A DNA stretch of 64,000 nt from Candidatus Woesearchaeota archaeon (GTDB lineage Archaea > Nanobdellota > Nanobdellia > Pacearchaeales > GW2011-AR1): positions 13,335 through 77,334 of the forward strand of contig CAZSGW010000003.1 of NCBI GenBank assembly GCA_964606775.1, read 5' to 3'. Shown here in pieces: positions 1 to 64,000 of the stretch. A program made the position numbers and the translations under genes. The notes beneath the pieces are model-generated. The model had not been told where the DNA came from and did not search any database. It saw only the letters and a program-made list of their open reading frames with translations. Position 1 is the stretch's first letter; the number at the start of each line of letters is the position of its first letter.

Positions 1-17
1 ATGTTAGAAATTGTTGT

Positions 18-299
18 TTAATCTATTTCGTTTTTTTCTTTTGGATTATCGAATTTGCTCACACTCCACCGGACTATCAAAATTATCAGTGCAACTGTGA
101 CTATGCCAATTAAAAAGTATCCTATCGATGCGAAAAGGGTTATACTTGTTATTTCCTTTATTCCTCCGACTTTTTTTGATAGTGCCCATGAGAGAGTTCC
201 AATTAAAGCTAAAATTGCTAGTCCTGACCAAGTTGCTTTCAACATCTTTTTTTCTTTTTTAAAAATAAGTTTGGATATAGAATGTCGCTTATGCAACAC
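18..299 (-). CDS. small hydrophobic membrane protein (hypothetical)
   Basis: 93-aa ORF with two predicted TM stretches. It overlaps the next ORF by 61 bp in another frame, so one of the two may be spurious. Confidence 0.3.
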   Translation of the reverse strand: MLHKRHSISKLIFKKEKKMLKATWSGLAILALIGTLSWALSKKVGGIKEITSITLFASIGYFLIGIVTVALIILIVRWSVSKFDNPKEKNEID

Positions 300-835
300 G
301 GAATTATAACTGCTAGAAAAATTGTTATTGTTGATAAAATTAATGTCGTGGTTGTTAGTGTTTTACTAAATGTTATTAGGTAAGTCAAACTTGCGAAAAC
401 TGAAAGGAATACATGGATGAAGTGTGGAACTTTTGTTATCTTTTTTGAAATTCCTATCAGACATCCTATTAATGAGGCAGAGAGAATTAATGCTGGTTTT
501 TCTATTATTGGAAGATGAAATTCTGTTTGAAGGTTTAGCAGCATCCCTCCTAGATAAGGGAATAAAACATCACTTATTGTTCCAATTATTATTGAGCCAG
601 ATATTCCTATTAAAATTGCAAGAAGAATGTTTTTTTTATATTTTGAATAAATTCCCGCCGTTACTATTGCAGATGCAATTACGTGTAGAGGATGAAGTGT
701 GTGAAATACAGGTTCTGGAATTTCTTTACATAAAAATATTTTTACAAAAATTGCAATTATTATTGCGAGAATTGTTGCTGTAAGCGTGAATGGAATGTGC
801 TCTTTCACCTCTTTTGCTAGATTTTTTATGTTCAC
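239..835 (-). CDS. multi-pass membrane protein (hypothetical)
   Basis: 198-aa ORF with at least five hydrophobic segments rich in I/L/T. No recognisable catalytic motif. Confidence 0.4.
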   Translation of the reverse strand: MNIKNLAKEVKEHIPFTLTATILAIIIAIFVKIFLCKEIPEPVFHTLHPLHVIASAIVTAGIYSKYKKNILLAILIGISGSIIIGTISDVLFPYLGGMLLNLQTEFHLPIIEKPALILSASLIGCLIGISKKITKVPHFIHVFLSVFASLTYLITFSKTLTTTTLILSTITIFLAVIIPCCISDILYPNLFLKKKKRC

Positions 836-836
836 C

Positions 837-3284
837 TCAAAAATCCCCTAGAGTCATTTGTTTTTTGTTTTCTGTTATTTCTTTTATGTTTATGTTGAAA
901 ACTTGGAAAATATTTTCTATTGAAGGAAGAATTTGTTTGTTTAAATAATAATCTATGTCGTATTTTCCTTCTTCAATTGGCAACTTTACCTTTTCTCTAA
1001 CTAGTTTCTTCTTTTCTTTTGTTTCTGCAATATAGTATTCAATTAAGTTCCCGGCTGAAATTGGAATCTCTTTTTCTTTCATTTTTCTTGCTGCGATTAC
1101 GTGAGGGGAAATTGCTTTGTATTCGGAAAGAGGTTTTTTTAATTGAGTTTTTATTACTAGGTCTTCTTTTTTTATGTCCCTTGTTTTAAGTTTTTTTATT
1201 GTTTCTTTTAGGTATTCTAGTGCTTTTTTTTCGTTACCGTTTTTTAAGACTAATTCGATTATCTTGTTTTGTGTCTCTCTTGCTAATTTACACCAATCTC
1301 TTCTAACAGTTTCGAACCCTCTTATTTTTATTTTTCCGTTATCATCTATTAGGGCGTATTTCTTTTTTGCTCCAATTTTTCCTGAACGTTTTGTAACCCA
1401 TAGACCTCTTTTAAAAAATCCTTCTAATTCTAGTTCCATTATTCCAGGAAGTTTTGAATTTATTTTTTTAAGAAATTCTTTTACTTCTTTTTGGCTTTTA
1501 TTTTTTTGAAGAAATGCGATGGAATCTGTATCTGAATAAATTGTTTTGTAGCCTTCTTTATCTATTTCGTTTATTGCATCTTGAATTGCTTTTTTTGCAA
1601 ACGCGGCTGTTGCAGCTGCTGCTTCTCTGCAATAATATCTTGCTCCAAAAAATCCTTGGTATCCATAGGAAGCGTTTGCTAGAAGTTTGAATGCATTACT
1701 TCTTGCTTTTTTTAATACGTCTGGGTGAGTTTTCAATTCCTTCTTGAATTTTTTTCTTTTTTGAATTATCTCTTTTAGCATATTTGGAAAAAAACCTATT
1801 TCTTTTGTAAAATAAGATTTTTTTTCATCTATTTCTATTGAGTACGTGTTTTTTTCGGGTTTTTCAAGGAGAGTTGATTTTGAGAGGTTGTAGGTTACTA
1901 TTGTGCTTCCGTAACTACTTGTGAAATCGAAGAATACTACTTCTTCATATAGATTTGGAATTGGCTGGAAGACAAACGCACCCGCGTATTTTCCTTGTTT
2001 TTTTCTTTCAGAAATTTCTTTATATCCTGGTCGTCTTTCCGGAATTTCATCATATTCTTCTAATTTGTGTAAAATGTATGATTCAATATTTGAAGCCATC
2101 CCATTTCTTGTTACATTGAATAGTGGCTCTTGCATTACCTTTGTGAATTCTAAGATGTCTGGCCAGAATTTTTCAAATAGTTGATATGTTAAAACCGAGT
2201 CATGTAAATTGTATTCGTAGTAGTTTTTCCAGTTTTCTATTTTTGAAGAATGTTTTATTTTGAAATCTTTTTTTGTTTCTCCGAGAAATTCTTTTGAGAC
2301 TTCGTTTAGTGTTAGAGTTTCTGATTGCATGTATTGAGAGTATGCGGTTTTTATGAATTTTAATAAATCAACGTGAACTATCCCATTTATTTTTCCGGTC
2401 ATGCTTACCCCTCTTGAAAATTTTGGTCTTGAACCCTCTAACCCTAAACTTAGTTTTATGTTGTGTTTATCTGCTCTTGCTCTTAAATAAGGTAAATCGA
2501 AACCATCGGAAAAATATCCTGTTAGAATATCTGGGGAAACTTCTTTTACGCATTCTGTAAATTTTTCTAAGAGTTCTGCTTCGTCTTTGACAAGTTCTGT
2601 GTAGGAAGGCATATTCTTTGATTTTTTCCATGTTATAACTTTTTTGAAATTCTCTGAAACTAGAGAAACCATCAATATCTCTCCTGAACCTATTTTTAAT
2701 TCATCTGTTTCAATGTCATAAGCTAGAACTTTTGGTTTGAATTTTTTTTCTTTGAGAGGTTTTATTGTATTTACTTTCATGGTTAAATCCACATCGTATG
2801 CCATATCTATTCCGGAGTATTCTTGGGAATTGTTTAAGAGTTCTCCTTCTATTTCGTACTCGTGGAGTGGCTTTACTTTTTTCTCTATTATGTAATGTGT
2901 TATATATCCTATGTCATACCCCCTTCGTTTTTCTATCCCTTCCATATCTAGATTATCTGCAATTTCGTGTAAGTCTTTGTAATTTGTGGCAAAAATTTTC
3001 AATGCGTTTACTTTTTTCCCAAGGAAATTTTTTTCGTGTAGTTCTACTTTTTCTACTTTTGTTTTTCTTCCTTTTGTTTCAAGTTTTATTTTTTCAATCT
3101 TTTCTATTAGGGATGTTATTCTTGATTCGCTTAAATTGTCTTTTAGAATTGCCCATAAATAAACCGGGCACGAGTCGATTATTAATATTCTTCTTGATTT
3201 CTCATCTCTTCCGATTATTCTTGCATAATTTTTTCCTTGCCAATCGAAGTAATCGTAATCTATTGGAATGAATTTTGTTTTCAT
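837..3284 (-). CDS. polB: family B DNA polymerase
   Basis: 815 aa. Exonuclease motif YDIETD and polymerase motif YSDTDS (the YGDTDS equivalent) read directly in the translation, and the overall size fits archaeal PolB. Confidence 0.9.
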   Translation of the reverse strand: MKTKFIPIDYDYFDWQGKNYARIIGRDEKSRRILIIDSCPVYLWAILKDNLSESRITSLIEKIEKIKLETKGRKTKVEKVELHEKNFLGKKVNALKIFATNYKDLHEIADNLDMEGIEKRRGYDIGYITHYIIEKKVKPLHEYEIEGELLNNSQEYSGIDMAYDVDLTMKVNTIKPLKEKKFKPKVLAYDIETDELKIGSGEILMVSLVSENFKKVITWKKSKNMPSYTELVKDEAELLEKFTECVKEVSPDILTGYFSDGFDLPYLRARADKHNIKLSLGLEGSRPKFSRGVSMTGKINGIVHVDLLKFIKTAYSQYMQSETLTLNEVSKEFLGETKKDFKIKHSSKIENWKNYYEYNLHDSVLTYQLFEKFWPDILEFTKVMQEPLFNVTRNGMASNIESYILHKLEEYDEIPERRPGYKEISERKKQGKYAGAFVFQPIPNLYEEVVFFDFTSSYGSTIVTYNLSKSTLLEKPEKNTYSIEIDEKKSYFTKEIGFFPNMLKEIIQKRKKFKKELKTHPDVLKKARSNAFKLLANASYGYQGFFGARYYCREAAAATAAFAKKAIQDAINEIDKEGYKTIYSDTDSIAFLQKNKSQKEVKEFLKKINSKLPGIMELELEGFFKRGLWVTKRSGKIGAKKKYALIDDNGKIKIRGFETVRRDWCKLARETQNKIIELVLKNGNEKKALEYLKETIKKLKTRDIKKEDLVIKTQLKKPLSEYKAISPHVIAARKMKEKEIPISAGNLIEYYIAETKEKKKLVREKVKLPIEEGKYDIDYYLNKQILPSIENIFQVFNINIKEITENKKQMTLGDF

Positions 3285-3308
3285 GTTTATAGAATGTATG
3301 CTGAGTTT

Positions 3309-3659
3309 TTATAATTGATTGTTAATTTCATTTAGAAAGTAATTTTTTATTTCAGTGTAGCCTTTTTCTATAGATTTTTTTTGTTTTTCTAATCTTCCTG
3401 GAAGAAGATATTCTATTTTATTTGTTATTTCAATTAATATTTCTTTATCTTTTATGTAATAGTCAAGATGTATCCCTCCTTTTTGACTTGGATAACTTAG
3501 AGGAATTAGTCCAGTTTCGTTATACATTTTTTTTAAGAATTTTATGCTTGTTTCTATATTGGATGTTTTTGTTTTTTTAGCTTTATATCCGTTCCATTTT
3601 GCTTCTAATTTTTGAAAGTTTTCTATTTCTAAAATTGTTTCTTCGAGTGATTTCTCCAT
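3309..3659 (-). CDS. hypothetical protein
   Basis: 116-aa ORF with coding-like composition and no recognisable motif. Confidence 0.4.
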   Translation of the reverse strand: MEKSLEETILEIENFQKLEAKWNGYKAKKTKTSNIETSIKFLKKMYNETGLIPLSYPSQKGGIHLDYYIKDKEILIEITNKIEYLLPGRLEKQKKSIEKGYTEIKNYFLNEINNQL

Positions 3660-3704
3660 TGATTTTATTGTGTTCTGGAGTATAGAAAGCTTTATATATC
3701 ACTA

Positions 3705-4283
3705 ATGAATAGTAACTATATGATTCGAGAGCCTTTGGAAAGCAGATTGAAAGGTATAGAAAATTTAAAAGATGACGTTTATATCGCTTTTTCTCATGAA
3801 CGTTATAATCCTGAGAATCGTAAGTTTGATTTAAGGGGAATTAATGGCACATTAAGAGATATTAATTCTTATCTTGACAATAGATTTGATTTTAGTAAAA
3901 ATACTTGTAGGTCTATTTCGGCTACATTTGGATTGCCTATGATGAAGAGAGCGATTTATGGTGCAATGAGTCTTGGAAAATTACCTAAAGAATATTTATC
4001 TAAATTTAATGATTGGGAAAAGACTTATCTTTTATTTGGTAGGTGGGATATTAAAGTTCCTGATTTTAGTAAGTCTCTCGAAAATTTTAGTCTGGAACAT
4101 TTGTCTAAAGGTGTTTCCCTGATTAAAAGGAGAAAAAAGATTCCTGAAAATATGCATAGAAATGGAGGGGATGAGAGGATTCCCTTTTCTAAAGAGATTA
4201 AAAAATTGTATCTAAATCGTATTGAGGGTGAAGATGTTCTTTTTAAGAAAAAGTCTGTTGCAAAACAATTGTATTTATTTTAG
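3705..4283 (+). CDS. hypothetical protein
   Basis: 192-aa ORF between polB and fen with no recognisable motif. Confidence 0.4.
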   Translation: MNSNYMIREPLESRLKGIENLKDDVYIAFSHERYNPENRKFDLRGINGTLRDINSYLDNRFDFSKNTCRSISATFGLPMMKRAIYGAMSLGKLPKEYLSKFNDWEKTYLLFGRWDIKVPDFSKSLENFSLEHLSKGVSLIKRRKKIPENMHRNGGDERIPFSKEIKKLYLNRIEGEDVLFKKKSVAKQLYLF

Positions 4284-4317
4284 TTAAATATTTATATTTC
4301 TGATTTTTGGTTCTTTT

Positions 4318-5358
4318 ATGGGATTAAGTATTAAGGATATCATTCCTCGGAAGGAAATTGAAATCAAGGATTTGAATAATAATGTTGTTTGTGTTGATGC
4401 GTTCAATATTTTATATCAGTTTTTGTCAACTATTCGGCAACCGGATGGGACGCCTTTGATGGATTCGAAAAAGAGGATTACTAGCCATTTATCGGGAATT
4501 TTTTATCGAAATATTAATTTGCTTTCTAATGGTGTTAAATTGGTTTATGTTTTTGACGGCAAGCCTCCGGAATTGAAATCTAAGACCCATAAAAAAAGGG
4601 GTTCTTTGAGAGAAGTTGCTAAGGAGAAGTATGAGTCTGCGAAGGCAGAGGAAGATATCGAAGGCATGAAAAGATATGGAAGTCAGTTGTTAAGATTGGA
4701 TGGAGAGATGATTGAAGAGAGTAAAGAACTACTTGAGGCTATGGGAATTCCCGTTATTCAAGCGCCTTCGGAAGGTGAGGCGGAAGCGGCTTATTTGAAT
4801 AGGCACAGGGAAGATGTTTATGCAGTTGTTAGTCAAGATTACGATGCTTTGCTTTTTGGTGCAAAGAGACTTATTCGGAATTTTGGAATTTCTCGAAGGA
4901 AAAAGACTTATTCTGGTTACATTGAAATTAAACCAGAGATTATAGATCTGGATTTGGTTTTGAATTATTTGGAAATAAGCTTGGACCAATTAATTTGTTT
5001 GGGAATTTTAGTTGGAACTGATTATAATCCTAAAGGTGTTCCGAGAATTGGACAGAAAAAAGCTTTAGATATTGTAAAGAGATATAAAACTCCGTATGAA
5101 ATTTTTAAAAGTGTTGAAGAGCAAATTATGAGTTTAGATGAAGAAGATAGATTTGATTGGAAAGAAATTTTTGAGTTGTTTCATAAACCAGCGGTAAAGA
5201 ATTTTGATTTTGAATTTAAAGATATGGATGAAGAAAAAATAAAAGAAATTTTAGTTAAGAAACATGATTTTTCTGAGAATAGAGTTTCAAAGCAGATTGA
5301 TAAATTAAAAGAAGTTATTAAGAAATCCAAACAAAAAGGATTGGATAGGTGGTTCTAA
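4318..5358 (+). CDS. fen: flap endonuclease 1 (FEN-1)
   Basis: 346 aa. The N-terminus MGLSIKDIIPRKEIEIKDL...VCVDAFNILYQFL...VYVFDGKPPELK is the conserved FEN-1/XPG N- and I-region signature. Confidence 0.9.
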   Translation: MGLSIKDIIPRKEIEIKDLNNNVVCVDAFNILYQFLSTIRQPDGTPLMDSKKRITSHLSGIFYRNINLLSNGVKLVYVFDGKPPELKSKTHKKRGSLREVAKEKYESAKAEEDIEGMKRYGSQLLRLDGEMIEESKELLEAMGIPVIQAPSEGEAEAAYLNRHREDVYAVVSQDYDALLFGAKRLIRNFGISRRKKTYSGYIEIKPEIIDLDLVLNYLEISLDQLICLGILVGTDYNPKGVPRIGQKKALDIVKRYKTPYEIFKSVEEQIMSLDEEDRFDWKEIFELFHKPAVKNFDFEFKDMDEEKIKEILVKKHDFSENRVSKQIDKLKEVIKKSKQKGLDRWF

Positions 5359-5430
5359 GACTTTCCGAAAGCGGATTCAAACATTGCTTCGCAAGTTTGC
5401 ATAAAGGGTTAAATAAGTGGTTTTAGATGT

Positions 5431-6486
5431 TTAAGGACGTGCAGCTCCGAATTTTATGACATCTCTTCCCAATTCTTTAAAATATTTTTTATATTTTTTA
5501 GGAATCTTTTTTTCAACTTTGCTTCCTGCTGAGGCTATCCCTCTTCCCATTTTTCTTCCTGCCTTATTCCATGCTTGTTTTTGTCTTGCAAGTTTTTCTG
5601 CTTTTTTTCTTGCTTTTGCTTCTTTTCTTTTTTGTTTTTTTAAATCTCTAATTGATTTTGCATTTTGTTCAATTCCTCGTTCATCCGCAAATTTGTTTCT
5701 CGCCTTTCTTAATTGTTTTTCTTTTCTTTTCTTTTCTTTTTTTGCTTTTCTTTTTGCTAATTTTTCTTTTAGTTTTTTATGTTCTTCCGGTGTTCCAAGT
5801 AGAGTATGTTTAAGATTTCTTCCAACTCTTGAGCCATGATATCCGATTTTGTTTCCTGCTTTGTTCCATTGTTTCCTCGCCTTTTCTTCTCTTTTTGCCT
5901 GTTTTTTATCATGTTTCCATTTTTCATAGTTACTCATTTCTCCATATTTTCTGTTTTTCACTTTTTTTCTGTGGATTTTGTATCCTATTAGAAAAATTAT
6001 GATTCCTATTGTGATTAGTGCTCCTTTTGAATAAACCCAGTCTGTGAATGTTGCTATAAGTATTGCTGTTATTCCAGCAATCATTAAGACTCTGTTCCAT
6101 CCGAATCTCCAACCCAACAAAATGAAACCTGCCGTTAATAAGAATGGCATAAGCGTATTTAATAGCCCGTCTAGGAAAGGTGTTGCGTAGAGTATGGAGT
6201 CAAGATTTATTGAGGGACTTTTAACCATCCAGTATATAGAAAGTGCCGAAATACAGAATGCGATTATTGTTCTTATTGTGTTATTTTCTTTGAAAAGCGT
6301 TTTTCCCAGAACGAACATTAAAACAGCAAAAAAGATTATGAATAAAATTCCGTAAACTACGAATGAAGAATCTACGTTATAAAATAAACTTCTAAAGTCG
6401 AAATTTGTGTAAGTTGAGGAGATAGCACTTGTAAATTTGAGTGATAGTAACCCCATTAATGCTCCTAAAATACCTCTTTTTTCCAT
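5431..6486 (-). CDS. membrane protein with long Lys/Arg/Glu-rich C-terminal tail
   Basis: 351 aa. The N-terminal ~175 aa have 5-6 TM helices. The C-terminal ~170 aa are a low-complexity charged tail (KKQKRKEAKARKKAEKLARQKQ...). Confidence 0.5.
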   Translation of the reverse strand: MEKRGILGALMGLLSLKFTSAISSTYTNFDFRSLFYNVDSSFVVYGILFIIFFAVLMFVLGKTLFKENNTIRTIIAFCISALSIYWMVKSPSINLDSILYATPFLDGLLNTLMPFLLTAGFILLGWRFGWNRVLMIAGITAILIATFTDWVYSKGALITIGIIIFLIGYKIHRKKVKNRKYGEMSNYEKWKHDKKQAKREEKARKQWNKAGNKIGYHGSRVGRNLKHTLLGTPEEHKKLKEKLAKRKAKKEKKRKEKQLRKARNKFADERGIEQNAKSIRDLKKQKRKEAKARKKAEKLARQKQAWNKAGRKMGRGIASAGSKVEKKIPKKYKKYFKELGRDVIKFGAARP

Positions 6487-6560
6487 ATTAAAATTATGGA
6501 TTATATTTTTATAAAGTTATCTTAAATAAAAACCTTTAAAATTTGTTTTTGGTTCTTTGA

Positions 6561-7346
6561 TTGATGAAACATAGAAGTTTTAATGTTTTGGGAAATATTG
6601 CTGTAATTAATTTTTCAGATGATGTTAAATTAAAAGAAAAGAAAAAGTTTGCTCAGGAAATTTTAGCTAAACATTCAAATATAAAAACAGTTGTTGAAAA
6701 ATCAGAAAAGTTTTCTGGAAGGCTGAGAAAAATGCAGACTCGTCATTTAGCTGGAGAAAAAAATAAAGAGGTTTTGTATAAAGAAAACAATTGTGTTTTT
6801 AGATTTAATATTGATACAACTTATTTCTCTCCAAGATTATCTAATGAAAGAAAAGAGATTGCAGGGAAAATTAAGAAAGGAGATGATGTTTTGGTTATGT
6901 TTGCTGGTGTTGCACCATTTTCAATTGTTATTGCTAGAAATTCAAATGTAAAAAGGGTTGTTTCCAATGAAATTAATAGGGAGGCGAATAAATATGCTAA
7001 ATTGAATATTGAGTTGAATAAAGTTAAAGAAAAGGTTGAATTGGTTCCAGGAGATATTAAGAGATTAGTTAAACAAAGTAAATTAGGTGAAAAATTTGAT
7101 GTTATTGTTATGCCGCGTCCTAATTTGAAGGATAGTTTTTTACAAGAAGCCTTTAAGTTGTCAAAAAAGGGAACACGAATTTTTTATTATGGTTTTTGTA
7201 AGGTTGATGAGATTGAAGATATTATTGATAAAATTAAAACAGAAGCTAAGAAAGCCAAGAAGAAAATTAAAATTTTGAATAAAAAAACAGCAGGTGAAAT
7301 TGCTCCCTATAAAATTAGGTTAAGAGTTGATTTTAAGCTATTTTAA
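6561..7346 (+). CDS. tRNA (m1G37) methyltransferase Trm5/TYW2 family
   Basis: 261 aa. N-terminal FNVLGNIAVINF fits the FDVIGDIAIV-type motif, and VLVMFAGVAPFSI is a SAM-binding-like motif typical of archaeal Trm5b/Taw22. Confidence 0.6.
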   Translation: MMKHRSFNVLGNIAVINFSDDVKLKEKKKFAQEILAKHSNIKTVVEKSEKFSGRLRKMQTRHLAGEKNKEVLYKENNCVFRFNIDTTYFSPRLSNERKEIAGKIKKGDDVLVMFAGVAPFSIVIARNSNVKRVVSNEINREANKYAKLNIELNKVKEKVELVPGDIKRLVKQSKLGEKFDVIVMPRPNLKDSFLQEAFKLSKKGTRIFYYGFCKVDEIEDIIDKIKTEAKKAKKKIKILNKKTAGEIAPYKIRLRVDFKLF

Positions 7347-7671
7347 CTCTATTTAAGATATATTCTGTTTCTTTATCTAAATCTTTTTCTAATTCAGAAG
7401 GGAATTTTTTATGTTTTTCACAAATTTCTATTAAATCTTTTTTATTTCCATCAAATGCTGAGAGTTTTTTAGAAGGGACCCCAATATCATAATTTATTTT
7501 ATTTGCAATGTATTTGAAACTTAGTTTGGGTAAAAGTGGAGAAATTATTTTTTTAATATAATTTGAGGTATTGTATATACTACCTTTTATTATTCCTGGC
7601 CCTTGAATGTTTTTATAATTGTCCATGAAAAATCTATTATGGTTTAGTTTAAAAGAATTTATATGTTCCAA
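7333..7671 (-). CDS. hypothetical protein
   Basis: 112-aa ORF immediately downstream of the HerA-like ATPase on the same strand. Confidence 0.35.
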   Translation of the reverse strand: MEHINSFKLNHNRFFMDNYKNIQGPGIIKGSIYNTSNYIKKIISPLLPKLSFKYIANKINYDIGVPSKKLSAFDGNKKDLIEICEKHKKFPSELEKDLDKETEYILNRVKIA

Positions 7672-7683
7672 AATATCTTTGAT

Positions 7684-9009
7684 TTATAATTTCTTTTCTT
7701 TTCTAATTGCCATTGGAGCCTCACCACCATGCCAGGTAAATCTTGGATGAACTCTCATGGGGTAAATTCTTTCTGAATTGTCGTCGAGGATTATCGCTGA
7801 ACCTTTTAGTGCTGGAAGGTCGTTCATGTATTGTCCGATACTTTCTAACATATAACTTTGCATTATTTTATTTAATGCTCCTAAATCTTGGGCTGAAGTA
7901 ACTCTGTGTGATAACACAATGTCTGATTGGGTCATGACATCTCCATGAATTTTTCCGGGTTGTTGTGTTGCCATTACCATAGAAATTCCGGGTTGTCTTC
8001 CTTCTCTTAGTAGTTGGACAAGCGAATCTGTTGCAATACTTTTTCCGTCTAGAGGGAGGAATTCGTGTGCTTCATCAATGAACATCCATACTAAAGGCAT
8101 TTCTTTTTTTTCTGTATTTCCTGAAATATCAAATCTTTTTACGATTGAAGAGATTTCCTCTTTTTTTCTTGCTGCCATTCTTTGTTGAAATAATTTTCTT
8201 GAGACGATACTTACTGTTAGTGCTCTTACATTAAAACTTCCTATTGGACTATATACACTTAAATCCAAAATTGTTGTCATTCCTCCTGTAACGAGGTCGG
8301 TTATTTTTGTGGGTTTCATTGTTTTTTTTGCAAATATTCCCCAGGAGTCTGCTGATTCAAATAACCCTATCGCAGCATTTATTGATTCTTTTGAACTTCG
8401 TGAATCTTTGTCTATCTCTTTTGTTATATCTGAAATATCAAATTTTTTCCCTGTTTCTTTTAGATTATTTACTGCTGTTTCTACCGCCACTCCAACTGGG
8501 TCTGTTAGTTTTAGTCCAAATGTTAAAATCCAATCTTCTGCATTCATTTCTCTAACATCTAATGCGAATGCTTCGTCTACAGGAATTCCTTTTTCTAGGT
8601 GGTCCTCAAAATATCCATAGGGGACGAAAATTTTTATTGGAAGATTTTTTGCACTCATATTCCATTCGTCAAGTAATTCGGTATCCTTTTCGTTTTGGTA
8701 TTTCATAGTCCAATAAATTCCCATTGTATCAAACATTAATGAAGCAACATTTTGACTAACTTCTTTTGGAAGATTAGAAAGCTGTTCTGCTAAAACTCCG
8801 AGGGTATAGGATTTACCTGAACCTCTTTTACCCGCAACTAACATTACGTGTGTTCTAACGACATCTAAAAATATTTTATTACTTAGGGAAGTATATTGTC
8901 CCATTTTTACGAAACCTTTTCCAATGTAAACTAGTCCTCTATCTCCGAATTCTTTTTTGTCTGATTCGTTCCTCCCAATAATTATGTCGTATGCCATAAT
9001 GAAAAACAC
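7684..9009 (-). CDS. HerA/FtsK-like P-loop ATPase (DUF87 family)
   Basis: 441 aa. Walker A reads VAGKRGSGKSYTLG and a Walker B-like WMFIDEAHEF is present, in the arrangement typical of archaeal COG0433 ATPases. Confidence 0.65.
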   Translation of the reverse strand: MFFIMAYDIIIGRNESDKKEFGDRGLVYIGKGFVKMGQYTSLSNKIFLDVVRTHVMLVAGKRGSGKSYTLGVLAEQLSNLPKEVSQNVASLMFDTMGIYWTMKYQNEKDTELLDEWNMSAKNLPIKIFVPYGYFEDHLEKGIPVDEAFALDVREMNAEDWILTFGLKLTDPVGVAVETAVNNLKETGKKFDISDITKEIDKDSRSSKESINAAIGLFESADSWGIFAKKTMKPTKITDLVTGGMTTILDLSVYSPIGSFNVRALTVSIVSRKLFQQRMAARKKEEISSIVKRFDISGNTEKKEMPLVWMFIDEAHEFLPLDGKSIATDSLVQLLREGRQPGISMVMATQQPGKIHGDVMTQSDIVLSHRVTSAQDLGALNKIMQSYMLESIGQYMNDLPALKGSAIILDDNSERIYPMRVHPRFTWHGGEAPMAIRKEKKL

Positions 9010-9142
9010 CTCATTTGTATCTTATCTCTTTTTTTCATGTTAAAACTTAGTTAAGTTGATTTTAATACTTTTTTATGTTTGATTGAGATTATATGTTATT
9101 TTTACAAAAAACTTTATAAAGGCGTTTTAGTTTGGCATTGTT

Positions 9143-10072
9143 ATGGAGAGTGAAAAGAATAAGGAATCTCAAAAAAAATCAAAGGAGTCTTTGGTTACAA
9201 AACAAATTAGAGAGAATCCTTGGATGTTATCTACACTTGTTTTAGGTATTTTGGTTTTAATTCTTGTTATTGGAAGCACTAATGTTGCAGGTAATGTTGT
9301 TTCTGAAGATGAAATAGGAGGCGCGGTTGTTTCATATTTTGAAGATCAAGGTGCTTCAGGTTTGGAATTAGTTTCTGCGGAGGAAGTGCAAGGTCTTTAC
9401 GAAGTTAAGACGAACTACATGGGTCAAAAGATTCCTTTTTATGTTACTAAAACTGGTTATCTGATTGCAGGTAACGAGTTAGTTCCTTTATTTGGGGAAG
9501 AGAAAGGATTGGATAAGGCTGCCGTACCAGTTGTTGAATTATTTGTTATGACACATTGTCCTTACGGAACTCAGGCTGAGAAAGGTATCATTCCTGTTTT
9601 TGAAGAGTTAGGTGATTCTATTGAAGGCAAAATTAGATTTGTTCATTATTTTATGCATGAACCTGAGGAGACTGAAACTCCGATACAACTTTGTATTAGA
9701 GAAGAACAATCTGAAAAGTATTTGGATTATTTGAAATGTTTCTTAGAAGACGGGGATTCAGAGAGATGTCAAACTGAGACAGGTATAGATAAGACTGCTT
9801 TACAAGATTGTATTGATTCTGGAAGAGCTGATGAGTATTATGCCGAGGACTCTGCTTTAAGTCAAGAATATGGTGTTCAGGGAAGCCCTACTTTAGTTAT
9901 TAATGGAGAGCAAGTTAATTCAGGAAGGGACCCAGTTTCCTATCTAGATTCAATTTGCGTGGCATTTAGTGATGTTCCTGAAGAGTGTGGAAGTGAACTT
10001 TCTTCGGAAGCTCCTTCTCCAGGGTTTGGATGGGAAGGAACAGGAAGTTCTAGTGGCGCTCAGTGCGGTTAG
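9143..10072 (+). CDS. membrane-anchored extracytoplasmic protein, possible thioredoxin-like fold
   Basis: 309 aa. N-terminal TM anchor, a monothiol CPYG motif in place of CxxC, and a Cys-rich acidic C-terminus. The fold assignment is tentative. Confidence 0.35.
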   Translation: MESEKNKESQKKSKESLVTKQIRENPWMLSTLVLGILVLILVIGSTNVAGNVVSEDEIGGAVVSYFEDQGASGLELVSAEEVQGLYEVKTNYMGQKIPFYVTKTGYLIAGNELVPLFGEEKGLDKAAVPVVELFVMTHCPYGTQAEKGIIPVFEELGDSIEGKIRFVHYFMHEPEETETPIQLCIREEQSEKYLDYLKCFLEDGDSERCQTETGIDKTALQDCIDSGRADEYYAEDSALSQEYGVQGSPTLVINGEQVNSGRDPVSYLDSICVAFSDVPEECGSELSSEAPSPGFGWEGTGSSSGAQCG

Positions 10073-10114
10073 ATTATATAAATTCTTATAAATATATTTT
10101 TTTATTTTTGTTTA

Positions 10115-10351
10115 ATGGTTAAAGATAAAAAAGTTTCTGGTTTAGCTAAACATCTTTATAAGGTGTTTCCAAATATTGCAAAGGGTTATGAGGCTGCCAG
10201 AAGGGTCTATGAAAAACAGCGTAATCCAAATTTAATTACCTTGACTCATTGGGGAGGTTCTTTTTTTGCAGGAGTTGGAATGTATGAACTCCTTAATTCT
10301 AGAAAAGTCAATAAGTATAATTCAAATAGGAAAGATTATTTCACTAAATAA
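10115..10351 (+). CDS. hypothetical protein
   Basis: 78-aa ORF. Confidence 0.3.
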   Translation: MVKDKKVSGLAKHLYKVFPNIAKGYEAARRVYEKQRNPNLITLTHWGGSFFAGVGMYELLNSRKVNKYNSNRKDYFTK

Positions 10352-11538
10352 TTAATTTCTTCTTCATTTAATTTTAATTCTTCTTTTATTTTTGGGTTTG
10401 AATTAATGATTTGCTTTATCAAAGGAAATTCTTTCATTGCTCTTTTAATGCTTATATGTACTGCTTGAGCATATTTTTGTGCGATGGATTTTTTCTTTGC
10501 TGTCTTTTGATTGTTCATCCAAATTTTTAGGATTCTCGAAGGTCTTTTATATTTTGTGAAGTTTGTTCTTGGTTTGCTGAGGTCTTTTGATGCAGATATT
10601 CCGTAACTTAGAAGAATATTTTCGTATAACATAAATCTCCAATATTGTTGTTTGTATATTCTCCCTTTGAAAATGTCTGCTTTGCTTAAGCTTTCTACAG
10701 CCTTTGCTAGTTCTATTCCAGAATATTCTTTTGGAATGTTTTCTTCTACCCATAGCATTATTTCATCTAAAGGCATTTTTACTTCGTCAAATATTCTTGA
10801 TGTTTCTTTTTCAGGTTTTGATTTGAAAATCTTTTGAAGTGCTTTGAAAATGTCTAGTTCTTTGTTTCTTTCATCGAATGATATTTTTGAGGGGTCTTCA
10901 AGTTTTGATATTGTTTGTAAGTCATTTATTGCGGCTCTTAAATCTCCTCTAGACTTTTTTGCTATTTGTGTTAAAATTTCATTGTTGATGAATTTTTTTT
11001 CTATTTTTAGAATATCTATTAAGGTCCTTTTTATCTCTTGGTAGTCTATTTCCTGTAGTTGAACTAGTTCGCATAGTTTTCTTAGGGGGGCTAGTTTTTT
11101 TGTCCATGCGTCGTTGGCAGTTATTATTAAGGGGTATTTTGAATTTTGAATTAGTTTTACCAGTTCTGGTACCCCTCCCCTATCAGTTCCCATTATTCCA
11201 TCGGCTTCATCCACTAGAATTATTTTTGATTTCTTTATAAGTGATTTTTGTTGTAGTACTGGTTTTAATATTTCTTGTAATCTGTTTTTATCTCTAAAGT
11301 CTGAAGCGTTTAGTTCGAATATTTCTGAGTTTGTTTCGTTTGACGCTACGTAGGCAAGAGTTGTTTTACCTATTCCCGGGGGTCCGTATAAAAGTAGAGC
11401 TTTTTTTTGATTTTTACTTCCCGCTAAATTTGTAATATTAAAGCTTGTTATGAAATTTTTTATTTTTTTTATGGCTTCTTCTTGTCCTTTTATTTCTAGA
11501 AAACTTTTAGGTCTGTGTCTTTCTGTCCAGGGGCTCAT
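10336..11538 (-). CDS. rfcL: replication factor C large subunit
   Basis: 400 aa. N-terminal PWTEKHRP...LLLYGPPGIGKTT (Walker A) is the RFC clamp-loader signature. It lies directly upstream of rfcS. Confidence 0.85.
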   Translation of the reverse strand: MSPWTERHRPKSFLEIKGQEEAIKKIKNFITSFNITNLAGSKNQKKALLLYGPPGIGKTTLAYVASNETNSEIFELNASDFRDKNRLQEILKPVLQQKSLIKKSKIILVDEADGIMGTDRGGVPELVKLIQNSKYPLIITANDAWTKKLAPLRKLCELVQLQEIDYQEIKRTLIDILKIEKKFINNEILTQIAKKSRGDLRAAINDLQTISKLEDPSKISFDERNKELDIFKALQKIFKSKPEKETSRIFDEVKMPLDEIMLWVEENIPKEYSGIELAKAVESLSKADIFKGRIYKQQYWRFMLYENILLSYGISASKDLSKPRTNFTKYKRPSRILKIWMNNQKTAKKKSIAQKYAQAVHISIKRAMKEFPLIKQIINSNPKIKEELKLNEEEINYLVK

Positions 11539-11539
11539 T

Positions 11540-12499
11540 TTATTTTCCTAGTCCTGCTAATACAAAACTCGCTAGTAGAGATTGGAGTTGTATAAATGGA
11601 TCAGAACCTTCGATAATCCTGAATTCTATTTCACCTGTTTTTTCAGTTAGTTTTACTTTAACTTCTGGTTCAATAGGTAAATTCCAAATTTCTTTTTGGA
11701 TTGCCTTTACCGCATCTTGGCCTGAGATAGATTCTTTTAACATTACGTCTAATAGTTTATCTTTTGCATTTTCAAAGTCTCCAGAGAGAGCGTATTCTAA
11801 AATTAATTTGATGTTTTTTGGTTTTGTGTTTGAGATTACTGTTGAAACTAATTCTGGAGTTACCTGTGGAGAAATTGATGCGGTTGATTGTAAGATATTT
11901 ACTGCCCGTCTACAATCTCCCTCACTGCCTTCATAAATTATATCTATTGCTTCTGGATATAGTGCAAGACTTTCTTTCTCGGCTATTCTTCTTAGATAGT
12001 TTTCGATGTCTTTTTTTTCTAAAAGTCTGAATCTGAAAATTGCACAACGGGATTGAATTGGGTCTATGATTTTTGAGGAGTAGTTGCAAGATAGAATAAA
12101 TCTACATGTTGAAGAGTAGTTCTCCATAGTCCTTCTTAGTGCTTGTTGTGCTTCAGGTGTTAGTGCATCTGCTTCATCTAAGAAAATTACTTTGAAAGGA
12201 ATGTTTCCTAAAGATTTTGTTCTTGCGAAATTTTTTACTTTCTCTCTCACTACTTGAATTCCTCTCTCGTCTGATGCGTTTAGTTCTAGATAATTCTCTC
12301 TCCAATTATCTCTAAAAAGTTCTTTAACGGTTATTAATGCGAGGGTTGATTTTCCTGTACCTGCGGGACCTGCGAAGAGTAAATGAGGAATGTTTAAAGA
12401 ATTTGTTAAGGACATAACTCTTTTGACAGCATCTTCCTGTCCTACGATGTCTGCGAATTTGTTTGGACGATATTTTTCAGTCCATATTCCACTTATCAT
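11540..12499 (-). CDS. rfcS: replication factor C small subunit
   Basis: 319 aa. IWTEKYRPNKFADIVGQ and LLFAGPAGTGKST are the classic RFC small-subunit motifs. Confidence 0.9.
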   Translation of the reverse strand: MISGIWTEKYRPNKFADIVGQEDAVKRVMSLTNSLNIPHLLFAGPAGTGKSTLALITVKELFRDNWRENYLELNASDERGIQVVREKVKNFARTKSLGNIPFKVIFLDEADALTPEAQQALRRTMENYSSTCRFILSCNYSSKIIDPIQSRCAIFRFRLLEKKDIENYLRRIAEKESLALYPEAIDIIYEGSEGDCRRAVNILQSTASISPQVTPELVSTVISNTKPKNIKLILEYALSGDFENAKDKLLDVMLKESISGQDAVKAIQKEIWNLPIEPEVKVKLTEKTGEIEFRIIEGSDPFIQLQSLLASFVLAGLGK

Positions 12500-12635
12500 T
12501 AAATTAACCTCCTCTGAAATCTCTTTTTCATAAGATGAATATTGATTTTTCCTTAATAAAGGTTGTTGTAGTGAATTGGTTGTTTTGGAATTATTTTCTG
12601 AAATAAATTAAATTTGTTTACAAATTTATAGAGAA

Positions 12636-12752
12636 TTATCTACTTCTTGCCTTTCTAACTTTACGTTTGTGTTTAGCTTTTCTAAGTTTTTTTCTTTGCC
12701 ATTTCCAACGCATTTGGCCTTCCTTCTTCCATCTTCTACTTGATCTTTTCAT
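12636..12752 (-). CDS. rpl41e: ribosomal protein L41e (38 aa)
   Basis: Hand-translated minus-strand small ORF, MKRSSRRWKKEGQMRWKWQRKKLRKAKHKRKVRKARSR. It matches the extremely basic L41e peptide pattern (RRWKKKGRMRWKW...) and is absent from the ORF track because it is under 60 aa. Confidence 0.6.
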   Translation of the reverse strand: MKRSSRRWKKEGQMRWKWQRKKLRKAKHKRKVRKARSR

Positions 12753-12783
12753 GGGAATTTGAAAACCAATTTAGTTTAAAAAG

Positions 12784-13440
12784 CTATCGGCTTTTTGTGA
12801 TATTAACTCTTTTACAATATTTTTTTACTGGGCAAATTGAACATTTTGGCGAGACTGGTTGGCAAATTTCCCTTCCAAATTGAACGAATATTGCGTTGAA
12901 GTCTGGCCAGTATAACTCCGGAATTATTTTAGGTATTTCTTTATCTGTTTGTTCCGCTGTTTTAGTTTTAATCCATCCTAATCTATTTGGGATTCTATGG
13001 CAGTGAGTATCTATGGGAATGACTGGTTTGTCAAATGCAAAAGCCAAAACTATTTTTGCAGTTTTCGGGCCTATGTGTTTTATTGAAATTAAGTCTTCGT
13101 AATTATCCGGAACTTTTGAGTTGAATCTTTTGATTAATTCTTTTGATACAGATTTTAATGCCTCCGCTTTTTTATTGTAGTGTCCTGTTTTGAAAATTAT
13201 TTTCTTTAATTTTTTATCAGGTATTGAAATTATTTTTTTGGGTGTGTTTGCTATTTTAAAGAGTTCTTTTGAAATTACTTCTGTTGTTTCGTCTCTTGCT
13301 CTCAAGGATAATAAACAAGAAATTAATATTTTGAAGGAATTTGGTTTTTTTCTCATTCTGTTTAGAGTGGTTTTATCGGTTGAAACATATTTTTCAGAGA
13401 GAATTTTCATTATCTTTTCGATTTCTTTTTTAGATGCCAT
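12784..13440 (-). CDS. nth: endonuclease III (HhH-GPD DNA glycosylase with 4Fe-4S cluster)
   Basis: 218 aa. HhH-GPD core plus a C-terminal CQPVSPKCSICPVKKYC cysteine quartet typical of the EndoIII iron-sulfur loop. Confidence 0.85.
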   Translation of the reverse strand: MASKKEIEKIMKILSEKYVSTDKTTLNRMRKKPNSFKILISCLLSLRARDETTEVISKELFKIANTPKKIISIPDKKLKKIIFKTGHYNKKAEALKSVSKELIKRFNSKVPDNYEDLISIKHIGPKTAKIVLAFAFDKPVIPIDTHCHRIPNRLGWIKTKTAEQTDKEIPKIIPELYWPDFNAIFVQFGREICQPVSPKCSICPVKKYCKRVNITKSR

Positions 13441-13579
13441 TAGATTTTTACATCTTGAAAATTATTTAAAAGTATTGAATGTCAAAAAGAGAAAAATATG
13501 AAGAATTGTAATTGTTCTTATTCCGGTTGTCCCGGGAAAGGTATTTGTTGTGAATAGTTAATCAAAGAACAGTTTGATT

Positions 13580-13825
13580 TTATTTTTTTTCACCAAGTAT
13601 TTTTGTAAATAACCAAATTCCCAATACACCTATAATCGTTATTATTATTGCGCTGGCCAGTTTTCCTTGAAGAATGCTCAATGCAGTTATTTTTGCAACA
13701 GCTTCGCTAATTACACTATTCCAAGCCAATGCAATCACTAAGCTAAATGCGGTAACTATTGCAGTAAGTGTTATTTTTTTAAATTCTTTTTTTAGTTTTT
13801 TTACATGTTTTTTTCTTTTTTTCAT
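13580..13825 (-). CDS. small membrane protein with Lys-rich N-terminus
   Basis: 81 aa. MKKRKKHVKKLKKEFKK followed by two TM helices. Confidence 0.4.
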   Translation of the reverse strand: MKKRKKHVKKLKKEFKKITLTAIVTAFSLVIALAWNSVISEAVAKITALSILQGKLASAIIITIIGVLGIWLFTKILGEKK

Positions 13826-14382
13826 TTAACAATTTCTCCGTAGGTTTTATTTTTAATTCCTGCTGCATTTCCTTCATCTGTGTCTAAGTGGAATGAAGAT
13901 TTATATTCTGGTTTTACCCTTATTTGAACATCATTAAATGTTACTGGTCTTTTTGTTTTCATTTTTACAGAAACTTTTTGTTTATTTTTTAGTTTGTATT
14001 TTTTAGATTCTTTTTCTGAGAGATGTATATGTCTTTTTGCAATTATTGTTGAAATCATTGCTGTTCCTTTTTTACCTTTAACTTTTATTTTCTTTACGTC
14101 TGCAAGATCTCCAGAGATTCTTAGAGGAGGATTTATTTTTAGTTTGAATGCATCTGTTTGAGAAATTTCTAATTGGGATTTGTTTCTTGTTGGTCCAAGA
14201 ACTCTTACATTTTCGATTTTATTTTTTCCTGAGGTTATTGTAACTGTTTCTTTAGAAGCGAATTCTCCTGGTTGAGATAATTTCTTAATTGGTTTTAGTT
14301 TGTGGTTTTTTCCAAATAATTTTTCTAAATCTTTTTGAGATAAATGTATATGTCTTGCTGAAACTTCTGTTAGTATTTTCAT
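13822..14382 (-). CDS. pduL: PduL-type phosphate acyltransferase (phosphotransacetylase)
   Basis: 186 aa. Two PduL repeats, each with an ARHIHL/KRHIHL motif. It overlaps ackA by 4 bp, which implies an operon. Confidence 0.7.
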   Translation of the reverse strand: MKILTEVSARHIHLSQKDLEKLFGKNHKLKPIKKLSQPGEFASKETVTITSGKNKIENVRVLGPTRNKSQLEISQTDAFKLKINPPLRISGDLADVKKIKVKGKKGTAMISTIIAKRHIHLSEKESKKYKLKNKQKVSVKMKTKRPVTFNDVQIRVKPEYKSSFHLDTDEGNAAGIKNKTYGEIVK

Positions 14383-15356
14383 ATAATTTCTAAAACCTCT
14401 TTTGCTATTTGTAGTTCTTCTTTTGAAGACTCTGTTATTATTTTAAATTTTTTAAGGTATTTTAAGTTTTTGCAAACGTCTTTTCTTATCTTTGAGTTAT
14501 TTGAACCTATTGCACCAGTAAAAACTAGGTTATCTAATCCGTTAAGTGCTGAGACATATGCTCCTATTTTTTTTGTTATTGAGTAAACGAACATTTCGTA
14601 TGCTAATTTTGAATTTTTGTTTTTAATTGTTGAAAGTATTTTTCTGAAATCGGAATGTCCTGAGATTCCTTTTAGTCCGGATTTATTGTTTAATATTTCT
14701 TTAACTTTATGACCTTTTTTTTGTAAGAAGAAAATTATTTCGGGGTCTATGTTTCCAGAACGAGTTCCCATCATAACTCCTGCAAGAGGAGAGAATCCCA
14801 TAGATGTTTCTATTGGTTTTGAATTTTTTATTGCGGTTATGCTACATCCTGCTCCAAGATGACATACTATTGTTTTTCCCTTTGTTTTTTCTGAGAAGTA
14901 TTTATGGGAAATTCCATGAAATCCGTATTTTCTTATTTTGTATTTTGTTGAGATGCTTTTTGGAATTGCATATATTTTTGATATATCTGGTAAGTCTGTA
15001 AAAAACGAGGTATCAAAAACAGCATACTGAGGAGTTTCTAATTTTTCACATATTTTTATTGCCATTAATTCTTTGGGATTGTGTAATGGAGCGAATTCTC
15101 CGAATTTTTTTATTTGTTTTTTAACTTTCGAATTTATTTTTTGAGGTTTCTTGTATTCTCCTCCATGGACAATTCTGTGTGCTATTAAATCTATTTTTTC
15201 TTTTGATAATTTTTTTAGTGTTTTTTCTATTGCTTTTTTGAAATCTTTTTTGCTTGTTAGTTTGTCTTCTTTTCCAGATTTTATTTTTTTCAGATTATTA
15301 AATAAACTGTATTTTATGCTGGAACTTCCTACGTTGAAAATTAATATCTTTTTCAT
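14379..15356 (-). CDS. ackA: acetate/propionate kinase
   Basis: 325 aa. Shows N-terminal ILIFNVGSSSIKYSLF, HRIVHGGE, GFHGISHKY, HLGAGCSI and SMGFSPLAGVMMGTRSGNIDP, all conserved acetokinase motifs. It is a compact version, since typical AckA is about 400 aa. Confidence 0.8.
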   Translation of the reverse strand: MKKILIFNVGSSSIKYSLFNNLKKIKSGKEDKLTSKKDFKKAIEKTLKKLSKEKIDLIAHRIVHGGEYKKPQKINSKVKKQIKKFGEFAPLHNPKELMAIKICEKLETPQYAVFDTSFFTDLPDISKIYAIPKSISTKYKIRKYGFHGISHKYFSEKTKGKTIVCHLGAGCSITAIKNSKPIETSMGFSPLAGVMMGTRSGNIDPEIIFFLQKKGHKVKEILNNKSGLKGISGHSDFRKILSTIKNKNSKLAYEMFVYSITKKIGAYVSALNGLDNLVFTGAIGSNNSKIRKDVCKNLKYLKKFKIITESSKEELQIAKEVLEII

Positions 15357-15357
15357 T

Positions 15358-15660
15358 TTAGAGTTTTATTTTTTCTGCGATGTCTCCTATTATGAATGTG
15401 TTTATTTTTTTCCCGGAGAGTGCATTTATCCATGACGCAACCCAAAGAATTATTATGAATATGTAAAATAGCCAACCTATTATTTTTATTTCCATTAGAA
15501 TTTCGGCAATTACAAATCCAATGAAGATTATTAACCCTTGTTTTGCATAGAACATCACATATTTATCTTCTCTTGAAATTAGGATTGCAATTAGAAATCC
15601 AACTATTGTAAAAAATGAAGCAATCCAAGCTAATACTTTTTTTTCACCCTTTTTTGGCAT
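15358..15660 (-). CDS. small membrane protein (hypothetical)
   Basis: 100 aa with three hydrophobic helices. Confidence 0.4.
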   Translation of the reverse strand: MPKKGEKKVLAWIASFFTIVGFLIAILISREDKYVMFYAKQGLIIFIGFVIAEILMEIKIIGWLFYIFIIILWVASWINALSGKKINTFIIGDIAEKIKL

Positions 15661-15732
15661 GATTATATGAGGTATTCGGTTTTTATAAAGTTGATGAAAA
15701 ATATTTAAAGGAGAATGGTTAACTTTAGTTGA

Positions 15733-15805
15733 AGCCCGTTAGTACAGTGGTCAAGTATGCTAGACTCTGGATCTGGCGACCCAGGTTCGAATCCTGGACG
15801 GGCTA
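15733..15805 (+). tRNA. tRNA-Gln(CUG): tRNA-Gln (anticodon CUG)
   Basis: Cloverleaf folded by hand. Acceptor AGCCCGU/ACGGGCU, D-stem GUAC/GUAU, anticodon stem CUAGA/UCUGG, loop CUCUGGA, T-arm CCAGG-UUCGAAU-CCUGG. No intron, and CCA is not encoded. Confidence 0.85.
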
Positions 15806-15836
15806 TTTTTATAAAGTTAAGTTTTCTTATTGTTAT

Positions 15837-16508
15837 ATGAAAACAAAAGTGGTGGCTACAATTGGACCTTCTAGTTTTAAACATTTAAAGAAGATGAAAG
15901 ATTCTGGAATGAATATTGCAAGAATAAACACTAAGTATGGAAATAATGATGAATGGGAATGGGTGATTTCTCATTTAAAGAAACATAATATTGAGATTAT
16001 GGTTGATATAAAAGGTTTAGGGGTTTTAGATTGGGTTTTATCTCAGGATATAGATTATCTTGCAGTATCTTATGCTAAGAATTCAGCCCAAATAAAAAAA
16101 ATTAAAAAAAAGTTAGATAAGAACGTTAAGGTGGTTTCAAAAATTGAGACTATAGAAGGAATTAAGAATATTGATGGACTGATAAAAAATAGTTATGGTC
16201 TGATGGTTGCTAGAGGGGATTTATCCGAGAATGTTTCTTTTGAGAAGGTCCCGTATTATAAGAATATGATAATTGATAAATGTATTAAGCAGAATAAATT
16301 TACTATTGTTGCTACCGAGATGTTAATGTCAATGGTTGATTTTAAGAAGCCGACTAATGCAGAGGTTGACGATGTTTTTAGTTCGGTTATTGAAGGTGCT
16401 AAAGGAGTCATGCTTTCTGAAGAAACGGCAATTGGGAAATATCCTGTTTTGAGCGTTAAGACAATGGTTAAAATTGTTAAAGAAGCCGAGAAATATTTGA
16501 AATTATAA
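15837..16508 (+). CDS. pyk: pyruvate kinase-like protein, A-domain only (no B or C domains)
   Basis: Start trimmed to M at 15837, because the track ORF ran through tRNA-Gln. MKTKVVATIGPSS, ARINTKYG, MVARGDL and MLSEETAIGKYP match the pyruvate kinase barrel, but the product is only 223 aa. Confidence 0.6.
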   Translation: MKTKVVATIGPSSFKHLKKMKDSGMNIARINTKYGNNDEWEWVISHLKKHNIEIMVDIKGLGVLDWVLSQDIDYLAVSYAKNSAQIKKIKKKLDKNVKVVSKIETIEGIKNIDGLIKNSYGLMVARGDLSENVSFEKVPYYKNMIIDKCIKQNKFTIVATEMLMSMVDFKKPTNAEVDDVFSSVIEGAKGVMLSEETAIGKYPVLSVKTMVKIVKEAEKYLKL

Positions 16509-16555
16509 AGGTTTTTAAGGATAGTAATCCAAGTTTTTTTAGTTTGTAGATAAAA

Positions 16556-16752
16556 GCCCCGATAGTACAGAGGCCAAGTATGCTACCCTCTCATGAAAGA
16601 CCCGAGGGAAAAAAGTATTATATTCTAATATTTATACCCCGAAGGAAGAAGAGGTGGTGACCAGAACTTGATGAAAGGAAAGGTCTAGCGTCTCAACGCA
16701 ACTACTTTTTCAGAGAACGGTGGTGACCCGGGTTCGAATCCCGGTCGGGGCG
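16556..16752 (+). tRNA. tRNA-Glu(CUC): tRNA-Glu (anticodon CUC) with ~124-nt intron at canonical 37/38 position
   Basis: 5' exon GCCCCGAUAGUACAGAGGCCAAGUAUGCUACCCUCUCA. 3' exon C-GGUGG-UGAC-CCGGG-UUCGAAU-CCCGG-UCGGGGC-G. Acceptor, D-arm and T-arm are identical to the intronless tRNA-Glu(UUC) at 53385-53457. Intron approx 16594-16717. Confidence 0.7.
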
Positions 16753-16759
16753 TTTGAAA

Positions 16760-17116
16760 TTATTGATATTTAAATTCATTTCGTGATAATTGTTTATATG
16801 TTGAGTGCATTTCTGAATCAATTTTTTTTGGATGTCTAATTATTACTGCATTTAGTTTATTTCTCATCCTATATGCGAGATCCGAGATCTCTGATGAATT
16901 TAAAGTAATCTCTTTGTTTTTTGAATCAAAGTAAATTCCTATTCCTTGTTTTTTTCCGTCTTTTCCTTTAGCATAAAATTGGCCTTCTGAAAATTTTAGT
17001 TCTTCTACAGAAAATCTTAAATTGGAACCTCTGTCTAAAACTATTGGCCCATCCATCAGTTTCTTTTCTATTACAGAATTGTATGTCTTTGCAAGTTCGT
17101 TTCCACTTAGCGTCAT
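16760..17116 (-). CDS. hypothetical protein
   Basis: 118-aa ORF. Confidence 0.4.
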   Translation of the reverse strand: MTLSGNELAKTYNSVIEKKLMDGPIVLDRGSNLRFSVEELKFSEGQFYAKGKDGKKQGIGIYFDSKNKEITLNSSEISDLAYRMRNKLNAVIIRHPKKIDSEMHSTYKQLSRNEFKYQ

Positions 17117-17218
17117 AGTTAGTTAAATCTCTTTATTTTTTTAAATCTTTCTGTATTGTAACTATTTTTGGGTTAAAACAACAGAAAAATATTTAAAAAG
17201 AAGTCTCTTTGAAAAATT

Positions 17219-18583
17219 ATGAAAAAAGATTTTTATATAATTTCAACATATCCAGAAAGAGTTTGTGGGGTTGGAACATTTACACGAGACTTTACTAATG
17301 CTTTGGGAAAATTCTCTGAAAAAGTAGGAAAAATAAATATTGCGGCAATTAATGATAAAGATTCTAATTATTATGCTTATCCTGTTACAAAAGAAATAAA
17401 ACAATATGACCCTGATTCTTGGAGTTCAGTAACTCAGGAAATAATCTCTGAAAATAAAAATAGAAATGTTAAGCCCACAATAATTCTTCAACATGAATAT
17501 GGAATTGATCCTGCGGATGATGGAGAATATGGAAAAGGTATAAACTTTGTTAGAACTGCAAAACAGTTTTACGAAGAAAGTTTTCCTGTGATTTCTTATT
17601 TACATACGGTTAAGGAAGAACCAGAGCAACATCATAAGGAAGTTTTAAGAGACCTCTCTAAATATTCGGATGGTTTGGTTGTTACTGCAAATAAGGCGGT
17701 TAAGATTTTATCCTCTTCAAATTATGGTGTAGATCCTGCTAAGTTGAAGCATATTGATCATGGAACAAGAGATTTTTCAAGAGAAGGAAGGGACGAGGTT
17801 AAAGAAAAATACGGATTAGGAGGAGTTCTTCTTTATACTACGATGGGTATGAAGGGAAAGAGAAAAGGTTTGGAATCAGCTGTTGAAGCATGGGGTAAGT
17901 TTTTGAATGAAAAAGTCTCGAATGAAGACAGAAGTAAACTTTGTTACCTGATTGCTGGAGGGTATCATCCAAATGCTGTAAAGCAGGGATTTGATTTAGA
18001 ATATGATGAAATATTGGAGAAGAGTATAAAGAAAAGTAATCTTAAACATCTTCTTACCCAATCTCCTTCTGAGTTAGGAAGTGCGGCAAGAGATAATGAT
18101 TTAGTTTTGTTGGAACCTCCAGTGAGAGACCACTTTTTATCTGAACAGATGTTAATAGATTTATATACAATGAGCAATGGAGTTCCATTATTATATCCTG
18201 GAAAGGACCAAATTTCAAGTGGGATTCTTGCTGATACAGTTGGTTCTAAAAGAGTCGCAATAACTACTAAATTTTTGTATGCTAAAGAGTTGTTATTGCC
18301 TGAGCCTGAAAAAGGAGATAATAAGGGAATAATTGGAATAGATGATCCGAGTGCAAGAGGTATTCTCGTTGATTTTGAGGATGTTGTGAATCAAACTTCG
18401 GAGGCATTTGATTATCTGACTTACAACGAAAATTCAAGAATTCATATGGAATCTATGTCTACGTTGAGAGGTTATGAGATGAGATGGCAAAATGTTGTTG
18501 AGAATTTCTTGAAGTATTTGGAAGTTATAGGAGAAAAAAAGAAAATGAAACAAGGAAAAGATCCTGTTTTCAGAAGAAAATAA
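17219..18583 (+). CDS. glycosyltransferase family 4-like protein
   Basis: 454 aa. N-terminal FYIISTYPERVCGVGTFTRDF resembles the ISTYPPRxCGIATFT motif of archaeal and bacterial GT4 enzymes. The rest is too divergent to confirm by eye. Confidence 0.45.
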   Translation: MKKDFYIISTYPERVCGVGTFTRDFTNALGKFSEKVGKINIAAINDKDSNYYAYPVTKEIKQYDPDSWSSVTQEIISENKNRNVKPTIILQHEYGIDPADDGEYGKGINFVRTAKQFYEESFPVISYLHTVKEEPEQHHKEVLRDLSKYSDGLVVTANKAVKILSSSNYGVDPAKLKHIDHGTRDFSREGRDEVKEKYGLGGVLLYTTMGMKGKRKGLESAVEAWGKFLNEKVSNEDRSKLCYLIAGGYHPNAVKQGFDLEYDEILEKSIKKSNLKHLLTQSPSELGSAARDNDLVLLEPPVRDHFLSEQMLIDLYTMSNGVPLLYPGKDQISSGILADTVGSKRVAITTKFLYAKELLLPEPEKGDNKGIIGIDDPSARGILVDFEDVVNQTSEAFDYLTYNENSRIHMESMSTLRGYEMRWQNVVENFLKYLEVIGEKKKMKQGKDPVFRRK

Positions 18584-18611
18584 TTATAAATCTATTTCTG
18601 TTGATTATTTT

Positions 18612-19451
18612 ATGAGAATTCCAAATAAAACACATAAGATTAGAAAGGAATGTTTGAAAAATATTCGTAGGCAGAAGCCAAAATATCCCGAATTGCTTTC
18701 AAGGATAATTGAAGATTCAGACATAATTCTTGAAGTCTTGGATGCAAGGTTTCCTGAACGGACAAGAAATGAAGAGGTTGAAGAGCAAATAAAAAAGAAG
18801 GGCAAGAAAATAATTTATGTGTTGAATAAATCTGATTTAATTGAGGGTGAGAAAAATAGGAAAATGGATGTGACTCCGAATATTTCTGTTTCCTCTAGAG
18901 AGCGAAAAGGGATAAAAAAATTGAGAGATCAAATTAAAATACAAGCTAAAAAAATAAAGAAGCCTGTAGATAAAACAGGAAAAATAAGTATTGGAGTTAT
19001 CGGATATCCTAATACTGGTAAGAGTTCTTTGATTAATATTTTGATTGGAAAAAGTTCTGCAGGAGTTGGAAGTGATGCAGGGTTTACAAAAGGAATTCAA
19101 AAGTTGAGGTTGGACTCTGAAACTATTTTGTTGGATAGCCCTGGAGTTATTCCCGAGGAGAAATATTCTGCAACGGAAGGAAAAAAAATTGCTGAACATA
19201 CTTTGGTTGGAGGGAGATCTTATTCTCAGGTAAAAGAGCCGGAAATGGTTATCTCAAATTTGATGAAAGAATATTCTGATGTTCTGGAAGAGAATTATGG
19301 AATCGATTCGGAGGGTGATTCAGAAATTTTGATTCAAGAGTTAGGGAAGAAAAAAGGTTTTATGAAAAAGGGTGGAGAGGTTGATGAAGATAAAACTGCG
19401 AGATATATTTTGAAGGATTGGCAAACAGGAAAAATTCCTGTAAAAAAGTAA
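18612..19451 (+). CDS. circularly permuted ribosome-biogenesis GTPase (YlqF/RbgA/MMR-HSR1 type)
   Basis: 279 aa. G4 (VLNKSDL) precedes G1 (GVIGYPNTGKSSLIN) and G3 (DSPG), the permuted order diagnostic of this family. Confidence 0.75.
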   Translation: MRIPNKTHKIRKECLKNIRRQKPKYPELLSRIIEDSDIILEVLDARFPERTRNEEVEEQIKKKGKKIIYVLNKSDLIEGEKNRKMDVTPNISVSSRERKGIKKLRDQIKIQAKKIKKPVDKTGKISIGVIGYPNTGKSSLINILIGKSSAGVGSDAGFTKGIQKLRLDSETILLDSPGVIPEEKYSATEGKKIAEHTLVGGRSYSQVKEPEMVISNLMKEYSDVLEENYGIDSEGDSEILIQELGKKKGFMKKGGEVDEDKTARYILKDWQTGKIPVKK

Positions 19452-19485
19452 TAACATTTTTATAGTTCAAGCTTTTAAAAAATGC

Positions 19486-20589
19486 ATGAAGCAGAAATTA
19501 ACGTTAAAAGAGAAGGTTAGCCAATTATTTATCTCTAAAAATCCAGATAGCATTGTTGATATTGAAGAATTTATTAATCAAGGGATAGGAGGCTTCATGA
19601 TTGGGAAAGGGGGAGAGATTGTTAATTATAATCAAAAGGATTTAGAGGGAGATTCTAAAGAATCTTTGAAAAGGTTCATTAAGTCTATTCGGGAATTGTC
19701 TGAGAAAAATAAGAAGACTCCTTTGTTCTTAGCTATAGATGGAGAAGGAGGTTCGTATTTTAATAGATTGAAATCTTTTTCTACTTTGAAATCAGCTAGG
19801 ATATATGGAAAAAAATTTGAAAGGGATGGTAATTTGGATTATTTTATTGGAGAAATCTCTAAATTTGCTAAGTTAATGAATGAGTTAGACATTAATATGA
19901 ATTTTGCTCCTTTGTTGGATGTTGCGAAAAAAGGATATAGGGGCTATGTTGCTGAAGAGAGAATAAAAGTACGGAAGAATGATTTGACAAAGTCTGAAAT
20001 GGAGGCATCTAATCGTTCTTATTCGGATAAGCCTGAAGTTGTGAGTATACTTGGAACAACTGCAATGAAGGTTTATCAAGAACATAATATAATTCCCACA
20101 CTGAAACATTTTCCTTCTTATGGAATTTTGGATGATAATGAGAATCCTCATGAAGTGTTGCCGGTGTCAAAATTGTCTTTATCTACTATTCTGAAACAAG
20201 TTAACCAATACAAAAAGGCAATAAAGATGGATGCTTATGCTATGATGACAGGCCATGTAACTACTGCCTTGGATAAAGATAGACCTGCATCTATTTCGAA
20301 AAAGGTTTATAAGTTTGTTCGGGATAAATTAAGATTCAAGGGGCTTATGGTTGTTGATGAATTAAATATGGGCGCAATAAAACAATTTTATGGATTTACT
20401 AGTGTTGAGAAAGCAGCTATCGATGCGATAAAGGCAAACGATATTATTCTGATTTCACATCCAGACACCTTTGTTTTTATGAGAAACGCAATTTTTGAAG
20501 AGGCGAAGAAAAGTTGGGAAATGCGAAAGGTAGTTAATAATAGGTACAAGAGAATTATAAAATATAAGAAGAAAATTGGTTTAATTTAG
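19486..20589 (+). CDS. glycoside hydrolase family 3 N-terminal domain protein (NagZ-like beta-N-acetylhexosaminidase)
   Basis: 367 aa. KVSQLFI, NFAPLLDV and KHFPSYG correspond to GH3 motifs (KIGQLFM, NFAPVLDV, KHFPGHG). Confidence 0.6.
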   Translation: MKQKLTLKEKVSQLFISKNPDSIVDIEEFINQGIGGFMIGKGGEIVNYNQKDLEGDSKESLKRFIKSIRELSEKNKKTPLFLAIDGEGGSYFNRLKSFSTLKSARIYGKKFERDGNLDYFIGEISKFAKLMNELDINMNFAPLLDVAKKGYRGYVAEERIKVRKNDLTKSEMEASNRSYSDKPEVVSILGTTAMKVYQEHNIIPTLKHFPSYGILDDNENPHEVLPVSKLSLSTILKQVNQYKKAIKMDAYAMMTGHVTTALDKDRPASISKKVYKFVRDKLRFKGLMVVDELNMGAIKQFYGFTSVEKAAIDAIKANDIILISHPDTFVFMRNAIFEEAKKSWEMRKVVNNRYKRIIKYKKKIGLI

Positions 20590-20590
20590 A

Positions 20591-21616
20591 ATGGTTGATT
20601 CAAATGTTGAAAGTTATGAGGAGTTATTGTCTCCTTCGAGAATTATAGAAAAAATTCCTCTTTCTGAAGATGTAAATGAATTTGTTCTTGAAACTAGGGA
20701 TGTTTTGAGGAGAATAATTGATGGGGAAGATAAGAGAAAAATTTTGATTGTTGGTCCTTGTTCAATACATAATTATGATTCTGCGAAAAAATATGCTTTG
20801 AAATTGAAAGAATTACAAGATAAAGTTAAAGATAAAATTTTAATTTTGATGAGAACTTATTTTGAGAAGCCTCGGACTTCATTAGGTTGGAAGGGGATGT
20901 TATATGATCCTGATTTGGTTGAAAAATATGACATTGAAAAAGGGTTGATTGAATCTCGGAAGTTACTTTTGGAAATTAATGAATTGGGGTTGGGTTGTGC
21001 GACAGAGTTTTTGAATGTTATAACTCCTCAATATATTGGAGATTTAATTTCTTGGGCGGCAATTGGTGCTAGGACAACAGAATCACAACTTCACCGTGAG
21101 ATGGCTTCTGGACTTTCAATGCCTGTTGGTTTTAAAAATAATGTTTTAGGAGATATTTTGCCCGCGATAAATGCCATAAAATCTTCGAAAAACCCCCATT
21201 CTTTTTTAGGGATAAGTTTTGAAGGTAAAATAAGTAAGGTTAAGACAAAAGGGAATGAATATTGTAATATTATTTTGAGGGGGGGAGAGAAGGGTCCAAA
21301 TTATTCTTCTGAAGATGTTTTTGAAACTATCGGGAAATTGAGAGAGAATAGTTTGAATGAAAAAATTTTTGTTGATTGTAGTCATGGAAATTCGGATAAA
21401 AATCCCTTGAAGCAGAGTGAAGTCTTAGAAAATATTTCTGGTCAGATTAAAGATGGTAATGAGAGCATTATTGGGTTGATGATTGAATCTAATTTGAAAG
21501 AAGGAAATCAAAAAATTGGTTCGGATGTTGATCCTGAAGTATCAATTACTGATGCTGGTTTGGGATGGGAAGATACCGAGAGAGCAATCTTAGACTTTTA
21601 TGAAAAATTAAAATAA
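20591..21616 (+). CDS. 3-deoxy-7-phosphoheptulonate (DAHP) synthase, class I alpha (AroG-like)
   Basis: 341 aa. ILIVGPCSIH...LMRTYFEKPRTSLGWKGMLYDP is the class I alpha DAHPS signature. Confidence 0.8.
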   Translation: MVDSNVESYEELLSPSRIIEKIPLSEDVNEFVLETRDVLRRIIDGEDKRKILIVGPCSIHNYDSAKKYALKLKELQDKVKDKILILMRTYFEKPRTSLGWKGMLYDPDLVEKYDIEKGLIESRKLLLEINELGLGCATEFLNVITPQYIGDLISWAAIGARTTESQLHREMASGLSMPVGFKNNVLGDILPAINAIKSSKNPHSFLGISFEGKISKVKTKGNEYCNIILRGGEKGPNYSSEDVFETIGKLRENSLNEKIFVDCSHGNSDKNPLKQSEVLENISGQIKDGNESIIGLMIESNLKEGNQKIGSDVDPEVSITDAGLGWEDTERAILDFYEKLK

Positions 21617-22084
21617 TTGTCTGATTAAATGTCCTACTATGAATGTAATTGCAATAACGACTATTGCTACAAGTAAATGTTCCCCTATTTTCATCCAAGG
21701 ATTGTCTTTTCTTTCTTTAGCTACTTTATAACTAAATAGGCTTAGGATAATTATTCCAATTCCTATGTCTATGAATATTGCCAACCTTAGATAGATAAAT
21801 AAAATTGGAAGTATGAAAATGCTTGCGAAGAGTAGTTTTGAAAAGAATGTTGCGAATGTTGCTTTCCAGATGTTTTTGTGACTTGTTTTGTGGTTTGCAG
21901 ATTCTTCTGAGAGGTGGATTCCAAAGGCGTCTGAAAATGCGTCCGCGATTGCAACTGAAAGTATTCCTCCTAGAACTGCTAGTTTTGAATTTGTGCTTGC
22001 GTACAATCCAATTATCACTCCAAGAGTGGTTATAACACCTGAAGTAATTCCAAATCCAAAACCTCTTTTAATGAATTGGTTCAT
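21608..22084 (-). CDS. VIT1/CCC1-family small membrane protein
   Basis: 158 aa. Gly-rich TM helices with DAFSDAFG and GxxxG-like motifs, as in VIT/DUF125 proteins. Confidence 0.5.
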   Translation of the reverse strand: MNQFIKRGFGFGITSGVITTLGVIIGLYASTNSKLAVLGGILSVAIADAFSDAFGIHLSEESANHKTSHKNIWKATFATFFSKLLFASIFILPILFIYLRLAIFIDIGIGIIILSLFSYKVAKERKDNPWMKIGEHLLVAIVVIAITFIVGHLIRQLF

Positions 22085-22104
22085 AATTGTCCAACGAAGA
22101 ATTG

Positions 22105-23475
22105 TTATAAAAACTTAACCATGTAAGTTCTTTCGAGTTTGTAACTGAGTTTTTTGTAATAGTTCCTTACACCCACTCCTGAGATTACGAGAAGTTTTCT
22201 GCAATCTTTCTTTTTAGAAATATTTTCAGCTTCCTGCATTAGCCATTTTCCTAGTCCTTGGTGTTGCGCTCCAAAACCTTCTTTCATTTTTTCTCCTATT
22301 TTCAAAGCTTTCCCATAAACATGAAGTTCCCTTACAACTGCATATTTTCCCATAACCCTTAGTCTTAGTAATCCAAACAATATATCGTCTTTGTTTACAA
22401 TTTCTAAAAAATATTCATCTCCTTTTGATGATCTGTATTTTGTAACTTTTAGATTTAGGTCAAGATTAACTTCTCTTTTGTCTCTTAGTGCAAAACCTAT
22501 CTCTCGGTATCTTATTTCTTTCAATTTAGAATTCTTTTTTCTTAATTTTTCTTCAATGTCTTTTCTTAGGTCGATGTTTTTTGTTCCTGAGACTATGAAT
22601 TCAGGGGGAATTTCTCTCATTACTCTCATTACTCTGCAATATCTTGGAACTTGTTTTAGCATTTGAACTAAGACGTCTTCGATTTGTTTTTTTGAATAAG
22701 TTGTGTATTCTTTGTCCCAATACATTTTTTCTAGTTGGCTTCCGGGCATGACTTGGCAAGGATAGAGTTTTAGCTGATCTGGTTTGAATCTTTTGTCGGA
22801 GAATAATTTTTTGAAAAGTTTTATGTCTTTTTTTGGATTGCTTCCTGGAAGTCCTGGCATTATGTGGTAACCGACTTTGAATCCTGCATTTTTTAGACAG
22901 GCTGTTGCTTTTGCTACATCTTCTACGGTATGTCCTCTTTGGACTTTTTTGTAAATTTTATTGTCGATTATTTGAACTCCTAATTCAACTCTTGTGCAAC
23001 CGAACTCTCTCATTCTGTCAGTGTATTTACAGCAAACATCTGGCCGTGTTTCTATACATAATGCCACGCATCTGTATTTCGATTTTTCGTTTAATCTTTG
23101 GGCTTGTTTTAATGTTGAAGATTTTTTGTGATTGAGTGCATCGTAAATTCCTTTTATGAATTTGTATTGGAATCTTTTTGGATATTCTAAGAAAGTTCCT
23201 CCCATAATTATTATTTCAATTTTTTCTGTCGGGTGATTCATTGCTTTGAACGCTTTGATTCTTGATTTTACTTGTTTGTAAGAATCGTAATCTAATGCTT
23301 TGGCTCTTAGAACTACGGGGGATTTTGGAGTGTAGCTTTGAGGAACGTTTAGATTTGGACAGTAGATACAATTTCCGTGTTCACATTTTCTTGGTGGAAG
23401 CATAATTGCAACAGGAGTTATTCCAGATATTGTTTTTGTTGGTTTTCGAACTTCGTTTTTTTCTGGAGGTTTCAT
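22105..23475 (-). CDS. elp3: Elp3-like tRNA uridine-34 acetyltransferase (radical SAM + GNAT)
   Basis: Start trimmed to MKPPEKN at 23475. CEHGNCIYCP radical-SAM cluster, HIMPGLPGS Elp3 motif, and C-terminal acetyltransferase region. Confidence 0.85.
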   Translation of the reverse strand: MKPPEKNEVRKPTKTISGITPVAIMLPPRKCEHGNCIYCPNLNVPQSYTPKSPVVLRAKALDYDSYKQVKSRIKAFKAMNHPTEKIEIIIMGGTFLEYPKRFQYKFIKGIYDALNHKKSSTLKQAQRLNEKSKYRCVALCIETRPDVCCKYTDRMREFGCTRVELGVQIIDNKIYKKVQRGHTVEDVAKATACLKNAGFKVGYHIMPGLPGSNPKKDIKLFKKLFSDKRFKPDQLKLYPCQVMPGSQLEKMYWDKEYTTYSKKQIEDVLVQMLKQVPRYCRVMRVMREIPPEFIVSGTKNIDLRKDIEEKLRKKNSKLKEIRYREIGFALRDKREVNLDLNLKVTKYRSSKGDEYFLEIVNKDDILFGLLRLRVMGKYAVVRELHVYGKALKIGEKMKEGFGAQHQGLGKWLMQEAENISKKKDCRKLLVISGVGVRNYYKKLSYKLERTYMVKFL

Positions 23476-23517
23476 TATAATGCTATATTTTTTAAGCTTA
23501 AATTTCTTTGGGATTTT

Positions 23518-24126
23518 ATGAAAGATCAAGAAAAACTTTGGGATGAGATTGCTCCTGAGTGGCATGAGTATAAAAAAATTCCAGCTGAGAAAACTCGGGA
23601 CTTCTTAGAGAATACTTCGGGAAATGTTTTGGATTTAGGTTCTGGTTCTGGGAGAAATATGATTCAAATTAAGAATGGGAAGATGTTCCTTGTTGATTTT
23701 TCTCAGGAGATGTTGAACTTAGCAGAGGATAAGGCCGGGAAAGAAGGTATTGATATTGAAACAAAACAAGGACAACTTTTTGATATTCCTTACGAAGATA
23801 ATTTTTTTGATTATGCAATTTGTATTTCTGCTTTACATTGTATTGAGGGCGAGGAAAATAGGAAGAAATCTGTTGAAGAGCTTTATAGGGTTTTGAAAAA
23901 AGGTGGGAAGGCTTATGTTGGTGTTTGGAATGTTGCTTCTAAGAGATTTAAACATAAGAGAAATAAAGGGAAGGAACAAATGATTGGTTGGACAGATAAA
24001 GGAGAGAGGTATTATTATTTATTTTCGGAAGAGGAAGTTCATAAATTATTTGAATCTGTCGGATTTAAGATTGTTTTAACCCATAATTCTGAAATGATGG
24101 TAAATTTTGTTGTAGAAAAAGTATAA
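23518..24126 (+). CDS. class I SAM-dependent methyltransferase
   Basis: Start trimmed to MKDQEKLW at 23518. Motif I reads VLDLGSGSGRN. Confidence 0.7.
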   Translation: MKDQEKLWDEIAPEWHEYKKIPAEKTRDFLENTSGNVLDLGSGSGRNMIQIKNGKMFLVDFSQEMLNLAEDKAGKEGIDIETKQGQLFDIPYEDNFFDYAICISALHCIEGEENRKKSVEELYRVLKKGGKAYVGVWNVASKRFKHKRNKGKEQMIGWTDKGERYYYLFSEEEVHKLFESVGFKIVLTHNSEMMVNFVVEKV

Positions 24127-24150
24127 AAATAAAAAAGTCTAGTAAGTTAA

Positions 24151-24663
24151 ATGGAAAAAGAGGTTGAGTTATTCACTGATCCGCAGAATTTGATTGTTTC
24201 AATTCTTCTTTTGGCAGGAGGAGTTCTATTGGTTATAGCTTCAGTGGGAACTTTTGATTTGGATAAAGAGCAGACTATAACACTTTCCGCGGTAACTACA
24301 ACTGCATTGTTAATTCTTATATCAGTTTTACTCAAGCCAAAAAAGCGTGAAAGAGAGAAGGAACAAAGAATTATTGAAAAGCCGATTATTAAAAAAGAGG
24401 TTGTTAAAGAAGTTCAAAAGCCAATAATTAAAAAAATAATTGAAAAAGTTGAGGTTCCTATTAGTAAGGAGAAAAAAGAAAAATCTAAGCCTGTTAAGCC
24501 GAGGAAAAGGTACGATTATGTTGGTTCAAAATTAACTGAGACATATCATAAAAGTAAATGTAGGTTGGGAAAATCAATAAAATCTAAATATAGGGTTAAG
24601 GAAAATGATAAAAAATACTTCAAATTAAGAGGGTATAAAGCTTGTAAAGTTTGTAAACCTTAA
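24151..24663 (+). CDS. membrane-anchored protein with KEVxKPIIKK repeats and Cys/His C-terminal motif
   Basis: 170 aa. N-terminal TM helix, short tandem peptide repeats, and a C-terminal YHKSKC...GYKACKVCKP metal-binding-like motif. Confidence 0.4.
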   Translation: MEKEVELFTDPQNLIVSILLLAGGVLLVIASVGTFDLDKEQTITLSAVTTTALLILISVLLKPKKREREKEQRIIEKPIIKKEVVKEVQKPIIKKIIEKVEVPISKEKKEKSKPVKPRKRYDYVGSKLTETYHKSKCRLGKSIKSKYRVKENDKKYFKLRGYKACKVCKP

Positions 24664-25310
24664 TGGAAAAGTCCTTTAGTTATTGTTCCTCTTTCCTTTG
24701 CTTCTCTTTTAGCAACTCTTGCAGCGGCGTTATAAAATTTGTGATTTTCTAGAATATTTATTGCAGTGTGGTAATCGTCTCCTCTGTGTTCAGCAAATCT
24801 TGCAGCTTTTCTAATTCTTCCTGCTTTTAGATAGTCACAAACAGCTCTTTGATATGGCTTAAGTTCTCCTTGATCTTTGAATAAATCTTTACATTCTTGG
24901 CAATCGTCTTCCCTGAAAATATTCTTTTTTTTAGTTGTAGTTCTAGAGGAATTTGATTGAGTGTTTGAGGCATTGTTATTTCTTGTAAAATAATTAGTTC
25001 TCGAAGAATTTTTTCTTGAATCTTTTAACTCGTGATATTCATTGTAATAGTAATTTAAAGTAGATTGAACGTCTCCTAATTTAGAAGTTAGATTTTTGTT
25101 TTTTCCCTCTAACTTTTCGGCTTTATTGCAAAAATAATTGGCGGTCTTAATTTGGTCGTTGATAACTTCTTCTTTTTTTGCAATTATCTCGTTATCGTGT
25201 TTTTTAGTTAAACCAAAAGTAAGTAAACCTGTCAGAAAAACTGCAGAGGTATAACCAATTATATTTTTTCGATTTTCGTTCAACCATTCTTTAATTTCGT
25301 ACCATTCCAT
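24660..25310 (-). CDS. hypothetical protein with N-terminal TM anchor
   Basis: 216-aa ORF with a C-terminal Cys pair. Confidence 0.4.
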   Translation of the reverse strand: MEWYEIKEWLNENRKNIIGYTSAVFLTGLLTFGLTKKHDNEIIAKKEEVINDQIKTANYFCNKAEKLEGKNKNLTSKLGDVQSTLNYYYNEYHELKDSRKNSSRTNYFTRNNNASNTQSNSSRTTTKKKNIFREDDCQECKDLFKDQGELKPYQRAVCDYLKAGRIRKAARFAEHRGDDYHTAINILENHKFYNAAARVAKREAKERGTITKGLFH

Positions 25311-25377
25311 GGTTTTTATAAAAAATGATTATTTATAAATCTTTGTGTATTGTAGTCATTATAAAATTAATACACTT

Positions 25378-25905
25378 TTAGGAGGTTTTTCCTTTCTTAA
25401 CAATTTTCATCATATCAAAGAATGATTTCTTTTTGAATTCTATTATTTCTTTTTTATCTAGGTCAAAACTGAATTTAATTAGCCCTAATCCAGATATAAA
25501 AATTGTTCCAATTAAAACGTTTTTTCCTTTGGAGGTTTGTAGACTCCATAGTATCTTTTCAACTTTTTTGTTGATTTTTTCTTCTTCCATTTTTTTGATT
25601 AAGGATTCTTCAATTTCTTCAAAATTAAAGTCCAAATCCTTTGGAACTTTTTCTGCGATAAAATTACTTTTAACCTCTAAATCAGATTTAAACTCTTCTT
25701 GTGGGACCAATTTTATTGGATTTAACTCGAAAACAAACATTTTTTTTGAGGCGGGTTCATAAAAATCTAGAAGTTGTTTATTTTCTTCACCCTTCTTGTC
25801 GATTGAAAAAAATGCGGAGCAAAAAAATGCTTCTGGATTTTCCTTCTGAAATTTTTTGTATTCTTCTGAATTGAATAATTTTTCTAAGTAAAATTGTAGG
25901 TTCAT
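25378..25905 (-). CDS. hypothetical protein
   Basis: 175-aa ORF. Confidence 0.4.
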   Translation of the reverse strand: MNLQFYLEKLFNSEEYKKFQKENPEAFFCSAFFSIDKKGEENKQLLDFYEPASKKMFVFELNPIKLVPQEEFKSDLEVKSNFIAEKVPKDLDFNFEEIEESLIKKMEEEKINKKVEKILWSLQTSKGKNVLIGTIFISGLGLIKFSFDLDKKEIIEFKKKSFFDMMKIVKKGKTS

Positions 25906-26004
25906 GATTTTACCAAAAATAGCTCTTTTTAATATCTTGTGGTGGTTTTAATCTATATTCAAAAGTAAAGAAATAAATAAAAATGCTTTAATGTTGGTAT
26001 TTTC

Positions 26005-26286
26005 ATGAGTTTAGAAAAAATTGGTGTTCCTAAAAAAAGACTTCCAGAGAAAGTTGAGGGGGTTGCTAGATTTGGAAAGGTCCTTACTTTAGATGATAAT
26101 TTTTTTACTATTGGAACAAGGCATCACGGAAATCATACTTTTTGGAAAAAATATTCAAAGAATTTTGAAAAACCAAGTAAAAATGAAAGGGTGTATTTGG
26201 TTTTTTATGGACATGGAAAAAAAGTCCATCCTTTTGCGTATAAAGTTATTTCTGATGTGGAAGGAAGAACTCTTTATGAGGAATGA
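26005..26286 (+). CDS. hypothetical protein
   Basis: 93-aa ORF. Confidence 0.3.
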   Translation: MSLEKIGVPKKRLPEKVEGVARFGKVLTLDDNFFTIGTRHHGNHTFWKKYSKNFEKPSKNERVYLVFYGHGKKVHPFAYKVISDVEGRTLYEE

Positions 26287-27981
26287 TTAATTTTTATTTT
26301 CAATTTCATTCTTAATTTTTGAAATGAATTCGTTTAAAGGGATTGTTTCTAATTTTTTCTCTCCACCTTTTCTAATCGCTATTGAATCTGCTTCTTGTTC
26401 TTTATCTCCAACTGTCAATATGTAAGGAATTTTCATCATTTCAGCATCCTTTACTTTTGCTTGAATTGTTCTTTGTGTGAAATCTGCATCAATTCTTAGG
26501 TTTGGAATCGCTTCTGCTAATTTTTTGATTACTTCTTTTCCGTATTCTTCGTTTCTGTCTGTGAAGCTTAAGACTCTACATTGGATTGGAGCTATCCAAG
26601 TGGGTAGTCTTCCATTTGTATGTTCTAATAGGATTCCTAAGAATCTTTCTAAACTTCCATAAATTGCTCTGTGAATCATAATGGGTTTTTTCTTTTTGTT
26701 GTCTTTGTCAGTGTATTCCAACTCGAATCTTTCGGGCATTGAAAAATCAACTTGAATAGTTCCACATTGCCAAGTTCTTTTGAGAGAATCCGTTAAGTGA
26801 AAATCTATTTTTGGACCATAAAATGCTCCATCACCTTCGTTAATTTTGTATTTTATTTTTCTTTTGTCTAAAACTTTTTTCAGGGCTTCTTCTGCTTTGT
26901 CCCAAATTTTTTCTGAACCTATCCTTTTTTTAGGACGAGTAGATAATTCGATGGAGTATTTGAAATTAAATTTTTTGTAAACCAATTCCATTAAATTTAT
27001 TATTTTGAAGATTTCATCTTCTAATTGTTTTTCTGTGCAGAATATATGTGCATCATCTTGGGTGAATTGAATAACTCTAAATAATCCTCCTAGAACTCCA
27101 GATAGTTCTTGTCGGTGTACAACACCGAACTCGCCTGATTTCAAAGGTAAATCTTTGTAGCTTTTTGGAGAATTTTTATAAATTAATAGTCCCCCTGGAC
27201 AATTCATCGGTTTGATTAAAAATTGCCTTCCTTCGTAATCTGTGGAGAAATTATTTTCTTTGTATTTATCCCAGTGTCCAGAAATCTGCCAGATTTTTTT
27301 GTCCATTATTTGTGGAGTTAGAACCTCTTCATATCCCTCTTTTTTCATCAAACTTCTCATGAATTCAATTAATTCGTTTCTTATAATTAGTCCCTTATTA
27401 TGCCAAAAAACCATCCCTGGAGCTACTTCGTTGAAGGAAAATAAATTCATTTTTTTCCCTAGAATTCGGTGGTCGTTGTCTTTTAGTTTTGAGGTATCTA
27501 GTTTTGATTTTGATATTTCTTTCAGTAGTTTTTTGGAATCTATTTCTTTTTCATTCCCTTTTACGATTATTTCTCTGGATAACTCAGAAAGAGGATGTCC
27601 TTTAACTTTTATTTCAAATTCTTTATAGTATCCGAATGGAGCTCTAAAAACATTGAAAATTTTTTTCAGTGCCTTTTCTGCTTTTTGTAAAAATTCCGAT
27701 GCAGTTTTCGGGTCTGCTAAGTTCTTCGATAAGTGGGCATAAGGATATAAAACTACATTGTCAAATTTAACTTGTTTTGCAATTTCTTTTACATTTTCTA
27801 CCAATTTTTCAACAACAGATTCGACATCTTCATCATGTTTTTCAACAGCAGTCATTACTGCCAAAGCGTTTTCTACATGAACTTCTTCTTTCTCCTTTTC
27901 TGGAAGGTCATCTATACTTTTGATTGCTTTCTTCAATGGCTTAAATTTAATATAATCTGTATGTAAATTTAGAGTTTTCAT
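26287..27981 (-). CDS. thrS: threonine--tRNA ligase (archaeal type)
   Basis: 564 aa. Class II motifs (FRVIQFTQDDAHIFC, HRAIYGSLERFLGILLEH), an archaeal-type N-terminal editing domain, and a C-terminal anticodon-binding domain. Confidence 0.9.
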   Translation of the reverse strand: MKTLNLHTDYIKFKPLKKAIKSIDDLPEKEKEEVHVENALAVMTAVEKHDEDVESVVEKLVENVKEIAKQVKFDNVVLYPYAHLSKNLADPKTASEFLQKAEKALKKIFNVFRAPFGYYKEFEIKVKGHPLSELSREIIVKGNEKEIDSKKLLKEISKSKLDTSKLKDNDHRILGKKMNLFSFNEVAPGMVFWHNKGLIIRNELIEFMRSLMKKEGYEEVLTPQIMDKKIWQISGHWDKYKENNFSTDYEGRQFLIKPMNCPGGLLIYKNSPKSYKDLPLKSGEFGVVHRQELSGVLGGLFRVIQFTQDDAHIFCTEKQLEDEIFKIINLMELVYKKFNFKYSIELSTRPKKRIGSEKIWDKAEEALKKVLDKRKIKYKINEGDGAFYGPKIDFHLTDSLKRTWQCGTIQVDFSMPERFELEYTDKDNKKKKPIMIHRAIYGSLERFLGILLEHTNGRLPTWIAPIQCRVLSFTDRNEEYGKEVIKKLAEAIPNLRIDADFTQRTIQAKVKDAEMMKIPYILTVGDKEQEADSIAIRKGGEKKLETIPLNEFISKIKNEIENKN

Positions 27982-29090
27982 TTGAATATTTTGTTAACTT
28001 CCTTTTTAGCTTTTTCCAATTTCTTTTGATGCTCTTTTAAAAAATCACTTATCTTTTCAATGCAATATTTTTTCATTTCTCCAGTGGTCATTTCTCCTTG
28101 TTTGTATAATCGGTAGATTTCATCTAATTTTTTATCATCTTGCTCAAAAAACATTTTTAGGTATTGGAATGGGACGTCAATGTCGGGGTTTCCTCCCTTT
28201 TTTTTATGTTCTTCGAGAGTTGCTTGTCCTCCCGAAAAAGCATACTTGTTAATTTTTTTCTTTACTTCTGAAGCTGAATCTGTTAGTGCGATGAAGGAGT
28301 TTGGATTTGAAGAACTCATTTTTCCTCCACTTAAACCAGGCATAAAAGTATGATAGGTTGAACTCAATTGAGTGAATTTAGGGTTTTTTACTCTTTTAGA
28401 GATGTCTCTTGCTAATCTCAAATGTGGATCTTGATCAATTCCAACAGGAACTAAGACAGGTAAAGGTTTTCCTTCAAATTCTTTCAATTGAGGGTGTAAC
28501 ATGTCCGATGCTTGTAATAAAGCGCTTAACATTTTTCCAGGAGTTATTTCTCCGTAAACTCCTTTGAATTCTGCGAAAGTTGCGTGTCTTGCCAAGAGAT
28601 TCTGTAATTTGTAATATGCGTTTGATTTGGTTGGATCTTGGCTTCTCTCAGATTGAAAGTAAATATCTGCTTTTTTTAAATCTAAACCGAGAGCAACATA
28701 ATTTGCAATGTATTCTTCTAGCGCATTTTTTCTTGCCTCTTCTAAACTTAGTCCTCGAGCATTGTAGGATTCCAGGTCTGCGACTGCAATATAGATTTTT
28801 GCTCCAAGTTTTTGCCAGAAAATAAATTGTTGGGCAACAAGCATATGTCCTATGTGGAATTTCCCTGTTGGCATTAAACCCGTCATCATTACGAAAGGTT
28901 TTTTTTCTTTTATTGCATTTAAAATTCTTCCAATATCTCTATTAGCAAAAACAACACCTCTTCTGAATAATACGTTCTCACTAAAAATTTTTGGAAGTTC
29001 TTTCATAGGAGAAATACCGAACTTTTCAACTAATTTCTTGTAATTTATGTCTCCTTCAACTTCCCAAGGGTTAAACACGTCTTTTTTCAT
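27978..29090 (-). CDS. trpS: tryptophan--tRNA ligase (archaeal/eukaryotic type)
   Basis: 370 aa. HIGH-like FHIGH, KMSSS, and a C-terminal block (AFSGGQATLEEHKKKGGNPDIDVPFQYL) closely resembling eukaryotic/archaeal TrpRS. Confidence 0.8.
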   Translation of the reverse strand: MKKDVFNPWEVEGDINYKKLVEKFGISPMKELPKIFSENVLFRRGVVFANRDIGRILNAIKEKKPFVMMTGLMPTGKFHIGHMLVAQQFIFWQKLGAKIYIAVADLESYNARGLSLEEARKNALEEYIANYVALGLDLKKADIYFQSERSQDPTKSNAYYKLQNLLARHATFAEFKGVYGEITPGKMLSALLQASDMLHPQLKEFEGKPLPVLVPVGIDQDPHLRLARDISKRVKNPKFTQLSSTYHTFMPGLSGGKMSSSNPNSFIALTDSASEVKKKINKYAFSGGQATLEEHKKKGGNPDIDVPFQYLKMFFEQDDKKLDEIYRLYKQGEMTTGEMKKYCIEKISDFLKEHQKKLEKAKKEVNKIFK

Positions 29091-29287
29091 CTCTTTTTTA
29101 ATGAAAACATATTTTTAAAGTTTAGTAAATAAAAGTTTAAATAACTCTTTTTGATTGAATTTTATGTCCGTTTTTAACAGGTTTTGGAAAAAGCAGGTTT
29201 AGAAAATCAATATAACAAATATTTGGAGTGATTTTCGTTTTATTTCTCTATAAGAATATTTATAAATAATATTTCACTTGATAATTT

Positions 29288-31291
29288 ATGAAAAGAGTTA
29301 TTTCAATTGTGTTCGTTTTAATGTTGCTTTCGTTGGTATCTGCAGAGATAATTATTAACGAGCAACCGAAAGAATTGTATAATTTGGGCGAGGGATTTTC
29401 TGTTCCTGTTACTATAAAAACAACGGAAGATGTTTCAGATATTTTTGATATGAATCTTATTTGTAATGGGCAAGAAATGAATTTTTATAAGAATGGGGTT
29501 TTTCTTTTAACTGGAGAGGAAAAGAAATTAGAGCCTTCATTAATTTTGACTACTGGTTTGATAGGAAATTTAAAAGGGACTTGTAAGGTAAAAGGAAGTC
29601 TTGGAGAGGACTATGTGTTGAGTGAGGATTTTGAAATTTCTGATGAAGTTATTGTGAGTGCTGAGTTGGGAGCAACCGAGATAAATCCTGGTGAGGAATT
29701 GGTTTTTGAAGGGAATGCAATTAGAAAGAGTGGCAAAGAACTTAATGGATTTTTAGATGTTGAAATTATAGAAAATAATTCGGTTTTACTTTCAAAGAAA
29801 TCTACGATAAATAAAGGATACTTCTCCGAGAAGATTCTAATTCCCGAAGATTTTGAATCACAGAAATATTTGTTGAAGTTGGTTGCTTACGAGGTTGATT
29901 CTTCTGACGAAGTAACTAATAGTGGTTTTGCAAGCTTCAACATTTTTGTAAAACAAGAACCCACTAGTTTAGAATTGGTTATGGAAGAAGAAATTGAGCC
30001 TGGAACTAATTTGAATATTAGGCCTATTTTACATGATCAGACAGGGAAGAATATTGAGAAACAAATTAAATTGACAGTAAAAAATAATTATGATGAAATT
30101 GTAGTTCAAACATCTGTTCCTACAGATGAAGTATTTAACCAAAGCATAAAATATAATGAGCCTTCTGCGGAATGGGATGTTATTGCAGAGTTTCAATCTT
30201 TAAAAGAAGAAAAACAATTTAGAATAGTTCAAAAACAAGATATTGGTATCTCCATTGTTAATGATACTATTTTGATAAAAAACACAGGTAATATTCCTTA
30301 TAATAAATCTGTCTCTGTAAAGATTGGGGAAGAAGATGTTCCGATAGAAGTTTATTTAGAAGTAGATGAAACTAAGGAGTATCAGTTGAAGGCTCCGGAT
30401 GGAACTTATAAAATTGAGGTTCAGGGAGAGGATAAATCAATAACCGCGAGTAGTTTTTTAACGGGAAGGGCGATAGATGTTAGGGAACCTAGAAAGGGAT
30501 TTATAAGACATACTCTCGCTTGGTTTTTTATAATTCTTGTTTTAGGAATGGCAACTTTTATGTTATTTAGGAAGAGTAGGAAACGTACTTTTTTTGGATA
30601 TATGCCAAGTTTCAAAAAAAAGAAACCTTCAACAGAAAAAATGAATTTGGTTCCGGTAAAGAAAGACGCTCTACTTAAAACAAGACATCATGCTGAGTCT
30701 TCGCTCTCAATAAAAGGAGATAAACAAACAACTTCTCTTGTTTGTCTTAAAATAAAAAATCTGAAAGAGATAGAATCTAAGAAGAGTGGTTCGGAAGAGA
30801 CATTACAAAAGGTAGTTGATTATGCTGAAAAGAAAAAGGCATACATATATCAGAATGGAGAGAACATCTTTTTTATTTTGGCTCCTACAATAACTAAAAC
30901 ATTCAAGAATGAGCCAACTGCTTTGGAAATTGCAAAACATTTGGAAGATACATTAAAGCATCATAATAAATTTTTCAAACAGAAATTAGAATTTGGAATT
31001 TCATTAAACAATGGGAGCATGGTTGTTAAGAAAGAAGATAATGTATTGAAATTTATGAGCATGGGAACAACTACAACTATGGCTAAAAAATTGGCGAACA
31101 AGGCTTCATCTGGAATACTATTAACTGAAGGTGTGAAAGATAAACTAAGATCAAATGTTAAGGAAGAAAAAGTAGATGAAGGTATTTATAGAATTAAGGA
31201 ATATAAAGAAAATAAAGAAGAGAGCAAAAAGTTTATAGAAAATTTTGTTAGGAGACAAAAAGAGGAACATAAAGAGAAATCAAAGAAATAG
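29288..31291 (+). CDS. large surface protein with single TM and cytoplasmic degenerate cyclase-homology domain
   Basis: 667 aa. Signal peptide, ~400-aa extracellular region, TM helix (WFFIILVLGMATFMLF), then a C-terminal segment aligning by eye to class III nucleotidyl cyclase domains (FGISLNNGSMVV...MGTTTTMAKKLANKASSGILLTE) but lacking the metal-binding Asp residues. Confidence 0.55.
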   Translation: MKRVISIVFVLMLLSLVSAEIIINEQPKELYNLGEGFSVPVTIKTTEDVSDIFDMNLICNGQEMNFYKNGVFLLTGEEKKLEPSLILTTGLIGNLKGTCKVKGSLGEDYVLSEDFEISDEVIVSAELGATEINPGEELVFEGNAIRKSGKELNGFLDVEIIENNSVLLSKKSTINKGYFSEKILIPEDFESQKYLLKLVAYEVDSSDEVTNSGFASFNIFVKQEPTSLELVMEEEIEPGTNLNIRPILHDQTGKNIEKQIKLTVKNNYDEIVVQTSVPTDEVFNQSIKYNEPSAEWDVIAEFQSLKEEKQFRIVQKQDIGISIVNDTILIKNTGNIPYNKSVSVKIGEEDVPIEVYLEVDETKEYQLKAPDGTYKIEVQGEDKSITASSFLTGRAIDVREPRKGFIRHTLAWFFIILVLGMATFMLFRKSRKRTFFGYMPSFKKKKPSTEKMNLVPVKKDALLKTRHHAESSLSIKGDKQTTSLVCLKIKNLKEIESKKSGSEETLQKVVDYAEKKKAYIYQNGENIFFILAPTITKTFKNEPTALEIAKHLEDTLKHHNKFFKQKLEFGISLNNGSMVVKKEDNVLKFMSMGTTTTMAKKLANKASSGILLTEGVKDKLRSNVKEEKVDEGIYRIKEYKENKEESKKFIENFVRRQKEEHKEKSKK

Positions 31292-31801
31292 TTCAAGATA
31301 ACTTTTAACAATAGAATGTTTTAATTCTGGGTGTTCTTTTTCGAGTTTGTTTATGAAAGAGACTATTTTGTTTTCATCAATTTTTGGTTTGGTATGTTTT
31401 AATCCTTTTAATTTTGCGTATAGTAAAACTTCTTTATCTAAAAATAAATAAAGCGGGCGAATAGTTTTTCTTTCTTTTGGAAGTTTTTTCAGTTTTGATA
31501 AATCTCCTTTGAAAACCTTTTGGGATATTTCGTAAGAAATTGAGTCACTTGTATCAGGAATTGCTTTTTTGTCATATTTTCCCGATGTTATTAGTTCTAT
31601 TGGAGATTTTTCTGCAAACATTTTTAATAAATCTTTTAACACAACATTTCTAAAATTTTTTTTGTCTTCATAGAATATTTTATCTCCTTTATTGACTAAA
31701 TTAAATTTTCTGATGGTATAGAGGAACTTTTTTTGGAACCATCTAAGAAATTCTCTTTTCGTTACTTTTCTCCCATTTGTGAAAGTATATACATGTTTCA
31801 T
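31280..31801 (-). CDS. degenerate TtuA/Ncs6-like protein lacking PP-loop
   Basis: 173 aa. Contains the RPLYLFLDKEVLLYAKL motif (RPLxxxxExEIxxYA of the TtuA/Ncs6/TtcA family), but FYEDKK stands where SGGKDS is expected. Confidence 0.4.
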   Translation of the reverse strand: MKHVYTFTNGRKVTKREFLRWFQKKFLYTIRKFNLVNKGDKIFYEDKKNFRNVVLKDLLKMFAEKSPIELITSGKYDKKAIPDTSDSISYEISQKVFKGDLSKLKKLPKERKTIRPLYLFLDKEVLLYAKLKGLKHTKPKIDENKIVSFINKLEKEHPELKHSIVKSYLELFL

Positions 31802-32655
31802 AATTTAAACTCCTCGAATTTTTTTCTGTCTTCTAAAGAGGCTTTTTTAGAGTATGCATAGATTAGTTCTTCAATTAACCCTCGAGTGTCTTTGTCGCAT
31901 TTATCTAATATTAAGGCGGTTGGACCAATAAATTCGGGTTCAATTAATTCTCCGATTCCTATTTCTTTTAGGAACTTATTTTCTTCTTTGTTTTTTCCTA
32001 GGACAACCCAACATCCATTAATTAGAAAATGTCTTCCAGAATTAGTTAATAAAGTTTCTTTGTTGTTTAATCCTCTTTGGAATAATTTTTTGAACCTCTC
32101 TTTAAGAAGTTTCTCACAAAGCAGACAACCTCCTGCGGGCGAAGGGTATTTGATTCCAAGTTTCTTTGCTAATGAAATTTGTTCTTTTCTTTGTCTTCCA
32201 GAAATTCCTAATTCTATTAATGGCCGAATTATTCTGTCTTTTAATTTGGTTTCTTTCTCAATCAATTCTATTTGTTTCTTTTTCTGAGACATTGGTCTTT
32301 GTCCGGTAACTTCTCCAGAAACAATGTATTTTATTTTCTTAGAATCTGCAAACTTCTTTGCTTTCTTAAACATAAAAATCTTACAATCAATACAGGGATT
32401 AAACCCTGCTCCTCTTCCATGTTTACCCTCTTTTATAATTTTTAAATAATTTTTAAATAATTTTCCTTTGGTGCAATCAAAAACTTTCAAATTAATTTTC
32501 TCTTTCTTAACAAACTCCTCGGCTTCAGAAAGACAGCTACAACTGAAAGGTAATTTGAAATATGTGGCTATGACTTTGAATCCTTTTTCTTGCATTAATT
32601 TTATTGCTAAACGAGAATCTAGCCCTCCTGAAAACAATACGACACATTTTTCCAT
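31798..32655 (-). CDS. PP-loop ATPase, MnmA-like tRNA 2-thiouridylase catalytic domain
   Basis: 285 aa. N-terminal VVLFSGGLDS PP-loop, GFNPCIDCKIFMF (cf. MnmA TPNPDILCNKEIKF), and RPLIELGISGRQRKEQISLAKKLGI...GGCLLC (cf. MnmA PVGELEKPQVRKIAEDLGL...GICF). Overlaps the downstream gene by 4 bp. Confidence 0.55.
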   Translation of the reverse strand: MEKCVVLFSGGLDSRLAIKLMQEKGFKVIATYFKLPFSCSCLSEAEEFVKKEKINLKVFDCTKGKLFKNYLKIIKEGKHGRGAGFNPCIDCKIFMFKKAKKFADSKKIKYIVSGEVTGQRPMSQKKKQIELIEKETKLKDRIIRPLIELGISGRQRKEQISLAKKLGIKYPSPAGGCLLCEKLLKERFKKLFQRGLNNKETLLTNSGRHFLINGCWVVLGKNKEENKFLKEIGIGELIEPEFIGPTALILDKCDKDTRGLIEELIYAYSKKASLEDRKKFEEFKL

Positions 32656-32810
32656 GAAACTGTAAGCAAAAATGATATTATAAATTATTTGCCTTATTAA
32701 ATTCGGATTCAGTATAGCCAGCTTCTAAAATAGTTGTTTTTAGATTTTTAATATCATATCCTTTTGATTGGAATAATTATAATTGTTAAAAGAACAATGA
32801 AAAACCCCTT

Positions 32811-33620
32811 TTAATTATCCTCTTTTTTAGAAACCTTCTCAACAACTTTGTTTATTTTAAATCCAATCTTAAAAACTTTTAATAAGATTCCCCCTGCGAT
32901 TAAGATTAAACTGATTATGAACATTGTTAAAAATACTGAATTTGCAGATGAAAAAAATACAGAAACAATATTTGAGATGGAATCTTTGGTTAGAGCGTTT
33001 GATGCTGAACTTACGGGGTTCATTACAGCCTTAATGATTGCTGTCCCGATGCTGTCCAAACCGGAAACAATTAAGGAGACGACGAGTAATATTGCCCCCG
33101 CAATTATTGGTAAATTGTTTTTCCTTGAATATAGAAAAAACAGACCTGTAACTAATAAAATTGAAATAAGTAGAGAAGTGTAGTACTTAGATTTCCAAAA
33201 GTTTTTGGAATGTTCTGAAATTAGGAATAAAGGATTTTGTTCTTGTTTAAAACATTTCCAGAATTTACATGAATATTCTTTGTAATAGTACTCTTCGATT
33301 TTTGAATTGAGAGTATATTCAATTATTGCATCCGAGCCCTTGCTTGCGGTTTCACAAGGTATTACTAATGTTTCTCCTTCTGAATTGAATATAAAATCTG
33401 AATTATTTTGGCAGTAAATTTCTATTTCTTCAGAGTTTTCGTCTATGGCAGATAAATCATTTTCTTCTCCAACCATATCTAGAATTAAATTTGAGGCATG
33501 GGGTTTTACATTTTCTAATTTTAATGAACTATTTAATGTTCCAAAGATTCCTACGGATAATAAAGATAAAAATAATAAAACACTCAATATTACTACAAAA
33601 AACCCTTTTATTACACCCAT
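32811..33620 (-). CDS. secreted/membrane protein (hypothetical)
   Basis: 269 aa. N-terminal signal/TM helix, Cys-containing extracellular region, three C-terminal TM helices. Confidence 0.4.
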   Translation of the reverse strand: MGVIKGFFVVILSVLLFLSLLSVGIFGTLNSSLKLENVKPHASNLILDMVGEENDLSAIDENSEEIEIYCQNNSDFIFNSEGETLVIPCETASKGSDAIIEYTLNSKIEEYYYKEYSCKFWKCFKQEQNPLFLISEHSKNFWKSKYYTSLLISILLVTGLFFLYSRKNNLPIIAGAILLVVSLIVSGLDSIGTAIIKAVMNPVSSASNALTKDSISNIVSVFFSSANSVFLTMFIISLILIAGGILLKVFKIGFKINKVVEKVSKKEDN

Positions 33621-33660
33621 TTTAATTTAATATGAAAATAAGTTTATAAATTTATTTTAA

Positions 33661-34551
33661 TCACATTCTTTTCAAAACTTCAATTCTTTTTTCTAAAGGA
33701 GGATGAGTACTCCCCAAATTTTTGAAGGGGTTTGTGAAGAATAAGGGTGCAACTGCTTTACTTATTTTCTTTTGTGTTTTGTTCTCTGGTTTTTGATAGT
33801 CGTCTCTTATTTTTTCTAAAGCGCTGATTAGTGCTTCTGGGTATCTTGTGAATTTTACTGCTGTTGCGTCTGCAGAGTATTCTCTCTTTCTTGATATTGA
33901 TTTTTGGACTAAGTAAACAGCGATTGGTGCAAGTATTGCCAGAGCTATTCCAATTACCATGAAAATTATTTGTGATTTGTCCCTATCTCTTCCTCCAGAA
34001 AACCATAGGCTTCTTAGGAAGATTTCTGAGATTATTGCAACCATTCCTACCATTACTGCTATGAGAGTTATGAATCTGATGTCGTAATTTCCGACATGTC
34101 CTAATTCGTGTGCAAGAACCGCTTCAAGTTCTCTTCTAGTTAGTTTGTCTAGTGCTCCTTGAGTTACACATATAACGGCGTGTTTTGGGTCTCTTCCTGA
34201 AGCGAATGCGTTAATTTGATTCGATGGCATAACATATAATCTTGGTTTTGGAAGTCCTGATGCTAAAGTAAGTCCTTCTATAATGTTGTGGTAGTCTTTG
34301 TACTCTGATTGTTTGGCTTCTTTTGCGTTCACTGATTTTATCGCTATTTTGTCTGAATTGTAGTAACTTATTACAACATAAAGTATCGAGAAAATTATTG
34401 CAATTATCATTATGATGAAGAAATACTCAGGGGAGAAAGCCATTGAAATTACGTAACCTAATGCTACTAAGAATATAGAGATTGTTAACATCAAGAAGAA
34501 GGATTTTCTTTTGTTTTTTGCTATTTGGTCTCGGAAGTCTATTCTGTTCAT
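33661..34551 (-). CDS. htpX: HtpX-like M48 zinc metalloprotease
   Basis: 296 aa. HELGHVGNYD (HExxH) with flanking TM helices and an M48 architecture. Confidence 0.85.
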   Translation of the reverse strand: MNRIDFRDQIAKNKRKSFFLMLTISIFLVALGYVISMAFSPEYFFIIMIIAIIFSILYVVISYYNSDKIAIKSVNAKEAKQSEYKDYHNIIEGLTLASGLPKPRLYVMPSNQINAFASGRDPKHAVICVTQGALDKLTRRELEAVLAHELGHVGNYDIRFITLIAVMVGMVAIISEIFLRSLWFSGGRDRDKSQIIFMVIGIALAILAPIAVYLVQKSISRKREYSADATAVKFTRYPEALISALEKIRDDYQKPENKTQKKISKAVAPLFFTNPFKNLGSTHPPLEKRIEVLKRM

Positions 34552-34949
34552 GATAATTTATTTTCAACATATTTTATTAATTTATCTAAAATTGTCTGTA
34601 ATTGTTTTTGGTTGTTTTCTAAAAACATTTGGTTTATTTTTTCTCCGTAGTATAAGGTCCCATTTCTTAGTTTTCTTAGATTGTCTATTTGTTTTATTTC
34701 TGTTTCTGAAAATAAAGAGTGTTCTTTTCCTAACCATTCAATCATTTTTATGTGGCTCAGAGTCTTGATGCCCCTTGAATACATTAAAGATACAATTAGT
34801 TCTTTTATAGATTCATAATATTCTTCAACTATTTTGTAAACTTTTTCCTTGGGATATATTTTTATTAATTCTGCTCGGTCTTTTGCTAGTTCAAAAATGC
34901 TTTTTGCTCTTTCAGTGTCCTTTCTAATTTTGAATATGTCTTCACTCAT
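34548..34949 (-). CDS. HEPN-domain protein, partner of the upstream nucleotidyltransferase
   Basis: 133 aa, all-alpha, with LRKLRNGTLYYG in the position of the HEPN Rx4-6H motif (His replaced by Tyr). Overlaps the MNT gene by 4 bp. Confidence 0.5.
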   Translation of the reverse strand: MSEDIFKIRKDTERAKSIFELAKDRAELIKIYPKEKVYKIVEEYYESIKELIVSLMYSRGIKTLSHIKMIEWLGKEHSLFSETEIKQIDNLRKLRNGTLYYGEKINQMFLENNQKQLQTILDKLIKYVENKLS

Positions 34950-35467
34950 AGTAAATCAAAGCCTCCACAAATAACGAATCCGTTTTTTACTTTGTTTAGT
35001 ATTGGTTTGTCAAGCTTATTAATGTTGTCTAGTTGCATGGGATTTATCTCTCTTTTTAGTTCTTTTTCGAATTCTTTTAATTTAATTTCTTGTTTTGATT
35101 TTGAGATAATTAGTAAATCGATGTCTGAATTTTCGATGTCTTCTCCTAGCGAATAAGAGCCAAATACCAGCGCGAGATTTGGAGAGTGGTTTTTTTCTAA
35201 GTGTTTTTTTATTTTTTTTATGGAGTATAAATTGTAAATTCTTTTGTAAAAAATGAAGTCTTCGTTTTCTCTGTTTGCAACAAATCCGTTGAAGGGTTTT
35301 GATTCTTTTTTTAAGATAAGTCCTTGTTCAAGAAATTCATTTAAGTATTTTTTTACGGATGTTGGGGCGAGGTTTATTTTTTTGCTTATTTCTCGGATGA
35401 AATGGATTGTGGTTGGCTCTAAGAAGAATACTTTTAGAACTTCTATATTGCTACATTTTTGTACCAT
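34946..35467 (-). CDS. minimal nucleotidyltransferase with N-terminal wHTH
   Basis: 173 aa. The LVFGSYSLGEDIENSDIDLLII motif is the GSx10DxD signature of pol-beta superfamily minimal NTases. Confidence 0.7.
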   Translation of the reverse strand: MVQKCSNIEVLKVFFLEPTTIHFIREISKKINLAPTSVKKYLNEFLEQGLILKKESKPFNGFVANRENEDFIFYKRIYNLYSIKKIKKHLEKNHSPNLALVFGSYSLGEDIENSDIDLLIISKSKQEIKLKEFEKELKREINPMQLDNINKLDKPILNKVKNGFVICGGFDLL

Positions 35468-35610
35468 ATGTAATAAATATGTTTATATTGGTATATAAAT
35501 GTTTTCTTTGTTTTTAAGACTTACCAAAACTCTTAAATATGCTCATTTATCCCCTAAAATAACTTATTCTTTTTTTGAGGTTGGCAAGGTGATGTATTTG
35601 GAAAACTAAA

Positions 35611-38247
35611 ATGACAAAAGTAAAAATTGCTAAGCAGTATACGAAAAAGCAAATAGAGAAAAACTTGCACCCACTTATTCGGGAATGGTTTTTTTCGAAG
35701 TTTGAGGATTTTTCTCCTGCGCAGAAGTTTGGAGTTGTAAATGTTCATGAGAGAAGAAATACTTTGATTTCTGCTCCTACTGGAGGAGGTAAAACTTTGA
35801 CTTCTTTTTTATCTATCTTGAATAATTTGGTTGAATTGGCAGAGAAGAAAAAGTTAGAGAAAAAAGTTTATGCAATTTATACTTCTCCTTTGAAAGCGTT
35901 GAGTAATGATATTCATAAGAATTTGATTGAACCTCTTGAAGAGATTAATGAGTTGGCGAAATCTAAGGGAGTTGATTTACAGGAAATTAAGGTTGGTTTG
36001 AGGACAGGAGATACTACGCCTGCTGAAAGAGCTAAGATGGCTCGGAATCCTCCTCATATTTATATTACAACTCCAGAGTCTTTGGCAATTTCTTTGACAA
36101 CGAAAAAATTTATTGAAGCTTTTTCAGATGTAGAGTATTGTATTTTGGATGAGATTCATTCTTTGGGTAATAAGAGGGGGACTTATTTGAGCTTGAGTTT
36201 AGAAAGATTAAATGACATTTCAAAATCATGGCCAGTTAAGATTGGTCTTTCAGCCACGGTTGAACCTTTAGAAGAAGTTGCAAAATTTTTGGTTGGTATT
36301 GATAAGAATCGGGAAGTTGAGATTGCGAAAGTTCCTTCAAATAAAAAATTGGATATTGATGTTCTTAGTCCAGTTAAAGATTTAATTGATCATAAAAATC
36401 CTTATTTGGAAATTTATCCTCTTATGAATGATTTGGTTAAAGAACATAAGACAACTTTGGTTTTTACAAATACTCGTGCAGCTACAGAGAGGGTTGTTAA
36501 TTATTTGAAAGACAAGTATCCGACTGAATATGGCGACCATAATATTGCGGCTCATCATTCTTCTTTGAGTAAGGATTTAAGATTTAAGATTGAGGAAGAA
36601 TTGAGGAATGGAAAATTGAAAGTTGTTGTTTGTTCTACTTCATTAGAGTTGGGAATTGATATTGGTTTTATTGATTTAGTTATTTTATTAGGAAGTCCTA
36701 AAGCTAGTTCAAGAGCATTACAGAGAATTGGTCGAGCCGGGCACAAGTTGCACGAAATTGCTAAGGGAAGATTTATTATTTTGGATAGGGATGATTTGGT
36801 TGAGTCTGCTGTGATTCAAAAAGAGATGGTTGGAGGTAAGATTGATAAGATTCAGTTTCCGATGAATGCTTTGGATGTTTTGTCCCAGCAAATTTATGGG
36901 ATGGCTATTAATCAGATTTGGAATCTTGATGAAATTTTGAAAGTTATTAGGAAGAGTTATTGTTTTGCAAATTTGAGTAAGTCGGATTTTTTATCTGTTA
37001 TTAGTTATTTGTCTGGAGAGTATGGGCTTGAGAAGAATTGGGTTTATGGTAAAATTTGGTATGATGCCGAGGAGAACACTATTGGTAAGCGAGGGAAGAT
37101 GGCAAGGGTTCTTTATATGACAAATATAGGAACTATTCCTGAGGAGTCTTTTGTGACCGTTAAACTTGCTGGAGGTTCTGGAGAGAAAGTTGGAGTTGTT
37201 GATGAATCTTTTGTTGGGAAAATGAAGAAAGGAGATGTTTTTGTTTTGGGAGGAAGTAAATATTGTTATCAGTATACAAAAGGAATGAATTTATATGTTC
37301 GTCCTGAACTTTCTCGGAGTCCGACTATTCCTTCGTGGTTTTCTGAGATGTTGCCTTTGAGTTTTGATTCTGCTTTGGAAATTTCTAAGTTTAGGAAAGT
37401 TGTTAAGAAACTTTTTGATGGAGGCGAAGGTAAGAGAAAGATTGTTTCAGAGATTAAGAAATATTGTCATGTTAAAAATCAAGTTGCTCAGCAGATTTAT
37501 GATTATTTTTATCAGCAGTATCATTTTGCAGATTTCCCTGATTCAGATACAATTACAATTGAGAAGTATGTTGATGAAAGAGATAATAAGAAATATATTT
37601 TAGTTAATTCTATGTATGGTCGGAGGGTTAATGATGCTCTGTCTCGGGCTTTGGCTTATTTGATTGGTAAGGAAGGTCATCGTGATTTGGAGATTGGGAT
37701 TTCGGACCGAGGGTTTTATATTTCTTCGGAGAACTTGGATATTGAGAAAGCGTTTGAAGAGTTGGCTCCTGAAAATTTGGAAGAGATTTTGAAAGAGGCA
37801 ATTGAGAAGACAGATATTTTGACTCGGAGATTTAGACATTGTGCTACCCGGGGTTTGATGATTTTGAGAAATTATAAAGGTGATAGGAAGAGTGTCCGGA
37901 AGCAACAGATGAAGAGTCATTTTTTGATTGCTGCGGTTAAGAAAATTTCTAAAGAGTTTCCTATTTTGAAAGAGGCTAAGCGTGAGGTTTTGGAGGATTT
38001 GATGGATATTGGAAATGCTAGAAAAGTTTTAGATTGGATTAAGAAAAGGAAGATTAAATTGGAAGTTAATTATGTGAAAGTTCCTTCGCCTTTTGCTTTG
38101 AATATTTTGTTACAGGGGCATTTGGATTTGATGAAGATGGAAGATAAGCAGGAGTTTTTAAAGAGAATGCATAAAGTTTACATGGATGAAATTTCTAATA
38201 AGGGAAAAGAAGTTTATCATGACCACCAAGATTTAGAGTATTGGTGA
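35611..38247 (+). CDS. lhr: Lhr-family ATP-dependent helicase (superfamily 2)
   Basis: 878 aa. Motif I APTGGGKTLT, motif II DEIHSL, helicase C domain, and a long Lhr-type C-terminal extension. Confidence 0.85.
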   Translation: MTKVKIAKQYTKKQIEKNLHPLIREWFFSKFEDFSPAQKFGVVNVHERRNTLISAPTGGGKTLTSFLSILNNLVELAEKKKLEKKVYAIYTSPLKALSNDIHKNLIEPLEEINELAKSKGVDLQEIKVGLRTGDTTPAERAKMARNPPHIYITTPESLAISLTTKKFIEAFSDVEYCILDEIHSLGNKRGTYLSLSLERLNDISKSWPVKIGLSATVEPLEEVAKFLVGIDKNREVEIAKVPSNKKLDIDVLSPVKDLIDHKNPYLEIYPLMNDLVKEHKTTLVFTNTRAATERVVNYLKDKYPTEYGDHNIAAHHSSLSKDLRFKIEEELRNGKLKVVVCSTSLELGIDIGFIDLVILLGSPKASSRALQRIGRAGHKLHEIAKGRFIILDRDDLVESAVIQKEMVGGKIDKIQFPMNALDVLSQQIYGMAINQIWNLDEILKVIRKSYCFANLSKSDFLSVISYLSGEYGLEKNWVYGKIWYDAEENTIGKRGKMARVLYMTNIGTIPEESFVTVKLAGGSGEKVGVVDESFVGKMKKGDVFVLGGSKYCYQYTKGMNLYVRPELSRSPTIPSWFSEMLPLSFDSALEISKFRKVVKKLFDGGEGKRKIVSEIKKYCHVKNQVAQQIYDYFYQQYHFADFPDSDTITIEKYVDERDNKKYILVNSMYGRRVNDALSRALAYLIGKEGHRDLEIGISDRGFYISSENLDIEKAFEELAPENLEEILKEAIEKTDILTRRFRHCATRGLMILRNYKGDRKSVRKQQMKSHFLIAAVKKISKEFPILKEAKREVLEDLMDIGNARKVLDWIKKRKIKLEVNYVKVPSPFALNILLQGHLDLMKMEDKQEFLKRMHKVYMDEISNKGKEVYHDHQDLEYW

Positions 38248-38310
38248 AATCATAATATTTCTAAACTTCTCTTTAGAAACATTTTTATAATCTTGATATT
38301 TGAATATATT

Positions 38311-38387
38311 AGCAGTAATGCGGTTCGGCGTTTCATGTTTGTCATGGGACAATGTTCGTCACGGCTCTTAGAGCCCTGGTTACTGCT
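38311..38387 (+). other. GC-rich structured element (hairpin closed by 8-bp stem, followed by T7 run); terminator or small RNA
   Basis: AGCAGUAA...UUACUGCU closing stem enclosing ~61 nt. Inner hairpins include GGCUC-UUA-GAGCC. Local GC is far above the genome average. It lies between convergent lhr and the 38386 gene and is followed by ATTTTTTT. Confidence 0.3.
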
Positions 38388-38919
38388 ATTTTTTTATTAT
38401 TTTTATCAGTTCTTCTAAATTAAGGTTAACTTGGTTAAATTCTTTTAAATTTTCTTTATCTCTATTTCTAAATGTTTTTGCTGCATCATCAATTAACGAG
38501 GGTTTTTGAAATCTGGTTAGGACAATATCTTCTAGTTTTAAAGAGGGGACTAGTTTCTTAAAATATTTGAAAATCATATCTTTTATTTCATGAAAATGTC
38601 CGTCAATGTCATTACAAAGCTCCAAATTTATTTCATTTACGGATCCTAGGTCATAAATCGCTCTTTCAAGAATTTTGATAATTACTGCCGTATGAAATCG
38701 TATCCTTAATCTGTTTTTCATTTGTTTTTCTGAATGATGGTTTATGTTTAATGCACCTGTTTTGAATAAATTTAGAACCCTATCTTTTATTTTCTGAGGT
38801 ATGTTTGTTCCATAAACATGTTTTTTATTTAAAATCACTACAACTGAATAGTCTTTTTCGAAAATTTCGTTTCCAGATTTATCAACTTGAAATAAATTTA
38901 TCATTAACTCTAAAAACAA
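38386..38919 (-). CDS. hypothetical protein
   Basis: 177-aa ORF. Confidence 0.4.
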   Translation of the reverse strand: MFLELMINLFQVDKSGNEIFEKDYSVVVILNKKHVYGTNIPQKIKDRVLNLFKTGALNINHHSEKQMKNRLRIRFHTAVIIKILERAIYDLGSVNEINLELCNDIDGHFHEIKDMIFKYFKKLVPSLKLEDIVLTRFQKPSLIDDAAKTFRNRDKENLKEFNQVNLNLEELIKIIKK

Positions 38920-38952
38920 AAGTAATTTATAAGTTTAATCTGTGAATTTTTC

Positions 38953-39672
38953 ATGAAATACAAAATAATTTCAAAAACAATATTTTTTCCTGAGAAGGGA
39001 ATTCTTGCAATTGGTGATTTGCATTTGGGTTATGAAGAGATGCTGAGAAAACAGGGACTTGCAGTTCCTTTTAATCAGTTGGATAGGACTAAGGAGGAAT
39101 TGACGGAGATTTTTTCTAAGATAAAGAAACAAGGTTATGAATTGAAGAAGATTGTTTTGCTTGGAGATATTAAACATCACTTTAATTTTGATGTTCAGGA
39201 GAAATTTGAGGTCCGGAAGTTTATTGTTTTTTTGAAGAAATATGTTAGGGAAGGGAATATAATTTTAATTAAGGGAAATCATGAAAAATTTGAGTTAGAT
39301 AAAATGACTTATTTAGATTATTATCTTGAAGATGGTTTGGCTTTTACCCATGGAGATAAAATGTATAAAGAACTTTTAAAGAAAGATATTAAGGTCCTTG
39401 TTATGGGGCATGTTCATCCTGCGATTAATTTGAAGGACCCTGAGGGAGTTAAAAAAGAAAAGTATAAGTGTTTCTTGATTGGGAATTTTAAGAAAAAAGA
39501 ATTGATTATTGTTCCTAGTTTTTTTCCGTTGGTTATTGGTTCTGAAGTTGATGAGATGAGAGAGGGGGGAGAATTCTCACCGATTGTTTCTAAAAAGCAG
39601 ATGAAAAATTTCAAAACCTTTGTTGTAGGAAAAGATAGGATTTATGAGTTTGGAAAGTATAAAGAAATTTAA
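38953..39672 (+). CDS. calcineurin-like metallophosphoesterase
   Basis: 239 aa. The GDLHLG, GDIKHH, GNHE and GHVH motifs form the binuclear metallophosphoesterase signature. Confidence 0.7.
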   Translation: MKYKIISKTIFFPEKGILAIGDLHLGYEEMLRKQGLAVPFNQLDRTKEELTEIFSKIKKQGYELKKIVLLGDIKHHFNFDVQEKFEVRKFIVFLKKYVREGNIILIKGNHEKFELDKMTYLDYYLEDGLAFTHGDKMYKELLKKDIKVLVMGHVHPAINLKDPEGVKKEKYKCFLIGNFKKKELIIVPSFFPLVIGSEVDEMREGGEFSPIVSKKQMKNFKTFVVGKDRIYEFGKYKEI

Positions 39673-40220
39673 TCAAATTTAACTTTTACAACTTTTCTTT
39701 CAGAAGGTTCAATTTGTAAGTATTCTTTTTCTTTGAATCCGTACATGTTTGCAAACATAACTGCTGGGAATTTCTTTGTCATATTGTTGTAGGTCAATAT
39801 TGAATCATTGTAAAATTGTCTTGCGTATGCAACTTTATCTTCTGTTGCTGTTAACTCTCTTTGTAATTCTAAGAAATTTTGGTTTGCTTTCAAATCTGGA
39901 TAGTTTTCAGCGATTGCAAACAATCTTCCTAATGCTCCCTCAAGTGTTTTGTCTGCCCTAACTTTTGAGGACAAGTCTTTTGCACCAACTAATGCTTTTC
40001 TTGCGTCGCTTACTTCTTTTAGAACTTCTTTTTCGTGTTTAGCGTAACCTTTAACAGTGTCAACTAAATTAGGAATTAAGTCTGCTCTTCTTTTCAGTTG
40101 AACGTCAATTTGAGATAGTGAATTATCTATTCTGTTTGAAAGAACTACGAATCTGTTGTAATAACCTGCGAAAATTGCAATTAATAAAACTGCAACACCT
40201 CCGATTATCCATCCTATCAT
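39669..40220 (-). CDS. LemA family protein
   Basis: 183 aa. N-terminal TM helix, then YNRFVVLSNRIDNSLSQIDVQLKRRADLIPNLV, typical of LemA. Confidence 0.75.
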   Translation of the reverse strand: MIGWIIGGVAVLLIAIFAGYYNRFVVLSNRIDNSLSQIDVQLKRRADLIPNLVDTVKGYAKHEKEVLKEVSDARKALVGAKDLSSKVRADKTLEGALGRLFAIAENYPDLKANQNFLELQRELTATEDKVAYARQFYNDSILTYNNMTKKFPAVMFANMYGFKEKEYLQIEPSERKVVKVKFD

Positions 40221-40270
40221 GTTCTATTTAGAGATATTAAGTTTATAAAACTATTTCTCTCAGGTCTGGT

Positions 40271-41293
40271 ATGATTGAGAAACATTCAGGGAAACTTTCG
40301 AAGGGATGTGAACTTTGTTTTGAAGGGAAGAAATCGGTTTTGTTTATTACAGGCAAATGTCCTAGAAATTGTTTGTATTGTCCACTTTCTGAAGAGAAGA
40401 AAAATAATGACGTTATACATATTAATGAATTGAAGACACGAGAGATTCGGAGAATTATTTTTGAGATTAAGGAAAGTGATTCTTCAGGAGTTGGAATAAC
40501 TGGCGGAGATCCTCTTGTTGTTTTAGATAGGACGACTAAGTTTATTAAAAAATTAAAGAAAAAGTTTGGAAAGGGTTTTCATGTTCATTTATACACTTCT
40601 TTGTTTCTTGTTAATTCTAGGACAATTAAAGAATTACAGAAGGCAGGGCTTGATGAGTTTAGAGTTCATCCTGATTTGAATAATAAAAAAGAGTGGGAGA
40701 AGATTAAGTTGTTGAAAAATAAATTTGATGAAGTTGGGATTGAGATTCCTGCGATGCCTAAATCTGAAAAGAAAATTTTTGAGTTAATTGAGTTCTCTAA
40801 GGATTTTATTAATTTTTATAATTTGAATGAATTGGAGTATGCAACTTTGTATGGGGATTATTATAATAAAAATGGTTGGAAAGTTAGAGAAGATTATTCG
40901 GTTAAAGGGAGTGAAGAAGTTGCTATAAAAGTTATTAAGAAATTTCCTGACTTAAGAATTCACTATTGTAGTTCTAAGTTTAAGGATTCTGTTCAGTTTA
41001 CAAATAGAATAAGGGTTCGTTCTGAGAATGTTGCGGAGAGTTTTGATAAAATTAGTGAAGATGGTTTGTTGGTTCGAGCCAAAATTGAAACTTCGAAAAA
41101 TAATCTTAAAAAATTGAAGAAAAAATTGGTGAAAGAATTTGATTCTGAGTTTAAAATTGATTTGAAAAAGTCGAGAATTATTTTTGACGTTGATTTGGCT
41201 GAAGATGTGGCGAAGAAATTTAAGAATGTTTTTGTTATTGAGGAGTATCCAACTGTTGATGGGCTTGAAGCTTATCTCGAGAGGTTGAGTTAG
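40271..41293 (+). CDS. radical SAM domain protein
   Basis: 340 aa. CPRNCLYCP (Cx3Cx2C) near the N-terminus plus a Gly-rich SAM-binding stretch (GITGGDPL). Confidence 0.7.
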   Translation: MIEKHSGKLSKGCELCFEGKKSVLFITGKCPRNCLYCPLSEEKKNNDVIHINELKTREIRRIIFEIKESDSSGVGITGGDPLVVLDRTTKFIKKLKKKFGKGFHVHLYTSLFLVNSRTIKELQKAGLDEFRVHPDLNNKKEWEKIKLLKNKFDEVGIEIPAMPKSEKKIFELIEFSKDFINFYNLNELEYATLYGDYYNKNGWKVREDYSVKGSEEVAIKVIKKFPDLRIHYCSSKFKDSVQFTNRIRVRSENVAESFDKISEDGLLVRAKIETSKNNLKKLKKKLVKEFDSEFKIDLKKSRIIFDVDLAEDVAKKFKNVFVIEEYPTVDGLEAYLERLS

Positions 41294-41323
41294 GTTTATA
41301 AATTCTGAAATTTATTTTATTTT

Positions 41324-41488
41324 ATGGTAAGTATAGACAAAGAGGCATGTATTGGATGTGGTGCTTGTGCTTCAACCTGTCCTGAAGGATTTGAGATGAA
41401 GGATGGAAAGGCACATGTAAAAAACGCAGATGCAAAATGTGCTAAAGAAGCGGTAGATATATGTCCTGTTGATGCAATTAAAGCATAA
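41324..41488 (+). CDS. fdx: single-cluster ferredoxin (54 aa)
   Basis: Hand-translated MVSIDKEACIGCGACASTCPEGFEMKDGKAHVKNADAKCAKEAVDICPVDAIKA. The CxxCxxC...CP pattern and the overall sequence resemble Pyrococcus-type 4Fe ferredoxin. Missed by the ORF track because it is under 60 aa. Confidence 0.75.
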   Translation: MVSIDKEACIGCGACASTCPEGFEMKDGKAHVKNADAKCAKEAVDICPVDAIKA

Positions 41489-41519
41489 CCTTTATTAATT
41501 CCTTAATTTTAATTTTATT

Positions 41520-44054
41520 ATGGAAGAAAAAGAGGATAAGCGTTCTAAACCGGATTCTGTGAAATGGTTTAAGGAATTGAATCGAGATTCTGGAAAGTAT
41601 GCCGGGGGTAAAGGCGCTAATCTTGCTGAGATTTACAATTTGGGAATTGATGTTCCACCTGGATTTGTTGTAACTGCACAGGCTTATGATTATTTTATTG
41701 AGGAAGCTGGAATTAAGGAACAGGTTTTTGAGATTTTAGATTCTATCAAATATGAAGATACTGAAGATTTAAACGAGAAGACAAAAGAAGTTCGGAGATT
41801 AATCGTTAAGACGGATTTTCCGAAAGAGATGAAGGTAGAAATTTTGGAAGCTTATGAGCATCTTGGTGCTGTTGCGTTTGATAGTCAGAGTAGCGAGGCT
41901 ATTGACATTTTGAAAACATCTTCTGAACCTATTTTTGTGGCAGTTAGAAGTTCTGCAACCGCAGAGGATTTAGCCGATGCGAGTTTTGCAGGTCAGCAAG
42001 ATACTTATTTGAATATCAAGGGTAATTCGGATTTACTCGATAAGGTAAAAAAATGTTTTGCTTCTTTATTTACTTCGAGAGCCACCTATTATAGGCATAA
42101 AAAAGGATTCAAACACGATCAAGTTAGTTTAGCAGTTGTTGTTCAAAAAATGATTGATGCAAATAAATCAGGAGTTATATTTTCAAAAGATCCGACTTAC
42201 AAAAGTGAGGATACTATCATTGAGGCTGTTTGGGGATTAGGAGAAGGAATTGTTTCAGGAAGAGTTACTCCAGATAAATATGTTGTTTCAAAGGATTTGG
42301 AAATCGTAGATAAAAAAATTAAAAATAAGAAAGTTGCTATAACAAGGAATTCTGCAGGCGAGAAAGAAGTTGTGAAGTTGAATGAAGATAAAGCGAAGTC
42401 GCAAGTTTTGAAAAATCATGAGATAAAAAAATTAGCTGAAATTGCAAACAAACTGGAAAAGCATTATGATAAACCTCAGGATATTGAATTTGCGATTGAA
42501 GGTTCAGAAGTTTATATTGTTCAAACCCGTCCTATAACAACTTTAGAAAAAAGAATTGAGAAAGGTGGACGAGAGGAAATTGAAGGAGAACCTGTTTTAG
42601 AGGGGTTGGCTGCTTCTCCTGGGATTGCAGTTGGGAAGGTGAAGGTTGTTGATAGTTTAGAAGATTTACATAAAGTTCAGAAAGGAGATATTTTGGTTAC
42701 GGGAATGACTAATCCAGATATGGTGGTTACGATGCAGAGGTCTTCAGGAATAGTAACTGATGAAGGAGGGATGACTGCTCATGCTGCGATAGTGTCTAGG
42801 GAAATGGGCATTCCTTGTGTTGTTGGAACTGATACTGCAACTTCTACTTTAAAAGATGGAGAAATTATTACTATTGACGGATATTCTGGGAAGATTTATC
42901 AAGGAGAAGTTGCGGAAAGTGAAAAGAAAGAGGTTCAAGAAGTGACAGCACAAACTAAAACAAAGATAAAAGTTATTGTTGATTTGCCGAGTTTTGCGGA
43001 GAGAGCTTCAAAAACAGGAATTAAGAAAGTTGGATTAACGAGGGTGGAAGGAATTATTGCAGAGTCTGGAAAACATCCAAATTATTTTTTGACTAAAGGA
43101 AACGTGCAAGAGTATGAAGACATAATTTACGATGGAATTTCTGGTATTGCTAAATATTTTGATGAAGTTTGGGTAAGGACTTCTGATGTTAGGAGTGATG
43201 AATATCAAAATTTGGAAGGAGCACCAAAGCAAACAGAAGCTAATCCTATGTTGGGAATGCATGGAATAAGATTTGGGATTAAACATCCTAAAATAATAAA
43301 GGCAGAGATGAAGGCACTTCAAAGAGTTGCGCAGGAAAATAAGAAAGTTGGATTGTTGTTCCCTCAAGTTATTTCTGTTGAAGAACTTAAAAAAATGAAG
43401 GAGTTTAGAAGCGAATTAAATTTTAATAACGCAAAGCTTGGAATTATGATTGAAACTCCTGCTTCTATACAGATAATTAATGAATTGTGTAGCGAAGGAA
43501 TAGATTTTATTTCATTTGGTACAAATGATTTGACACAATATATGTTGGCTTTAGATAGAGGAAATCAGGCTGTCCAGCATCTTTACGATGAAATGCATCC
43601 TGCGATTTTGAAGCAATTAGAGTATGTTATAAGAGTTTGTAAAAGAAATAAAGTTGAGACTTCTATTTGTGGACAGGCAGGTTCTAGGAAAGAAATGGCG
43701 AAGTTTTTGGTCGAGGCAGGAATTGATAGTATTAGTGTTAATGCAGATATGGCAAAGGAAATTTCTGATTATGTTGCAGAAATAGAGAAAAATCTTCAGG
43801 AGAAAAAAGGAGAATTGCCGAGGCAGTATCAACCTAATAAATTTAAAAAATTTCATAAAAAACAATTTAAGAAGAATGAATATTATGAGAAGAATAAGGA
43901 AAGAATCGATAGGGATTTGGAGGCGCTTGAAAAGGAAAAAATGGAGTGTATTCGTAAGGATAAAAAAGATGGTGGGTACAAACAAGGTAATGAGAAATGT
44001 TTGGAGGCGCTTGAAAAGGAAAAGCAAGAATACTTGAAAAAAGAAAATTTATAA
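41520..44054 (+). CDS. ppsA: phosphoenolpyruvate synthase (pyruvate, water dikinase) with Lys/Glu-rich C-terminal extension
   Basis: 844 aa. N-terminal ATP-grasp (GGKGANLAE), phosphohistidine domain GGMTAHAAIVSREMGIPCVVG, C-terminal PEP-utilising TIM barrel, and a ~90-aa tail with a duplicated LEALEKEK unit. Confidence 0.9.
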   Translation: MEEKEDKRSKPDSVKWFKELNRDSGKYAGGKGANLAEIYNLGIDVPPGFVVTAQAYDYFIEEAGIKEQVFEILDSIKYEDTEDLNEKTKEVRRLIVKTDFPKEMKVEILEAYEHLGAVAFDSQSSEAIDILKTSSEPIFVAVRSSATAEDLADASFAGQQDTYLNIKGNSDLLDKVKKCFASLFTSRATYYRHKKGFKHDQVSLAVVVQKMIDANKSGVIFSKDPTYKSEDTIIEAVWGLGEGIVSGRVTPDKYVVSKDLEIVDKKIKNKKVAITRNSAGEKEVVKLNEDKAKSQVLKNHEIKKLAEIANKLEKHYDKPQDIEFAIEGSEVYIVQTRPITTLEKRIEKGGREEIEGEPVLEGLAASPGIAVGKVKVVDSLEDLHKVQKGDILVTGMTNPDMVVTMQRSSGIVTDEGGMTAHAAIVSREMGIPCVVGTDTATSTLKDGEIITIDGYSGKIYQGEVAESEKKEVQEVTAQTKTKIKVIVDLPSFAERASKTGIKKVGLTRVEGIIAESGKHPNYFLTKGNVQEYEDIIYDGISGIAKYFDEVWVRTSDVRSDEYQNLEGAPKQTEANPMLGMHGIRFGIKHPKIIKAEMKALQRVAQENKKVGLLFPQVISVEELKKMKEFRSELNFNNAKLGIMIETPASIQIINELCSEGIDFISFGTNDLTQYMLALDRGNQAVQHLYDEMHPAILKQLEYVIRVCKRNKVETSICGQAGSRKEMAKFLVEAGIDSISVNADMAKEISDYVAEIEKNLQEKKGELPRQYQPNKFKKFHKKQFKKNEYYEKNKERIDRDLEALEKEKMECIRKDKKDGGYKQGNEKCLEALEKEKQEYLKKENL

Positions 44055-44076
44055 ACAATAAAACCCTTTATAATTT

Positions 44077-44550
44077 ATGGCCAAGAAAAAGAGTGTGAAG
44101 AAAAAAAGTAATAAGAAAAAATCTACAAAATCAATAAAAACTCCGGAGGTTGAAAATATCTTAGTTGAGAATTTTATTTCTTTGCAAAAGGTTATGACTA
44201 ATCTTTCAGGAAAATTTGATAAATTAACTGCTCAGATGACTAAACTTTTGGAATTGTTTGAAGTTTCTGCGAAATCTCTTGCAGAGAAAGAAGTTGAATC
44301 AAAGAAAGATGCTAGGGAAGAGAAAGAGATTATTGAAAAATTGGATAATTTATTGGAACAGAACAAAATTATTGCAAAAGGATTGACTTTGATTCATGAA
44401 GGAAAGGGAACGCCTTCAATGCCTCGGCTTCCACAGAAATCTTTCCAAAGACCTCCTCAACCTTCTGCCGGAATGTCACCTCAACAATCATCTCATGTGA
44501 ATGATATGGCCTCCCAAGCTGGAGGATACCAAAAATCAATGGGTTCTTAA
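44077..44550 (+). CDS. Lys-rich / coiled-coil / Pro-Gln-rich protein (hypothetical)
   Basis: 157 aa. MAKKKSVKKKSNKKKSTKS N-terminus and PQ-rich C-terminus. The 3' end overlaps the next ORF by 50 nt in another frame, so a frameshift or fusion is possible. Confidence 0.4.
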   Translation: MAKKKSVKKKSNKKKSTKSIKTPEVENILVENFISLQKVMTNLSGKFDKLTAQMTKLLELFEVSAKSLAEKEVESKKDAREEKEIIEKLDNLLEQNKIIAKGLTLIHEGKGTPSMPRLPQKSFQRPPQPSAGMSPQQSSHVNDMASQAGGYQKSMGS

Positions 44551-45223
44551 GATGTTAGCTACATCATCTAGTGATTTTAAAAAGAAATTTATTTTGGAAT
44601 TTACTCGGGAGTTGATAATAAATTCTTCTCCTATGGAACTTTTTAAATTAGAACATATTTTAAAGGATGAAAAAAAATTAGAGAATAAATTTGTAAGTAA
44701 AATAAAAGAAAAAGTAAAATTGAAAGCTCCGAAAAGGGATATCTCGAGAGAGGATATGTCTCGAATGCCTTCGGTACCTAAATTTATTCAACGTCCTTCT
44801 AGGGCTCAGCCTCTTCCTCAAAAACCTTTAAGTGTTCCTCGTCCTCGAAGACTTCCACCTCAGTTTCAACATTTGAGGCCTACGTTTCAAAAGGCAGAAA
44901 TAAAATTGGGGAAACTGGACCCGTTTATTAATGATTCTCAAGTTAAAAATATAGAATGTAATGGTCCTGATTCTCAAATTCAGGTGAGTGGGAATATGGG
45001 AACTAAGCCTACAAATGTTACTTTAACTAAGGAAGAGATTGAAGAGGTTTTACAGAAGTTTTCGGAAAAAGGGAAGGTTCCTATTGATGAAGGTTTTAAT
45101 AAAATTATTGTAGGAAATTTAATTTTGAATGCAATTGTTTCTGAAGACGAAGAATCTGAAACTAAATTTACTATTACTAAGATGTCCTCGCCACCAAGAC
45201 CTGGAATGATGCCTCGAAGATGA
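44501..45223 (+). CDS. FlaI/VirB11/TadA-type secretion ATPase N-terminal domain only (no ATPase core)
   Basis: 240 aa. LDPFINDSQVKNIECNGPDSQIQVSG...TNVTLTKEEIEEVLQKFSEKGKVPIDEG...TKFTITK aligns by eye with the N-domain of FlaI-type ATPases (LDPLLEDPEIEDISCDGP...TNIVFESEEEL...FTIRKF). The ORF stops where the Walker A domain should start. Confidence 0.45.
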   Translation: MIWPPKLEDTKNQWVLKMLATSSSDFKKKFILEFTRELIINSSPMELFKLEHILKDEKKLENKFVSKIKEKVKLKAPKRDISREDMSRMPSVPKFIQRPSRAQPLPQKPLSVPRPRRLPPQFQHLRPTFQKAEIKLGKLDPFINDSQVKNIECNGPDSQIQVSGNMGTKPTNVTLTKEEIEEVLQKFSEKGKVPIDEGFNKIIVGNLILNAIVSEDEESETKFTITKMSSPPRPGMMPRR

Positions 45224-45498
45224 AGATTATAAAGAAAGAAAAATTAGACAAATATTTTAAATTGACTTCTACAGCTTTGAAGGAAGTTAGGAAAAATATA
45301 ATTTCTGGAAAGCAAAGTTACGCAAAAGAGATAATTGAGATGGTTGAAAATTATTTGTCTGATGCTAAGCATTTTGAAAAGGAAGGAGATTATGTTAATG
45401 CCTTTGCTGCTTTAAATTATGCGCATGGTTGGTTAGATTCTGGAGTTAGATTAGATGTTTTTGATGTTAAAGATGATAAGTTGTTTACAATAAAGTAA
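45220..45498 (+). CDS. hypothetical protein
   Basis: 92-aa ORF overlapping the upstream stop by 4 bp. Confidence 0.35.
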   Translation: MKIIKKEKLDKYFKLTSTALKEVRKNIISGKQSYAKEIIEMVENYLSDAKHFEKEGDYVNAFAALNYAHGWLDSGVRLDVFDVKDDKLFTIK

Positions 45499-45538
45499 AT
45501 ATCCAAAACTTTATAAAAAAATCTAATCATAAGCAAGT

Positions 45539-46606
45539 ATGAAGAAATTAAAAAATCTACTATATGGAATAGGTTTAACAGCGCTTAGTTTAAATTCTTT
45601 TTCACAAAATCGAGAAAAGTACCTTGAGAATATTGTTCCGTATCAAAAAGAGATAGTAATAAGTGATGAGAGTTTGAAACAATATGCCAAAGAAATAACC
45701 CAAGGATGTAAGACTAAAGAATGCGAGGTTTCTAAGATTTATAGTCATATTTTGGAAAATTACGAATATGAAAAAGATTCAAATGGAAAAGAGATTATAA
45801 AAAATCCTTATGAAACATTTAAAGATAAAAAAGGAGATTGTGAGGATTTAACCATCTTACTTAACTCTCTTTTAGAGAATATGGGGATAGATACCTATCT
45901 TGTATGGAATGATAGGGAGGGATATGATACAATAAATCACATTTATAATTTAACCTGTGGGATTGATTTAAATAAGATAGCAGAAAATATACACTCTACA
46001 AGAATAAACAAATTATATAATGATTTTTTAAAAAAAGGATTAAATGTTAAAAAGGTAGATGGAGATTTGTTTCTTCAAGTAGATATAAATAAATCTGTAT
46101 GGATTTCTCCTAATGATTTTTATGCTTTAGGTTCTCCTGGAGAAGAATTAGAAAAAGTTTTTGATTGGAAAAAGATAGAATATAAATTAAATTCTACAAA
46201 ACCTCTAGATTTATTAGCTGTTCCAACCATGGAAGATTATCAAAACTTTGTTGATGGAAAAAAATATCAATATTATGTAGATTCCAAAAAAGAAAATGTT
46301 TCCAGATTAGAAGAAGATTTAGGAAAATTCAATAAAAAAATAGCATTAATAATTCAGAATAATAATTCAGAAAAAGCACACTTGGATTTGCAAATCAGAG
46401 ATTATCGCCATATCTCAAATAAAGAGATACTTAAAGATGTGCAAATAAAAAATTATAAAATAAATCAAGAAAGATGTATTGTTTTAGAACCAAGTTTTGA
46501 GGATAGAGAATCTTTATTCTATCCGGGAGCAGAAGGGGAAAATAAAGGAGAAAACATTGCAATAGGCTCAAAAACAAAAGAATTAATCTATCTTGGTAAA
46601 TTATAA
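45539..46606 (+). CDS. secreted transglutaminase-like domain protein
   Basis: 355 aa. Signal peptide, then KKGDCEDLTILLNSLLENMGIDTYLV, the Cys-containing core of transglutaminase-like cysteine proteases. Confidence 0.6.
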   Translation: MKKLKNLLYGIGLTALSLNSFSQNREKYLENIVPYQKEIVISDESLKQYAKEITQGCKTKECEVSKIYSHILENYEYEKDSNGKEIIKNPYETFKDKKGDCEDLTILLNSLLENMGIDTYLVWNDREGYDTINHIYNLTCGIDLNKIAENIHSTRINKLYNDFLKKGLNVKKVDGDLFLQVDINKSVWISPNDFYALGSPGEELEKVFDWKKIEYKLNSTKPLDLLAVPTMEDYQNFVDGKKYQYYVDSKKENVSRLEEDLGKFNKKIALIIQNNNSEKAHLDLQIRDYRHISNKEILKDVQIKNYKINQERCIVLEPSFEDRESLFYPGAEGENKGENIAIGSKTKELIYLGKL

Positions 46607-46630
46607 AAACCCTTTAAACTTTTTTTAATT

Positions 46631-47314
46631 ATGAAAAAGAAGGTGATAGTTCTAAGTCTAGGCGGTAGTCAAATTATTCCTGATGATGTTAATGTAAAAT
46701 ATCTTAAAGAATTTAAAAAAACACTTCTAAAAAATAAGAAATATAAATTCATTGTTGTATGCGGGGGAGGAAGTTTAGCAAGAAAATACATCTCTGCTGT
46801 AAAAACTCAAACTTCAAACCACAAATTTCAATCACTTGCAGGAATTGCAGCAACAAGAACAAATGCAAGATTCATGAGTTATTTTTTTGGAATTGAACCA
46901 AAGCAAGGAATTCCACAAACGATGAAAGAAGTAAAAAATTATCTAAAAAAACAAGATGTGATTTTTTGTGGGGCTCTGGAATATAAGCCAAATCAAACTT
47001 CGGATTCAACTGCTGCTGACGTGGCTAAAGTTTTTGGTGCCGAGTTTGTTAATTTAACTAATGTTAAGGGCCTTTATGATAAAAATCCTTCAAAACATAA
47101 GAATGCAAAATTTGTTTCAGAAATTTCATGGAAAGATTTTGATAGGAAGGCAAATGAATTGAAGTTTAAACCCGGGCAACATTTTGTTTTAGATCAGACT
47201 GCTTCTAAAATGATTATGAAAAATAAAATTCCAACATATATTATTAAGGATTTGAAACAATTGGATAATTTCCTAAAACAAAAGAAATTTATAGGCACGG
47301 AAATTAAAGACTAA
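46631..47314 (+). CDS. pyrH: UMP kinase (archaeal type)
   Basis: 227 aa. VLSLGGSQI, VVCGGGSLARKYI, IAATRTNARFM and NQTSDSTAADVA...NLTNVKGLY parallel archaeal uridylate kinases block by block. Confidence 0.75.
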   Translation: MKKKVIVLSLGGSQIIPDDVNVKYLKEFKKTLLKNKKYKFIVVCGGGSLARKYISAVKTQTSNHKFQSLAGIAATRTNARFMSYFFGIEPKQGIPQTMKEVKNYLKKQDVIFCGALEYKPNQTSDSTAADVAKVFGAEFVNLTNVKGLYDKNPSKHKNAKFVSEISWKDFDRKANELKFKPGQHFVLDQTASKMIMKNKIPTYIIKDLKQLDNFLKQKKFIGTEIKD

Positions 47315-47743
47315 ATGATAATCTCAGAAACTACTTTTGAAAGAGCAAGAAAAAAAATAAGACAAGCAGAAAAACCAATTATTTTTTCTTCAGATAACGA
47401 CGAATTAAATAGAAAAATTCTAGAAAAAGAAAATATAGATGTTCTTTTAATTAATTTAGAAAACAGAAAAGATTTTCAAAAACAGAGAAATTCTGGTTTT
47501 AATCAGGTGCTTGCAAAAATAGCTAAAAAAAATAATGTGGCTATTGGAATAAATTTTGATGAAATTGTTGATTCTAAAAATAAAGAAATTATTTTGGCGA
47601 GAATCCAGCAGAATATAAAATTGTGTGTTAAGAATAAACTGAAGATGAAATTTGTTCAACAGGTTCATAAAAGAAGCGTTAGAGATTTGAAGTCTCTTGG
47701 ATTGGTTTTAGGTATGCCTACGTGGATGACAAAAGAATTATAA
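47315..47743 (+). CDS. hypothetical protein (weak resemblance to RNase P Rpp30-like fragment)
   Basis: 142-aa ORF starting at the pyrH stop. The similarity (DVLLINLE...VLAKIAKKNNVAIGINFDEI) is only suggestive. Confidence 0.3.
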   Translation: MIISETTFERARKKIRQAEKPIIFSSDNDELNRKILEKENIDVLLINLENRKDFQKQRNSGFNQVLAKIAKKNNVAIGINFDEIVDSKNKEIILARIQQNIKLCVKNKLKMKFVQQVHKRSVRDLKSLGLVLGMPTWMTKEL

Positions 47744-48763
47744 TTATTTTAGTTCAAAAACTTTTACGTTTCCAAACCCTTTTACATTTTTTGTTCCCAG
47801 CTCTTTATATTTGAATCTATTTCCGGTTTTCTTTGTGTTTTCATCTACAAAAATTTGGTTTTTCCCTGCCAAATTTGTTAATCTGGAAGCTAAATTAACT
47901 TTTTTACCGATAACTGTGTAGTCCATTATTTGTTCATATCCTATGTTTCCTGCAACAACCCTTCCTGTAGCAATTCCAATTGAAACTCCACTTCCTTTTA
48001 TTTTGTATTTTTTTATAATTTTTTTACCTTTTTTTCTAATCTCTTTTGCTGTAGAGATTGCTTTGCTTGCGTGATTTTTTTGGGGCAGCGGGGTTCCGAA
48101 GACGACCATTATTGCATCCCCTATTAGTTTATCGATTGTTCCTCCTCGTTTTAGGACAACTTTTGCAATCTCTTTGAAATAGTGGTTCAAAAAATCTATT
48201 ACTTCTTCGGATTTTGAGTTGTTTACGTACTCTGTAAAACCATTTATGTCTGCGAATAAAACACTACAATTTTTTCTTTCACCTGCGACATATTTTTTGT
48301 CTGGATGTTTTAATATTTTTTTTAGAGTTTTTTCATCAACATACCTCTTGAAAATTGCTTTTAGACCCACTGAATCTGCTTCATGTTTAAATCTTCCATC
48401 TAAAATTGTTTCACTTGATTCGGCATATGCTAAATCTTCTTTCGTGAATTTTTTACCAAATAAATAGATTAATCCAAATTTTTTATCTTTTAAGAGAATT
48501 GGTACTGCTAATTCATTTCTTTTTAAAATTGATTTTGATTTTGTGAATGCTTTTTTTACAAGTTTTAATTTTATTCTTCCTTCTTTAGATAAAATTTTTA
48601 ATTTGCTTTCTATGAAGTCATAAATAAAGAGAGTCCCTCCTTTAGCACCTGTTTCTTTTATAATTTCATTTAATATTTTTTTAGAAGCCTTTCTAATCTC
48701 AGGATATAAATCTACTATCTCATCGGTTTTTTTAAGAACCCTTAAGTTAGTCTCACAATCCAT
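47744..48763 (-). CDS. class III adenylate/guanylate cyclase with N-terminal GAF-like sensor domain
   Basis: 339 aa. C-terminal CSVLFADINGFTE...LIGDAIMVVFG...GIATGRVVAGNIG...TVIGKKVNLASRL are the canonical cyclase-homology-domain motifs, with the metal-binding Asp residues present. Confidence 0.8.
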   Translation of the reverse strand: MDCETNLRVLKKTDEIVDLYPEIRKASKKILNEIIKETGAKGGTLFIYDFIESKLKILSKEGRIKLKLVKKAFTKSKSILKRNELAVPILLKDKKFGLIYLFGKKFTKEDLAYAESSETILDGRFKHEADSVGLKAIFKRYVDEKTLKKILKHPDKKYVAGERKNCSVLFADINGFTEYVNNSKSEEVIDFLNHYFKEIAKVVLKRGGTIDKLIGDAIMVVFGTPLPQKNHASKAISTAKEIRKKGKKIIKKYKIKGSGVSIGIATGRVVAGNIGYEQIMDYTVIGKKVNLASRLTNLAGKNQIFVDENTKKTGNRFKYKELGTKNVKGFGNVKVFELK

Positions 48764-48838
48764 ATTGCATTAATGCATTGAAGCTATTTAAAATTTAGCA
48801 TAAGTAACCTTTTTTAATGCATTTTCATTAGGTATAAA

Positions 48839-50356
48839 ATGGATATGAAGAAGCTAATTGAATCTTTGAGTCCCAATGAGAGAAAAGTAATTCCTCATCT
48901 GGAAGAAAAAATAGAAGATATTTGTAAAAAGACGAATTTGGATAAGACTTCTGTATTGAGGTCGTTGGAATATTTGCAGAATAAGGGGATTGTGAAATTA
49001 AAAAGTAAGAAAATAAAAACAATCGAAATTGGTGTTAATGGAGCACTTTATAAGAAAAAAGGTCTTCCTGAACGAAGGTTGCTTAATTTACTTGATAATA
49101 AGAAAATTTTGCAGTTTAATGAAGCAAAAAAGGAAAGTTATTTATCTGATGATGAATTTAAAGTTGCTCTGGGAGTTCTAAAGAAAAAGGCATTAATTGA
49201 AATAAATAATGGAAAAATTTCGCTGAATGCTAATAGGGAAGAGATTGCAAAAAAAACTCTTGAAGAATCGTTTATTGATTTACTTCCGTTAAAGTATGAT
49301 TTACTGGAGCCTGAGCAATTATTTGCTTTAAAGAATTTACAAAAGAGAAAAGAGATTGTTGAAATAAAAGAAAAAAATAAGGTTGATATAAATCTGACTG
49401 ATCTTGGAAAGAAATTGATGAAGTCCTCATTGTCTAAACAAGATTTAATTGAGGAATTGACTCCTGAGCTTTTGAGGAAGGAAGCTTGGAAGGGTAAGAA
49501 GTTTCGAAGATACGATGTGCTTTCACCAGTTCCGGAAATTAAGGGAGGAAAGAGACATTTTGTTAACCAGGCTTTGGATTATGTTAGAAAAATTTGGGTT
49601 GAATTAGGATTTCAAGAAATGAAAGGAGAGATGGTTCAGAATTCTTTTTGGGTATTTGATTCTTTATTTACTCCTCAAGACCATCCTGCAAGAGAATTGC
49701 AAGACACTTTTTTTATCGATGACAAAATAGAAATTAAAGATAAGAAATTGTTGAGTGCTATAAAAGAAACTCATGAGAAAGGAATTTCTGGAAGTAAGGG
49801 ATGGAGATATAAATGGGATGAAGGAGAGGCGAAAAAAGCTTTGTTGAGGACGCACACGACTTGTTTGTCTGCTCAAAAATTATATGAATTAGGGAAATTA
49901 CCTTTGGAAAAACGTAAAGGGAAATTTTTTGCATTAGATAAAAATTTTAGAAATGAAACGGTTGATTGGTGTCACGGATTTGAGTTCTATCAAACGGAAG
50001 GGATTGTTGTAGACGAGGATGTTAATTTTAGGCATTTGTTAGGTTATTTGAAACAATTCTATAATAAGATGGGGTTCGAAAAAATAAGATTTAGCCCGGC
50101 TTATTTTCCTTACACAGAACCTTCTGTTGAAATTCATGCATATCATCCAGAGAAGAAAGTTTGGTTGGAATTGGGAGGGGCTGGAATTCTTCGTCCAGAA
50201 ATAACTACTCCTTTACTTGGAAAAGATATTCCTGTTCTTGCATGGGGTCAGGGAGTTGATAGAATAATTATGGATTATTACAAAATAAAAGATTTGAGAG
50301 AACTTTATAAAAATGATATTAAACAATTAAGAGAAATGAGGTATTGGATGAAATGA
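48839..50356 (+). CDS. pheS: phenylalanine--tRNA ligase alpha subunit (archaeal)
   Basis: 505 aa. N-terminal wHTH repeats and a C-terminal class II core with motifs 2 and 3 (FRNETVDWCHGFEF, GAGILRPE). Confidence 0.9.
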   Translation: MDMKKLIESLSPNERKVIPHLEEKIEDICKKTNLDKTSVLRSLEYLQNKGIVKLKSKKIKTIEIGVNGALYKKKGLPERRLLNLLDNKKILQFNEAKKESYLSDDEFKVALGVLKKKALIEINNGKISLNANREEIAKKTLEESFIDLLPLKYDLLEPEQLFALKNLQKRKEIVEIKEKNKVDINLTDLGKKLMKSSLSKQDLIEELTPELLRKEAWKGKKFRRYDVLSPVPEIKGGKRHFVNQALDYVRKIWVELGFQEMKGEMVQNSFWVFDSLFTPQDHPARELQDTFFIDDKIEIKDKKLLSAIKETHEKGISGSKGWRYKWDEGEAKKALLRTHTTCLSAQKLYELGKLPLEKRKGKFFALDKNFRNETVDWCHGFEFYQTEGIVVDEDVNFRHLLGYLKQFYNKMGFEKIRFSPAYFPYTEPSVEIHAYHPEKKVWLELGGAGILRPEITTPLLGKDIPVLAWGQGVDRIIMDYYKIKDLRELYKNDIKQLREMRYWMK

Positions 50357-51978
50357 GTAATGTAAAATTTTCAAAAAAGGTTTTTGAAAAAGATATTGGG
50401 AAATTAACAGATGAGATGCAACAAAAAATCGCCCTGTTTGGAACTCCTGTTGAATCCCTCACGGAAAATGAAATTGAGTTAGAGATATTTCCGGATAGAC
50501 CTGATTTATTAAGCTACCAGGGATTTAAGAGAAGTTTTCTGGCTTTTTTGGGGAAAAAAGTTGGATTAAAGAAATATAAAATAAATAGCCCTGGGAAGAA
50601 TTACAAATTGGAAATAGATTCCTCTGTTAAAAATGTGCGACCTTATACCCAGTGTGCTATAATAAAAGGGTTGAAATTGGATGACGATAAAATAAAGGAT
50701 ATAGTCGAGATGCAAGAAAAACTTCATACTACTCTTGGAAGGAGGAGAAAAAAATTGGCTATAGGTATTTATCCTTTGGAAAAAATTAAACTCCCTATAT
50801 CTTATAAGGCTCTTGAACCAGATAAAATCAAATTTGTTCCCTTGGAAATGGATCGGGAAATGTCCGGATTACAAATTCTTCAGAGACACCCTACTGGAAG
50901 AGATTATGCTGATTTGTTGGCAGGGAAGTCCAAGTTTCCGGTATTTATTGATGCAGCTAAAAAAATTTTGAGCATGCCTCCAATAATTAATTCTAATGAA
51001 ACAGGAAAAGTTACTGAGAAAACTAAGGAGATTTTTGTTGAATGTTCAGGTTTTGATATGGATGTTTTGGAGAAAGCTTTGAATATAATTGTAACTACTT
51101 TTGCTGAAATGGGTGGAAAAATTTATACTATGCAATTAAAGGGTTTAAAAAATACTCCTAGTTTGAAGACGGAAAAAATGAAAATTTCTTTAGATAAGGT
51201 GAATAAACTTTTAGGATTAAAATTAACTGAAAAAGATTTGAAAGTTAATTTAGAAAAAATGGGACACAAATATTTGAATGGTGTTGTTGAGATTGCTCCT
51301 TGGAGAGTTGATATTTTACATGAGGTTGATTTGATTGAAGATGTTGCTATTGCGTATGGGTATGAAAATTTTGAGTCTGAGATTCCCGAGATTGCAACTA
51401 TTGGTGAGGAAGATAGGAAAGAATCTGTTAAGAGAAAAATTGCAGAGATTCTTACTGGAATAAATATGTTGGAAGTTTCTAATTATCATTTAACAACCAA
51501 GAAGGATCAATTTATGAAAATGGGCGTTCCCGAGAAACAAAAAAAGGATTTTGTCGGATTGAGAGAGTCTAAGACTGATAAAGATATTTTGAGGAAGGAT
51601 TTGATTCATTATTTGGTAAAGATAATCTCTGAAAATAATGATGTTGAATATCCCCAGAAAATTTTTGAAATTGGGAAAGTCTTTGGAGAATATGGAGAAA
51701 AGGAAAAGTTGTCTTGTGCTATAATTCCTGGAAATTTTACTGATATAAAACAAGTTTTATTATATTTTGAGAAAATGGCAGGCTTAAAGTTTGAGTTTGC
51801 TGGATGCGAGAATGTTCCCAGTCATTTTATTGATGGGAGAGTTGCAGAGATAAAAATTGGAGAGTGTGTTATAGGGCATCTGGGTGAAGTTCATCCTAAG
51901 GTTTTGAAGAATTGGAAAATCAAAATGCCTGTTGCAGTTTTTGAGATTTGTTTAGAGAAAATTTTTGAGAAATTTTAG
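50344..51978 (+). CDS. pheT: phenylalanine--tRNA ligase beta subunit (archaeal)
   Basis: 544 aa. B3/B4 and B5 domains. Overlaps pheS by 13 bp in the typical operon arrangement. Confidence 0.9.
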   Translation: MDEMSNVKFSKKVFEKDIGKLTDEMQQKIALFGTPVESLTENEIELEIFPDRPDLLSYQGFKRSFLAFLGKKVGLKKYKINSPGKNYKLEIDSSVKNVRPYTQCAIIKGLKLDDDKIKDIVEMQEKLHTTLGRRRKKLAIGIYPLEKIKLPISYKALEPDKIKFVPLEMDREMSGLQILQRHPTGRDYADLLAGKSKFPVFIDAAKKILSMPPIINSNETGKVTEKTKEIFVECSGFDMDVLEKALNIIVTTFAEMGGKIYTMQLKGLKNTPSLKTEKMKISLDKVNKLLGLKLTEKDLKVNLEKMGHKYLNGVVEIAPWRVDILHEVDLIEDVAIAYGYENFESEIPEIATIGEEDRKESVKRKIAEILTGINMLEVSNYHLTTKKDQFMKMGVPEKQKKDFVGLRESKTDKDILRKDLIHYLVKIISENNDVEYPQKIFEIGKVFGEYGEKEKLSCAIIPGNFTDIKQVLLYFEKMAGLKFEFAGCENVPSHFIDGRVAEIKIGECVIGHLGEVHPKVLKNWKIKMPVAVFEICLEKIFEKF

Positions 51979-52451
51979 CCAAAATAGTTTCTTTTACTTT
52001 TTTCTGTTTTTATGTCCATCTTTTTTTCTACGTTTTCTACAACTTTTACAAATTCAGTTTTAATATTGTTCCATAGTTCTAGAGAATTTTTAATGAATTC
52101 CGCCTCTTGCTTTTCATCATAAATTATTAATTTCATCGATTCTATTTCGAATTTAGTTATTTTGGAGTGGATTTCTTGGAAAGTTTTTTTCTCTTCTTCT
52201 GAAAGGCATTTTATGAAAGAATATAAGAACAGGGGAGCATTAACAGGATTTAAAATTAATTCAACAAATGAGATGAAATTTTCCATCGTTTCTGAAATTA
52301 TCTTTCTTATATTTCTTAGTAGAAAGTCTGTTTCGTTTTTGGATAGTTTTTCTATTCCGAACTCCTTATTTAAGTCATTGAATTCTGGAAGTTCATATTT
52401 TTTTTGAATTTCTGAATAATTTTGTTTTAATTTTTTGAGATTACTTTCCAT
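51975..52451 (-). CDS. hypothetical protein
   Basis: 158-aa helical ORF. Confidence 0.4.
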   Translation of the reverse strand: MESNLKKLKQNYSEIQKKYELPEFNDLNKEFGIEKLSKNETDFLLRNIRKIISETMENFISFVELILNPVNAPLFLYSFIKCLSEEEKKTFQEIHSKITKFEIESMKLIIYDEKQEAEFIKNSLELWNNIKTEFVKVVENVEKKMDIKTEKSKRNYFG

Positions 52452-52503
52452 TTCAAAACCAGAGGAAAAGGATTTATAAAATTATGTCATCTTGAAAAAG
52501 AAG

Positions 52504-52577
52504 GTCTGTGTAGCTCAGTTGGTTAGAGCACTGCATTGGTAATGCAGAGGTCCCGAGTTCGAGCCTCGGCACAGGCT
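52504..52577 (+). tRNA. tRNA-Thr(GGU): tRNA-Thr (anticodon GGU)
   Basis: Acceptor GUCUGUG/CACAGGC, D-arm GCUC-AGUUGGUUA-GAGC, anticodon stem CUGCA/UGCAG with loop UUGGUAA, T-arm CCGAG-UUCGAGC-CUCGG. Confidence 0.85.
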
Positions 52578-52645
52578 TAATCTGTTTTTGAAAATTGTTT
52601 GTTGAAGAATTTTGTAAAAGAAAAGAGGCTTGGACGAGTAGAGTG

Positions 52646-52670
52646 AGAGCCTCGGCACAGGCTTATTTTT
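52646..52670 (+). repeat. duplicated 3' end of tRNA-Thr (19-bp direct repeat of 52561-52579) followed by T6; att-like scar or terminator hairpin
   Basis: GAGCCTCGGCACAGGCTTA occurs at 52561-52579 and again at 52646-52664. The second copy can fold AGCCU-CGGCAC-AGGCU and is followed by TTTTTT. Confidence 0.45.
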
Positions 52671-53001
52671 TAGATTTTTTTAAAAATAAAAAGATTAGGA
52701 GTGTTAATAAGAATGTAACACTTATTGCTCCCAAAATTATTGATAGGAACATGAATAGTTCTTGGTAAGTTTCTGCAACTGAATAAATCATATATGAGAC
52801 CAGAGTTAAAATTGCAAAGAAAATTAGATTGCTCAGAACAAATTTGAATTTCTTTTTTGTATATCCTTTTCGAGTTGTTTTTTTATTTTGAGATTTTTTC
52901 TTAGTAGTTTTCTTTTTTGTTGTTTTTTTCTTTACTGCTTTCTTTTTAGAAGTATTTTTTTTTACAGCAGTCTTTTTCTTCACACTCTTTTTCTTTGCCA
53001 T
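52663..53001 (-). CDS. Lys-rich N-terminal / C-terminal TM protein
   Basis: 112 aa. Begins MAKKKSVKKKTAVKK..., sharing its first 10 residues with the 44077 ORF, then a C-terminal TM region. Confidence 0.45.
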   Translation of the reverse strand: MAKKKSVKKKTAVKKNTSKKKAVKKKTTKKKTTKKKSQNKKTTRKGYTKKKFKFVLSNLIFFAILTLVSYMIYSVAETYQELFMFLSIILGAISVTFLLTLLIFLFLKKSKK

Positions 53002-53033
53002 TATTATATTATATTCAATTTACTTTATAAATA

Positions 53034-53348
53034 TTACGAATAATCTTCTTTTGTGGAGTTTTTTGTGTTCCAGTTCATGTTTATTGCGTTCGCTGTTATT
53101 GTCTTCACATTATTGAATGCGTTTCCTAGCCAAGCTATATATAATCCCCCTGCTTCTTTAATTCCGTCGATTGAGGTGAAATTTATTTCTTTTCCTTTAA
53201 TTGAAGATGCGAAGCCAAAGTAAGTAAATAGAATTAAGCCGATTAATATGAATGCAAAAATTTTATGGTTGAATCTCTTAAATTCTACTATTAACCAAAT
53301 TGCAATAACTAAAATGCAGACGACCAATAATGTAACCCCTAATGCCAT
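53034..53348 (-). CDS. small membrane protein
   Basis: Start trimmed to MALGVTLLVV at 53348, because the track ORF ran into tRNA-Glu. Three hydrophobic helices. Confidence 0.4.
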   Translation of the reverse strand: MALGVTLLVVCILVIAIWLIVEFKRFNHKIFAFILIGLILFTYFGFASSIKGKEINFTSIDGIKEAGGLYIAWLGNAFNNVKTITANAINMNWNTKNSTKEDYS

Positions 53349-53384
53349 GTTATATATTGAGGTAAGAGAGGTATAAAAATATAA

Positions 53385-53457
53385 CGCCCCGACCGGGATT
53401 CGAACCCGGGTCACTGCCTTGAAAGGGCAGTATACTTGGCCTCTGTACTATCGGGGC
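53385..53457 (-). tRNA. tRNA-Glu(UUC): tRNA-Glu (anticodon UUC)
   Basis: Reverse complement GCCCCGAUAGUACAGAGGCCAAGUAUACUGCCCUUUCAAGGCAGUGACCCGGGUUCGAAUCCCGGUCGGGGCG folds as a canonical cloverleaf with anticodon loop CUUUCAA. Confidence 0.85.
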
Positions 53458-53544
53458 TTAATTGTTAAAGAAGAATTTGCTTTTTAAAAGTAACTATGAC
53501 TTAATCTCGGAAAACTTTATAAAGATATTCTCCTTGTTTTTTTT

Positions 53545-53793
53545 ATGGTTAAAGAGACAGTTCATCACCACCACCACCATCATTCTGAAAAGAAAAAAGT
53601 TAATTGGGTTACTTGTTTAATTTTGTCTATTTTTCTTGGAGGTTTGGGAGTCGATAGGTTTGTTATGGGCCATGTAGGATTGGGTGTTCTTAAACTTCTT
53701 ACGCTTGGAGGGTGTGGAATCTGGGCATTAATAGATGTGATTTTAATCGCTACAAAACATGAGTTTCAAGGTGTTGAATGGGTAGAAAAATAA
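53545..53793 (+). CDS. TM2-domain protein with N-terminal His7 tract
   Basis: 82 aa. HHHHHHH at residues 7-13. GGLGVDRFVMGH...GGCGIWALIDVI matches the TM2 domain pattern. Confidence 0.65.
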   Translation: MVKETVHHHHHHHSEKKKVNWVTCLILSIFLGGLGVDRFVMGHVGLGVLKLLTLGGCGIWALIDVILIATKHEFQGVEWVEK

Positions 53794-54089
53794 AAAAATT
53801 TATTTCTAAATTATTGACTTTATCTTATCCGAGCAGGGTATTTGTTTTTTTAATTGTTTTAATTTTACTTGCAGTTCTACCTTTAAGTATTGTTGAGAAA
53901 ACTCATGATTTTTCAATTTGTTCTAAAATTTTTGGAGATTATTGTTATTCTGTTGGAATTACTCGAGGAATCTCTTGTTTACTAAAAGGGGATTTTCAGA
54001 AAGCAATCTCTTATAATTTTTTATCCATCTTTGTTTTGATAATTATCTTTATTTTAATTGTGAGGGATTTAATAAAATTAAAAAAATAG
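53778..54089 (+). CDS. small membrane protein (DUF2752-like CxxxG.TRG motif)
   Basis: 103 aa. TM helices flank CYSVGITRGISC. Confidence 0.35.
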   Translation: MGRKIKKFISKLLTLSYPSRVFVFLIVLILLAVLPLSIVEKTHDFSICSKIFGDYCYSVGITRGISCLLKGDFQKAISYNFLSIFVLIIIFILIVRDLIKLKK

Positions 54090-54353
54090 TTTGGTTTTTT
54101 GAAAATTTTATATGTTACGATTATTGTTAAAACTATTAAAGTAATCCATATTAAGATTGGAACTAAAATTAAAAATGTCCGCTCTCGGGAATTCTCTTAA
54201 CTAAAGAATAATTTCCTCGTTATTTATTGAAATCTACGCCAACTAAGAGCATTGTATTTCAAATACTGGAAAGAAGATTATTGCGAGTATTATAGATGTT
54301 CTTCGGGAATATTCATTACGTTGTTGCTGTAATTTTTTATTTATAAATTTTAG

Positions 54354-54566
54354 TTAAATGCTTAGAATCGCGTATACATTTTTTATTATGAAGAATGTCA
54401 TGAGTATTAGTGCTCCCCAGACCATTGCTTTTGGAGTAATCCATTTTGTCAATTTGAATTTTTGAAAGAAGCCACTTAAAACTGCTATGCAAAGTACAAG
54501 AATTATTGATTGGAAGATTATCTTTCCTGGAAGTTGTTCTTTTGGAACGTTTAAGATATTTATCAT
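54354..54566 (-). CDS. small membrane protein (hypothetical)
   Basis: 70 aa with two TM helices. Confidence 0.3.
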   Translation of the reverse strand: MINILNVPKEQLPGKIIFQSIILVLCIAVLSGFFQKFKLTKWITPKAMVWGALILMTFFIIKNVYAILSI

Positions 54567-54607
54567 TTTACCTCTTAGTATTTTAGTTTTTGTTTTTTAT
54601 AAAGGTT

Positions 54608-54736
54608 ATGAGCCTGCACGGATTTGAACCGTGGGCCTCTGGCTTTCTTAGACTCAGAGTCTATGAAATCAACAATCCGAAGCAGAGGATCGCAGTCATA
54701 TAAGACCAGCGCTCTGACCAGACTGAGCTACAGGCT
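54608..54736 (-). tRNA. tRNA-Ile(UAU): tRNA-Ile (anticodon UAU) with 54-nt intron at 37/38
   Basis: Minus-strand exons: GAGCCUGUAGCUCAGUCUGGUCAGAGCGCUGGUCUUAUA, intron, then AGCCAGAGGCCCACGGUUCAAAUCCGUGCAGGCUCA. Anticodon stem CUGGU/GCCAG, loop C-U-UAU-A. Intron approx 54644-54697. Confidence 0.7.
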
Positions 54737-54789
54737 CATGTAGAAAATTGTCTAATAAGATATTTAAAGGTTTTTGAGGTGGGATTATT

Positions 54790-56013
54790 ATGTTATTGGG
54801 ACTTGTAGGAAAGCCGTCGGTAGGAAAGTCAACTTTTTTTAAAGCTGCAACTTTGGCGGAAGTTGAAATAGCTTCGTATGCCTTTACTACAATTAAGGCA
54901 AATCATGGAGTTGGTTATGTAAAAGTTGATTGTATAGACAAAGAATTTAATACTCAATGCAATCCCTCGAAAGGATTTTGTATAAATCATAATCGTTTTG
55001 TTCCTGTTGAATTGATGGATGTTGCGGGTTTAGTTCCTGGTGCTTCAGAAGGAAAAGGATTGGGAAATCAATTCTTGGACGATTTGAGAGAAGCGGATGT
55101 TTTTGTGCAAATTGTGGATTGTTCTGGAACGACAAATGCCGAAGGTAAATTGTTGGAAGAGGGGGAGGCTTATGAAGTTCATGAAGATGTTGTTTTCTTG
55201 GAGAATGAATTAGATACTTGGTATTATAATATTTTGATGAAGGTTTGGAATACCTTTGCACGTAAAGTTGAAATGGAAGGAAGTAAATTTTCTGAGGCAG
55301 TTGTTAAACAATTTTCTGGATTAAAGGTTAATGAAAATCACGTTAAAGATGTTTTATTAAAATTGAATCTTCCTGAGAAACCTACTTCTTGGAGTAATGA
55401 ACAGGTTAGAAGTTTTGCTTCTTGGTTGAGAAAAATTTCAAAGCCGATGATTATAGCTGCGAATAAGATTGATTCTGATAAGGGAGAGGAGAATTATAAT
55501 AAGTTGAAAGAAATGTTTAAGGATTATTTGGTTGTTCCGTGTTCTGCTGATTCTGAATTAGCTCTTAGACAGGCTACCAAGTCCGGTTTGATTGAGTATG
55601 TTCCAGGTGAAAGAGATTTTAAGATTTTGGCACCTCAAGGTGTACCCTCTAAAGAAGGCAAAGATTTGGGAGAAAAACAGAAAGAAGCTTTGAATAAGAT
55701 TAAAGAAAAGGTTTTAGATAAATTTGAGTTTGGGACGGGAGTTCAGAAAGTTTTGAATGCTGCGGTGTTTGATATTTTGGATTATGTTGCTGTTTTTCCC
55801 GCTTCTGCAAATAAACTGGGAGATAGCAAAGGGAATATTTTACCTGATTGTTTCTTGTTGCCTAATGGTTCAACAGCTTTAGATTTTGCTTATTATTTGC
55901 ATACTGATTTTGGGAAGAATTTTATTAAAGCTATTAATGCAAGAAGTAAGATGGCTTTGGGTAAAGATTATGTTTTGAAACATAGGGATGCTTTAGAGAT
56001 TATTACTCGTTAG
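54790..56013 (+). CDS. ychF: Obg-family ATPase YchF/OLA1-like with C-terminal TGS domain
   Basis: 407 aa. G1 GLVGKPSVGKSTFF, then VPVELMDVAGLVPGASEGKGLGNQFL, closely matching YchF, plus a TGS-like C-terminus. Confidence 0.7.
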   Translation: MLLGLVGKPSVGKSTFFKAATLAEVEIASYAFTTIKANHGVGYVKVDCIDKEFNTQCNPSKGFCINHNRFVPVELMDVAGLVPGASEGKGLGNQFLDDLREADVFVQIVDCSGTTNAEGKLLEEGEAYEVHEDVVFLENELDTWYYNILMKVWNTFARKVEMEGSKFSEAVVKQFSGLKVNENHVKDVLLKLNLPEKPTSWSNEQVRSFASWLRKISKPMIIAANKIDSDKGEENYNKLKEMFKDYLVVPCSADSELALRQATKSGLIEYVPGERDFKILAPQGVPSKEGKDLGEKQKEALNKIKEKVLDKFEFGTGVQKVLNAAVFDILDYVAVFPASANKLGDSKGNILPDCFLLPNGSTALDFAYYLHTDFGKNFIKAINARSKMALGKDYVLKHRDALEIITR

Positions 56014-56043
56014 ATTTAATAATTCTTAATTCTTTTACTGAAG

Positions 56044-56493
56044 ATGAATGAAGTGGTGAAGCTTGCAAAGAAATTGGAAAAATTTTTGAAGCCGTATTGT
56101 AAAAAGATTAAGCTTGCAGGAAGTATTCGTAGAAAAGTTGAAAATCCTTTGGATATTGATTTTGTTTTAATTCCCAAGGACAAAGAAAAATTGGAAGATT
56201 TTTTGAAAACAAAAGGCAGGAGACTTGAGGGCGGAGAACATGAGTCAACTTGGAAAATTGAAGGAGTTAAAGTTGAATTATATTATACAATTCCTGAAGA
56301 ATGGGGTGCTGCTTTGTTAGCTTATTCTTCTGAAAAAGGGGCTGCCATTGGATTAAGAAAAATTGCAAAGGAAAAAGGATTTCATTTAACAAATCATGGA
56401 TTGTTTAAAGGGAAGAAAAGAATTGCTGGAAAAACCGAAAAAGAAATTTATTCTGCTCTGGGAAGGACGTATAAGAGACCGGAAGATAGGTAG
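56044..56493 (+). CDS. minimal Pol-beta/Pol X-like nucleotidyltransferase (149 aa)
   Basis: GSIRRKVENPLDIDFVL (GS...DxD palm motif) and a C-terminal KTEKEIYSALGRTYKRPEDR resembling the Pol X C-terminus (TEEDIF..LGLPYIPPELR). Confidence 0.5.
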   Translation: MNEVVKLAKKLEKFLKPYCKKIKLAGSIRRKVENPLDIDFVLIPKDKEKLEDFLKTKGRRLEGGEHESTWKIEGVKVELYYTIPEEWGAALLAYSSEKGAAIGLRKIAKEKGFHLTNHGLFKGKKRIAGKTEKEIYSALGRTYKRPEDR

Positions 56494-56523
56494 TTTTAAA
56501 AAAGAATTTTAATTGATGTTGCA

Positions 56524-56934
56524 ATGGAAAAAAAGAATTGTGATGCTTGTTCTGGTTTGTGTTGTAAATATGTTGCTTTGGAAATTGATTGTCCTGAGGA
56601 TGAAGAAGATTTCGAGGATATTAAGTGGTATGTTCTACATGAGAAAGTTGCTGTTTATGTTGAAGACGATGGAACGTGGAATTTGGAATTTATAACTCCT
56701 TGTAAATATGTTAATGAAGATGGCAAGTGTTCTGTTCATGAAGAATTCACGAACAATCCTGAAATTAAACGTCCTAATATTTGTAAGGAATTTAATGTGG
56801 ATGTTTGCCCTTTTCATAATGAATATAATGAAAAATATAGATTCGAAAAAATTGAAGATGTCGAGAATTATATAAAGAACGTTTTTAAGAAGGGAAAACA
56901 TTTTATTCCTGAAGATGAAGAAGATGAAGATTAA
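56524..56934 (+). CDS. YkgJ/UPF0153-family CxxCxxCC metal-cluster protein
   Basis: 136 aa. CDACSGLCCKYV and CKYVNEDGKCSVHEEF...RPNICKEF fit the CxxCxxCC zinc/iron-chelating domain. Acidic C-terminal tail. Confidence 0.55.
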   Translation: MEKKNCDACSGLCCKYVALEIDCPEDEEDFEDIKWYVLHEKVAVYVEDDGTWNLEFITPCKYVNEDGKCSVHEEFTNNPEIKRPNICKEFNVDVCPFHNEYNEKYRFEKIEDVENYIKNVFKKGKHFIPEDEEDED

Positions 56935-57187
56935 GTTGCATCCTGGGAGTTCTCAGGAGAAAATTGAAAAAATTTCTGAAGCACCAGAGGCGTACCCCGA
57001 AAAATCTTCGAAAAAGATTTTTACTAAGGGCGATTATTATGAGGTTTGGTTAAAAGAGAAGCCGATTGATAATAAAGCAAATAATGCTTTAGAGAAATTT
57101 TTGAAAAAATATTTTGGAAAGCCTGTCAAAATTGTTTCGGGATTTACTTCAAAGATTAAGAAAGTTGAGTTAGTGTCCAGGACATAA
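56915..57187 (+). CDS. DUF167 (YggU) family protein
   Basis: 90 aa. KANNALEKFLKKYFGKPVKIVSGFTSKIKKVEL matches the DUF167 core (GKAN..L..FLA...GV....V.IVSG.TSR.K.V.I). Confidence 0.6.
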   Translation: MKKMKIKLHPGSSQEKIEKISEAPEAYPEKSSKKIFTKGDYYEVWLKEKPIDNKANNALEKFLKKYFGKPVKIVSGFTSKIKKVELVSRT

Positions 57188-57679
57188 TAAATTATATTCT
57201 ACTTTGTCTAGTTTTTCTAAAGATTTTCCCATGTCTTTTGGTGAACTTTCTTTAAAGTCAGTTCTTCCTATTCCATTATGAAATAAAACGTCTCCTGAGA
57301 ATAGAATTTTATTTTCTTTTAGTAAAATACATGTGCTTCCAGGTGTGTGGCCTGGGGCTTCGATTATTTCAAAAGTATCTCCTTGTAATTTTTTTATGTC
57401 TTGGATGTTATCATCTTCGAAGTCTTTTTTATTTCCGTAGATTTTTGCATTTTTGAAAATTTCAGTGTTTCCGACATGGTCCCAGTGATTGTGGGTTAGA
57501 ATGATTGTTTTTATCTCTGAGGGTTTGGTATTTAATTCTTCAAGTGATTCAATTAATTCTTCTTGGTTTTCTTTTGAGCTTGTGTCAATTAATATTCCTT
57601 TGTTTTTCATTAGATAAACCCTTGATCCAAAGTGTGTTAGTTCTATTGAGAAAATGTTTTTGTCCATGTTTTTTATCAT
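57170..57679 (-). CDS. metallo-beta-lactamase fold hydrolase (small)
   Basis: 169 aa. ILTHNHWDHVGN (HxHxDH) and a downstream APGHTPGS motif. Confidence 0.7.
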   Translation of the reverse strand: MIKNMDKNIFSIELTHFGSRVYLMKNKGILIDTSSKENQEELIESLEELNTKPSEIKTIILTHNHWDHVGNTEIFKNAKIYGNKKDFEDDNIQDIKKLQGDTFEIIEAPGHTPGSTCILLKENKILFSGDVLFHNGIGRTDFKESSPKDMGKSLEKLDKVEYNLLCPGH

Positions 57680-57729
57680 ATCTTTTGGAAGTAAATAAAC
57701 TATTTAAAGATATTTTTAGTTTTTTGTTT

Positions 57730-58131
57730 ATGAAATATGAAGTTGCAGAGGATTTACAAATTATTGCGGACGAGATTTCTAATTTATTATTTCCTCATAT
57801 AGATATGTCTCGTGTTAAATGTTTTAGGAGTTTTGGGAGTTCTTCTCGGGGAACTATTGCTCGTTGTCATGCTCTTGGAAAGGTTATGCAGATGACTATT
57901 GGAGTTGAGGCTCATTATTCTTTAGAGTTTTTGTGCCCTCGATTTGAGAAGCTTTCTGATGAAGATAAAGTTAAGACGATTATTCATGAGTTGATGCATA
58001 TTCCTCAAACTTTTGGAGGAGGATTTAGACATCATAATTGGGTTACTGAGAAAAATGTGAATTTACATTATCAGACTTATCTTGCTAAAAAAGAAGGTCG
58101 AGAGAAAAAAAGAAGTTGGTTTGGAATTTAG
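57730..58131 (+). CDS. predicted zinc metallopeptidase (HExxH), SprT/WLM-like
   Basis: Start trimmed to MKYEVAED at 57730. IIHELMHIP zinc-binding motif. Confidence 0.5.
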   Translation: MKYEVAEDLQIIADEISNLLFPHIDMSRVKCFRSFGSSSRGTIARCHALGKVMQMTIGVEAHYSLEFLCPRFEKLSDEDKVKTIIHELMHIPQTFGGGFRHHNWVTEKNVNLHYQTYLAKKEGREKKRSWFGI

Positions 58132-58553
58132 TATTGGAATTTTAGATTTCTTTCAAGTTTGGATATTTCTTTTTTAGTTAAAGATACTAATTCTATTTTA
58201 TTTTCTTTGAATATTTTTTCTTCTGTTTCGGAAGGATGAATTTCGTAATGGTTGAATCTATTCCATTTTCCATCAAATTGACAAAGTTCAAATTCATAAT
58301 CTGTATTTATTTCGTATGGTGCTGAACAAACTGTTTCACAATTATGTGGTTGATAGGTGTGAAGTGTTTTGATTCGGTTGTATTTTAAACATTTGATCAT
58401 TTCCTCGAATTTGAATAAAGTTCCAAATCCTCTTTCAAATTTTTCTATTACAGGGGTTAAAAAATTTTCTTTAATTGTGTATAACATGAATCCATTGTCG
58501 TTTAACGAATTGTCGTTATCATGTATTTCAAACCCGTAGATTTTCTTTTCCAT
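58128..58553 (-). CDS. hypothetical protein
   Basis: 141-aa ORF. Confidence 0.4.
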   Translation of the reverse strand: MEKKIYGFEIHDNDNSLNDNGFMLYTIKENFLTPVIEKFERGFGTLFKFEEMIKCLKYNRIKTLHTYQPHNCETVCSAPYEINTDYEFELCQFDGKWNRFNHYEIHPSETEEKIFKENKIELVSLTKKEISKLERNLKFQY

Positions 58554-58592
58554 TTTAATTAAGATTATAAATCCTTTTTATCTATTGTTGTT

Positions 58593-58943
58593 ATGAAAAT
58601 AAAAAAAGGTTCAAAGGTTATTGAGGTTAATCCAGTTAAGAAATTATCTTTATTTGGTAAATTTAAGGGGTTGATGTTTTCTCGTCGGAAAAAAGCTAAA
58701 GCTCTTTTATTTGAATGGAAAAATTGTGCGATACATTCCTTTTTTGTTTTTTATCCCTTCCTTGCTTTGTGGTTAGATGGGCATAATAAAATTGTTGATA
58801 AGAAGATTGTTAAACCTTTTAGTTTGTGTGTGTTTTCGGGAAAAAATTCTGAAAAACTTTTGGAAGTTCCGATAAATAAAAAATATCGAGGAGAAATTTT
58901 ATCTCTCGTCGGTGAGAAAACATTTAAAAAGAATAAAGATTAA
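58593..58943 (+). CDS. DUF192 family protein
   Basis: 116 aa. FKGLMFSRR...ALLFEW...FVFYPFLALWLDGHNKIV fits the DUF192 (COG1430) pattern. Confidence 0.5.
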   Translation: MKIKKGSKVIEVNPVKKLSLFGKFKGLMFSRRKKAKALLFEWKNCAIHSFFVFYPFLALWLDGHNKIVDKKIVKPFSLCVFSGKNSEKLLEVPINKKYRGEILSLVGEKTFKKNKD

Positions 58944-58988
58944 CTTATATTAGGTCAAAATGCTTTTGACTAAAAATATTGAAAGGAG

Positions 58989-59201
58989 GTGATTGAAATG
59001 GGAAAAGTTATTGTTAAGAATGCTGTTAATAGAAAACCGGGACATCTTTACTATGTTGATGGTAAAGGAAATGTTTGTGAGGCTGTGATGGCTAGAGGTG
59101 GAAAGAAGAAAAAGAAAGCCACTAAGAAAAAAGCTGCAAAGAAAAAAACTACTAAGAAAAAAACAGCAAAGAAGAAAACTACTAAGAAAAAGAAAAGGTA
59201 A
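58989..59201 (+). CDS. small protein with poly-Lys (TKKK-repeat) C-terminal tail
   Basis: 70 aa. Globular 38-aa N-terminus, then KKKKKATKKKAAKKKTTKKKTAKKKTTKKKKR, encoded by imperfect 21-bp tandem DNA repeats. Confidence 0.45.
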   Translation: MIEMGKVIVKNAVNRKPGHLYYVDGKGNVCEAVMARGGKKKKKATKKKAAKKKTTKKKTAKKKTTKKKKR

Positions 59202-59244
59202 ATTTTCTTAGTTTAATTTTTTTGTTTTTATTTTTTAATTAATT

Positions 59245-59604
59245 TTATTTTGTGTATTTTGATAATTCCTTGTAATAATTGAGGATTATTGTCATTGCTG
59301 TTTGAGAAGTTTTAGTTCCTAAATTATGTTCGTGCCATTCTTCGTTTTCAAAATATATTCCTGGATGAGTTCCAAGAGAGATTCCGTCTAAACCGTTTTT
59401 ATTGTCCCATCTTAATTTTATTTCTGGTTTTCCCATCATGTCTTCTAATGAATTTGAAAGTTTTTCTGCCATCTCTTCTATTTTTTCTTTTCCTTTGTTT
59501 TTGTAAAAATCTTTAATTCCTGTTTGCCAGTTTTTTATTGGTTTAATATCTGGAAGAAAAACTTCTCTATTTTTATGCCAGTATAAATTTGGTATGTGTT
59601 CCAT
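59245..59604 (-). CDS. hypothetical protein
   Basis: 119-aa ORF. Confidence 0.4.
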   Translation of the reverse strand: MEHIPNLYWHKNREVFLPDIKPIKNWQTGIKDFYKNKGKEKIEEMAEKLSNSLEDMMGKPEIKLRWDNKNGLDGISLGTHPGIYFENEEWHEHNLGTKTSQTAMTIILNYYKELSKYTK

Positions 59605-59709
59605 AATTTTACTAAGAAAAACTATTTATATTTATTATTATATTTTATTGATGTGACAAAAAAACCAACAATAAATAAAAAACATTAAAACGATTTTTTA
59701 TTTATACAT

Positions 59710-59763
59710 GTTAGGCACAATTTATACCTCAAACCAGTCTGTCTTAAAACAGAAAGATTAATT
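59710..59763. repeat. repeat A copy 1 (54 bp, identical to 63220-63273)
   Basis: GTTAGGCACAATTTATACCTCAAACCAGTCTGTCTTAAAACAGAAAGATTAATT is an exact match to copy 2. It contains a small hairpin, TCTGT-cttaaa-ACAGA. Confidence 0.9.
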
Positions 59764-59786
59764 AATTTGGATTTGTTGGAGAGTGT

Positions 59787-60059
59787 ATGGAATTGAATGA
59801 AATTGAGAAAGGAGATACTTTATTAATTAAAGGCAAAAATTTTCAGGTAGTAGAAGACTGGGATGAGGGATTTGATGAACTCTCTCCCGAAGAATATCGA
59901 TGGTATTCTATATTTGAAATGATTGAGATTAAAAGTAAGAAAATGACTGCTACCCATACACTTATTTATTATCAGGATGAAAAAGATATTTTTTTAATAA
60001 ACAAAATCAACCAAAAGAAACAAAAAGTAAAAAAAGAGGAGATAAAACTCCTCTCTTAA
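59787..60059 (+). CDS. cassette ORF 1a (hypothetical, 90 aa)
   Basis: ORF between repeat A1 and repeat B1. No homology to the unit-2 cargo. Confidence 0.4.
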   Translation: MELNEIEKGDTLLIKGKNFQVVEDWDEGFDELSPEEYRWYSIFEMIEIKSKKMTATHTLIYYQDEKDIFLINKINQKKQKVKKEEIKLLS

Positions 60060-60062
60060 TTT

Positions 60063-60272
60063 TTACCATTGACCTCCAGTATTTTTCGTGACTTTTCCTT
60101 CACGAAGATCAAACATGGAAGCTTGATAATTGTTTATTGGATTTTCATTGAATTTAGCCCCAGTAATAATCCCCTCTGGAGCGTGGACACTTAGTTTATC
60201 TCCATTAGGAAAGATTTTTATGTAATCTGCTTTCCCTTTACTTTTTCCTTGAGAACCTTTATAATCTGACAT
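60063..60272 (-). CDS. cassette ORF 1b (hypothetical, 69 aa)
   Basis: Minus-strand ORF whose start lies 20 bp from repeat B1, which places B in its upstream region. Confidence 0.4.
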   Translation of the reverse strand: MSDYKGSQGKSKGKADYIKIFPNGDKLSVHAPEGIITGAKFNENPINNYQASMFDLREGKVTKNTGGQW

Positions 60273-60291
60273 GACAACCCCCTTTTTTTTA

Positions 60292-60377
60292 AGTTAGACA
60301 ATGAAGAACTATTACAAAGTTATTCCATGAATGTTAATTTTATGTTAAATTAATGTTAAGAAATTGTTAAGAAAAGT
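60292..60377. repeat. repeat B copy 1 (86 bp, identical to 63820-63905)
   Basis: AGTTAGACAATGAAGAACTATTACAAAGTTATTCCATGAATGTTAATTTTATGTTAAATTAATGTTAAGAAATTGTTAAGAAAAGT is an exact match to copy 2. Non-coding, with stops in all frames. Confidence 0.9.
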
Positions 60378-60406
60378 ATTTAATTGAAAGATTCTTTTGT
60401 TAAATA

Positions 60407-60571
60407 ATGGGATTTTTAGATTGCTGTCCTTTATTAATAATCTATGGAATAATATTTTTAATAGGTGTTTTATTATTGATTATTGCATGGACTTTTGACT
60501 TTTTCAAAAATAAAAAGTTCGCAGATTTTTTTGAAAATTTAGCAGATAAAATAAAAGATTTCTTTACTTAG
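60407..60571 (+). CDS. small membrane peptide (54 aa, hypothetical)
   Basis: Hand-translated MGFLDCCPLLIIYGIIFLIGVLLLIIAWTF... with one TM helix. A low-confidence small ORF. Confidence 0.3.
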   Translation: MGFLDCCPLLIIYGIIFLIGVLLLIIAWTFDFFKNKKFADFFENLADKIKDFFT

Positions 60572-60846
60572 CTTTTGATTTTCCTAAACGAGATAAAATA
60601 AAATAGATTACTATTATCATTCCTGCTCTAATTATGATGTTTAAGGTTATATTTCCCGAAAGACCTATTCCAAATGTTGCTGGATTTATTACAACACCTA
60701 TTCCACAAGAAAGCAAAAAGGAAACGATTTTCCATGTTTTGTATGCCATAACCAAATTTTTAATTAAAAATCTGAAAATTAAGAAAATAATTTTTAATTT
60801 TATAAAATATTCTTTAATTTTGTGTATAAACTATAAAATTAAGATT

Positions 60847-62754
60847 ATGAAAAAAATAATTACTCTTTTGGGAATTGTTCTTATTGGACTTTTTATTATA
60901 AATCAATCTTGTAAAAAAGATAAGGATTTTGAAGAAATTTCAGAACAAGAACAAACTGAAATTGGCAATATAATTAATGTGGATATTGAAGGAGATGTAG
61001 GAACAATGAATTTTAATGATAGTATTATAATAACTGATAATTCAGTTTGCCAAGATACCGTAATAAAATATGATCTAAAATTTTTTAATGAGAGCAATAA
61101 TCAAATAAAAAATTTAGATATTAATTATTATAATCGTGAGGGAAAGTCTCATATTTATATTTATGATCCTGAAAGAAGATATGAATCTTGTTATCTCAGC
61201 GGAACCCCTTTAGAAATAAAATCCTATCTTGATTCTTTGTCAAATACAAAATCCTTAAATGATATTGTAGATATTGAAGAATCAGACGAAGTAATAACAT
61301 TAACAATTGCTGCAATTGTTTTTCTCGTTGGGATTACAAAACTTCAATTAGATGTTATTGAAAATGTGCATGAAGTCGATAAATTTTTAACTTCCGATAT
61401 AATTGAAATAAATAATAATTCTGTTACATATTGTAAAACCATGTCAGAAATAACAGATTATTATGAACATCTCAAAACAACTAAAAAAAGCATTAAAGAA
61501 ATAATTATAAGTTATATTACTTTTGTTGCTAATGGTCAAACTTATATGAATACTTCTGTGAAAGATTTTGCAATTGATTGTTCCAAAAATTTTATTAATG
61601 ATAAAGTAAAAAGTTTATTGAAAAATAAAGCTCAAGAAGTTTGGAGTTTAAATAATTCTTATATTGATACAGCTAAATTTTATTTTGTTGTAAATTATCC
61701 TTGTGATTTATTAAGTGGAGATGATGAATGTTCTCATATAGAAATACTTTATGCAAAATCAAATATCATCTTTGGAACTAATTATTGTAGTGATTTACCT
61801 CTTAAAATTCCAGTAGCAAACTTCACTGCTAATAAGACAACAATAACAAAGGGAGAGTCAATTAATTTTACAGATCAATCTACAAACACTCCTACAAACT
61901 GGTTATGGGATTTTGGAGATGGTAAGACTTCTTCATTACAAAATCCATCTCATACATATAATTCTTTTGGCATATATTCTGTTTCATTGACTGCCAGTAA
62001 TTCAGATGGTTCAGACATTAAAACTAAAGTAGATTATATTAGTGTTGAAAGAGAGATTGTTTATGGTAATGGAGTAACAGATTATAATGGGAATACTTAT
62101 GAAACAATTATTGTTGGGAATCAGGAATGGATGGTAAGCAATCTAAAAGCAACATCTTATGCAGATGGGACTCCTATCCCTAGTGGAAATCAATATTGTG
62201 ATTTAGATGGATGTCATTTTATTAGGAATAAAGGAAATTATACTTCTAAATATTATTTTTGGCTTTATGAAGACAAACAAAATAAAAATAAAACAGGAGC
62301 TTTTTATACTTGGGCAGCAGTTATGAATGGTGCACCAGGCAGTAATTTAAATCCTAGCAATATTCAAGGAGTTTGTCCAACAGGATGGCATGTTCCAAGC
62401 GATGCTGAATGGAAGGAACTTGAATCTTTTATGGGAATGGGTTCTTTAGAGCTGGAGAAATATGGATATCGTGAACTTTTAGAAGTGGAAAGTTTGATGT
62501 CTGAATCAATGGATGGAACAAATAGTACAGGGTTTGCTACAATTGCAGAAGGTTATAGATCAACTTATCTTAGTCCTAGTTGTCCTGATTGTAGTTATTC
62601 TTGGAAAAATAATGGACATGATGCAGTTTTTTGGACAAGTACAGATAGTAGTAATTCATCTATTTATCGTCTCTTTTATAATAATTCAGACTATATTAAA
62701 AGAGATAAGTTTACTAAAGATTATGGTTTAAATGTAAGATGTGTAAAAGATTAA
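60847..62754 (+). CDS. secreted/lipoprotein-like surface protein with PKD domain and Fibrobacter-succinogenes-major-paralogous-type C-terminal domain
   Basis: Start trimmed to signal peptide MKKIITLLGIVLIGLFIINQSC at 60847. The PKD-like segment is ANFTANKTTITKGESINFTDQSTNTPTNWLWDFGDGKTS...YSVSLTASNSDGSD. The C-terminal GAFYTWAAV...GVCPTGWHVPSDAEWKELE matches the TIGR02145-type domain. Confidence 0.7.
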   Translation: MKKIITLLGIVLIGLFIINQSCKKDKDFEEISEQEQTEIGNIINVDIEGDVGTMNFNDSIIITDNSVCQDTVIKYDLKFFNESNNQIKNLDINYYNREGKSHIYIYDPERRYESCYLSGTPLEIKSYLDSLSNTKSLNDIVDIEESDEVITLTIAAIVFLVGITKLQLDVIENVHEVDKFLTSDIIEINNNSVTYCKTMSEITDYYEHLKTTKKSIKEIIISYITFVANGQTYMNTSVKDFAIDCSKNFINDKVKSLLKNKAQEVWSLNNSYIDTAKFYFVVNYPCDLLSGDDECSHIEILYAKSNIIFGTNYCSDLPLKIPVANFTANKTTITKGESINFTDQSTNTPTNWLWDFGDGKTSSLQNPSHTYNSFGIYSVSLTASNSDGSDIKTKVDYISVEREIVYGNGVTDYNGNTYETIIVGNQEWMVSNLKATSYADGTPIPSGNQYCDLDGCHFIRNKGNYTSKYYFWLYEDKQNKNKTGAFYTWAAVMNGAPGSNLNPSNIQGVCPTGWHVPSDAEWKELESFMGMGSLELEKYGYRELLEVESLMSESMDGTNSTGFATIAEGYRSTYLSPSCPDCSYSWKNNGHDAVFWTSTDSSNSSIYRLFYNNSDYIKRDKFTKDYGLNVRCVKD

Positions 62755-63047
62755 TTTGGAATATTGTCTTTTAATTTTTTCTTGCGACTAATCAAAATCA
62801 ATATTATTTCAATCAACAAAAATAATCCTACTCCTAAGAAAAAATTAGTTTTAACATATTTTGAAGTAGCATCTATTATTGCATTTTGGACAGGGCTATA
62901 TTTAGTTAAAAAAACATATAAATTTTGACTCAGATACAATAAAGGAATCAATAAAATTCCCAAAATTCTTTTTTTCTTTGTTATAAAAAAACTTATTACA
63001 AAAACAATTATTGCAGTTACTATATTTAATAGGTATAATTGCATCAT
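62751..63047 (-). CDS. small membrane protein (hypothetical)
   Basis: 98 aa with three TM helices. Confidence 0.4.
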   Translation of the reverse strand: MMQLYLLNIVTAIIVFVISFFITKKKRILGILLIPLLYLSQNLYVFLTKYSPVQNAIIDATSKYVKTNFFLGVGLFLLIEIILILISRKKKLKDNIPN

Positions 63048-63090
63048 GGGATAATTAACAATTTTATCTTTAAAAATGTTGAGATATAAA

Positions 63091-63125
63091 AATAAAAAGT
63101 GCCTAACAATGCATAATAAAACATT
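63091..63125. repeat. repeat C copy 1 (35 bp or more, identical to 63966-64000)
   Basis: AATAAAAAGTGCCTAACAATGCATAATAAAACATT. Its GTGCCTAAC is the inverted complement of GTTAGGCAC at the start of repeat A2, about 110 bp downstream. Confidence 0.85.
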
Positions 63126-63219
63126 GCTTACTTTCTTCTAAAACCAAACCCCTTCTCTAATCATCTTTCCGGGAAATTCAAAATTCCTGCTTCTATTCGC
63201 AACGTTTTATATGCAGTAC

Positions 63220-63273
63220 GTTAGGCACAATTTATACCTCAAACCAGTCTGTCTTAAAACAGAAAGATTAATT
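63220..63273. repeat. repeat A copy 2
   Basis: Exact 54-bp match to 59710-59763. Its last 6 bp overlap the stop of the 63268-63573 gene. Confidence 0.9.
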
Positions 63274-63573
63274 TTTGTTTAGTTCATTAAAAAGAACAGG
63301 GAATTCTTCAACCATTTCAGGCATTTCTTTTTTTACAACTTTAAGGAAATCCAACTCCTTTTTGCTAAGACTTTGATATTTATTTAATCTTTCAACAAAT
63401 GAATCTAAATATGTTTCTAAACATTCTTTAGAATGTAGCCACGTTTCTCTAAAAGAACAAACTTCACAAAGAGGTTCTGGAACAACCCCAGGATTTGAAG
63501 TGTTCCTATTTATTGTTTTCCAAGAAATTGAAGCTGCTTTCTTACCACAACGAACACATTTGTTTTTATTCAT
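63268..63573 (-). CDS. cassette ORF 2a: zinc-ribbon protein (101 aa)
   Basis: N-terminal CVRCGKK...CEVCS forms a CxxC...CxxC pair. Confidence 0.45.
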   Translation of the reverse strand: MNKNKCVRCGKKAASISWKTINRNTSNPGVVPEPLCEVCSFRETWLHSKECLETYLDSFVERLNKYQSLSKKELDFLKVVKKEMPEMVEEFPVLFNELNKN

Positions 63574-63588
63574 TGTAGTTTAAAAGAG

Positions 63589-63804
63589 CTAAAATTTTTT
63601 AAAGGTTTTTAATATCTCTATTTCCTTGGGAGCCAAGCCATCCATTCGAGCTTGAACATTTCCAAAAGAGTCTTTGTACTGGATATCATAATGATCTTTA
63701 TGCTTAGGAGTTAAAACCCTCCTCAAAGGAGCATCAGAATTATTCCAAAATGTCGAAGGCCTTGGATCTCCTTTTTTGTTATTTAAATGATTATCAAAAC
63801 TCAT
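63589..63804 (-). CDS. cassette ORF 2b (hypothetical, 71 aa)
   Basis: Minus-strand ORF whose start lies 16 bp from repeat B2, the same arrangement as ORF 1b with B1. Confidence 0.4.
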   Translation of the reverse strand: MSFDNHLNNKKGDPRPSTFWNNSDAPLRRVLTPKHKDHYDIQYKDSFGNVQARMDGLAPKEIEILKTFKKF

Positions 63805-63819
63805 AGCTTTAAATTTTAA

Positions 63820-63905
63820 AGTTAGACAATGAAGAACTATTACAAAGTTATTCCATGAATGTTAATTTTATGTTAAATTAATGTTAAGAAATTGTTAAGA
63901 AAAGT
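63820..63905. repeat. repeat B copy 2
   Basis: Exact 86-bp match to 60292-60377. Confidence 0.9.
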
Positions 63906-63965
63906 CTGGAATTGGATGATTCAATGCATGATTAGAAAAAGCTGTTAAAAAACTCAAAGAACAAT

Positions 63966-64000
63966 AATAAAAAGTGCCTAACAATGCATAATAAAACATT
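63966..64000. repeat. repeat C copy 2 (truncated by window end)
   Basis: Exact match to 63091-63125 as far as the end of the window. Confidence 0.85.

What the first reader, a model, noticed from the sequence alone, without database searches (positions are those of the whole stretch)
13822..15356. PduL-type phosphotransacylase plus compact acetate kinase operon in an archaeal background
ackA carries all the acetokinase motifs read in the sequence. The adjacent, 4-bp-overlapping gene has two RHIH repeats diagnostic of PduL rather than the classical Pta. Acetate kinase is rare in archaea and PduL is normally associated with bacterial microcompartment and propanediol loci. The pair suggests a horizontally acquired substrate-level phosphorylation route (acetyl-phosphate to acetate plus ATP) in a metabolically reduced organism. 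At 325 aa the kinase is also unusually short.
Basis: partly seen in the sequence, partly recalled or inferred. Interest (0 to 1): 0.55.

Follow-up and report, generated by a model that had tools for sequence, protein, structure and literature searches.

The report
Archaeal PduL–acetate kinase operon, compact

Summary
ackA (14379-15356, minus strand, 325 aa) and pduL (13822-14382, minus strand, 186 aa) overlap by ATGA. Both hit their families strongly: PF00871 at 1e-89 and PF06130 at 3e-68. Predicted structures match solved AckA (TM 0.91) and PduL (TM 0.95).

The host is archaeal: the window encodes PolB, FEN1, RFC and an archaeal ThrRS editing domain.

The pair is not a curiosity of this genome. 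At least 120 protein clusters from Pacearchaeota, Woesearchaeota and Nanoarchaeia carry each gene. In 7 of 7 loci inspected ackA is immediately followed by pduL. Five of them, the window included, also keep EndoIII and RFC next to the pair. This points to one old acquisition followed by vertical inheritance. The nearest relatives of both genes are Patescibacteria (CPR).

Ack/Pta in these archaea and its bacterial origin were published in 2021. PduL as a microcompartment-free Pta is known from Moorella, phytoplasmas and SR1.

What seems undescribed is the compact kinase family (median 348 aa). It has lost the "universally conserved" Gly331 and Asn211 of the nucleotide site. This subclade also lacks the acetate/propionate-kinase-specific insertion.

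Verdict: a real feature, a new member of a known kind, of modest interest.

The parts
15681..15689 (-). TATA-box-like element (TTTATAAAA), 21-29 nt upstream of the first ATG of the operon. It is a possible archaeal promoter for a leaderless transcript.
   Evidence: Read directly from the sequence. This is weak evidence: the genome is about 31% GC, so such strings arise easily by chance. Similar AT-rich boxes lie upstream in L002-L004.
15358..15660 (-). First gene of the putative operon: a 100-aa predicted membrane protein with no family match. Its stop codon is 1 nt before the ackA start codon.
   Evidence: ORF. No Pfam or NCBIfam hit. Spacing read. It is not conserved upstream of ackA in L002-L004.
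14379..15356 (-). ackA: a compact acetate kinase of 325 aa.
   Evidence: PF00871 at 1.2e-89 and TIGR00016 at 301.3 bits against a cutoff of 293.4. PDB hits 2iir and 1g99 at about 1e-65. AlphaFold model with pLDDT 92.7, and TMq 0.91 / rmsd 2.8 A to 1g99. Catalytic and acetate-pocket residues are conserved; Asn211 and Gly331 are replaced.
13822..14382 (-). pduL: a PduL-type phosphotransacylase of 186 aa, two PF06130 halves each with RHIH, no encapsulation peptide. It overlaps ackA by ATGA.
   Evidence: PF06130 at 2.9e-68 and NF011652 at 238.5 bits against a cutoff of 209. PDB 5cuo at 1e-35. Zn ligands H11, H13, E72, H118, H120 and H165 plus R66 and S90 are all present; only 9 residues precede the first RHIH. 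Model pLDDT 94.4 and TM 0.95-0.96 to 5cuo.
13580..13825 (-). Last gene of the putative operon: an 81-aa DUF5654 small membrane protein that overlaps pduL by ATGA.
   Evidence: PF18898 at 5.7e-12. Overlap read. A DUF5654 gene also overlaps the end of pduL in L002.
13441..13579 (-). Intergenic spacer with T-runs between the operon and the separately promoted EndoIII gene. It is the likely end of the transcription unit.
   Evidence: Sequence read. This is inference only.
15837..16508 (+). Divergent neighbour: a barrel-only 'mini' pyruvate kinase of 223 aa. It may be functionally linked, since it supplies pyruvate and is also a substrate-level phosphorylation step. It is separated from the operon by tRNA-Gln (15733-15805).
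   Evidence: PF00224 barrel only; TIGR01064 at 224 bits, below its cutoff of 306. tRNA. Family-wide length of about 226 aa. It is not adjacent to ackA in L002-L004.

Best explanation
This is a tightly packed archaeal operon: a 100-aa membrane protein, ackA, pduL, and a DUF5654 membrane protein. The host is a Nanoarchaeota-type DPANN archaeon of the Pacearchaeota/Woesearchaeota kind.

Proposed mechanism:
- PduL is a free cytoplasmic di-zinc phosphotransacylase with no microcompartment-targeting peptide. It converts acetyl-CoA + Pi to acetyl-phosphate + CoA.
- The compact acetate kinase transfers the phosphoryl group to ADP, giving acetate + ATP.

What is shown and what is inferred:
- Shown by sequence and predicted structure: the enzyme identities, the intact active sites and the operon layout.
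- Inferred: the acetyl (C2) specificity, the use of ADP, and the net acetate-forming direction.

The pair was acquired once, long ago, from bacteria. Its closest relatives are the equally compact PduL/Ack pairs of Patescibacteria (CPR). It has since been inherited vertically inside a conserved archaeal neighbourhood.
For: Enzyme identity:
- HMM scores are above curated cutoffs for both proteins, and both hit solved structures.
- The models are confident. AckA has pLDDT 92.7 and TM 0.91 to Methanosarcina thermophila (M. thermophila) AckA 1g99. PduL has pLDDT 94.4 and TM 0.95 / rmsd 1.1 A to 5cuo.

Active sites:
- AckA residues equivalent to the M. thermophila acetate kinase (MtACK) residues N7, R91, H123, D148, H180, H208, R241 and E384 are invariant in 123 of 123 family members (E384 in 122). 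So are pocket residues V93 and F179; L122 and P232 are kept in 122 and 116.
- Val93 limits acyl length.
- PduL keeps all six Zn ligands, phosphate-binding R103 and S127, and the CoA contacts defined in the 5cuo paper.

No microcompartment:
- Only 9-12 residues precede the first RHxH in most of the family (105 of 115 clusters in which that motif was found), so there is no encapsulation peptide.
- No shell protein was found among the 76 ORFs of 70 aa or more in the window.

Operon layout:
- The gene junctions are a 1-nt gap, an ATGA overlap and another ATGA overlap.

Lineage-wide and vertical:
- At least 120 clusters exist for each protein at 54-74% identity, named Pacearchaeota, Nanoarchaeia or Woesearchaeota.
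- ackA is immediately followed by pduL in 7 of 7 loci.
- EndoIII and RFC genes are conserved next to the pair.
- RFC small subunit is about 80% identical in loci where AckA is 56-62% identical.

Bacterial (CPR) affinity:
- The DPANN AckA clade has 100/100 NJ bootstrap support. Its nearest neighbours are only CPR sequences in 67/100 replicates.
- PduL of DPANN plus CPR groups against microcompartment-type PduL and the fusion proteins in 170/200 replicates.
- DPANN and CPR share derived characters: the N-terminal hairpin deletion, H152 changed to F/Y, and loss of N211 and G331.

Precedents:
- PduL has phosphotransacetylase activity in Moorella.
- PduL is proposed to work with AckA in phytoplasmas and SR1.
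- Ack/Pta has been reported in Pacearchaeota and Woesearchaeota.
Against: - No enzyme assay exists for any member of this compact family.
- Two residues shown experimentally to matter for nucleotide use in MtACK are replaced. Asn211 becomes Ala here and Ser in most of the family. Gly331 becomes Ala here and Ala or Lys in the family.
- In MtACK the single substitutions N211S, N211A and G331A cut kcat by 55-, 2- and 8-fold. G331A also raises Km for acetate 40-fold.
- The window's subclade also lacks the insertion (StAckA residues 354-377) that contacts the nucleotide base.
- No source of acetyl-CoA (PFOR, PDH or PFL) is encoded in the 64-kb window, and the rest of the genome could not be searched.
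- The pathway is reversible in principle, so acetate activation cannot be excluded.
- The trees are neighbour-joining on a sample biased by how the loci were retrieved, and the sister relation to CPR is only moderately supported.
- Gene order is opposite in CPR (pduL then ackA), so a simple en-bloc operon transfer is not demonstrated.
Confidence: 0.75

Rival explanations
1. The enzymes are the same but the flux is opposite. The pair activates scavenged acetate (acetate + ATP to acetyl-P to acetyl-CoA) to supply acetyl-CoA to an organism that cannot make it, as in acetoclastic Methanosarcina.
For: Both reactions are reversible. Castelle et al. explicitly suggest that these archaea can both excrete and assimilate acetate. 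No acetyl-CoA-forming enzyme such as PFOR, PDH or PFL was found in the window. DPANN are thought to live on host or community metabolites.
Against: [quoted passage not shown] In MtACK, G331A raises Km for acetate 40-fold, which would disfavour acetate uptake. The neighbouring pyruvate kinase and the PEP synthase in the window point to pyruvate-centred catabolism. This argument is an analogy from mutants of another enzyme and is not decisive.
Confidence: 0.15
2. The compact kinase has a remodelled phosphoryl-acceptor site. It does not behave like a canonical ATP/ADP acetate kinase. It could be strictly purine-specific, one-way, or even Pi/PPi-dependent like the Entamoeba enzyme.
For: - The Gly331 equivalent is Gly in only 3 of 123 DPANN family members and in none of the 10 CPR-clade relatives tallied at that column. 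It is Gly in 64 of 64 other bacterial sequences in the sample.
- The literature calls this Gly completely conserved in ACKs except the PPi-dependent Entamoeba enzyme.
- Asn211 is also lost.
- The window's subclade lacks the base-contacting insertion.
- Among the 149 of the 150 closest 50%-identity representatives that were aligned, 30 lack this Gly, and 27 of those 30 are 380 aa or shorter.
Against: - The Entamoeba hallmarks are absent. There is no extra Gly lengthening the PHOSPHATE2 loop, since HLG[SA]G[SC]S is the same length as HLGNGxS. There is no Asp before the 331 position and no Gln-Met.
- MtACK G331A and N211A mutants still use ATP.
- Adenine-stacking R285, its partner D283, and N335 are kept in the DPANN family.
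- The supposed PPi consumer in the window is PEP synthase, not PPDK.
Confidence: 0.12
3. The pair handles propionyl or another short acyl group. It would be a phosphate propanoyltransferase plus propionate kinase, as the automatic names suggest, rather than an acetyl pathway.
For: NCBI names the proteins 'phosphate propanoyltransferase' and 'acetate/propionate family kinase'. Salmonella PduL prefers propionyl-CoA. The PduL acyl-pocket residues S45 and A154 are the same as in the propionyl-using enzyme.
Against: The kinase keeps Val at the MtACK Val93 position in 123 of 123 sequences. [quoted passage not shown] No propanediol, ethanolamine or threonine-degradation genes are in the window. PduL enzymes without a microcompartment work as phosphotransacetylases in Moorella.
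Confidence: 0.05
4. The two genes are bacterial contamination, a chimeric assembly, or a very recent transfer, and are not a genuine part of the archaeal genome.
For: Both families are overwhelmingly bacterial. One close homologue is labelled 'Patescibacteria group bacterium'. pduL has an unusually low GC3 of 0.12, z = -3 against the other genes in the window.
Against: The same ackA-pduL-EndoIII-RFC arrangement occurs in independent assemblies from NCBI, ENA and Logan. The genes overlap their neighbours by ATGA. Overall GC is like the rest of the window. The DPANN clade has 100% bootstrap support and diverges in parallel with the host genes.
Confidence: 0.02

Closest known systems
Ack/'Pta' pathway reported in Pacearchaeota and Woesearchaeota (Castelle et al. 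2021, PMC8204110; Huang et al. 2021, PMC8421398)
   Same: It is the same lineage, the same two-step acetate pathway, and the same conclusion that the genes came from bacteria. The window's proteins are 54-74% identical to homologues named after these taxa.
   Different: Those papers speak of 'Pta'. The text I could read does not say that the transacylase is PduL-type, and no held paper contains both 'PduL' and 'DPANN'. They also do not describe the compact kinase or its altered nucleotide-site residues.
Microcompartment-free PduL + AckA acetate pathway of bacteria (Moorella thermoacetica PduL1/2, phytoplasmas, candidate phylum SR1)
   Same: PduL replaces Pta next to or together with acetate kinase, with no shell genes. 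Phosphotransacetylase activity was measured for Moorella PduL. The CPR loci fetched here have pduL directly beside a compact ackA.
   Different: Here the host is an archaeon. Gene order is ackA then pduL, whereas it is pduL then ackA in the nine CPR-type loci. The kinase is 325 aa, against about 400 aa in Moorella and the Mollicutes.
Microcompartment-associated PduL (Salmonella Pdu, Rhodopseudomonas palustris; PDB 5cuo)
   Same: The fold is the same (TM 0.95). So are the six Zn ligands, the phosphate-binding Arg and Ser, and the CoA contacts.
   Different: It is about 40% identical. It has no N-terminal encapsulation peptide, and there are no shell, aldehyde dehydrogenase or signature-enzyme genes nearby.
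Methanosarcina Pta-AckA (the classical archaeal case, acquired from Clostridia)
   Same: It is an archaeon with a bacterial acetate kinase pathway obtained by horizontal transfer. The catalytic residues are the same, and the model superposes on 1g99 at TM 0.91.
   Different: Methanosarcina uses the classical PF01515 Pta and a 408-aa kinase with Asn211 and Gly331, and runs the pathway toward acetyl-CoA for methanogenesis. This is a separate acquisition. A third, independent one (classical pta, a 389-aa ackA, and PFOR nearby) is seen in a Woesearchaeota MAG, L016.
Acetate kinases with deviant nucleotide sites (Entamoeba histolytica PPi-ACK, Cryptococcus neoformans ACK)
   Same: The Gly331 and/or Asn211 equivalents are replaced. 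Ser at position 211 is the Cryptococcus state. Both of those enzymes prefer the acetate-forming direction.
   Different: There is no extended PHOSPHATE2 loop and no Asp-Gln-Met in the ADENOSINE motif. The sequences are not specifically related to those enzymes.
AckA-PduL fusion proteins
   Same: The same two activities are linked in the order Ack then PduL. This was noted by Erbilgin et al. and seen here in Neolewinella (589 aa) and an Aminicenantes MAG (781 aa).
   Different: Here they are two separate, translationally coupled genes. The fusion proteins are more distant: PduL is about 40% identical, and they fall outside the DPANN+CPR group.

Membership tests
Acetate kinase (acetokinase family, PF00871 / TIGR00016) | Profile match above the curated threshold, and better than to butyrate kinase. 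| tested here: met
   PF00871 scores 301 bits (cutoff 22). TIGR00016 scores 301.3 against 293.4, so it barely passes. Butyrate kinase models score 70-83 bits against 222-289. In PDB searches AckA hits reach 1e-65, while Buk2 reaches 6e-8.
Acetate kinase (acetokinase family, PF00871 / TIGR00016) | Two-domain ASKHA fold of AckA. | tested here: met
   The AlphaFold model has pLDDT 92.7 and pTM 0.90. TMq is 0.91 and rmsd 2.8 A to 1g99, against TMq 0.78 to butyrate kinase 1saz. This is a prediction, not a solved structure.
Acetate kinase (acetokinase family, PF00871 / TIGR00016) | Catalytic and metal residues (MtACK N7, R91, H123, D148, H180, R241, E384) and the acetate pocket (V93, L122, F179, P232). 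| tested here: met
   All are present in the window protein: N8, R61, H92, D115, H147, R199, E313, and V63, L91, F146, P190. All are invariant or nearly so in 123 family members.
Acetate kinase (acetokinase family, PF00871 / TIGR00016) | Nucleotide-site residues Asn211 (PHOSPHATE2) and Gly331 (ADENOSINE), described as conserved in all ATP-dependent ACKs. | tested here: not met
   The window has Ala169 and Ala282. In the family, position 211 is S104/A10/D3/Q3/H1 and position 331 is A77/K34/R4/S3/G3. In other bacteria in the sample, position 331 is Gly in 64 of 64.
Acetate kinase (acetokinase family, PF00871 / TIGR00016) | The acetate/propionate-kinase-specific insertion between alphaII2 and betaII5 (StAckA residues 354-377). 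| tested here: not met
   It is absent from the window protein and from P0002, P0004 and P0011. It is present in the roughly 348-aa majority of the family. It is also absent from the CPR sequences L005 and L009. The insertion is described.
Acetate kinase (acetokinase family, PF00871 / TIGR00016) | Catalyses acetyl-P + ADP to acetate + ATP. | not testable with these tools
   This requires an enzyme assay.
PduL phosphotransacylase (PF06130 / NF011652) | Profile match above the curated threshold across both repeat halves. | tested here: met
   PF06130 scores 229.6 bits over profile positions 3-176 of 176. NF011652 scores 238.5 against 209.
PduL phosphotransacylase (PF06130 / NF011652) | Dimetal site (His48, His50, Glu109; His157, His159, His204) plus Arg103 and Ser127. 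| tested here: met
   The equivalents are H11, H13, E72; H118, H120, H165; R66 and S90. They are invariant in 123 family members, except H165, which is kept in 118 of 123.
PduL phosphotransacylase (PF06130 / NF011652) | The PduL double beta-barrel fold. | tested here: met
   Model pLDDT is 94.4. TM is 0.95-0.96 and rmsd 1.1 A to 5cuo. No other PDB fold scores below E=0.01.
Microcompartment (BMC)-associated PduL | An N-terminal encapsulation peptide. | tested here: not met
   Only 9 residues precede the first RHIH here, and 9-12 residues in 105 of the 115 clusters where the first motif was found (up to 16 in the rest). In rPduL, His48 follows a roughly 30-residue peptide.
Microcompartment (BMC)-associated PduL | Shell protein genes (PF00936, PF03319) and aldehyde-generating enzymes in the locus. 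| tested here: not met
   None was found among the 76 ORFs of 70 aa or more in the 64-kb window.
Classical Pta-AckA operon (PF01515 Pta) | A PTA_PTB-domain phosphotransacetylase partner. | tested here: not met
   There is no PF01515 hit in the window. By contrast, L016 (another Woesearchaeota MAG) has PF01515 directly upstream of a 389-aa ackA.
PPi-dependent acetate kinase (Entamoeba type) | A PHOSPHATE2 loop extended by an extra Gly, and Asp-Gln-Met in the ADENOSINE motif. | tested here: not met
   HLGAGCS is the same length as HLGNGSS. The ADENOSINE motif reads FTGAIGSNN.

The most novel reading that the evidence does not exclude
The compact acetate kinases shared by DPANN archaea and CPR bacteria may be a biochemically distinct subfamily and not merely trimmed copies.

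They have lost the ADENOSINE-motif Gly331 and the PHOSPHATE2 Asn211. In the window's subclade they have also lost the insertion that contacts the nucleotide base.

They may therefore have a different phosphoryl-acceptor specificity, or be essentially one-way acetate-forming and ATP-yielding enzymes.

Because they score at or below annotation thresholds, they may be undercounted. They could be an overlooked ATP source in archaea that lack ATP synthase, exchanged between the two ultra-small-cell radiations.
Probability: 0.2. Interest if true: 0.55.

Novelty: new member of a known kind. Interest (0 to 1): 0.33.

Why it matters
Pacearchaeota- and Woesearchaeota-type archaea have tiny genomes and often no ATP synthase. 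How they make ATP is an open question.

[quoted passage not shown] It never mentions acetate.

The ackA-pduL pair is widespread in this lineage and would add one ATP per acetyl-CoA.

The kinase only just clears its curated NCBIfam threshold (301 against 293 bits). The neighbouring mini pyruvate kinase falls below its threshold (224 against 306 bits). Threshold-based metabolic reconstructions may therefore systematically miss such compact enzymes.

The shared derived features with CPR enzymes also add a concrete case to the evidence for gene exchange between the two radiations.

None of this overturns current views, and the pathway itself is already in the literature.

Tried and rejected
- **Microcompartment context.** Rejected. 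There is no encapsulation peptide and no shell gene among the 76 window ORFs scanned.
- **Butyrate or other carboxylate kinase.** Rejected on HMM, PDB and fold scores.
- **PPi economy link.** I first read the 844-aa PEP-utilising enzyme at 41520-44054 as PPDK, which would consume PPi. NCBIfam shows it is PEP synthase, so that argument was dropped.
- **Contamination or recent transfer.** Rejected on conserved synteny in independent assemblies and unremarkable GC.
- **Supplements of Castelle 2021.** I tried to learn from them whether the paper's 'Pta' family (fam12605) is PF06130. The held files do not contain the family identifiers.
- **Genome-contig scan.** Adjacency statistics rest on 7 loci plus matching contig lengths between the two homologue lists.
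- **Sigma-70 promoter/terminator scanner.** Not used, because the host is archaeal. The TATA-like box is a by-eye reading in a 31% GC genome and carries little weight.
- **Ack and PduL trees.** They are neighbour-joining only. No ML software was available. An early bootstrap read-out was wrong after re-rooting and was recomputed.
- **Whole-genome search for PFOR, ACD, ACS and Pta.** Impossible. Only the 64-kb window is available, and a 2.8-kb Logan contig of the same locus.
Full report
**1. Observation**

The window has two ORFs on the minus strand exactly as described: 14379..15356 (325 aa) and 13822..14382 (186 aa). They overlap by four bases, ATGA.

The 186-aa protein has RHIH at residues 10-13 and 117-120. 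It matches Pfam PF06130 end to end (E=2.9e-68) and NCBIfam NF011652 'phosphate propanoyltransferase' above its cutoff (238.5 against 209 bits).

The 325-aa protein matches PF00871 (E=1.2e-89) and TIGR00016 (301.3 against a cutoff of 293.4). Butyrate kinase models reach only 70-83 bits against cutoffs of 222-289. In the PDB it hits acetate and propionate kinases at about 1e-65 and butyrate kinase at 6e-8. The small protein hits only Rhodopseudomonas PduL (5cuo, 1e-35). These are real genes, not chance ORFs.

**2. Host**

The window encodes several archaeal markers:
- family B DNA polymerase
- FEN1
- RFC small and large subunits
- HerA
- a threonyl-tRNA synthetase with the archaea-specific editing domain
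- an RNase P p30 subunit

There is also a 129-nt tRNA hit that ARAGORN does not call, consistent with an intron. GC is 26-35% throughout. The closest homologues of both proteins are named Pacearchaeota, Nanoarchaeia, Nanoarchaeota, Woesearchaeota or Diapherotrites. The background is a DPANN archaeon of the Nanoarchaeota (Nanobdellota) kind.

**3. Anatomy of the locus**

Four genes are packed head to tail on the minus strand:

| Gene | Coordinates | Junction with the next gene |
|---|---|---|
| 100-aa membrane protein, no family match | 15358-15660 | 1-nt gap |
| ackA | 14379-15356 | ATGA overlap |
| pduL | 13822-14382 | ATGA overlap |
| 81-aa DUF5654 membrane protein | 13580-13825 | 139-bp T-rich spacer, then EndoIII |

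A TTTATAAAA box lies 21-29 nt upstream of the first ATG. This is compatible with an archaeal promoter and a leaderless transcript. In a 31% GC genome it is weak evidence.

On the other side lies tRNA-Gln (15733-15805). Next to it, running divergently, is a 223-aa pyruvate kinase (15837-16508).

**4. PduL**

All residues that the 5cuo structure paper defines are present:
- Zn1 ligands His48, His50 and Glu109
- Zn2 ligands His157, His159 and His204
- phosphate-binding Arg103 and Ser127
- CoA contacts Ser45, Lys70, Arg97, Leu99 and Asn211

The Zn ligands and the phosphate-binding pair are invariant or nearly invariant across 123 archaeal family members. The CoA contacts are somewhat more variable: Lys70 is kept in 109 and Leu99 in 105.

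Only 9 residues precede the first RHIH, and 9-12 in most of the family (up to 16 in a few), so there is no encapsulation peptide. The AlphaFold model (pLDDT 94.4) superposes on 5cuo at TM 0.95-0.96 and rmsd 1.1 A.

None of the 76 ORFs of 70 aa or more in the window is a microcompartment shell protein. None is a classical Pta, an ADP-forming acetyl-CoA synthetase, an AMP-forming ACS, a PFOR or a phosphoketolase. This is therefore a free, microcompartment-independent PduL.

**5. The kinase**

The alignment to Methanosarcina thermophila AckA (MtACK) keeps residue numbering unambiguous.

- The PHOSPHATE1 residues are present (N7, S10, S12, K14).
- The catalytic and metal residues are present (R91, H123, D148, H180, H208, R241, E384).
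- The four acetate-pocket residues are present (V93, L122, F179, P232).
- All of these are invariant or nearly so in 123 family members.
[quoted passage not shown] This favours acetate as substrate.

The AlphaFold model (pLDDT 92.7, pTM 0.90) matches 1g99 at TMq 0.91 and rmsd 2.8 A. It matches butyrate kinase at TMq 0.78.

The roughly 80 missing residues are discrete deletions:
- about 21 residues, a hairpin after beta-3 of domain I
- about 9 residues
- 2 residues
- about 9 residues after the GFHGxSH motif
- about 7 residues
- about 22 residues near the C-terminus, between 'NLKYL' and 'KKFKII'

The last deletion corresponds to the insertion at StAckA residues 354-377. That insertion is described as unique to acetate and propionate kinases and as contacting the nucleotide base. 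Most of the archaeal family (median 348 aa) keeps it. Only 8 of 120 clusters are 339 aa or shorter.

**6. What deviates in the kinase**

Asn211 (PHOSPHATE2) is Ala here, and S104/A10/D3/Q3/H1 across the family. Gly331 (ADENOSINE) is Ala here, and A77/K34/R4/S3/G3 across the family. His152 of the DTAFH motif is Phe.

In the same alignment, 64 of 64 other bacterial kinases have Gly331. The 11 CPR-clade relatives never have it among the 10 tallied at that column. They also lose Asn211 (G9/S2), Gly239 and Asn335.

Of the 150 closest 50%-identity representatives in a library of 1.8 billion proteins, 149 could be aligned. Including the window and the family's own representative, 95 of these sequences are 380 aa or shorter. 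Thirty lack Gly331, and 27 of those 30 are short.

Published work calls Gly331 completely conserved in ACKs except the PPi-dependent Entamoeba enzyme. In MtACK:
- G331A lowers kcat 8-fold.
- G331A shifts the enzyme to a purine preference.
- G331A raises Km for acetate 40-fold.
- N211S lowers kcat 55-fold.
- N211A lowers kcat 2-fold.

Ser211 is the natural state of the Cryptococcus enzyme, which prefers the acetate-forming direction.

The Entamoeba-specific hallmarks are absent: no extended PHOSPHATE2 loop and no Asp-Gln-Met. I therefore keep ADP/ATP as the most likely cofactor pair. I flag the nucleotide site as remodelled and untested.

**7. Distribution and history**

Each protein has at least 120 clusters (90% identity level) at 54-74% identity. 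The lists were cut off at 120.

ackA is immediately followed by pduL on the same strand in all 7 archaeal loci read. These are the window, L002-L004, and the contigs of P0002, P0011 and P0102. The junction is either an ATGA overlap or a gap of about 22 bp.

In five of these loci EndoIII and the two RFC genes follow, as in the window. RFC small subunit is about 80% identical in loci where AckA is 56-62% identical. This argues for vertical inheritance and against contamination.

At 50% identity the whole archaeal family collapses into one representative.

The next-best genomes are Patescibacteria: Falkowbacteria, Staskawiczbacteria and Saccharibacteria, plus MAGs labelled 'uncultured Gammaproteobacteria' that cluster with them. 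AckA identity is 41-45% and PduL identity 44-53%. Most of their kinases are 345-365 aa long. Their pduL lies directly upstream of ackA, the opposite order.

Neighbour-joining trees give:
- the archaeal AckA clade 100/100 support
- only CPR sequences as its nearest neighbours in 67/100 replicates
- PduL of DPANN plus CPR grouped against microcompartment PduL and the Ack-PduL fusion proteins in 170/200 replicates

Shared derived characters support common ancestry of the archaeal and CPR genes: the hairpin deletion, H152 changed to F/Y, and loss of N211 and G331. The direction of transfer is not resolved.

GC of the two genes (0.28) is slightly below the window mean (0.32 +/- 0.025). pduL has a low GC3 (0.12). 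There is no GC-rich foreign signature.

**8. Comparison with what is known**

- Castelle et al. [quoted passage not shown]
- Huang et al. 2021 find pta and ackA in many Woesearchaeota subgroups and infer a bacterial origin.
- PduL as an alternative Pta beside acetate kinase was described for candidate phylum SR1 in 2013.
- The same role was proposed for phytoplasmas.
- Phosphotransacetylase activity was shown for Moorella PduL1/2.
- Erbilgin et al. noted PduL-Ack fusion proteins. I saw two, in L047 and L049.

NCBI and JGI already name the homologues. The finding is therefore a further member of a reported system.

Some points I could not find in the searchable literature. No held paper mentions both PduL and DPANN. 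I also found no description of the compact kinase family and its altered nucleotide site.

A 2026 preprint on 208 complete Nanobdellota genomes does not mention acetate at all. [quoted passage not shown] AckA clears TIGR00016 by only 8 bits, and the mini pyruvate kinase fails TIGR01064 (224 against 306 bits). Such threshold-based surveys may therefore undercount these enzymes.

**9. Mechanism and verdict**

The most likely reading (about 0.75) is a cytoplasmic PduL/AckA pair that turns acetyl-CoA, Pi and ADP into acetate, CoA and ATP. It is expressed from a four-gene archaeal operon and was inherited from an old bacterial (CPR-related) acquisition.

Steps shown: gene identity, intact catalytic sites, absence of microcompartment features, operon packing, and lineage-wide conserved synteny.

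Steps inferred: C2 specificity, ADP as acceptor, net direction, co-transcription, and donor lineage.

Rivals:
- reverse flux for acetate assimilation (0.15)
- an altered phosphoryl acceptor (0.12)
- propionyl specificity (0.05)
- artefact (0.02)

Noticed in passing
window 15837-16508 (+): This is a 'mini' pyruvate kinase of 223 aa. It has only the TIM-barrel (A) domain and lacks both the B lid domain and the C-terminal domain. It scores 224 bits on TIGR01064, below the cutoff of 306. At least 120 homologous clusters, all 205-257 aa, come from Pacearchaeota, Nanoarchaeia and Woesearchaeota, so this is a family-wide architecture and not a truncation. The longer TTG-started ORF (from 15729) overlaps tRNA-Gln and is not the real gene.
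   Followed up: partly
L016 4992-7167 and 9591-11351 (Candidatus Woesearchaeota archaeon BS150m-G68): A different Woesearchaeota MAG carries a classical pta (PF01515) directly upstream of a full-length 389-aa ackA. A pyruvate:ferredoxin oxidoreductase gene lies 2.4 kb downstream. Its AckA branches among ordinary bacterial sequences. DPANN archaea therefore acquired acetate kinase pathways more than once.
   Followed up: partly
L047 5995-7764 (Neolewinella aquimaris) and L049 880-3225 (Aminicenantes MAG): These are single ORFs of 589 and 781 aa that fuse an acetate kinase to a C-terminal PduL domain.
   Followed up: no
window 13580-13825 (-) and L002 7630-7887 (+): A DUF5654 small membrane protein overlaps the stop codon of pduL by ATGA in the window and in a Nanoarchaeia genome. 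L003 instead has a DUF2061 small membrane protein just upstream of ackA. The recurrent pairing with tiny membrane proteins is unexplained. An acetate export role is only a guess.
   Followed up: partly
window 41520-44054 (+): A full-length PEP synthase (pyruvate, water dikinase) scores NF005057 at 804 bits against a cutoff of 598. Pfam alone suggested PPDK. Together with the mini pyruvate kinase it gives this organism two enzymes that interconvert PEP and pyruvate.
   Followed up: partly
window 54609-54737 (-): Rfam calls a tRNA spanning 129 nt (59 bits) that ARAGORN does not report. This probably reflects an intron-containing archaeal tRNA.
   Followed up: no
window 20591-21616 (+): A bacterial AroF/G/H-type (class I-alpha) DAHP synthase scores TIGR00034 at 433 bits in this archaeal genome. 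It may be another bacterial-type gene in the window.
   Followed up: no
window 60634-62754 (+) and 57730-58131 (+): The low-GC end of the window (26-29% GC) holds a 706-aa protein with PKD domains and a Fibrobacter succinogenes major paralogous domain. A 'putative phage metallopeptidase' domain protein lies nearby.
   Followed up: no
window 47744-48763 (-), also L082 2395-3417: A 339-aa protein carries an adenylate/guanylate cyclase catalytic domain (PF00211, 3e-29). It is conserved next to the PheRS genes in the closest relative as well.
   Followed up: no

Follow-up and report, generated by a model that had tools for sequence, protein, structure and literature searches.

A tRNA-Ile(UAU) gene of a DPANN archaeon with a conserved intron fold that is predicted to compete with its splicing motif

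The usual archaeal route for reading the isoleucine codon AUA depends on a tRNA-Ile2(CAU) carrying agmatidine, a modification made by TiaS. A short minus-strand tRNA gene in the 64 kb of DNA analysed here (the window) raises the question of whether a different route is in use, that is, whether this is a genuine isoleucine tRNA with the anticodon UAU, and what the intron that interrupts it could be doing there. The window is densely coding, with a GC content of 31%, and its genes include those for archaeal PheRS, FEN1, RFC and PolB, together with TrpRS, ThrRS, PEP synthase and others. Next to the tRNA gene, and divergent from it across a 52-nt spacer, lies the gene of a YchF-related GTPase, which served as an anchor for finding relatives. 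Its closest counterparts in a collection of species-representative genomes, at no more than 78% identity, belong to metagenome-assembled genomes named Woesearchaeota, Pacearchaeota or Nanoarchaeota; as the best of them are all DPANN genomes, the window can be placed in DPANN, within the Pacearchaeota/Woesearchaeota type. Among uncultivated archaea, those of this type belong to the most abundant. We consider, with a probability of about 85%, that the gene is a functional AUA-decoding tRNA-Ile(UAU) gene of such an archaeon.

The Rfam model RF00005 matches the minus strand of the window from 54737 to 54609 with 59.4 bits (E = 2.7e-10, and 8.8e-13 when the search is repeated on the local region alone), which passes its gathering score of 29 bits. 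The alignment covers the complete model (1-71) and gives a perfect cloverleaf with a 55-nt insertion after CUUAUA. The original prediction had set the gene at 54608-54736: the minus-strand tRNA stands, but its position was one base off (Table 1). The CCA is not encoded at the 3′ end of the gene, where the next bases are UAA.

Table 1. Features of the tRNA-Ile(UAU) locus, in positions of the window
Feature	Position	Strand	Basis or remark
Precursor tRNA-Ile(UAU) gene, 129 nt	54609..54737	-	Rfam RF00005 and at least 128 distinct homologues
Exon 1, tRNA positions 1-37: acceptor GAGCCUG, D arm, anticodon stem CUGGU, loop CUUAUA	54699..54737	-	
Anticodon UAU, positions 34-36	54700..54702	-	BHB-defined junction and alignment to the tRNA-Ile(GAU) of L053
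Intron, 54 nt, canonical 37/38 position	54645..54698	-	BHB search and homologues
Exon 2, positions 38-73: A38, GCCAG, variable loop AGGCC, T arm, acceptor 3′ strand, discriminator A	54609..54644	-	
BHB central helix, 5′ strand C32 U33 U34 A35	54701..54704	-	pairs with UAAG, 54647-54650
BHB 5′ bulge U36-A37-U	54698-54700	-	
BHB 3′ half: inner-helix strand AGUC (54651-54654), central-helix strand UAAG (54647-54650)	54644..54654	-	
BHB 3′ bulge A-A-A38, holding the 3′ splice site	54644-54646	-	
Intron hairpin 1: 7-bp stem GCGAUCC/GGAUUGU, 8-nt loop	54672..54693	-	fold of the intron alone and co-variation
Intron hairpin 2: UUUC-A-UAGACU / CUG loop / AGUCUA-A-GAAA	54644..54668	-	minimum-free-energy folds and co-variation
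TATA-box-like TTTAAATA, putative promoter	54761..54768	-	read from the sequence; 24-31 nt upstream of the mature 5′ end
YchF-related GTPase, divergent neighbour	54790..56013	+	NCBIfam NF007171, 527 bits

The junctions of the intron were sought in the 129-nt precursor through an exhaustive search for the bulge-helix-bulge (BHB) arrangement, that is, a helix, a 3-nt bulge, a 4-bp helix, a second 3-nt bulge and another helix. Seven arrangements were found, just one of which gives a product of tRNA size, a 75-nt cloverleaf; this single productive hBHBh′ motif bears out the 54-nt intron at position 37/38 that had been predicted. Its outer helix is the 5-bp anticodon stem CUGGU/GCCAG and its inner helix (h′) the 4-bp GACU/AGUC, and between them the 4-bp central helix CUUA/UAAG, with the 3-nt bulges UAU and AAA on opposite strands, makes it a strict hBHBh′ motif. 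Cleavage between the second and third nucleotides of each bulge takes out 54 nt (nucleotides 40-93 of the precursor) and leaves a 75-nt tRNA with the loop CUUAUAA, a product that would be identical if both cuts were shifted by one base, the intron ending in an A just as exon 1 does with A37. A pairing of the intron 3′ end with the anticodon loop had already been proposed as UCUUA with UAAGA, and the pairing itself holds, but the central helix has the four canonical pairs and not five, since with a fifth the 3-nt bulge would be lost and U31-G39 would face a competing pair.

The motif is kept among relatives. In an ungapped set of 27 homologues, chosen on length alone (an intron of exactly 46 nt), pairing in the BHB helices reaches 96-97%, with 97% for the central helix and 96% of the cells for the first two pairs of the inner helix (GA/UC). 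As the anticodon loop is invariant, co-variation of these helices is not possible. The GA at intron positions 2-3 is also present in 28 out of 28 genes that were gathered without requiring it. No gene for the splicing endonuclease EndA or for the ligase RtcB was seen among the ORFs scanned in the 64-kb window.

As for the identity of the tRNA, ARAGORN misses the gene in a default run and, when run with -i, reports it as tRNA-Ser(tga) i(38,54), a name that it also gives to 35 homologues. Under such a reading the gene would be a tRNA-Ser(UGA), with its intron three bases further 5′ and splicing inside the anticodon, to which we grant hardly any credence at all. The shifted junction has no BHB, the variable region measures 5 nt here in place of the long arm of tRNA-Ser, and the placement by ARAGORN is unstable in itself, as the homologues of this one gene are split into 92 calls of Ile(tat) and 35 of Ser. 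A relative (L053) has, moreover, an intron-less tRNA-Ile(GAU), whose loop CUGAUAA lies in register with CUUAUA followed, across the junction, by A, and this paralogue fits a common CUNAUAA loop. It is identical at 71 out of 75 positions to the UAU gene of another relative (L002), and at 62 out of 75 to the mature tRNA of the window. Because this intron-less gene aligns with the UAU genes, the junction can be set at 37/38, in a body of isoleucine type, and the alignments speak for an isoleucine identity; A73, A37 and A38 are all present in the window tRNA. The BHB, the variable arm and the comparison with relatives thus led us to reject the serine name, whereas the predicted UAU anticodon is upheld by the junction that the BHB defines and by the register that the tRNA-Ile(GAU) sets.

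The original prediction implied that a UAU gene is a rarity, and it turned out to be far less unusual, being ubiquitous in the lineage of the relatives. A pattern-based parse of the window and 80 reference loci, in which an intron was not required, found 28 tRNA-Ile(UAU) genes, all 28 with an intron at the same junction, and a scan of metagenomes with a degenerate exon-1 pattern found at least 120 further loci. Together, reference loci and metagenomes hold at least 128 distinct UAU homologues, with an intron in 128 out of 128 among the matches listed; in these listed homologues its length goes from 27 to 238 nt, with a mode of 46-47 nt, and the junction is unchanged. The intron-bearing tRNA-Ile(UAU) is therefore typical and lineage-wide in DPANN archaea of the Pacearchaeota/Woesearchaeota type, and the intron is obligatory in the tRNA-Ile(UAU) of this lineage. 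In 16 of the 27 UAU genes found in the relatives' loci, the tRNA sits 50-190 nt upstream of the GTPase gene. In one locus (L200) a UAU tRNA without an intron was seen, which differs in its body and probably comes from another lineage.

Since the gene escapes tRNA finders in their default mode, and since the fold predicted as its ground state hides a splice site (see below), it could also be regarded as a decaying copy, a pseudogene disrupted by its intron. We find this highly improbable in view of the perfect cloverleaf, of the at least 128 distinct homologues that keep every stem through compensatory changes, and of a mature sequence that is identical to that of one relative at 74 out of 75 positions despite introns of different lengths. 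A TATA-like box, TTTAAATA, is found at the expected distance, inside the 52-nt spacer that the tRNA shares with the divergent GTPase gene, and it would have a promoter role as judged from the known archaeal consensus. Lastly, the codon that this tRNA would read is heavily used.

This use can be given in numbers. Counted over 20 ORFs of the window that have good support, AUA occurs at 30.2 per 1000 codons and makes up 36% of the isoleucine codons, with AUG rarer, at 22.3 per 1000, and such heavy use calls for an efficient AUA decoder. With regard to the agmatidine route, TiaS was not found among 50 ORFs of the window, a set that takes in all those of 300 aa or more, and A. fulgidus TiaS (identical to PDB 4RVZ/3AMT), used as a tblastn probe on the window and 200 related loci (1.75 Mb), gave zero matches with E < 1, which is weak evidence in that the loci surround the same two anchors and are not a random sample of genomes. 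No CAU tRNA of any kind, Met included, appeared in the DNA searched, a sample without power for tRNA-Ile2(CAU). The tRNA could thus be real and still a supplementary isoacceptor, in a genome that keeps TiaS and tRNA-Ile2(CAU) and where nothing has been replaced; the 64-kb view of the genome, the non-random search of relatives and the lack of even a tRNA-Met leave room for such a case. It is, however, quite unlikely to us. TiaS was not found in the ORFs and loci just mentioned, every published archaeal case of tRNA-Ile(UAU) lacks both TiaS and tRNA-Ile(CAU) (PMC3239211), and in a survey of 167 archaeal genomes just two stand out by having a UAU gene (PMC6000648). By analogy with those cases, the agmatidine system may have been lost from the source genome, of which the window represents 64 kb. 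In practical terms, genomes of this kind would seem to have no AUA decoder once default finders miss the gene and one of them names it a tRNA-Ser.

The introns themselves share a common layout, which reads, from 5′ to 3′, N-GA, a 7-bp hairpin, a linker of about 2 nt, UCUCUUGGA, a short loop (often UUCG), UCUAAGAG and A38. In relatives, hairpin 1 keeps a 7-bp stem, in most cases with a tetraloop. The 5′ strand of hairpin 2, UCUCUUGGA, is complementary to UCUAAGAG-A, which is to say to the whole 3′ half of the BHB, as this strand contains the UC of the inner helix, the UAAG of the central helix and the bulge with the 3′ splice site. Hairpin 2 takes in that entire half, and hence hairpin 2 and BHB are mutually exclusive. 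Variation in length is confined to the loops of both hairpins, the extra sequence of long introns lying inside the loop of hairpin 2, and the 11 nt that separate hairpin 1 from the anticodon stem are free of insertions in 95 sequences.

Whether hairpin 2 is a selected structure or a functionless by-product, arising from a 3′ strand already fixed by the BHB and a U/C-rich 5′ strand, through composition or shared descent, was examined through co-variation. In the ungapped set, pairing extends to 90.7% of the cells, where shuffles give 78% and slid partners 40-55%, and compensatory changes are seen at 6 of the 7 pairs of hairpin 1 and at 5 of the 9 pairs of hairpin 2 (3 of 5 in the anticodon stem, which is 100% paired). 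A covariance model made from this set was then used to realign 95 homologues of other intron lengths, in an alignment that leans to the model: hairpin 1 is 96.9% paired and co-varies at 7 of 7 pairs, whereas hairpin 2 is 73-85% paired, a level that a by-product could also show, with co-variation at 7 of 9 pairs and a tolerated central mismatch. Against a by-product, these two-sided changes come from sequences independent of the model seed, and pairing falls from 90% to 39-51% when the partners are slid by one to three columns. The window scores 45.4 bits with this covariance model.

Other approaches were less favourable to hairpin 2. RNAalifold recovered the anticodon stem and hairpin 1 from the ungapped set, but neither hairpin 2 nor the BHB helix, and an ungapped search for 9-mer complements reached 7.4 out of 9 pairs where mononucleotide shuffles of the intron interior already reach 6.4, an excess kept modest by indels and by the U-rich composition. 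A MAFFT alignment of 77 anticodon arms with their introns staggered the 5′ strand of hairpin 2 by 1-2 columns and was dropped for per-column counts. The question of a by-product was also approached with a test in which the 5′ strand was anchored on the partners of invariant nucleotides and the remaining positions were then scored. Hairpin 2 co-varies at the bulge positions and at -6/-8: the second bulge nucleotide and its partner are found as C:G (49), U:A (30), U:G (8) and C:A (2), and position -8 alternates between A:U (68), C:G (7) and U:A (3). The observed values were matched in 0 of 2000 between-sequence permutations, which ignore phylogeny and so do not fully answer shared descent, although the anchors were other positions alone. 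Both nucleotides that the intron contributes to the 3′ bulge are unpaired in the BHB and hence free of its constraint, yet they co-vary with their predicted partners, and the tRNA-Glu introns of the same genomes have no such hairpin. All this makes a by-product unlikely in our opinion. As far as comparative sequence analysis can tell, the introns hold two conserved hairpins, and the co-variation shows selection for hairpin 2.

Predicted energies point to the same competition. For the anticodon arm and intron of the window, the fold constrained to the BHB has -15.0 kcal/mol and the open-loop fold with both hairpins -19.0 kcal/mol, and among homologues the open fold is predicted to be the more stable one in 105 out of 106, by a mean of 4.0 kcal/mol. 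The excised window intron alone forms the two hairpins at -13.9 kcal/mol, a value that is not exceptional with respect to shuffles (z = -1.5). With a BHB fold predicted to be less stable, efficient splicing would need a rearrangement or a capture by protein. The tRNA-Glu genes of the same loci offer a comparison: 34 out of 53 are intron-less, the 19 introns are unrelated in sequence, their open-minus-BHB difference has a mean of -0.8 kcal/mol, and in most of them nothing sequesters the 3′ splice region. The introns of tRNA-Glu being optional, unrelated and without a competing hairpin, the obligatory structured intron is specific to tRNA-Ile(UAU), and a BHB-competing hairpin as a general trait of introns in this lineage was ruled out.

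A conserved intron that has to be refolded before splicing brings to mind the pre-tRNA-Trp of Haloferax volcanii and other Euryarchaeota, where the intron is a box C/D guide whose fold is exclusive with the BHB. The likeness lies in the structured, conserved intron and in the conformational switch required before splicing. The N-GA start, along with UGGA, UAGA and CUGA, prompted us to consider a box C/D guide or k-turn here as well, which was rejected: in contrast to pre-tRNA-Trp, neither box C (RUGAUGA), box D (CUGA) nor a k-turn is conserved in 77 aligned introns. The CUGA of the window intron is not common to the relatives, the intron GA pairs with the UC before UAAG in the BHB, and the UGGA belongs to the stem of hairpin 2. 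The best snoRNA-type match of the intron in Rfam has 17.8 bits, versus a gathering score of 45, and the intron has no complementarity to the exon beyond that of the BHB.

From established archaeal tRNA processing we infer expression, splicing, charging, a loss of TiaS and a modification of U34 against AUG reading in the following way. The 129-nt precursor would be transcribed from the TATA-type promoter and trimmed at both ends. Hairpin 2 would at this stage sequester the 3′ splice site and have to open before the BHB forms; nucleotides 32-35 could then pair with the UAAG near the 3′ end of the intron to give the canonical BHB. The splicing endonuclease would cut both 3-nt bulges, after A37 and before A38, RtcB would ligate the exons and CCA would be added. 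Charged by IleRS, the 75-nt tRNA would read AUA, a frequent codon in this genome of 31% GC, with some modification keeping U34 from reading AUG, and this UAU route would take the place of the one with tRNA-Ile2(CAU) and the agmatidine made by TiaS.

As to the role of hairpin 2, we hypothesize, by analogy with the intron-dependent action of Pus1 in yeast, that it most likely acts as a conformational gate before splicing, in which cleavage is blocked and nucleotides 32-37 are exposed. Alternatively, hairpin 2 could aid the release or circularisation of the intron after cleavage, or the intron could persist as a stable dumbbell-shaped RNA with a function of its own.

The class of intron-bearing tRNA-Ile(UAU) genes is already published, and the gene of the window belongs to it, while we found no earlier description of a conserved intron fold in competition with the BHB. 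Our search of the literature on AUA decoding, TiaS or agmatidine in DPANN, Pacearchaeota and Woesearchaeota gave nothing relevant. The original prediction restricted UAU isoacceptors to a few archaeal lineages with reduced genomes, and this agrees with the published cases of ARMAN-2, -4 and -5, Nanoarchaeum equitans and Korarchaeum cryptofilum (PMC3239211, PMC6000648). ARMAN-2, -4 and -5 have a tRNA-Ile(UAU) but neither tRNA-Ile(CAU) nor TiaS, and in ARMAN-2 the pre-tRNA-Ile(UAU), which is cleaved in vitro, carries at 37/38 an intron of 25 nt within a strict hBHBh′ motif (Fujishima et al. 2011, PMC3239211). ARMAN-2 (Candidatus Micrarchaeum) and the archaeon of the window thus have in common that they are DPANN, with a UAU anticodon, a single intron at 37/38 and a strict hBHBh′, and in both ARMAN and the present case the tRNA-Ile(UAU) is proposed to replace TiaS and tRNA-Ile2(CAU). 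They differ in lineage, Micrarchaeum there and the Pacearchaeota/Woesearchaeota type here, and in the intron, which in ARMAN-2 is too short, at 25 nt, for two hairpins, in contrast to the 54 nt of the window and the mode of 46-47 nt in its relatives. Moreover, in vitro cleavage and a genome-wide loss of TiaS were demonstrated for ARMAN, whereas here we infer both. The published pattern of reduced DPANN archaea with an intron-containing tRNA-Ile(UAU) for AUA would in this way be extended to archaea of the Pacearchaeota/Woesearchaeota type.

Outside DPANN of this kind, the two UAU genes among the 167 archaeal genomes surveyed are those of N. equitans and K. cryptofilum, both hyperthermophiles of other phyla, and the gene of Korarchaeum contains an intron and is similar to its own tRNA-Ile(GAU) (PMC6000648), a likeness that parallels the one between the UAU gene of L002 and the GAU gene of L053. 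In bacteria, Mycoplasma mobile, with a reduced genome without the cytidine-modifying enzyme TilS, also reads AUA with a tRNA-Ile(UAU), which is intron-less and is presented as a different decoding system for AUA, independent of TilS (PMC3575796).

The eukaryotic nuclear tRNA-Ile(UAU), for example that of yeast, has its intron at 37/38, as here, where the lineage shows an obligatory intron specific to this isoacceptor. The endonuclease of eukaryotes differs from the archaeal one in what it recognizes, and for the yeast precursor we found no description of a competing hairpin at the 3′ splice site like the one predicted here. In yeast the intron is required for pseudouridines 34 and 36, made by Pus1, which keep the tRNA-Ile(UAU) from reading AUG (PMC4090602, PMC9602550). 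A Pus1/TruA-type gene was not seen in the 64-kb window. Going one step further than the conformational gate, one could suggest, as a tentative and rather doubtful proposal, that the intron is an obligatory cis-element, in which hairpin 2 holds the transcript in an unspliceable state, with nucleotides 32-37 exposed at a three-way junction, for an intron-dependent modification of U34 and/or U36, which would be required to keep UAU off AUG and would be made ahead of the switch to the BHB and of splicing. If true, this would be an archaeal counterpart of the eukaryotic intron-dependent pseudouridylation of tRNA-Ile(UAU), it would explain why the UAU isoacceptors of both archaea and eukaryotes have introns so consistently, and it would offer a testable reason for the long-noted persistence of these introns.

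Besides the tRNA-Ile(UAU) gene, the window carries a second intron-containing tRNA gene, a tRNA-Glu(CUC) at 16556-16752 of the forward strand, which was reported there neither by ARAGORN with default settings nor by Rfam at the gathering threshold. Its bulge-helix-bulge splice motif is canonical, with a CUCU/AGAG helix and the bulges CAU and AAC, and the spliced tRNA is identical at 67 of 73 positions to the intron-less tRNA-Glu(UUC) encoded at 53385-53457 of the window. The 3′ part of the intron (16660-16705, forward strand; about 40-50 nt) is near-identical to that of the tRNA-Glu(CUC) intron in L002, a fetched locus of a relative, despite the fact that the YchF-related GTPases of the two loci are only 77% identical. 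This shared segment, which reads GAACUYGAUGARAGGAAAGGUCUAGCGUCUCAACGCA and includes a UGAUGA-like box, matched no Rfam family, and the remainder of the intron is unconserved between the window and L002.

The 64 kb also hold three tRNA-modification genes (see table) and four genes for aminoacyl-tRNA synthetases (TrpRS, ThrRS, PheRS alpha and PheRS beta). The TTG start of the pyruvate kinase-like ORF overlaps a tRNA-Gln(CUG) at 15733-15805 and its match is confined to the C-terminal part, so that either the true start must lie further downstream or the gene must be truncated. The FISUMP-domain (a family named after Fibrobacter), MamQ/LemA-like and HerA-like genes look unusual for a small archaeal genome.

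Features of the window discussed in the text
Feature	Position	Strand
tRNA-Glu(CUC) exon 1	16556-16593	+
tRNA-Glu(CUC) intron, 124 nt	16594-16717	+
tRNA-Glu(CUC) exon 2	16718-16752	+
Trm5b/Taw-like position-37 methyltransferase	6561-7346	+
Elp3 (U34 carboxymethylation)	22105-23565	-
PP-loop ThiI/MnmA-like protein	31798-32655	-
ORF (mechanically called), matches pyruvate kinase C-terminal part only	15729-16508	+
706-aa protein with C-terminal FISUMP domain	60634-62754	+
MamQ/LemA-like protein	39669-40220	-
HerA-like ATPase	7684-9009	-

Among the fetched loci, several tRNA-Ile(UAU) introns have grown to 85-238 nt (L080, at 1299-1611, L026, L119, L175, L035 and L012) through insertions or tandem repeats within the loop of the second intron hairpin, and in L175 and L035 an older, decayed version of the 3′ strand (UCUAAAAGA) still precedes the active copy. 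In the locus L046 of one relative, the place of the UAU gene upstream of the GTPase gene is taken by a tRNA-Ile(GAU) with a canonical 15-nt intron (2837-2926, reverse strand), whose body closely resembles those of the UAU tRNAs. An intron-free UAU tRNA also exists elsewhere, as the metagenome contig L200 encodes one with a different body (GGGCCAG...; 4610-4686, forward strand), probably from another lineage.

With intron detection, ARAGORN called a tRNA-Ser(tga) at 54608-54738 of the window and in 35 of the 200 fetched loci. These calls on the tRNA-Ile(UAU) family are a method artefact, in which the program places the intron within the anticodon; under default settings, the window's gene was not reported at all. 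Automated annotation could therefore present the genomes that carry such loci as lacking an AUA decoder.

What the first reader, a model, noticed from the sequence alone, without database searches (positions are those of the whole stretch)
59600..64000. Cassette-like units: non-homologous small-gene pairs bounded by identical non-coding repeats A (54 bp), B (86 bp) and C (35 bp or more)
Two units share exact flanks. A1 at 59710-59763 and B1 at 60292-60377 bracket ORFs of 90 and 69 aa. A2 at 63220-63273 and B2 at 63820-63905 bracket ORFs of 101 aa (zinc ribbon) and 71 aa. The A-to-B spacing is about 580-600 bp in both units, but the enclosed proteins are unrelated. In both units the B repeat sits 16-20 bp upstream of a roughly 70-aa minus-strand gene, which suggests a shared promoter or leader. 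Unit 2 is additionally bracketed by direct repeat C (63091-63125 and 63966-64000, 875 bp apart), as expected for att-like duplications around an inserted segment. C also carries the 9-bp inverted complement (GTGCCTAAC) of the first 9 bp of A (GTTAGGCAC). A degenerate C-like sequence with that 16-bp core missing lies upstream of A1. Conserved ends with variable cargo in this pattern is reminiscent of integron cassettes or a small non-autonomous mobile element family, yet no integrase or transposase is present in the window. It could instead mark a hypervariable locus maintained by recombination between the repeats. This is the most likely location of something undescribed in the window.
Basis: seen in the sequence. 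Interest (0 to 1): 0.75.

Follow-up and report, generated by a model that had tools for sequence, protein, structure and literature searches.

The report
Integron-like gene cassette array in archaeon
The repeats mark the start of an integron-style gene-cassette array, with no integrase nearby, in the chromosome of a tiny DPANN archaeon; this kind of element was first reported in archaea in 2022, so it is a good new example rather than a new kind of system.

Summary
All three repeats exist exactly as described. The units were drawn in the wrong place. Repeat C, the ~95 bp after it and the first 7-9 bp of A form one 126-nt imperfect palindrome (63101-63226). It has the hallmarks of an integron attC site: GCCTAAC...GTTAGGC ends (RYYYAAC/GTTRRRY), R and L boxes, an extrahelical base in the canonical position, a variable centre and a better-folding, purine-rich bottom strand. 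Six copies, here and in a Woesearchaeota MAG from the same sample series, lose similarity right after GTT, the integron crossover point. The joints look recombinant: the short first site (AAACCAAC...) ends in GTTAGGC, and a long site (GCCTAAC...) ends in GTTGGTTT. Different cassettes lie between the same ends on different contigs. Cassette proteins are 97-100% identical between hosts whose pyruvate kinases are 49% identical. None of 40 window ORFs tested is an integrase. The rest of A, and at least the distal end of B, are native promoter/leader DNA of a four-gene module that relatives keep at a fixed locus. Weak points: a model built from published attC sites scores the site at only 9.8 bits, the cassettes are long and multi-gene, and the array order depends on assembly. 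Verdict: an archaeal CALIN-type array, confidence about 0.6.

The parts
59663..59716 (+). First site of the array. A short hairpin site, AACCAAC...stem-loop...GTTAGGC. It is a hybrid of a short attC-like or attI-like site (left part) and the R' core of the first cassette.
   Evidence: The site is conserved in L004 and L002 directly after unrelated flanks. The stem sequence differs but the hairpin and the ATTAAAAC loop are kept. The L004 version has the canonical attC geometry. The window version is degenerate and the scans do not detect it.
59710..59763 (+). Repeat A1. The R' core GTTAGGC (59710-59716) marks the cassette start after G|TT. The rest of A is a promoter/leader module.
   Evidence: It is 54/54 identical to A2. 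A-right plus a ~24-nt leader sits at the same distance from the ATG of four different genes. The motif ACAGAAAG-ATTAATT is homologous to the upstream region of the 91-aa gene in relatives.
59787..60059 (+). 90-aa gene, first gene of the conserved four-gene module.
   Evidence: ORF found. It is 97% identical in L001, and 91/92-aa homologues sit in the same position in L016-L020.
60063..60272 (-). 69-aa gene, member of a conserved small-protein family (KIFPNGDKLSVHAP.GIITGAKFN).
   Evidence: It is 100% identical in L001. Thirteen homologue clusters at 67-80% identity were found, including one in a Bacteroidia MAG.
60286..60394 (.). Repeat B1, the divergent intergenic region between the 69-aa (-) and 54-aa (+) genes. 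B-left is 60286-60318. B-right is 60319-60394 and holds four TGTTAA boxes in 11-bp phase (60332-60370).
   Evidence: The repeat was found. The phased boxes occur only in B1 and B2, with 0 expected. The end of B-right (ATTGTTAAGAAAA.TATTT.ATTG) is conserved upstream of the 74-aa gene in relatives. Logan contig L011 independently confirms 60348-63116.
60407..60571 (+). 54-aa membrane-protein gene of the module.
   Evidence: ORF found. It is 39% identical to the 49-aa protein of L001, and 55-aa homologues occur in relatives.
60564..60749 (-). 61/63-aa membrane-protein gene of the module.
   Evidence: It is 51% identical to the 62-aa protein of L001, and 63-aa homologues occur in relatives.
60847..62754 (+). 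635-aa PKD plus Fib_succ_major surface protein, cargo of the first cassette.
   Evidence: Pfam hits PF09603 (3.9e-36) and PF18911 (1.5e-18).
62751..63047 (-). 98-aa membrane protein, last gene before attC1.
   Evidence: ORF found, with no family hit.
63101..63226 (+). attC-like site 1 (top strand is +): R'' GCCTAAC | AATGC | ATA | A | TAAAAC ... variable centre ... GTTTTA | TAT | GCAGTAC | R' GTTAGGC. The palindrome extends to 63092-63235.
   Evidence: Supported (folds; scans; copy alignment; model hit with exact ends, 9.8 bits; pair counts; skew).
63220..63273 (+). Repeat A2, the start of cassette 2. It overlaps the stop codon of the 101-aa gene.
63268..63573 (-). 101-aa zinc-ribbon protein, cargo of cassette 2.
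   Evidence: ORF found. Only one homologue cluster exists (98% identity, same sample series).
63589..63804 (-). 71-aa protein, cargo of cassette 2.
   Evidence: ORF found. It is 100% identical on Logan contig L005, where the downstream context is different.
63814..63922 (.). Repeat B2, a copy of B1 inside cassette 2.
63918..63966 (+). Remnant of the 3' end of an 81-aa gene that is intact in L001.
   Evidence: It is 98% identical to the tail of the 81-aa gene next to an attC in L001.
63976..64000 (+). attC-like site 2, cut by the window end (R'' GCCTAAC at 63976-63982).
   Evidence: The homologous full site is at L001 47-173.

Best explanation
This is the beginning of a chromosomal integron-type cassette array without a nearby integrase (a CALIN) in a DPANN (Nanoarchaeota/Woesearchaeota-type) archaeon. 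The recombination sites are hairpin-forming attC-like sites: a 126-nt family, plus a short 54-nt first site. Each cassette starts at the TT of GTTAGGC (the first bases of repeat A) and ends with the G of the next site. Inferred mechanism: the bottom strand of each site folds into an imperfect hairpin, and an IntI-type tyrosine recombinase supplied from elsewhere in the genome or community cuts it in the AAC triplet (G|TT on the top strand). Cassettes are thereby excised as circles and reinserted, mostly at the first site. The rest of A, and at least the distal end of B, are not recombination sites. They are promoter/leader modules that belong to a conserved four-gene cluster. They are shared between cassettes, which probably lets ordinary homologous recombination swap cargo inside cassettes as a second layer of mosaicism. 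Shown here: the site anatomy, the breakpoints at GTT, the reciprocal hybrid joints, the alternative cassette contents between identical ends, the near-identity of cassettes between divergent hosts, and the absence of an integrase in the window. Inferred: the recombinase, single-strand folding in vivo, circular intermediates, promoter activity of A and B, and binding of a regulator to the TGTTAA boxes.
For: (1) The site ends are GCCTAAC and GTTAGGC, which fit RYYYAAC/GTTRRRY, with a 7/7 R box. The consensus and crossover point are taken from Nivina et al. 2016, PMC5027507. (2) The full canonical geometry is present: R'', a 5-nt spacer, 3 bp, one extrahelical base on the AAC arm, 6 bp, and the mirror image. 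A strict scan finds exactly this one site in 64 kb, on the + strand only, against 0.003 expected from 300 shuffles. (3) An unbiased geometry-only scan recovers every family member in array orientation, including the short first site of L004 and a hairpin in relative L020. That is 6 hits in about 17.6 kb against about 0.09 expected, and the scan also recovers 6 of 10 published sites. (4) The arms were aligned with eight experimentally validated attC sites (Ghaly et al. 2022, Data S9). The four lineage sites pair in the same columns: L box 100% paired, the extrahelical base in the same column, 95% of cells paired against 21-43% when the register is slid, and 8 of 9 L-box pairs changed on both sides. 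(5) The bottom strand folds better (-19.8 against -17.4 kcal/mol, z about -3.9) and carries the G:T pair. The top strand has GC skew of -0.35 to -0.39. (6) Six copies are 93-98% alike, and differences between copies lie in the centre and the right spacer. Similarity stops right after cGTT and continues in one of two unrelated ways. (7) The joints are hybrids. The first site begins with AAACCAAC and ends in GTTAGGC. A long site begins with GCCTAAC and ends in GTTGGTTT, the exact reverse complement of AAACCAAC. The reconstructed empty site folds at -12.1/-12.4 against about -6.9 kcal/mol for the hybrid. (8) Contigs L002 and L004 each carry a different single cassette between the same first site and right junction, and L005+L001 carry several. 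(9) Cassette proteins are 97-100% identical between the window and the MAG, while the pyruvate kinases are 48.6% identical. (10) Woesearchaeales MAGs with 2-12 attCs and no IntI are already on record.
Against: None of the 40 window ORFs tested is an integrase, and no tyrosine recombinase appears among the genes called on the loci that carry these repeats. A covariance model built only from eight published attC sites finds the site with exact ends and the right strand, but at only 9.8 bits. That gives E = 6.4 for the window (rank 6) and 0.44 for the 4.4-kb region. The model skips the AT-rich L box, and it misses L020's hairpin. The cassettes are 0.9-3.5 kb, multi-gene, on both strands and apparently carry their own promoters, unlike typical promoterless single-gene cassettes. 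Other non-coding modules (the rest of A, B-left, D) are equally conserved between unrelated genes, so not all the mosaicism is explained by recombination at attC sites. Relatives carry the module, and in L020 a single hairpin, at a fixed chromosomal locus. I chose the loop trimming. The order of segments across the 54-131-bp exact repeats rests on metagenome assembly, and only 55882-59739 and 60348-63116 are independently confirmed. Orthology of the pyruvate kinases and correct binning of the MAG contigs are assumed.
Confidence: 0.6

Rival explanations
1. The palindrome is an ordinary intergenic punctuation element, for example a terminator or insulator hairpin at the end of one transcription unit followed by promoter A of the next. 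A, B and D are conserved regulatory DNA. The region is a hypervariable island in which homologous recombination between these shared non-coding modules swaps genes, and no site-specific recombinase is involved.
For: A-right and the end of B-right are conserved upstream of the same genes in relatives. The palindrome always sits just after the end of a + strand gene or gene remnant and just before A. Several breakpoints between the window and the MAG lie in B-left or at gene starts, not at the hairpin sites. Non-coding modules are 92-100% identical while the genes between them are unrelated. No integrase was found.
Against: This view does not explain why the hairpin ends match RYYYAAC/GTTRRRY with the extrahelical base in the canonical position. 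It does not explain why similarity breaks exactly after GTT. It does not explain why the two kinds of joints carry reciprocally complementary ends (AAACCAAC with GTTGGTTT, GCCTAAC with GTTAGGC). The two site types share only short patches of identity at the joint, which is poor substrate for homologous recombination.
Confidence: 0.22
2. The 126-nt palindrome is a miniature inverted-repeat transposable element (MITE) or a REP/ERIC-like selfish repeat that has inserted several times in this region.
For: The element has long terminal inverted repeats, no coding capacity, multiple near-identical copies and breaks assemblies.
Against: There are no target-site duplications. No copies occur elsewhere in 59 kb of the window, and all copies have one orientation and are clustered. 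In some copies the right 'terminal repeat' is replaced from the fourth base inward (GTTGGTT against GTTAGGC), which a transposed MITE would not show. No transposase is present.
Confidence: 0.08
3. The mosaic is partly an artefact: assemblers joined fragments of co-existing strains across exact repeats of 54-131 bp, so the 'identical flanks, different cargo' picture is exaggerated.
For: The Logan contigs of the same runs all break about 30 nt inside A, B or the palindrome. The window's segments 59740-60347 and 63117-64000 could not be confirmed independently.
Against: The repeats and their different neighbours exist on separate, independently assembled contigs (L001, L002, L004, L005, L006, L011). 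The cargo differences and hybrid joints therefore do not depend on any one path through the repeats.
Confidence: 0.05
4. The palindrome, or A, is a gene for a structured small RNA.
For: The hairpin is conserved with compensatory changes across lineages. The small A hairpin keeps pairing through G-U on the minus strand in L001.
Against: No Rfam family matches even at E = 1 in the window locus, or at E = 0.1 in related loci. The centre of the element is its most variable part. The break at GTT and the hybrid joints are DNA-level features.
Confidence: 0.05

Closest known systems
Archaeal integron cassette arrays / CALINs (Ghaly et al. 2022, Sci Adv, PMC9668308)
   Same: Both are clusters of attC-type hairpin sites in archaeal MAGs, mostly without an integrase. 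That study lists Woesearchaeales MAGs with 2-12 attCs and 0 IntI. [quoted passage not shown]
   Different: Here the sites are long (126 nt) and very AT-rich. The cassettes are multi-gene and appear to carry their own promoters. The first site is itself a hairpin site. Detection rests on my own scans, not on IntegronFinder or HattCI.
Sedentary chromosomal integrons such as the Vibrio cholerae superintegron with its VCR sites (VCR2 is 133 bp; PMC5027507)
   Same: Both have long attC sites that are highly similar within one array, a chromosomal location and strain-to-strain variation in cassette content.
   Different: Vibrio arrays have IntIA, attI and Pc at one end, and tens to hundreds of mostly single-gene cassettes. 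Here only 2-3 sites are seen per contig and no integrase.
Promoter-bearing cassettes of chromosomal integrons, such as toxin-antitoxin cassettes (from general knowledge; exceptions to promoterless cassettes are noted in PMC5027507, and TA cassettes in PMC9668308)
   Same: Cassette 2 holds two small genes read against the array direction from their own upstream region (B2).
   Different: No toxin or antitoxin family is detectable in any of the small proteins.
MITEs and ERIC/REP-type intergenic palindromes
   Same: Both are imperfect palindromes of about 130 nt, non-coding, repeated and intergenic.
   Different: Here the copies are clustered and co-oriented, lack target duplications, have canonical attC ends and geometry, and show recombinant joints at GTT.

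Membership tests
Integron attC recombination site | Core sites 5'-RYYYAAC-3' and 5'-GTTRRRY-3' at the two ends, pairing as the R box (PMC5027507) | tested here: met
   The ends are GCCTAAC (63101-63107) and GTTAGGC (63220-63226), pairing 7/7. The first site and alternative joint (AACCAAC / GTTGGTT) each deviate from the consensus at one position, as several published archaeal sites do.
Integron attC recombination site | Imperfect hairpin with an L box, and extrahelical base(s) on the same arm as AAC in the top strand | tested here: met
   The layout is ATA|A|TAAAAC paired with GTTTTA|TAT. The extrahelical A falls in the same alignment column as in eight validated sites, and the L box is 100% paired. 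Scans that fix only the geometry find all family members. I chose the loop trimming.
Integron attC recombination site | Unpaired central spacer between the R and L boxes | tested here: inconclusive
   The spacers are 5 nt (AATGC) and 7-8 nt (GCAGTAC/GCGGTCTC), but TGC and GCA within them can pair. The right spacer varies between copies.
Integron attC recombination site | Variable terminal structure; overall length 57-141 nt (range from general knowledge) | tested here: met
   The sites are 126-128 nt (long) and 54 nt (first site). Differences between copies lie in the centre and the right spacer.
Integron attC recombination site | [quoted passage not shown] | tested here: met
   Folding gives -19.8 against -17.4 kcal/mol. 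There is one A.C on the top strand, which is G:T on the bottom. The top-strand GC skew is -0.35 to -0.39 and the AT skew is negative. The criterion is not met by the short first site or L020's hairpin, and the skew alone is weak evidence (19% of background windows are as skewed).
Integron attC recombination site | Significant score with an attC covariance model (the operational definition used by IntegronFinder and HattCI+Infernal) | tested here: inconclusive
   Those programs' models are not available here. My model, built from 8 published sites, finds 63101-63226 (+) with exact ends but at 9.8 bits: E = 6.4 for the window (rank 6) and E = 0.44 for the region (rank 1). The L box is skipped. 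L001's copy scores 8.7 bits, and L020's hairpin is not found.
Integron attC recombination site | Recombined by an integron integrase between G and TT | not testable with these tools
   Only sequence footprints are available: the similarity break right after GTT and the reciprocal hybrid joints.
CALIN (cluster of attC sites lacking an integron integrase) | At least two attC sites less than 4 kb apart, with no IntI nearby (PMC9668308; PMC9024848) | tested here: met
   The window has one complete site, one site cut by the window end 875 bp further on, and a degenerate first site 3.4 kb upstream. L001 has two complete sites 1.9 kb apart, and L004 has two sites 2.2 kb apart. No integrase was found. 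This holds only if the sites are accepted as attC.
Complete integron | intI gene (PF00589 plus the IntI-specific domain) next to attI and Pc | tested here: not met
   None of 40 window ORFs of 157-505 aa matches PF00589. The genes left of the array are small proteins of unknown function and housekeeping genes.
Complete integron | Cassettes mostly single, promoterless ORFs in the array orientation | tested here: not met
   The cassettes are 0.9-3.5 kb, hold 2-8 ORFs on both strands and have conserved upstream modules.
MITE | Terminal inverted repeats flanked by target-site duplications, with copies dispersed in both orientations | tested here: not met
   Inverted ends are present, but there are no duplications. 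All copies are clustered and co-oriented, and none occurs in the other 59 kb.
Known structured RNA family (Rfam 15) | Match to a curated covariance model | tested here: not met
   Nothing matched at E <= 1 in 59500-64000, or at E <= 0.1 in L001, L004, L016, L018 and L020.

The most novel reading that the evidence does not exclude
DPANN archaea may run a stripped-down, integrase-less form of the integron. In this reading, the mobile unit is a ~188-bp attC-plus-promoter joint carrying variable multi-gene cargo. Insertion occurs into an attC-like hairpin rather than an attI site. The recombinase is supplied in trans, possibly by another community member or the symbiont's host. Cassettes would then flow between very divergent DPANN lineages living together. 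The population variants seen here would be direct evidence of recent cassette recombination inside archaea, which has so far been shown only in E. coli assays.
Probability: 0.15. Interest if true: 0.7.

Novelty: new member of a known kind. Interest (0 to 1): 0.45.

Why it matters
Integrons were reported in archaea only in 2022. Nearly all cases lack an integrase, and activity has been shown only in a bacterial assay. This locus offers natural footprints of recombination in an archaeal population: reciprocal hybrid joints at G|TT, and different cassettes between the same two ends. It also shows near-identical cassettes in hosts whose housekeeping proteins are about 50% identical. These observations make two questions testable with the existing reads from this sample series: whether archaeal cassette arrays are active, and who supplies the recombinase. 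The locus also shows that very AT-rich attC sites can escape models trained on GC-rich sites, so such arrays may be under-counted in DPANN genomes.

Tried and rejected
1. Extending the window. The source is an 84,141-bp NCBI contig, but its DNA is not in the position index. What follows attC2 therefore remains unknown.

2. Collection scans. The left-arm 22-24-mer hits only three contigs of one Woesearchaeota MAG among the species representatives. It hits nothing in the JGI metagenomes or viral contigs. The A-core 20-mer gave four chance hits only.

3. Published-attC covariance model. The default filters found nothing. With filters off the score was weak.

4. 'GTGCCTAAG' upstream of the module in relatives. 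I first took this for a homologous R''. I rejected it because it is the last codons of the peptidase M16 gene.

5. The Bacteroidia contig L012, with a tyrosine recombinase near the 67-aa homologue. It has no attC array or repeats, so it looks like a phage-like element, not an integron.

6. Genes in equivalent slots as diverged alleles. Rejected for 69 against 70 aa and 90 against 108 aa, which give no similarity.

7. Cargo as toxin-antitoxin or defence genes. No Pfam, NCBIfam or PADLOC hit.

8. RNA gene, plasmid or phage origin. No Rfam, PLSDB or phage match.

Full report
**Observation.**
A is 54/54 identical (59710-59763 and 63220-63273). B is 86/86 identical within a 109-nt stretch at 94% (60286-60394 and 63814-63922). 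C is 35/35 identical (63091-63125 and 63966-64000), and its second copy is cut by the window end. None occurs elsewhere in the window, and shuffled controls give zero. The four small ORFs exist, and the two gene pairs are unrelated.

**Host.**
The window is AT-rich (31% GC; the locus itself is 27%). It encodes FEN1, both RFC subunits and aminoacyl-tRNA synthetases, and it has an intron-containing tRNA. The closest named FEN1 relatives are Nanoarchaeota and other DPANN MAGs, at about 75% identity. The locus is therefore chromosomal, in a DPANN archaeon.

**What C really is.**
Read on from C1, the sequence forms one imperfect palindrome that ends in the first bases of A2:

GTGCCTAAC-AATGCATAATAAAACATTGC ... 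GCAACGTTTTATATGCAGTAC-GTTAGGCAC.

- Both strands fold into a long hairpin. The bottom strand folds better, at -19.8 against -17.4 kcal/mol, with z about -3.9 for each.
- The ends GCCTAAC and GTTAGGC fit the integron attC core sites RYYYAAC and GTTRRRY. These definitions, and the crossover in the AAC/GTT triplet, come from Nivina et al. 2016.
- The internal layout parallels attC-aadA7 position for position. The window site reads GCCTAAC|AATGC|ATA|A|TAAAAC ... GTTTTA|TAT|GCAGTAC|GTTAGGC. The aadA7 site reads GTCTAAC|AATTC|ATT|C|AAGCCG ... CGGCTT|AAT|TCAAGC|GTTAGAT (sequence).

**How strong is the attC resemblance?**
- A strict scan for the whole architecture finds exactly one site in 64 kb, on the + strand only. 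Dinucleotide shuffles give 0.003 per window. The scan is stringent: it recovers only 3 of 10 validated sites.
- A scan that fixes only AAC, GTT and the L-box geometry gives 0.32 hits per shuffled window. It recovers every member of this family in array orientation: the window site, both sites of L001, the site of L002, both sites of L004 including the short first site, and a hairpin in the relative L020. That is 6 hits in about 17.6 kb of loci, where about 0.09 are expected. It also recovers 6 of 10 published sites.
- I aligned the arms of four lineage sites with eight validated attC sites and counted pairs under the published structure. Overall, 95% of cells pair, against 21-43% when the register is slid. 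The L box pairs in 100% of cells, and 8 of its 9 pairs change on both sides. The extrahelical base falls in the same column in all sequences. I chose where to trim the loops, so the placement of the right arm is partly fitted.
- The long sites also have the expected strand skew.
- Against this, a covariance model built only from the eight published, GC-rich sites finds 63101-63226 with exact ends and the correct strand, but at only 9.8 bits. That is E = 6.4 for the window and 0.44 for the region. The score comes from the R box alone. The model does not find L020's hairpin. This operational test is inconclusive.

**Related sequences.**
The left-arm 24-mer occurs in only three contigs among 185,579 species representatives. 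All three belong to one Candidatus Woesearchaeota MAG, GCA_964462045.1. The 22-mer core of that arm occurs nowhere in the JGI metagenomes or viral contigs. Logan contigs from SRR15425352 and SRR15425353 carry window proteins.
- Two of these Logan contigs match the window at 100% over 55882-59739 and 60348-63116.
- All of the Logan contigs stop about 30 nt inside A, B or the palindrome. That is the expected behaviour of repeats that break assemblies.

**Footprints of recombination.**
- Six copies of the long site are 93-98% alike. Differences between copies lie in the centre and in the right spacer.
- Similarity ends immediately after cGTT and continues either as AGGCACAATTT (repeat A) or as GGTTTTAAACC.
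- The site upstream of A1 is a separate short hairpin. In the MAG it follows a superoxide dismutase gene. In the window it follows an unrelated 119-aa gene. The stem differs (GTATAAAACTGC/GCAGTTTATAC against ATAAATAAAAAAC/GATTTTTTATTTAT), but the ATTAAAAC loop is kept.
- The left end of that short site, AAACCAAC, is the exact reverse complement of the alternative right end, GTTGGTTT. GCCTAAC is likewise the complement of GTTAGGC. The joints observed are therefore the reciprocal hybrids expected after exchange at G|TT between a short site and a long site.
- Rejoining the two halves gives a complete hairpin of -12.1 to -12.4 kcal/mol, against about -6.9 for the hybrid.
- The two site types share little more than GTT and short patches next to it. 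That fits integron-type recombination better than classical att cores or homologous exchange.

**Variable content between fixed ends.**
- L004: first site, A, two small membrane-protein genes, D, three genes, attC, then G|TTG.
- L002: first site, A, 108-aa and 70-aa genes, B-left, D, two genes, attC, then the right junction.
- L005+L001: A, 101/71, 49/83, D, 195/195/111, attC, A, 90/69, B-left, D, GAF-266/81, attC, then the right junction.
- Window: first site, A, 90/69, B, 54/63, PKD protein, 98, attC, A, 101/71, B, a remnant of the 81-aa gene tail, then attC.

The same cassettes thus occur in different orders and positions. Cassette proteins are 97-100% identical between the window and the MAG, whereas the pyruvate kinases are 48.6% identical. 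This points to horizontal sharing, provided the kinases are orthologues and the contigs are correctly binned.

**What A and B are.**
Homologues of the 69-aa protein led to contigs from other samples (L016-L020).
- These contigs carry the same four-gene module (91+, 74-, 55+, 63-) at about 74-80% DNA identity. In several of them it lies between a peptidase M16 gene and MFS/LigT genes.
- The region upstream of the 91-aa gene contains ACAGAAAAG-TATTTAAC, which is homologous to A-right (ACAGAAAG-ATTAATT).
- The region upstream of the 74-aa gene contains ATTGTTAAGAAAA.TTATTTGATTG, which is homologous to the end of B-right.
- The rest of A, and at least the distal end of B, are therefore native promoter/leader DNA of this module, not mobile-element ends.
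- In the array, A-right plus a ~24-nt leader is fused at a fixed distance to the ATG of four different genes.
- B-left and a further 69-nt module, D, recur at 97-100% identity between unrelated genes.
- The four TGTTAA boxes in 11-bp phase are specific to the window's B copies. I infer that they are an operator array.
- This second layer of modularity is not explained by recombination at attC sites. Homologous recombination between shared promoter modules is the simplest account, but I have not shown it.

**What is missing.**
None of the 40 window ORFs tested is a tyrosine recombinase or transposase. No recombinase appears among the genes called on the related array contigs. The cargo proteins match no Pfam, NCBIfam or PADLOC family, and the 101-aa protein is nearly an ORFan. 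No Rfam family, plasmid record or phage record matches the locus.

**Comparison with what is known.**
Ghaly et al. 2022 define archaeal integrons as an IntI gene and/or at least two attCs within 4 kb. They report that most are CALINs, and they list Woesearchaeales MAGs with 2-12 attCs and no IntI. This locus fits that description if the sites are accepted as attC. It differs in four ways: the sites are long and AT-rich, the cassettes are multi-gene and carry promoters, the first site is a hairpin, and there are natural recombinant joints. It is not a complete integron, because the integrase test failed. It does not behave like a MITE, because there are no target duplications, all copies are clustered and co-oriented, and the right end is replaced from inside the repeat.

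**Verdict.**
My confidence is about 0.6 that this is a CALIN-type cassette array whose sites recombine at G|TT. I give about 0.2 to a non-integron hypervariable island built from a terminator-like hairpin plus shared promoters. The smaller remaining shares go to a MITE, an assembly artefact or an RNA gene. It is a new member of a recently described kind. Its main value is the population-level evidence of cassette exchange in DPANN archaea.

Noticed in passing
window 54609-54737 (-): Rfam finds a 129-nt tRNA match (59.4 bits) that ARAGORN did not call. It is presumably an intron-containing archaeal tRNA.
   Followed up: no
window 58989-59201 (+): A 70-aa protein has a C-terminal half made of lysine-rich 15-nt tandem repeats (KKKAT/KKKTT...). 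It sits just upstream of the array and matches no family.
   Followed up: no
window 60847-62754 (+): The cassette cargo includes a 635-aa PKD plus Fib_succ_major protein. Its N-terminus (MKKIITLLGIVLIGLFIINQSC) looks like a bacterial-type lipoprotein signal, so it may have been acquired from another domain.
   Followed up: partly
window 60063-60272 (-); L012 10001-10204: The 69-aa cassette protein belongs to a well-conserved small-protein family. One member, 78% identical, lies in a Bacteroidia MAG on a phage-like contig with a tyrosine integrase, Phage_rep_O and a TrwB-like ATPase.
   Followed up: partly
window 18258-18298 (-) and 22030-22110 (-): These are the two best hits of the published-attC model in the window (19.3 bits, E = 0.014; 15.3 bits, E = 0.18). 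One lies inside a 454-aa ORF and the other spans the junction of two minus-strand genes. They are isolated and probably chance matches.
   Followed up: partly
window 57170-58131 (L006 1609-2570): Just left of the array lie an MBL-fold protein with a faint Anti-Pycsar Apyc1 hit and a 133-aa PhageMetallopep-domain protein. Several small ORFs of unknown function lie beside them. This stretch may also be accessory DNA.
   Followed up: no
L020 about 4035-4130 (minus strand of the locus): Between the stop of the peptidase M16 gene and the attC-like hairpin, a ~20-nt direct repeat (AAAAATGAAAAC[C/T]GGGCATAA) brackets an AT-rich segment of about 65 nt. It looks like a small insertion or duplication next to the site.
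   Followed up: no
L001 1235-1303 and 3616-3684; L002 1364-1433; L004 2190-2258: A further 69-nt non-coding module, D (AAAAATTATTTTTATCTTTATGAACAATCAAAAAGTTTTGTTAATTTTCAGGAATAATTAT...), is 97-100% identical upstream of unrelated gene sets in the MAG. The window has only a weak relative, around 60772-60805.
   Followed up: partly
window 60292-60298 and 63820-63826: B-left begins with GTTAGAC, which also fits GTTRRRY. One breakpoint between the window and the MAG lies just after GTTAGACAAT. No partner arm was found, so its meaning is unclear.
   Followed up: partly
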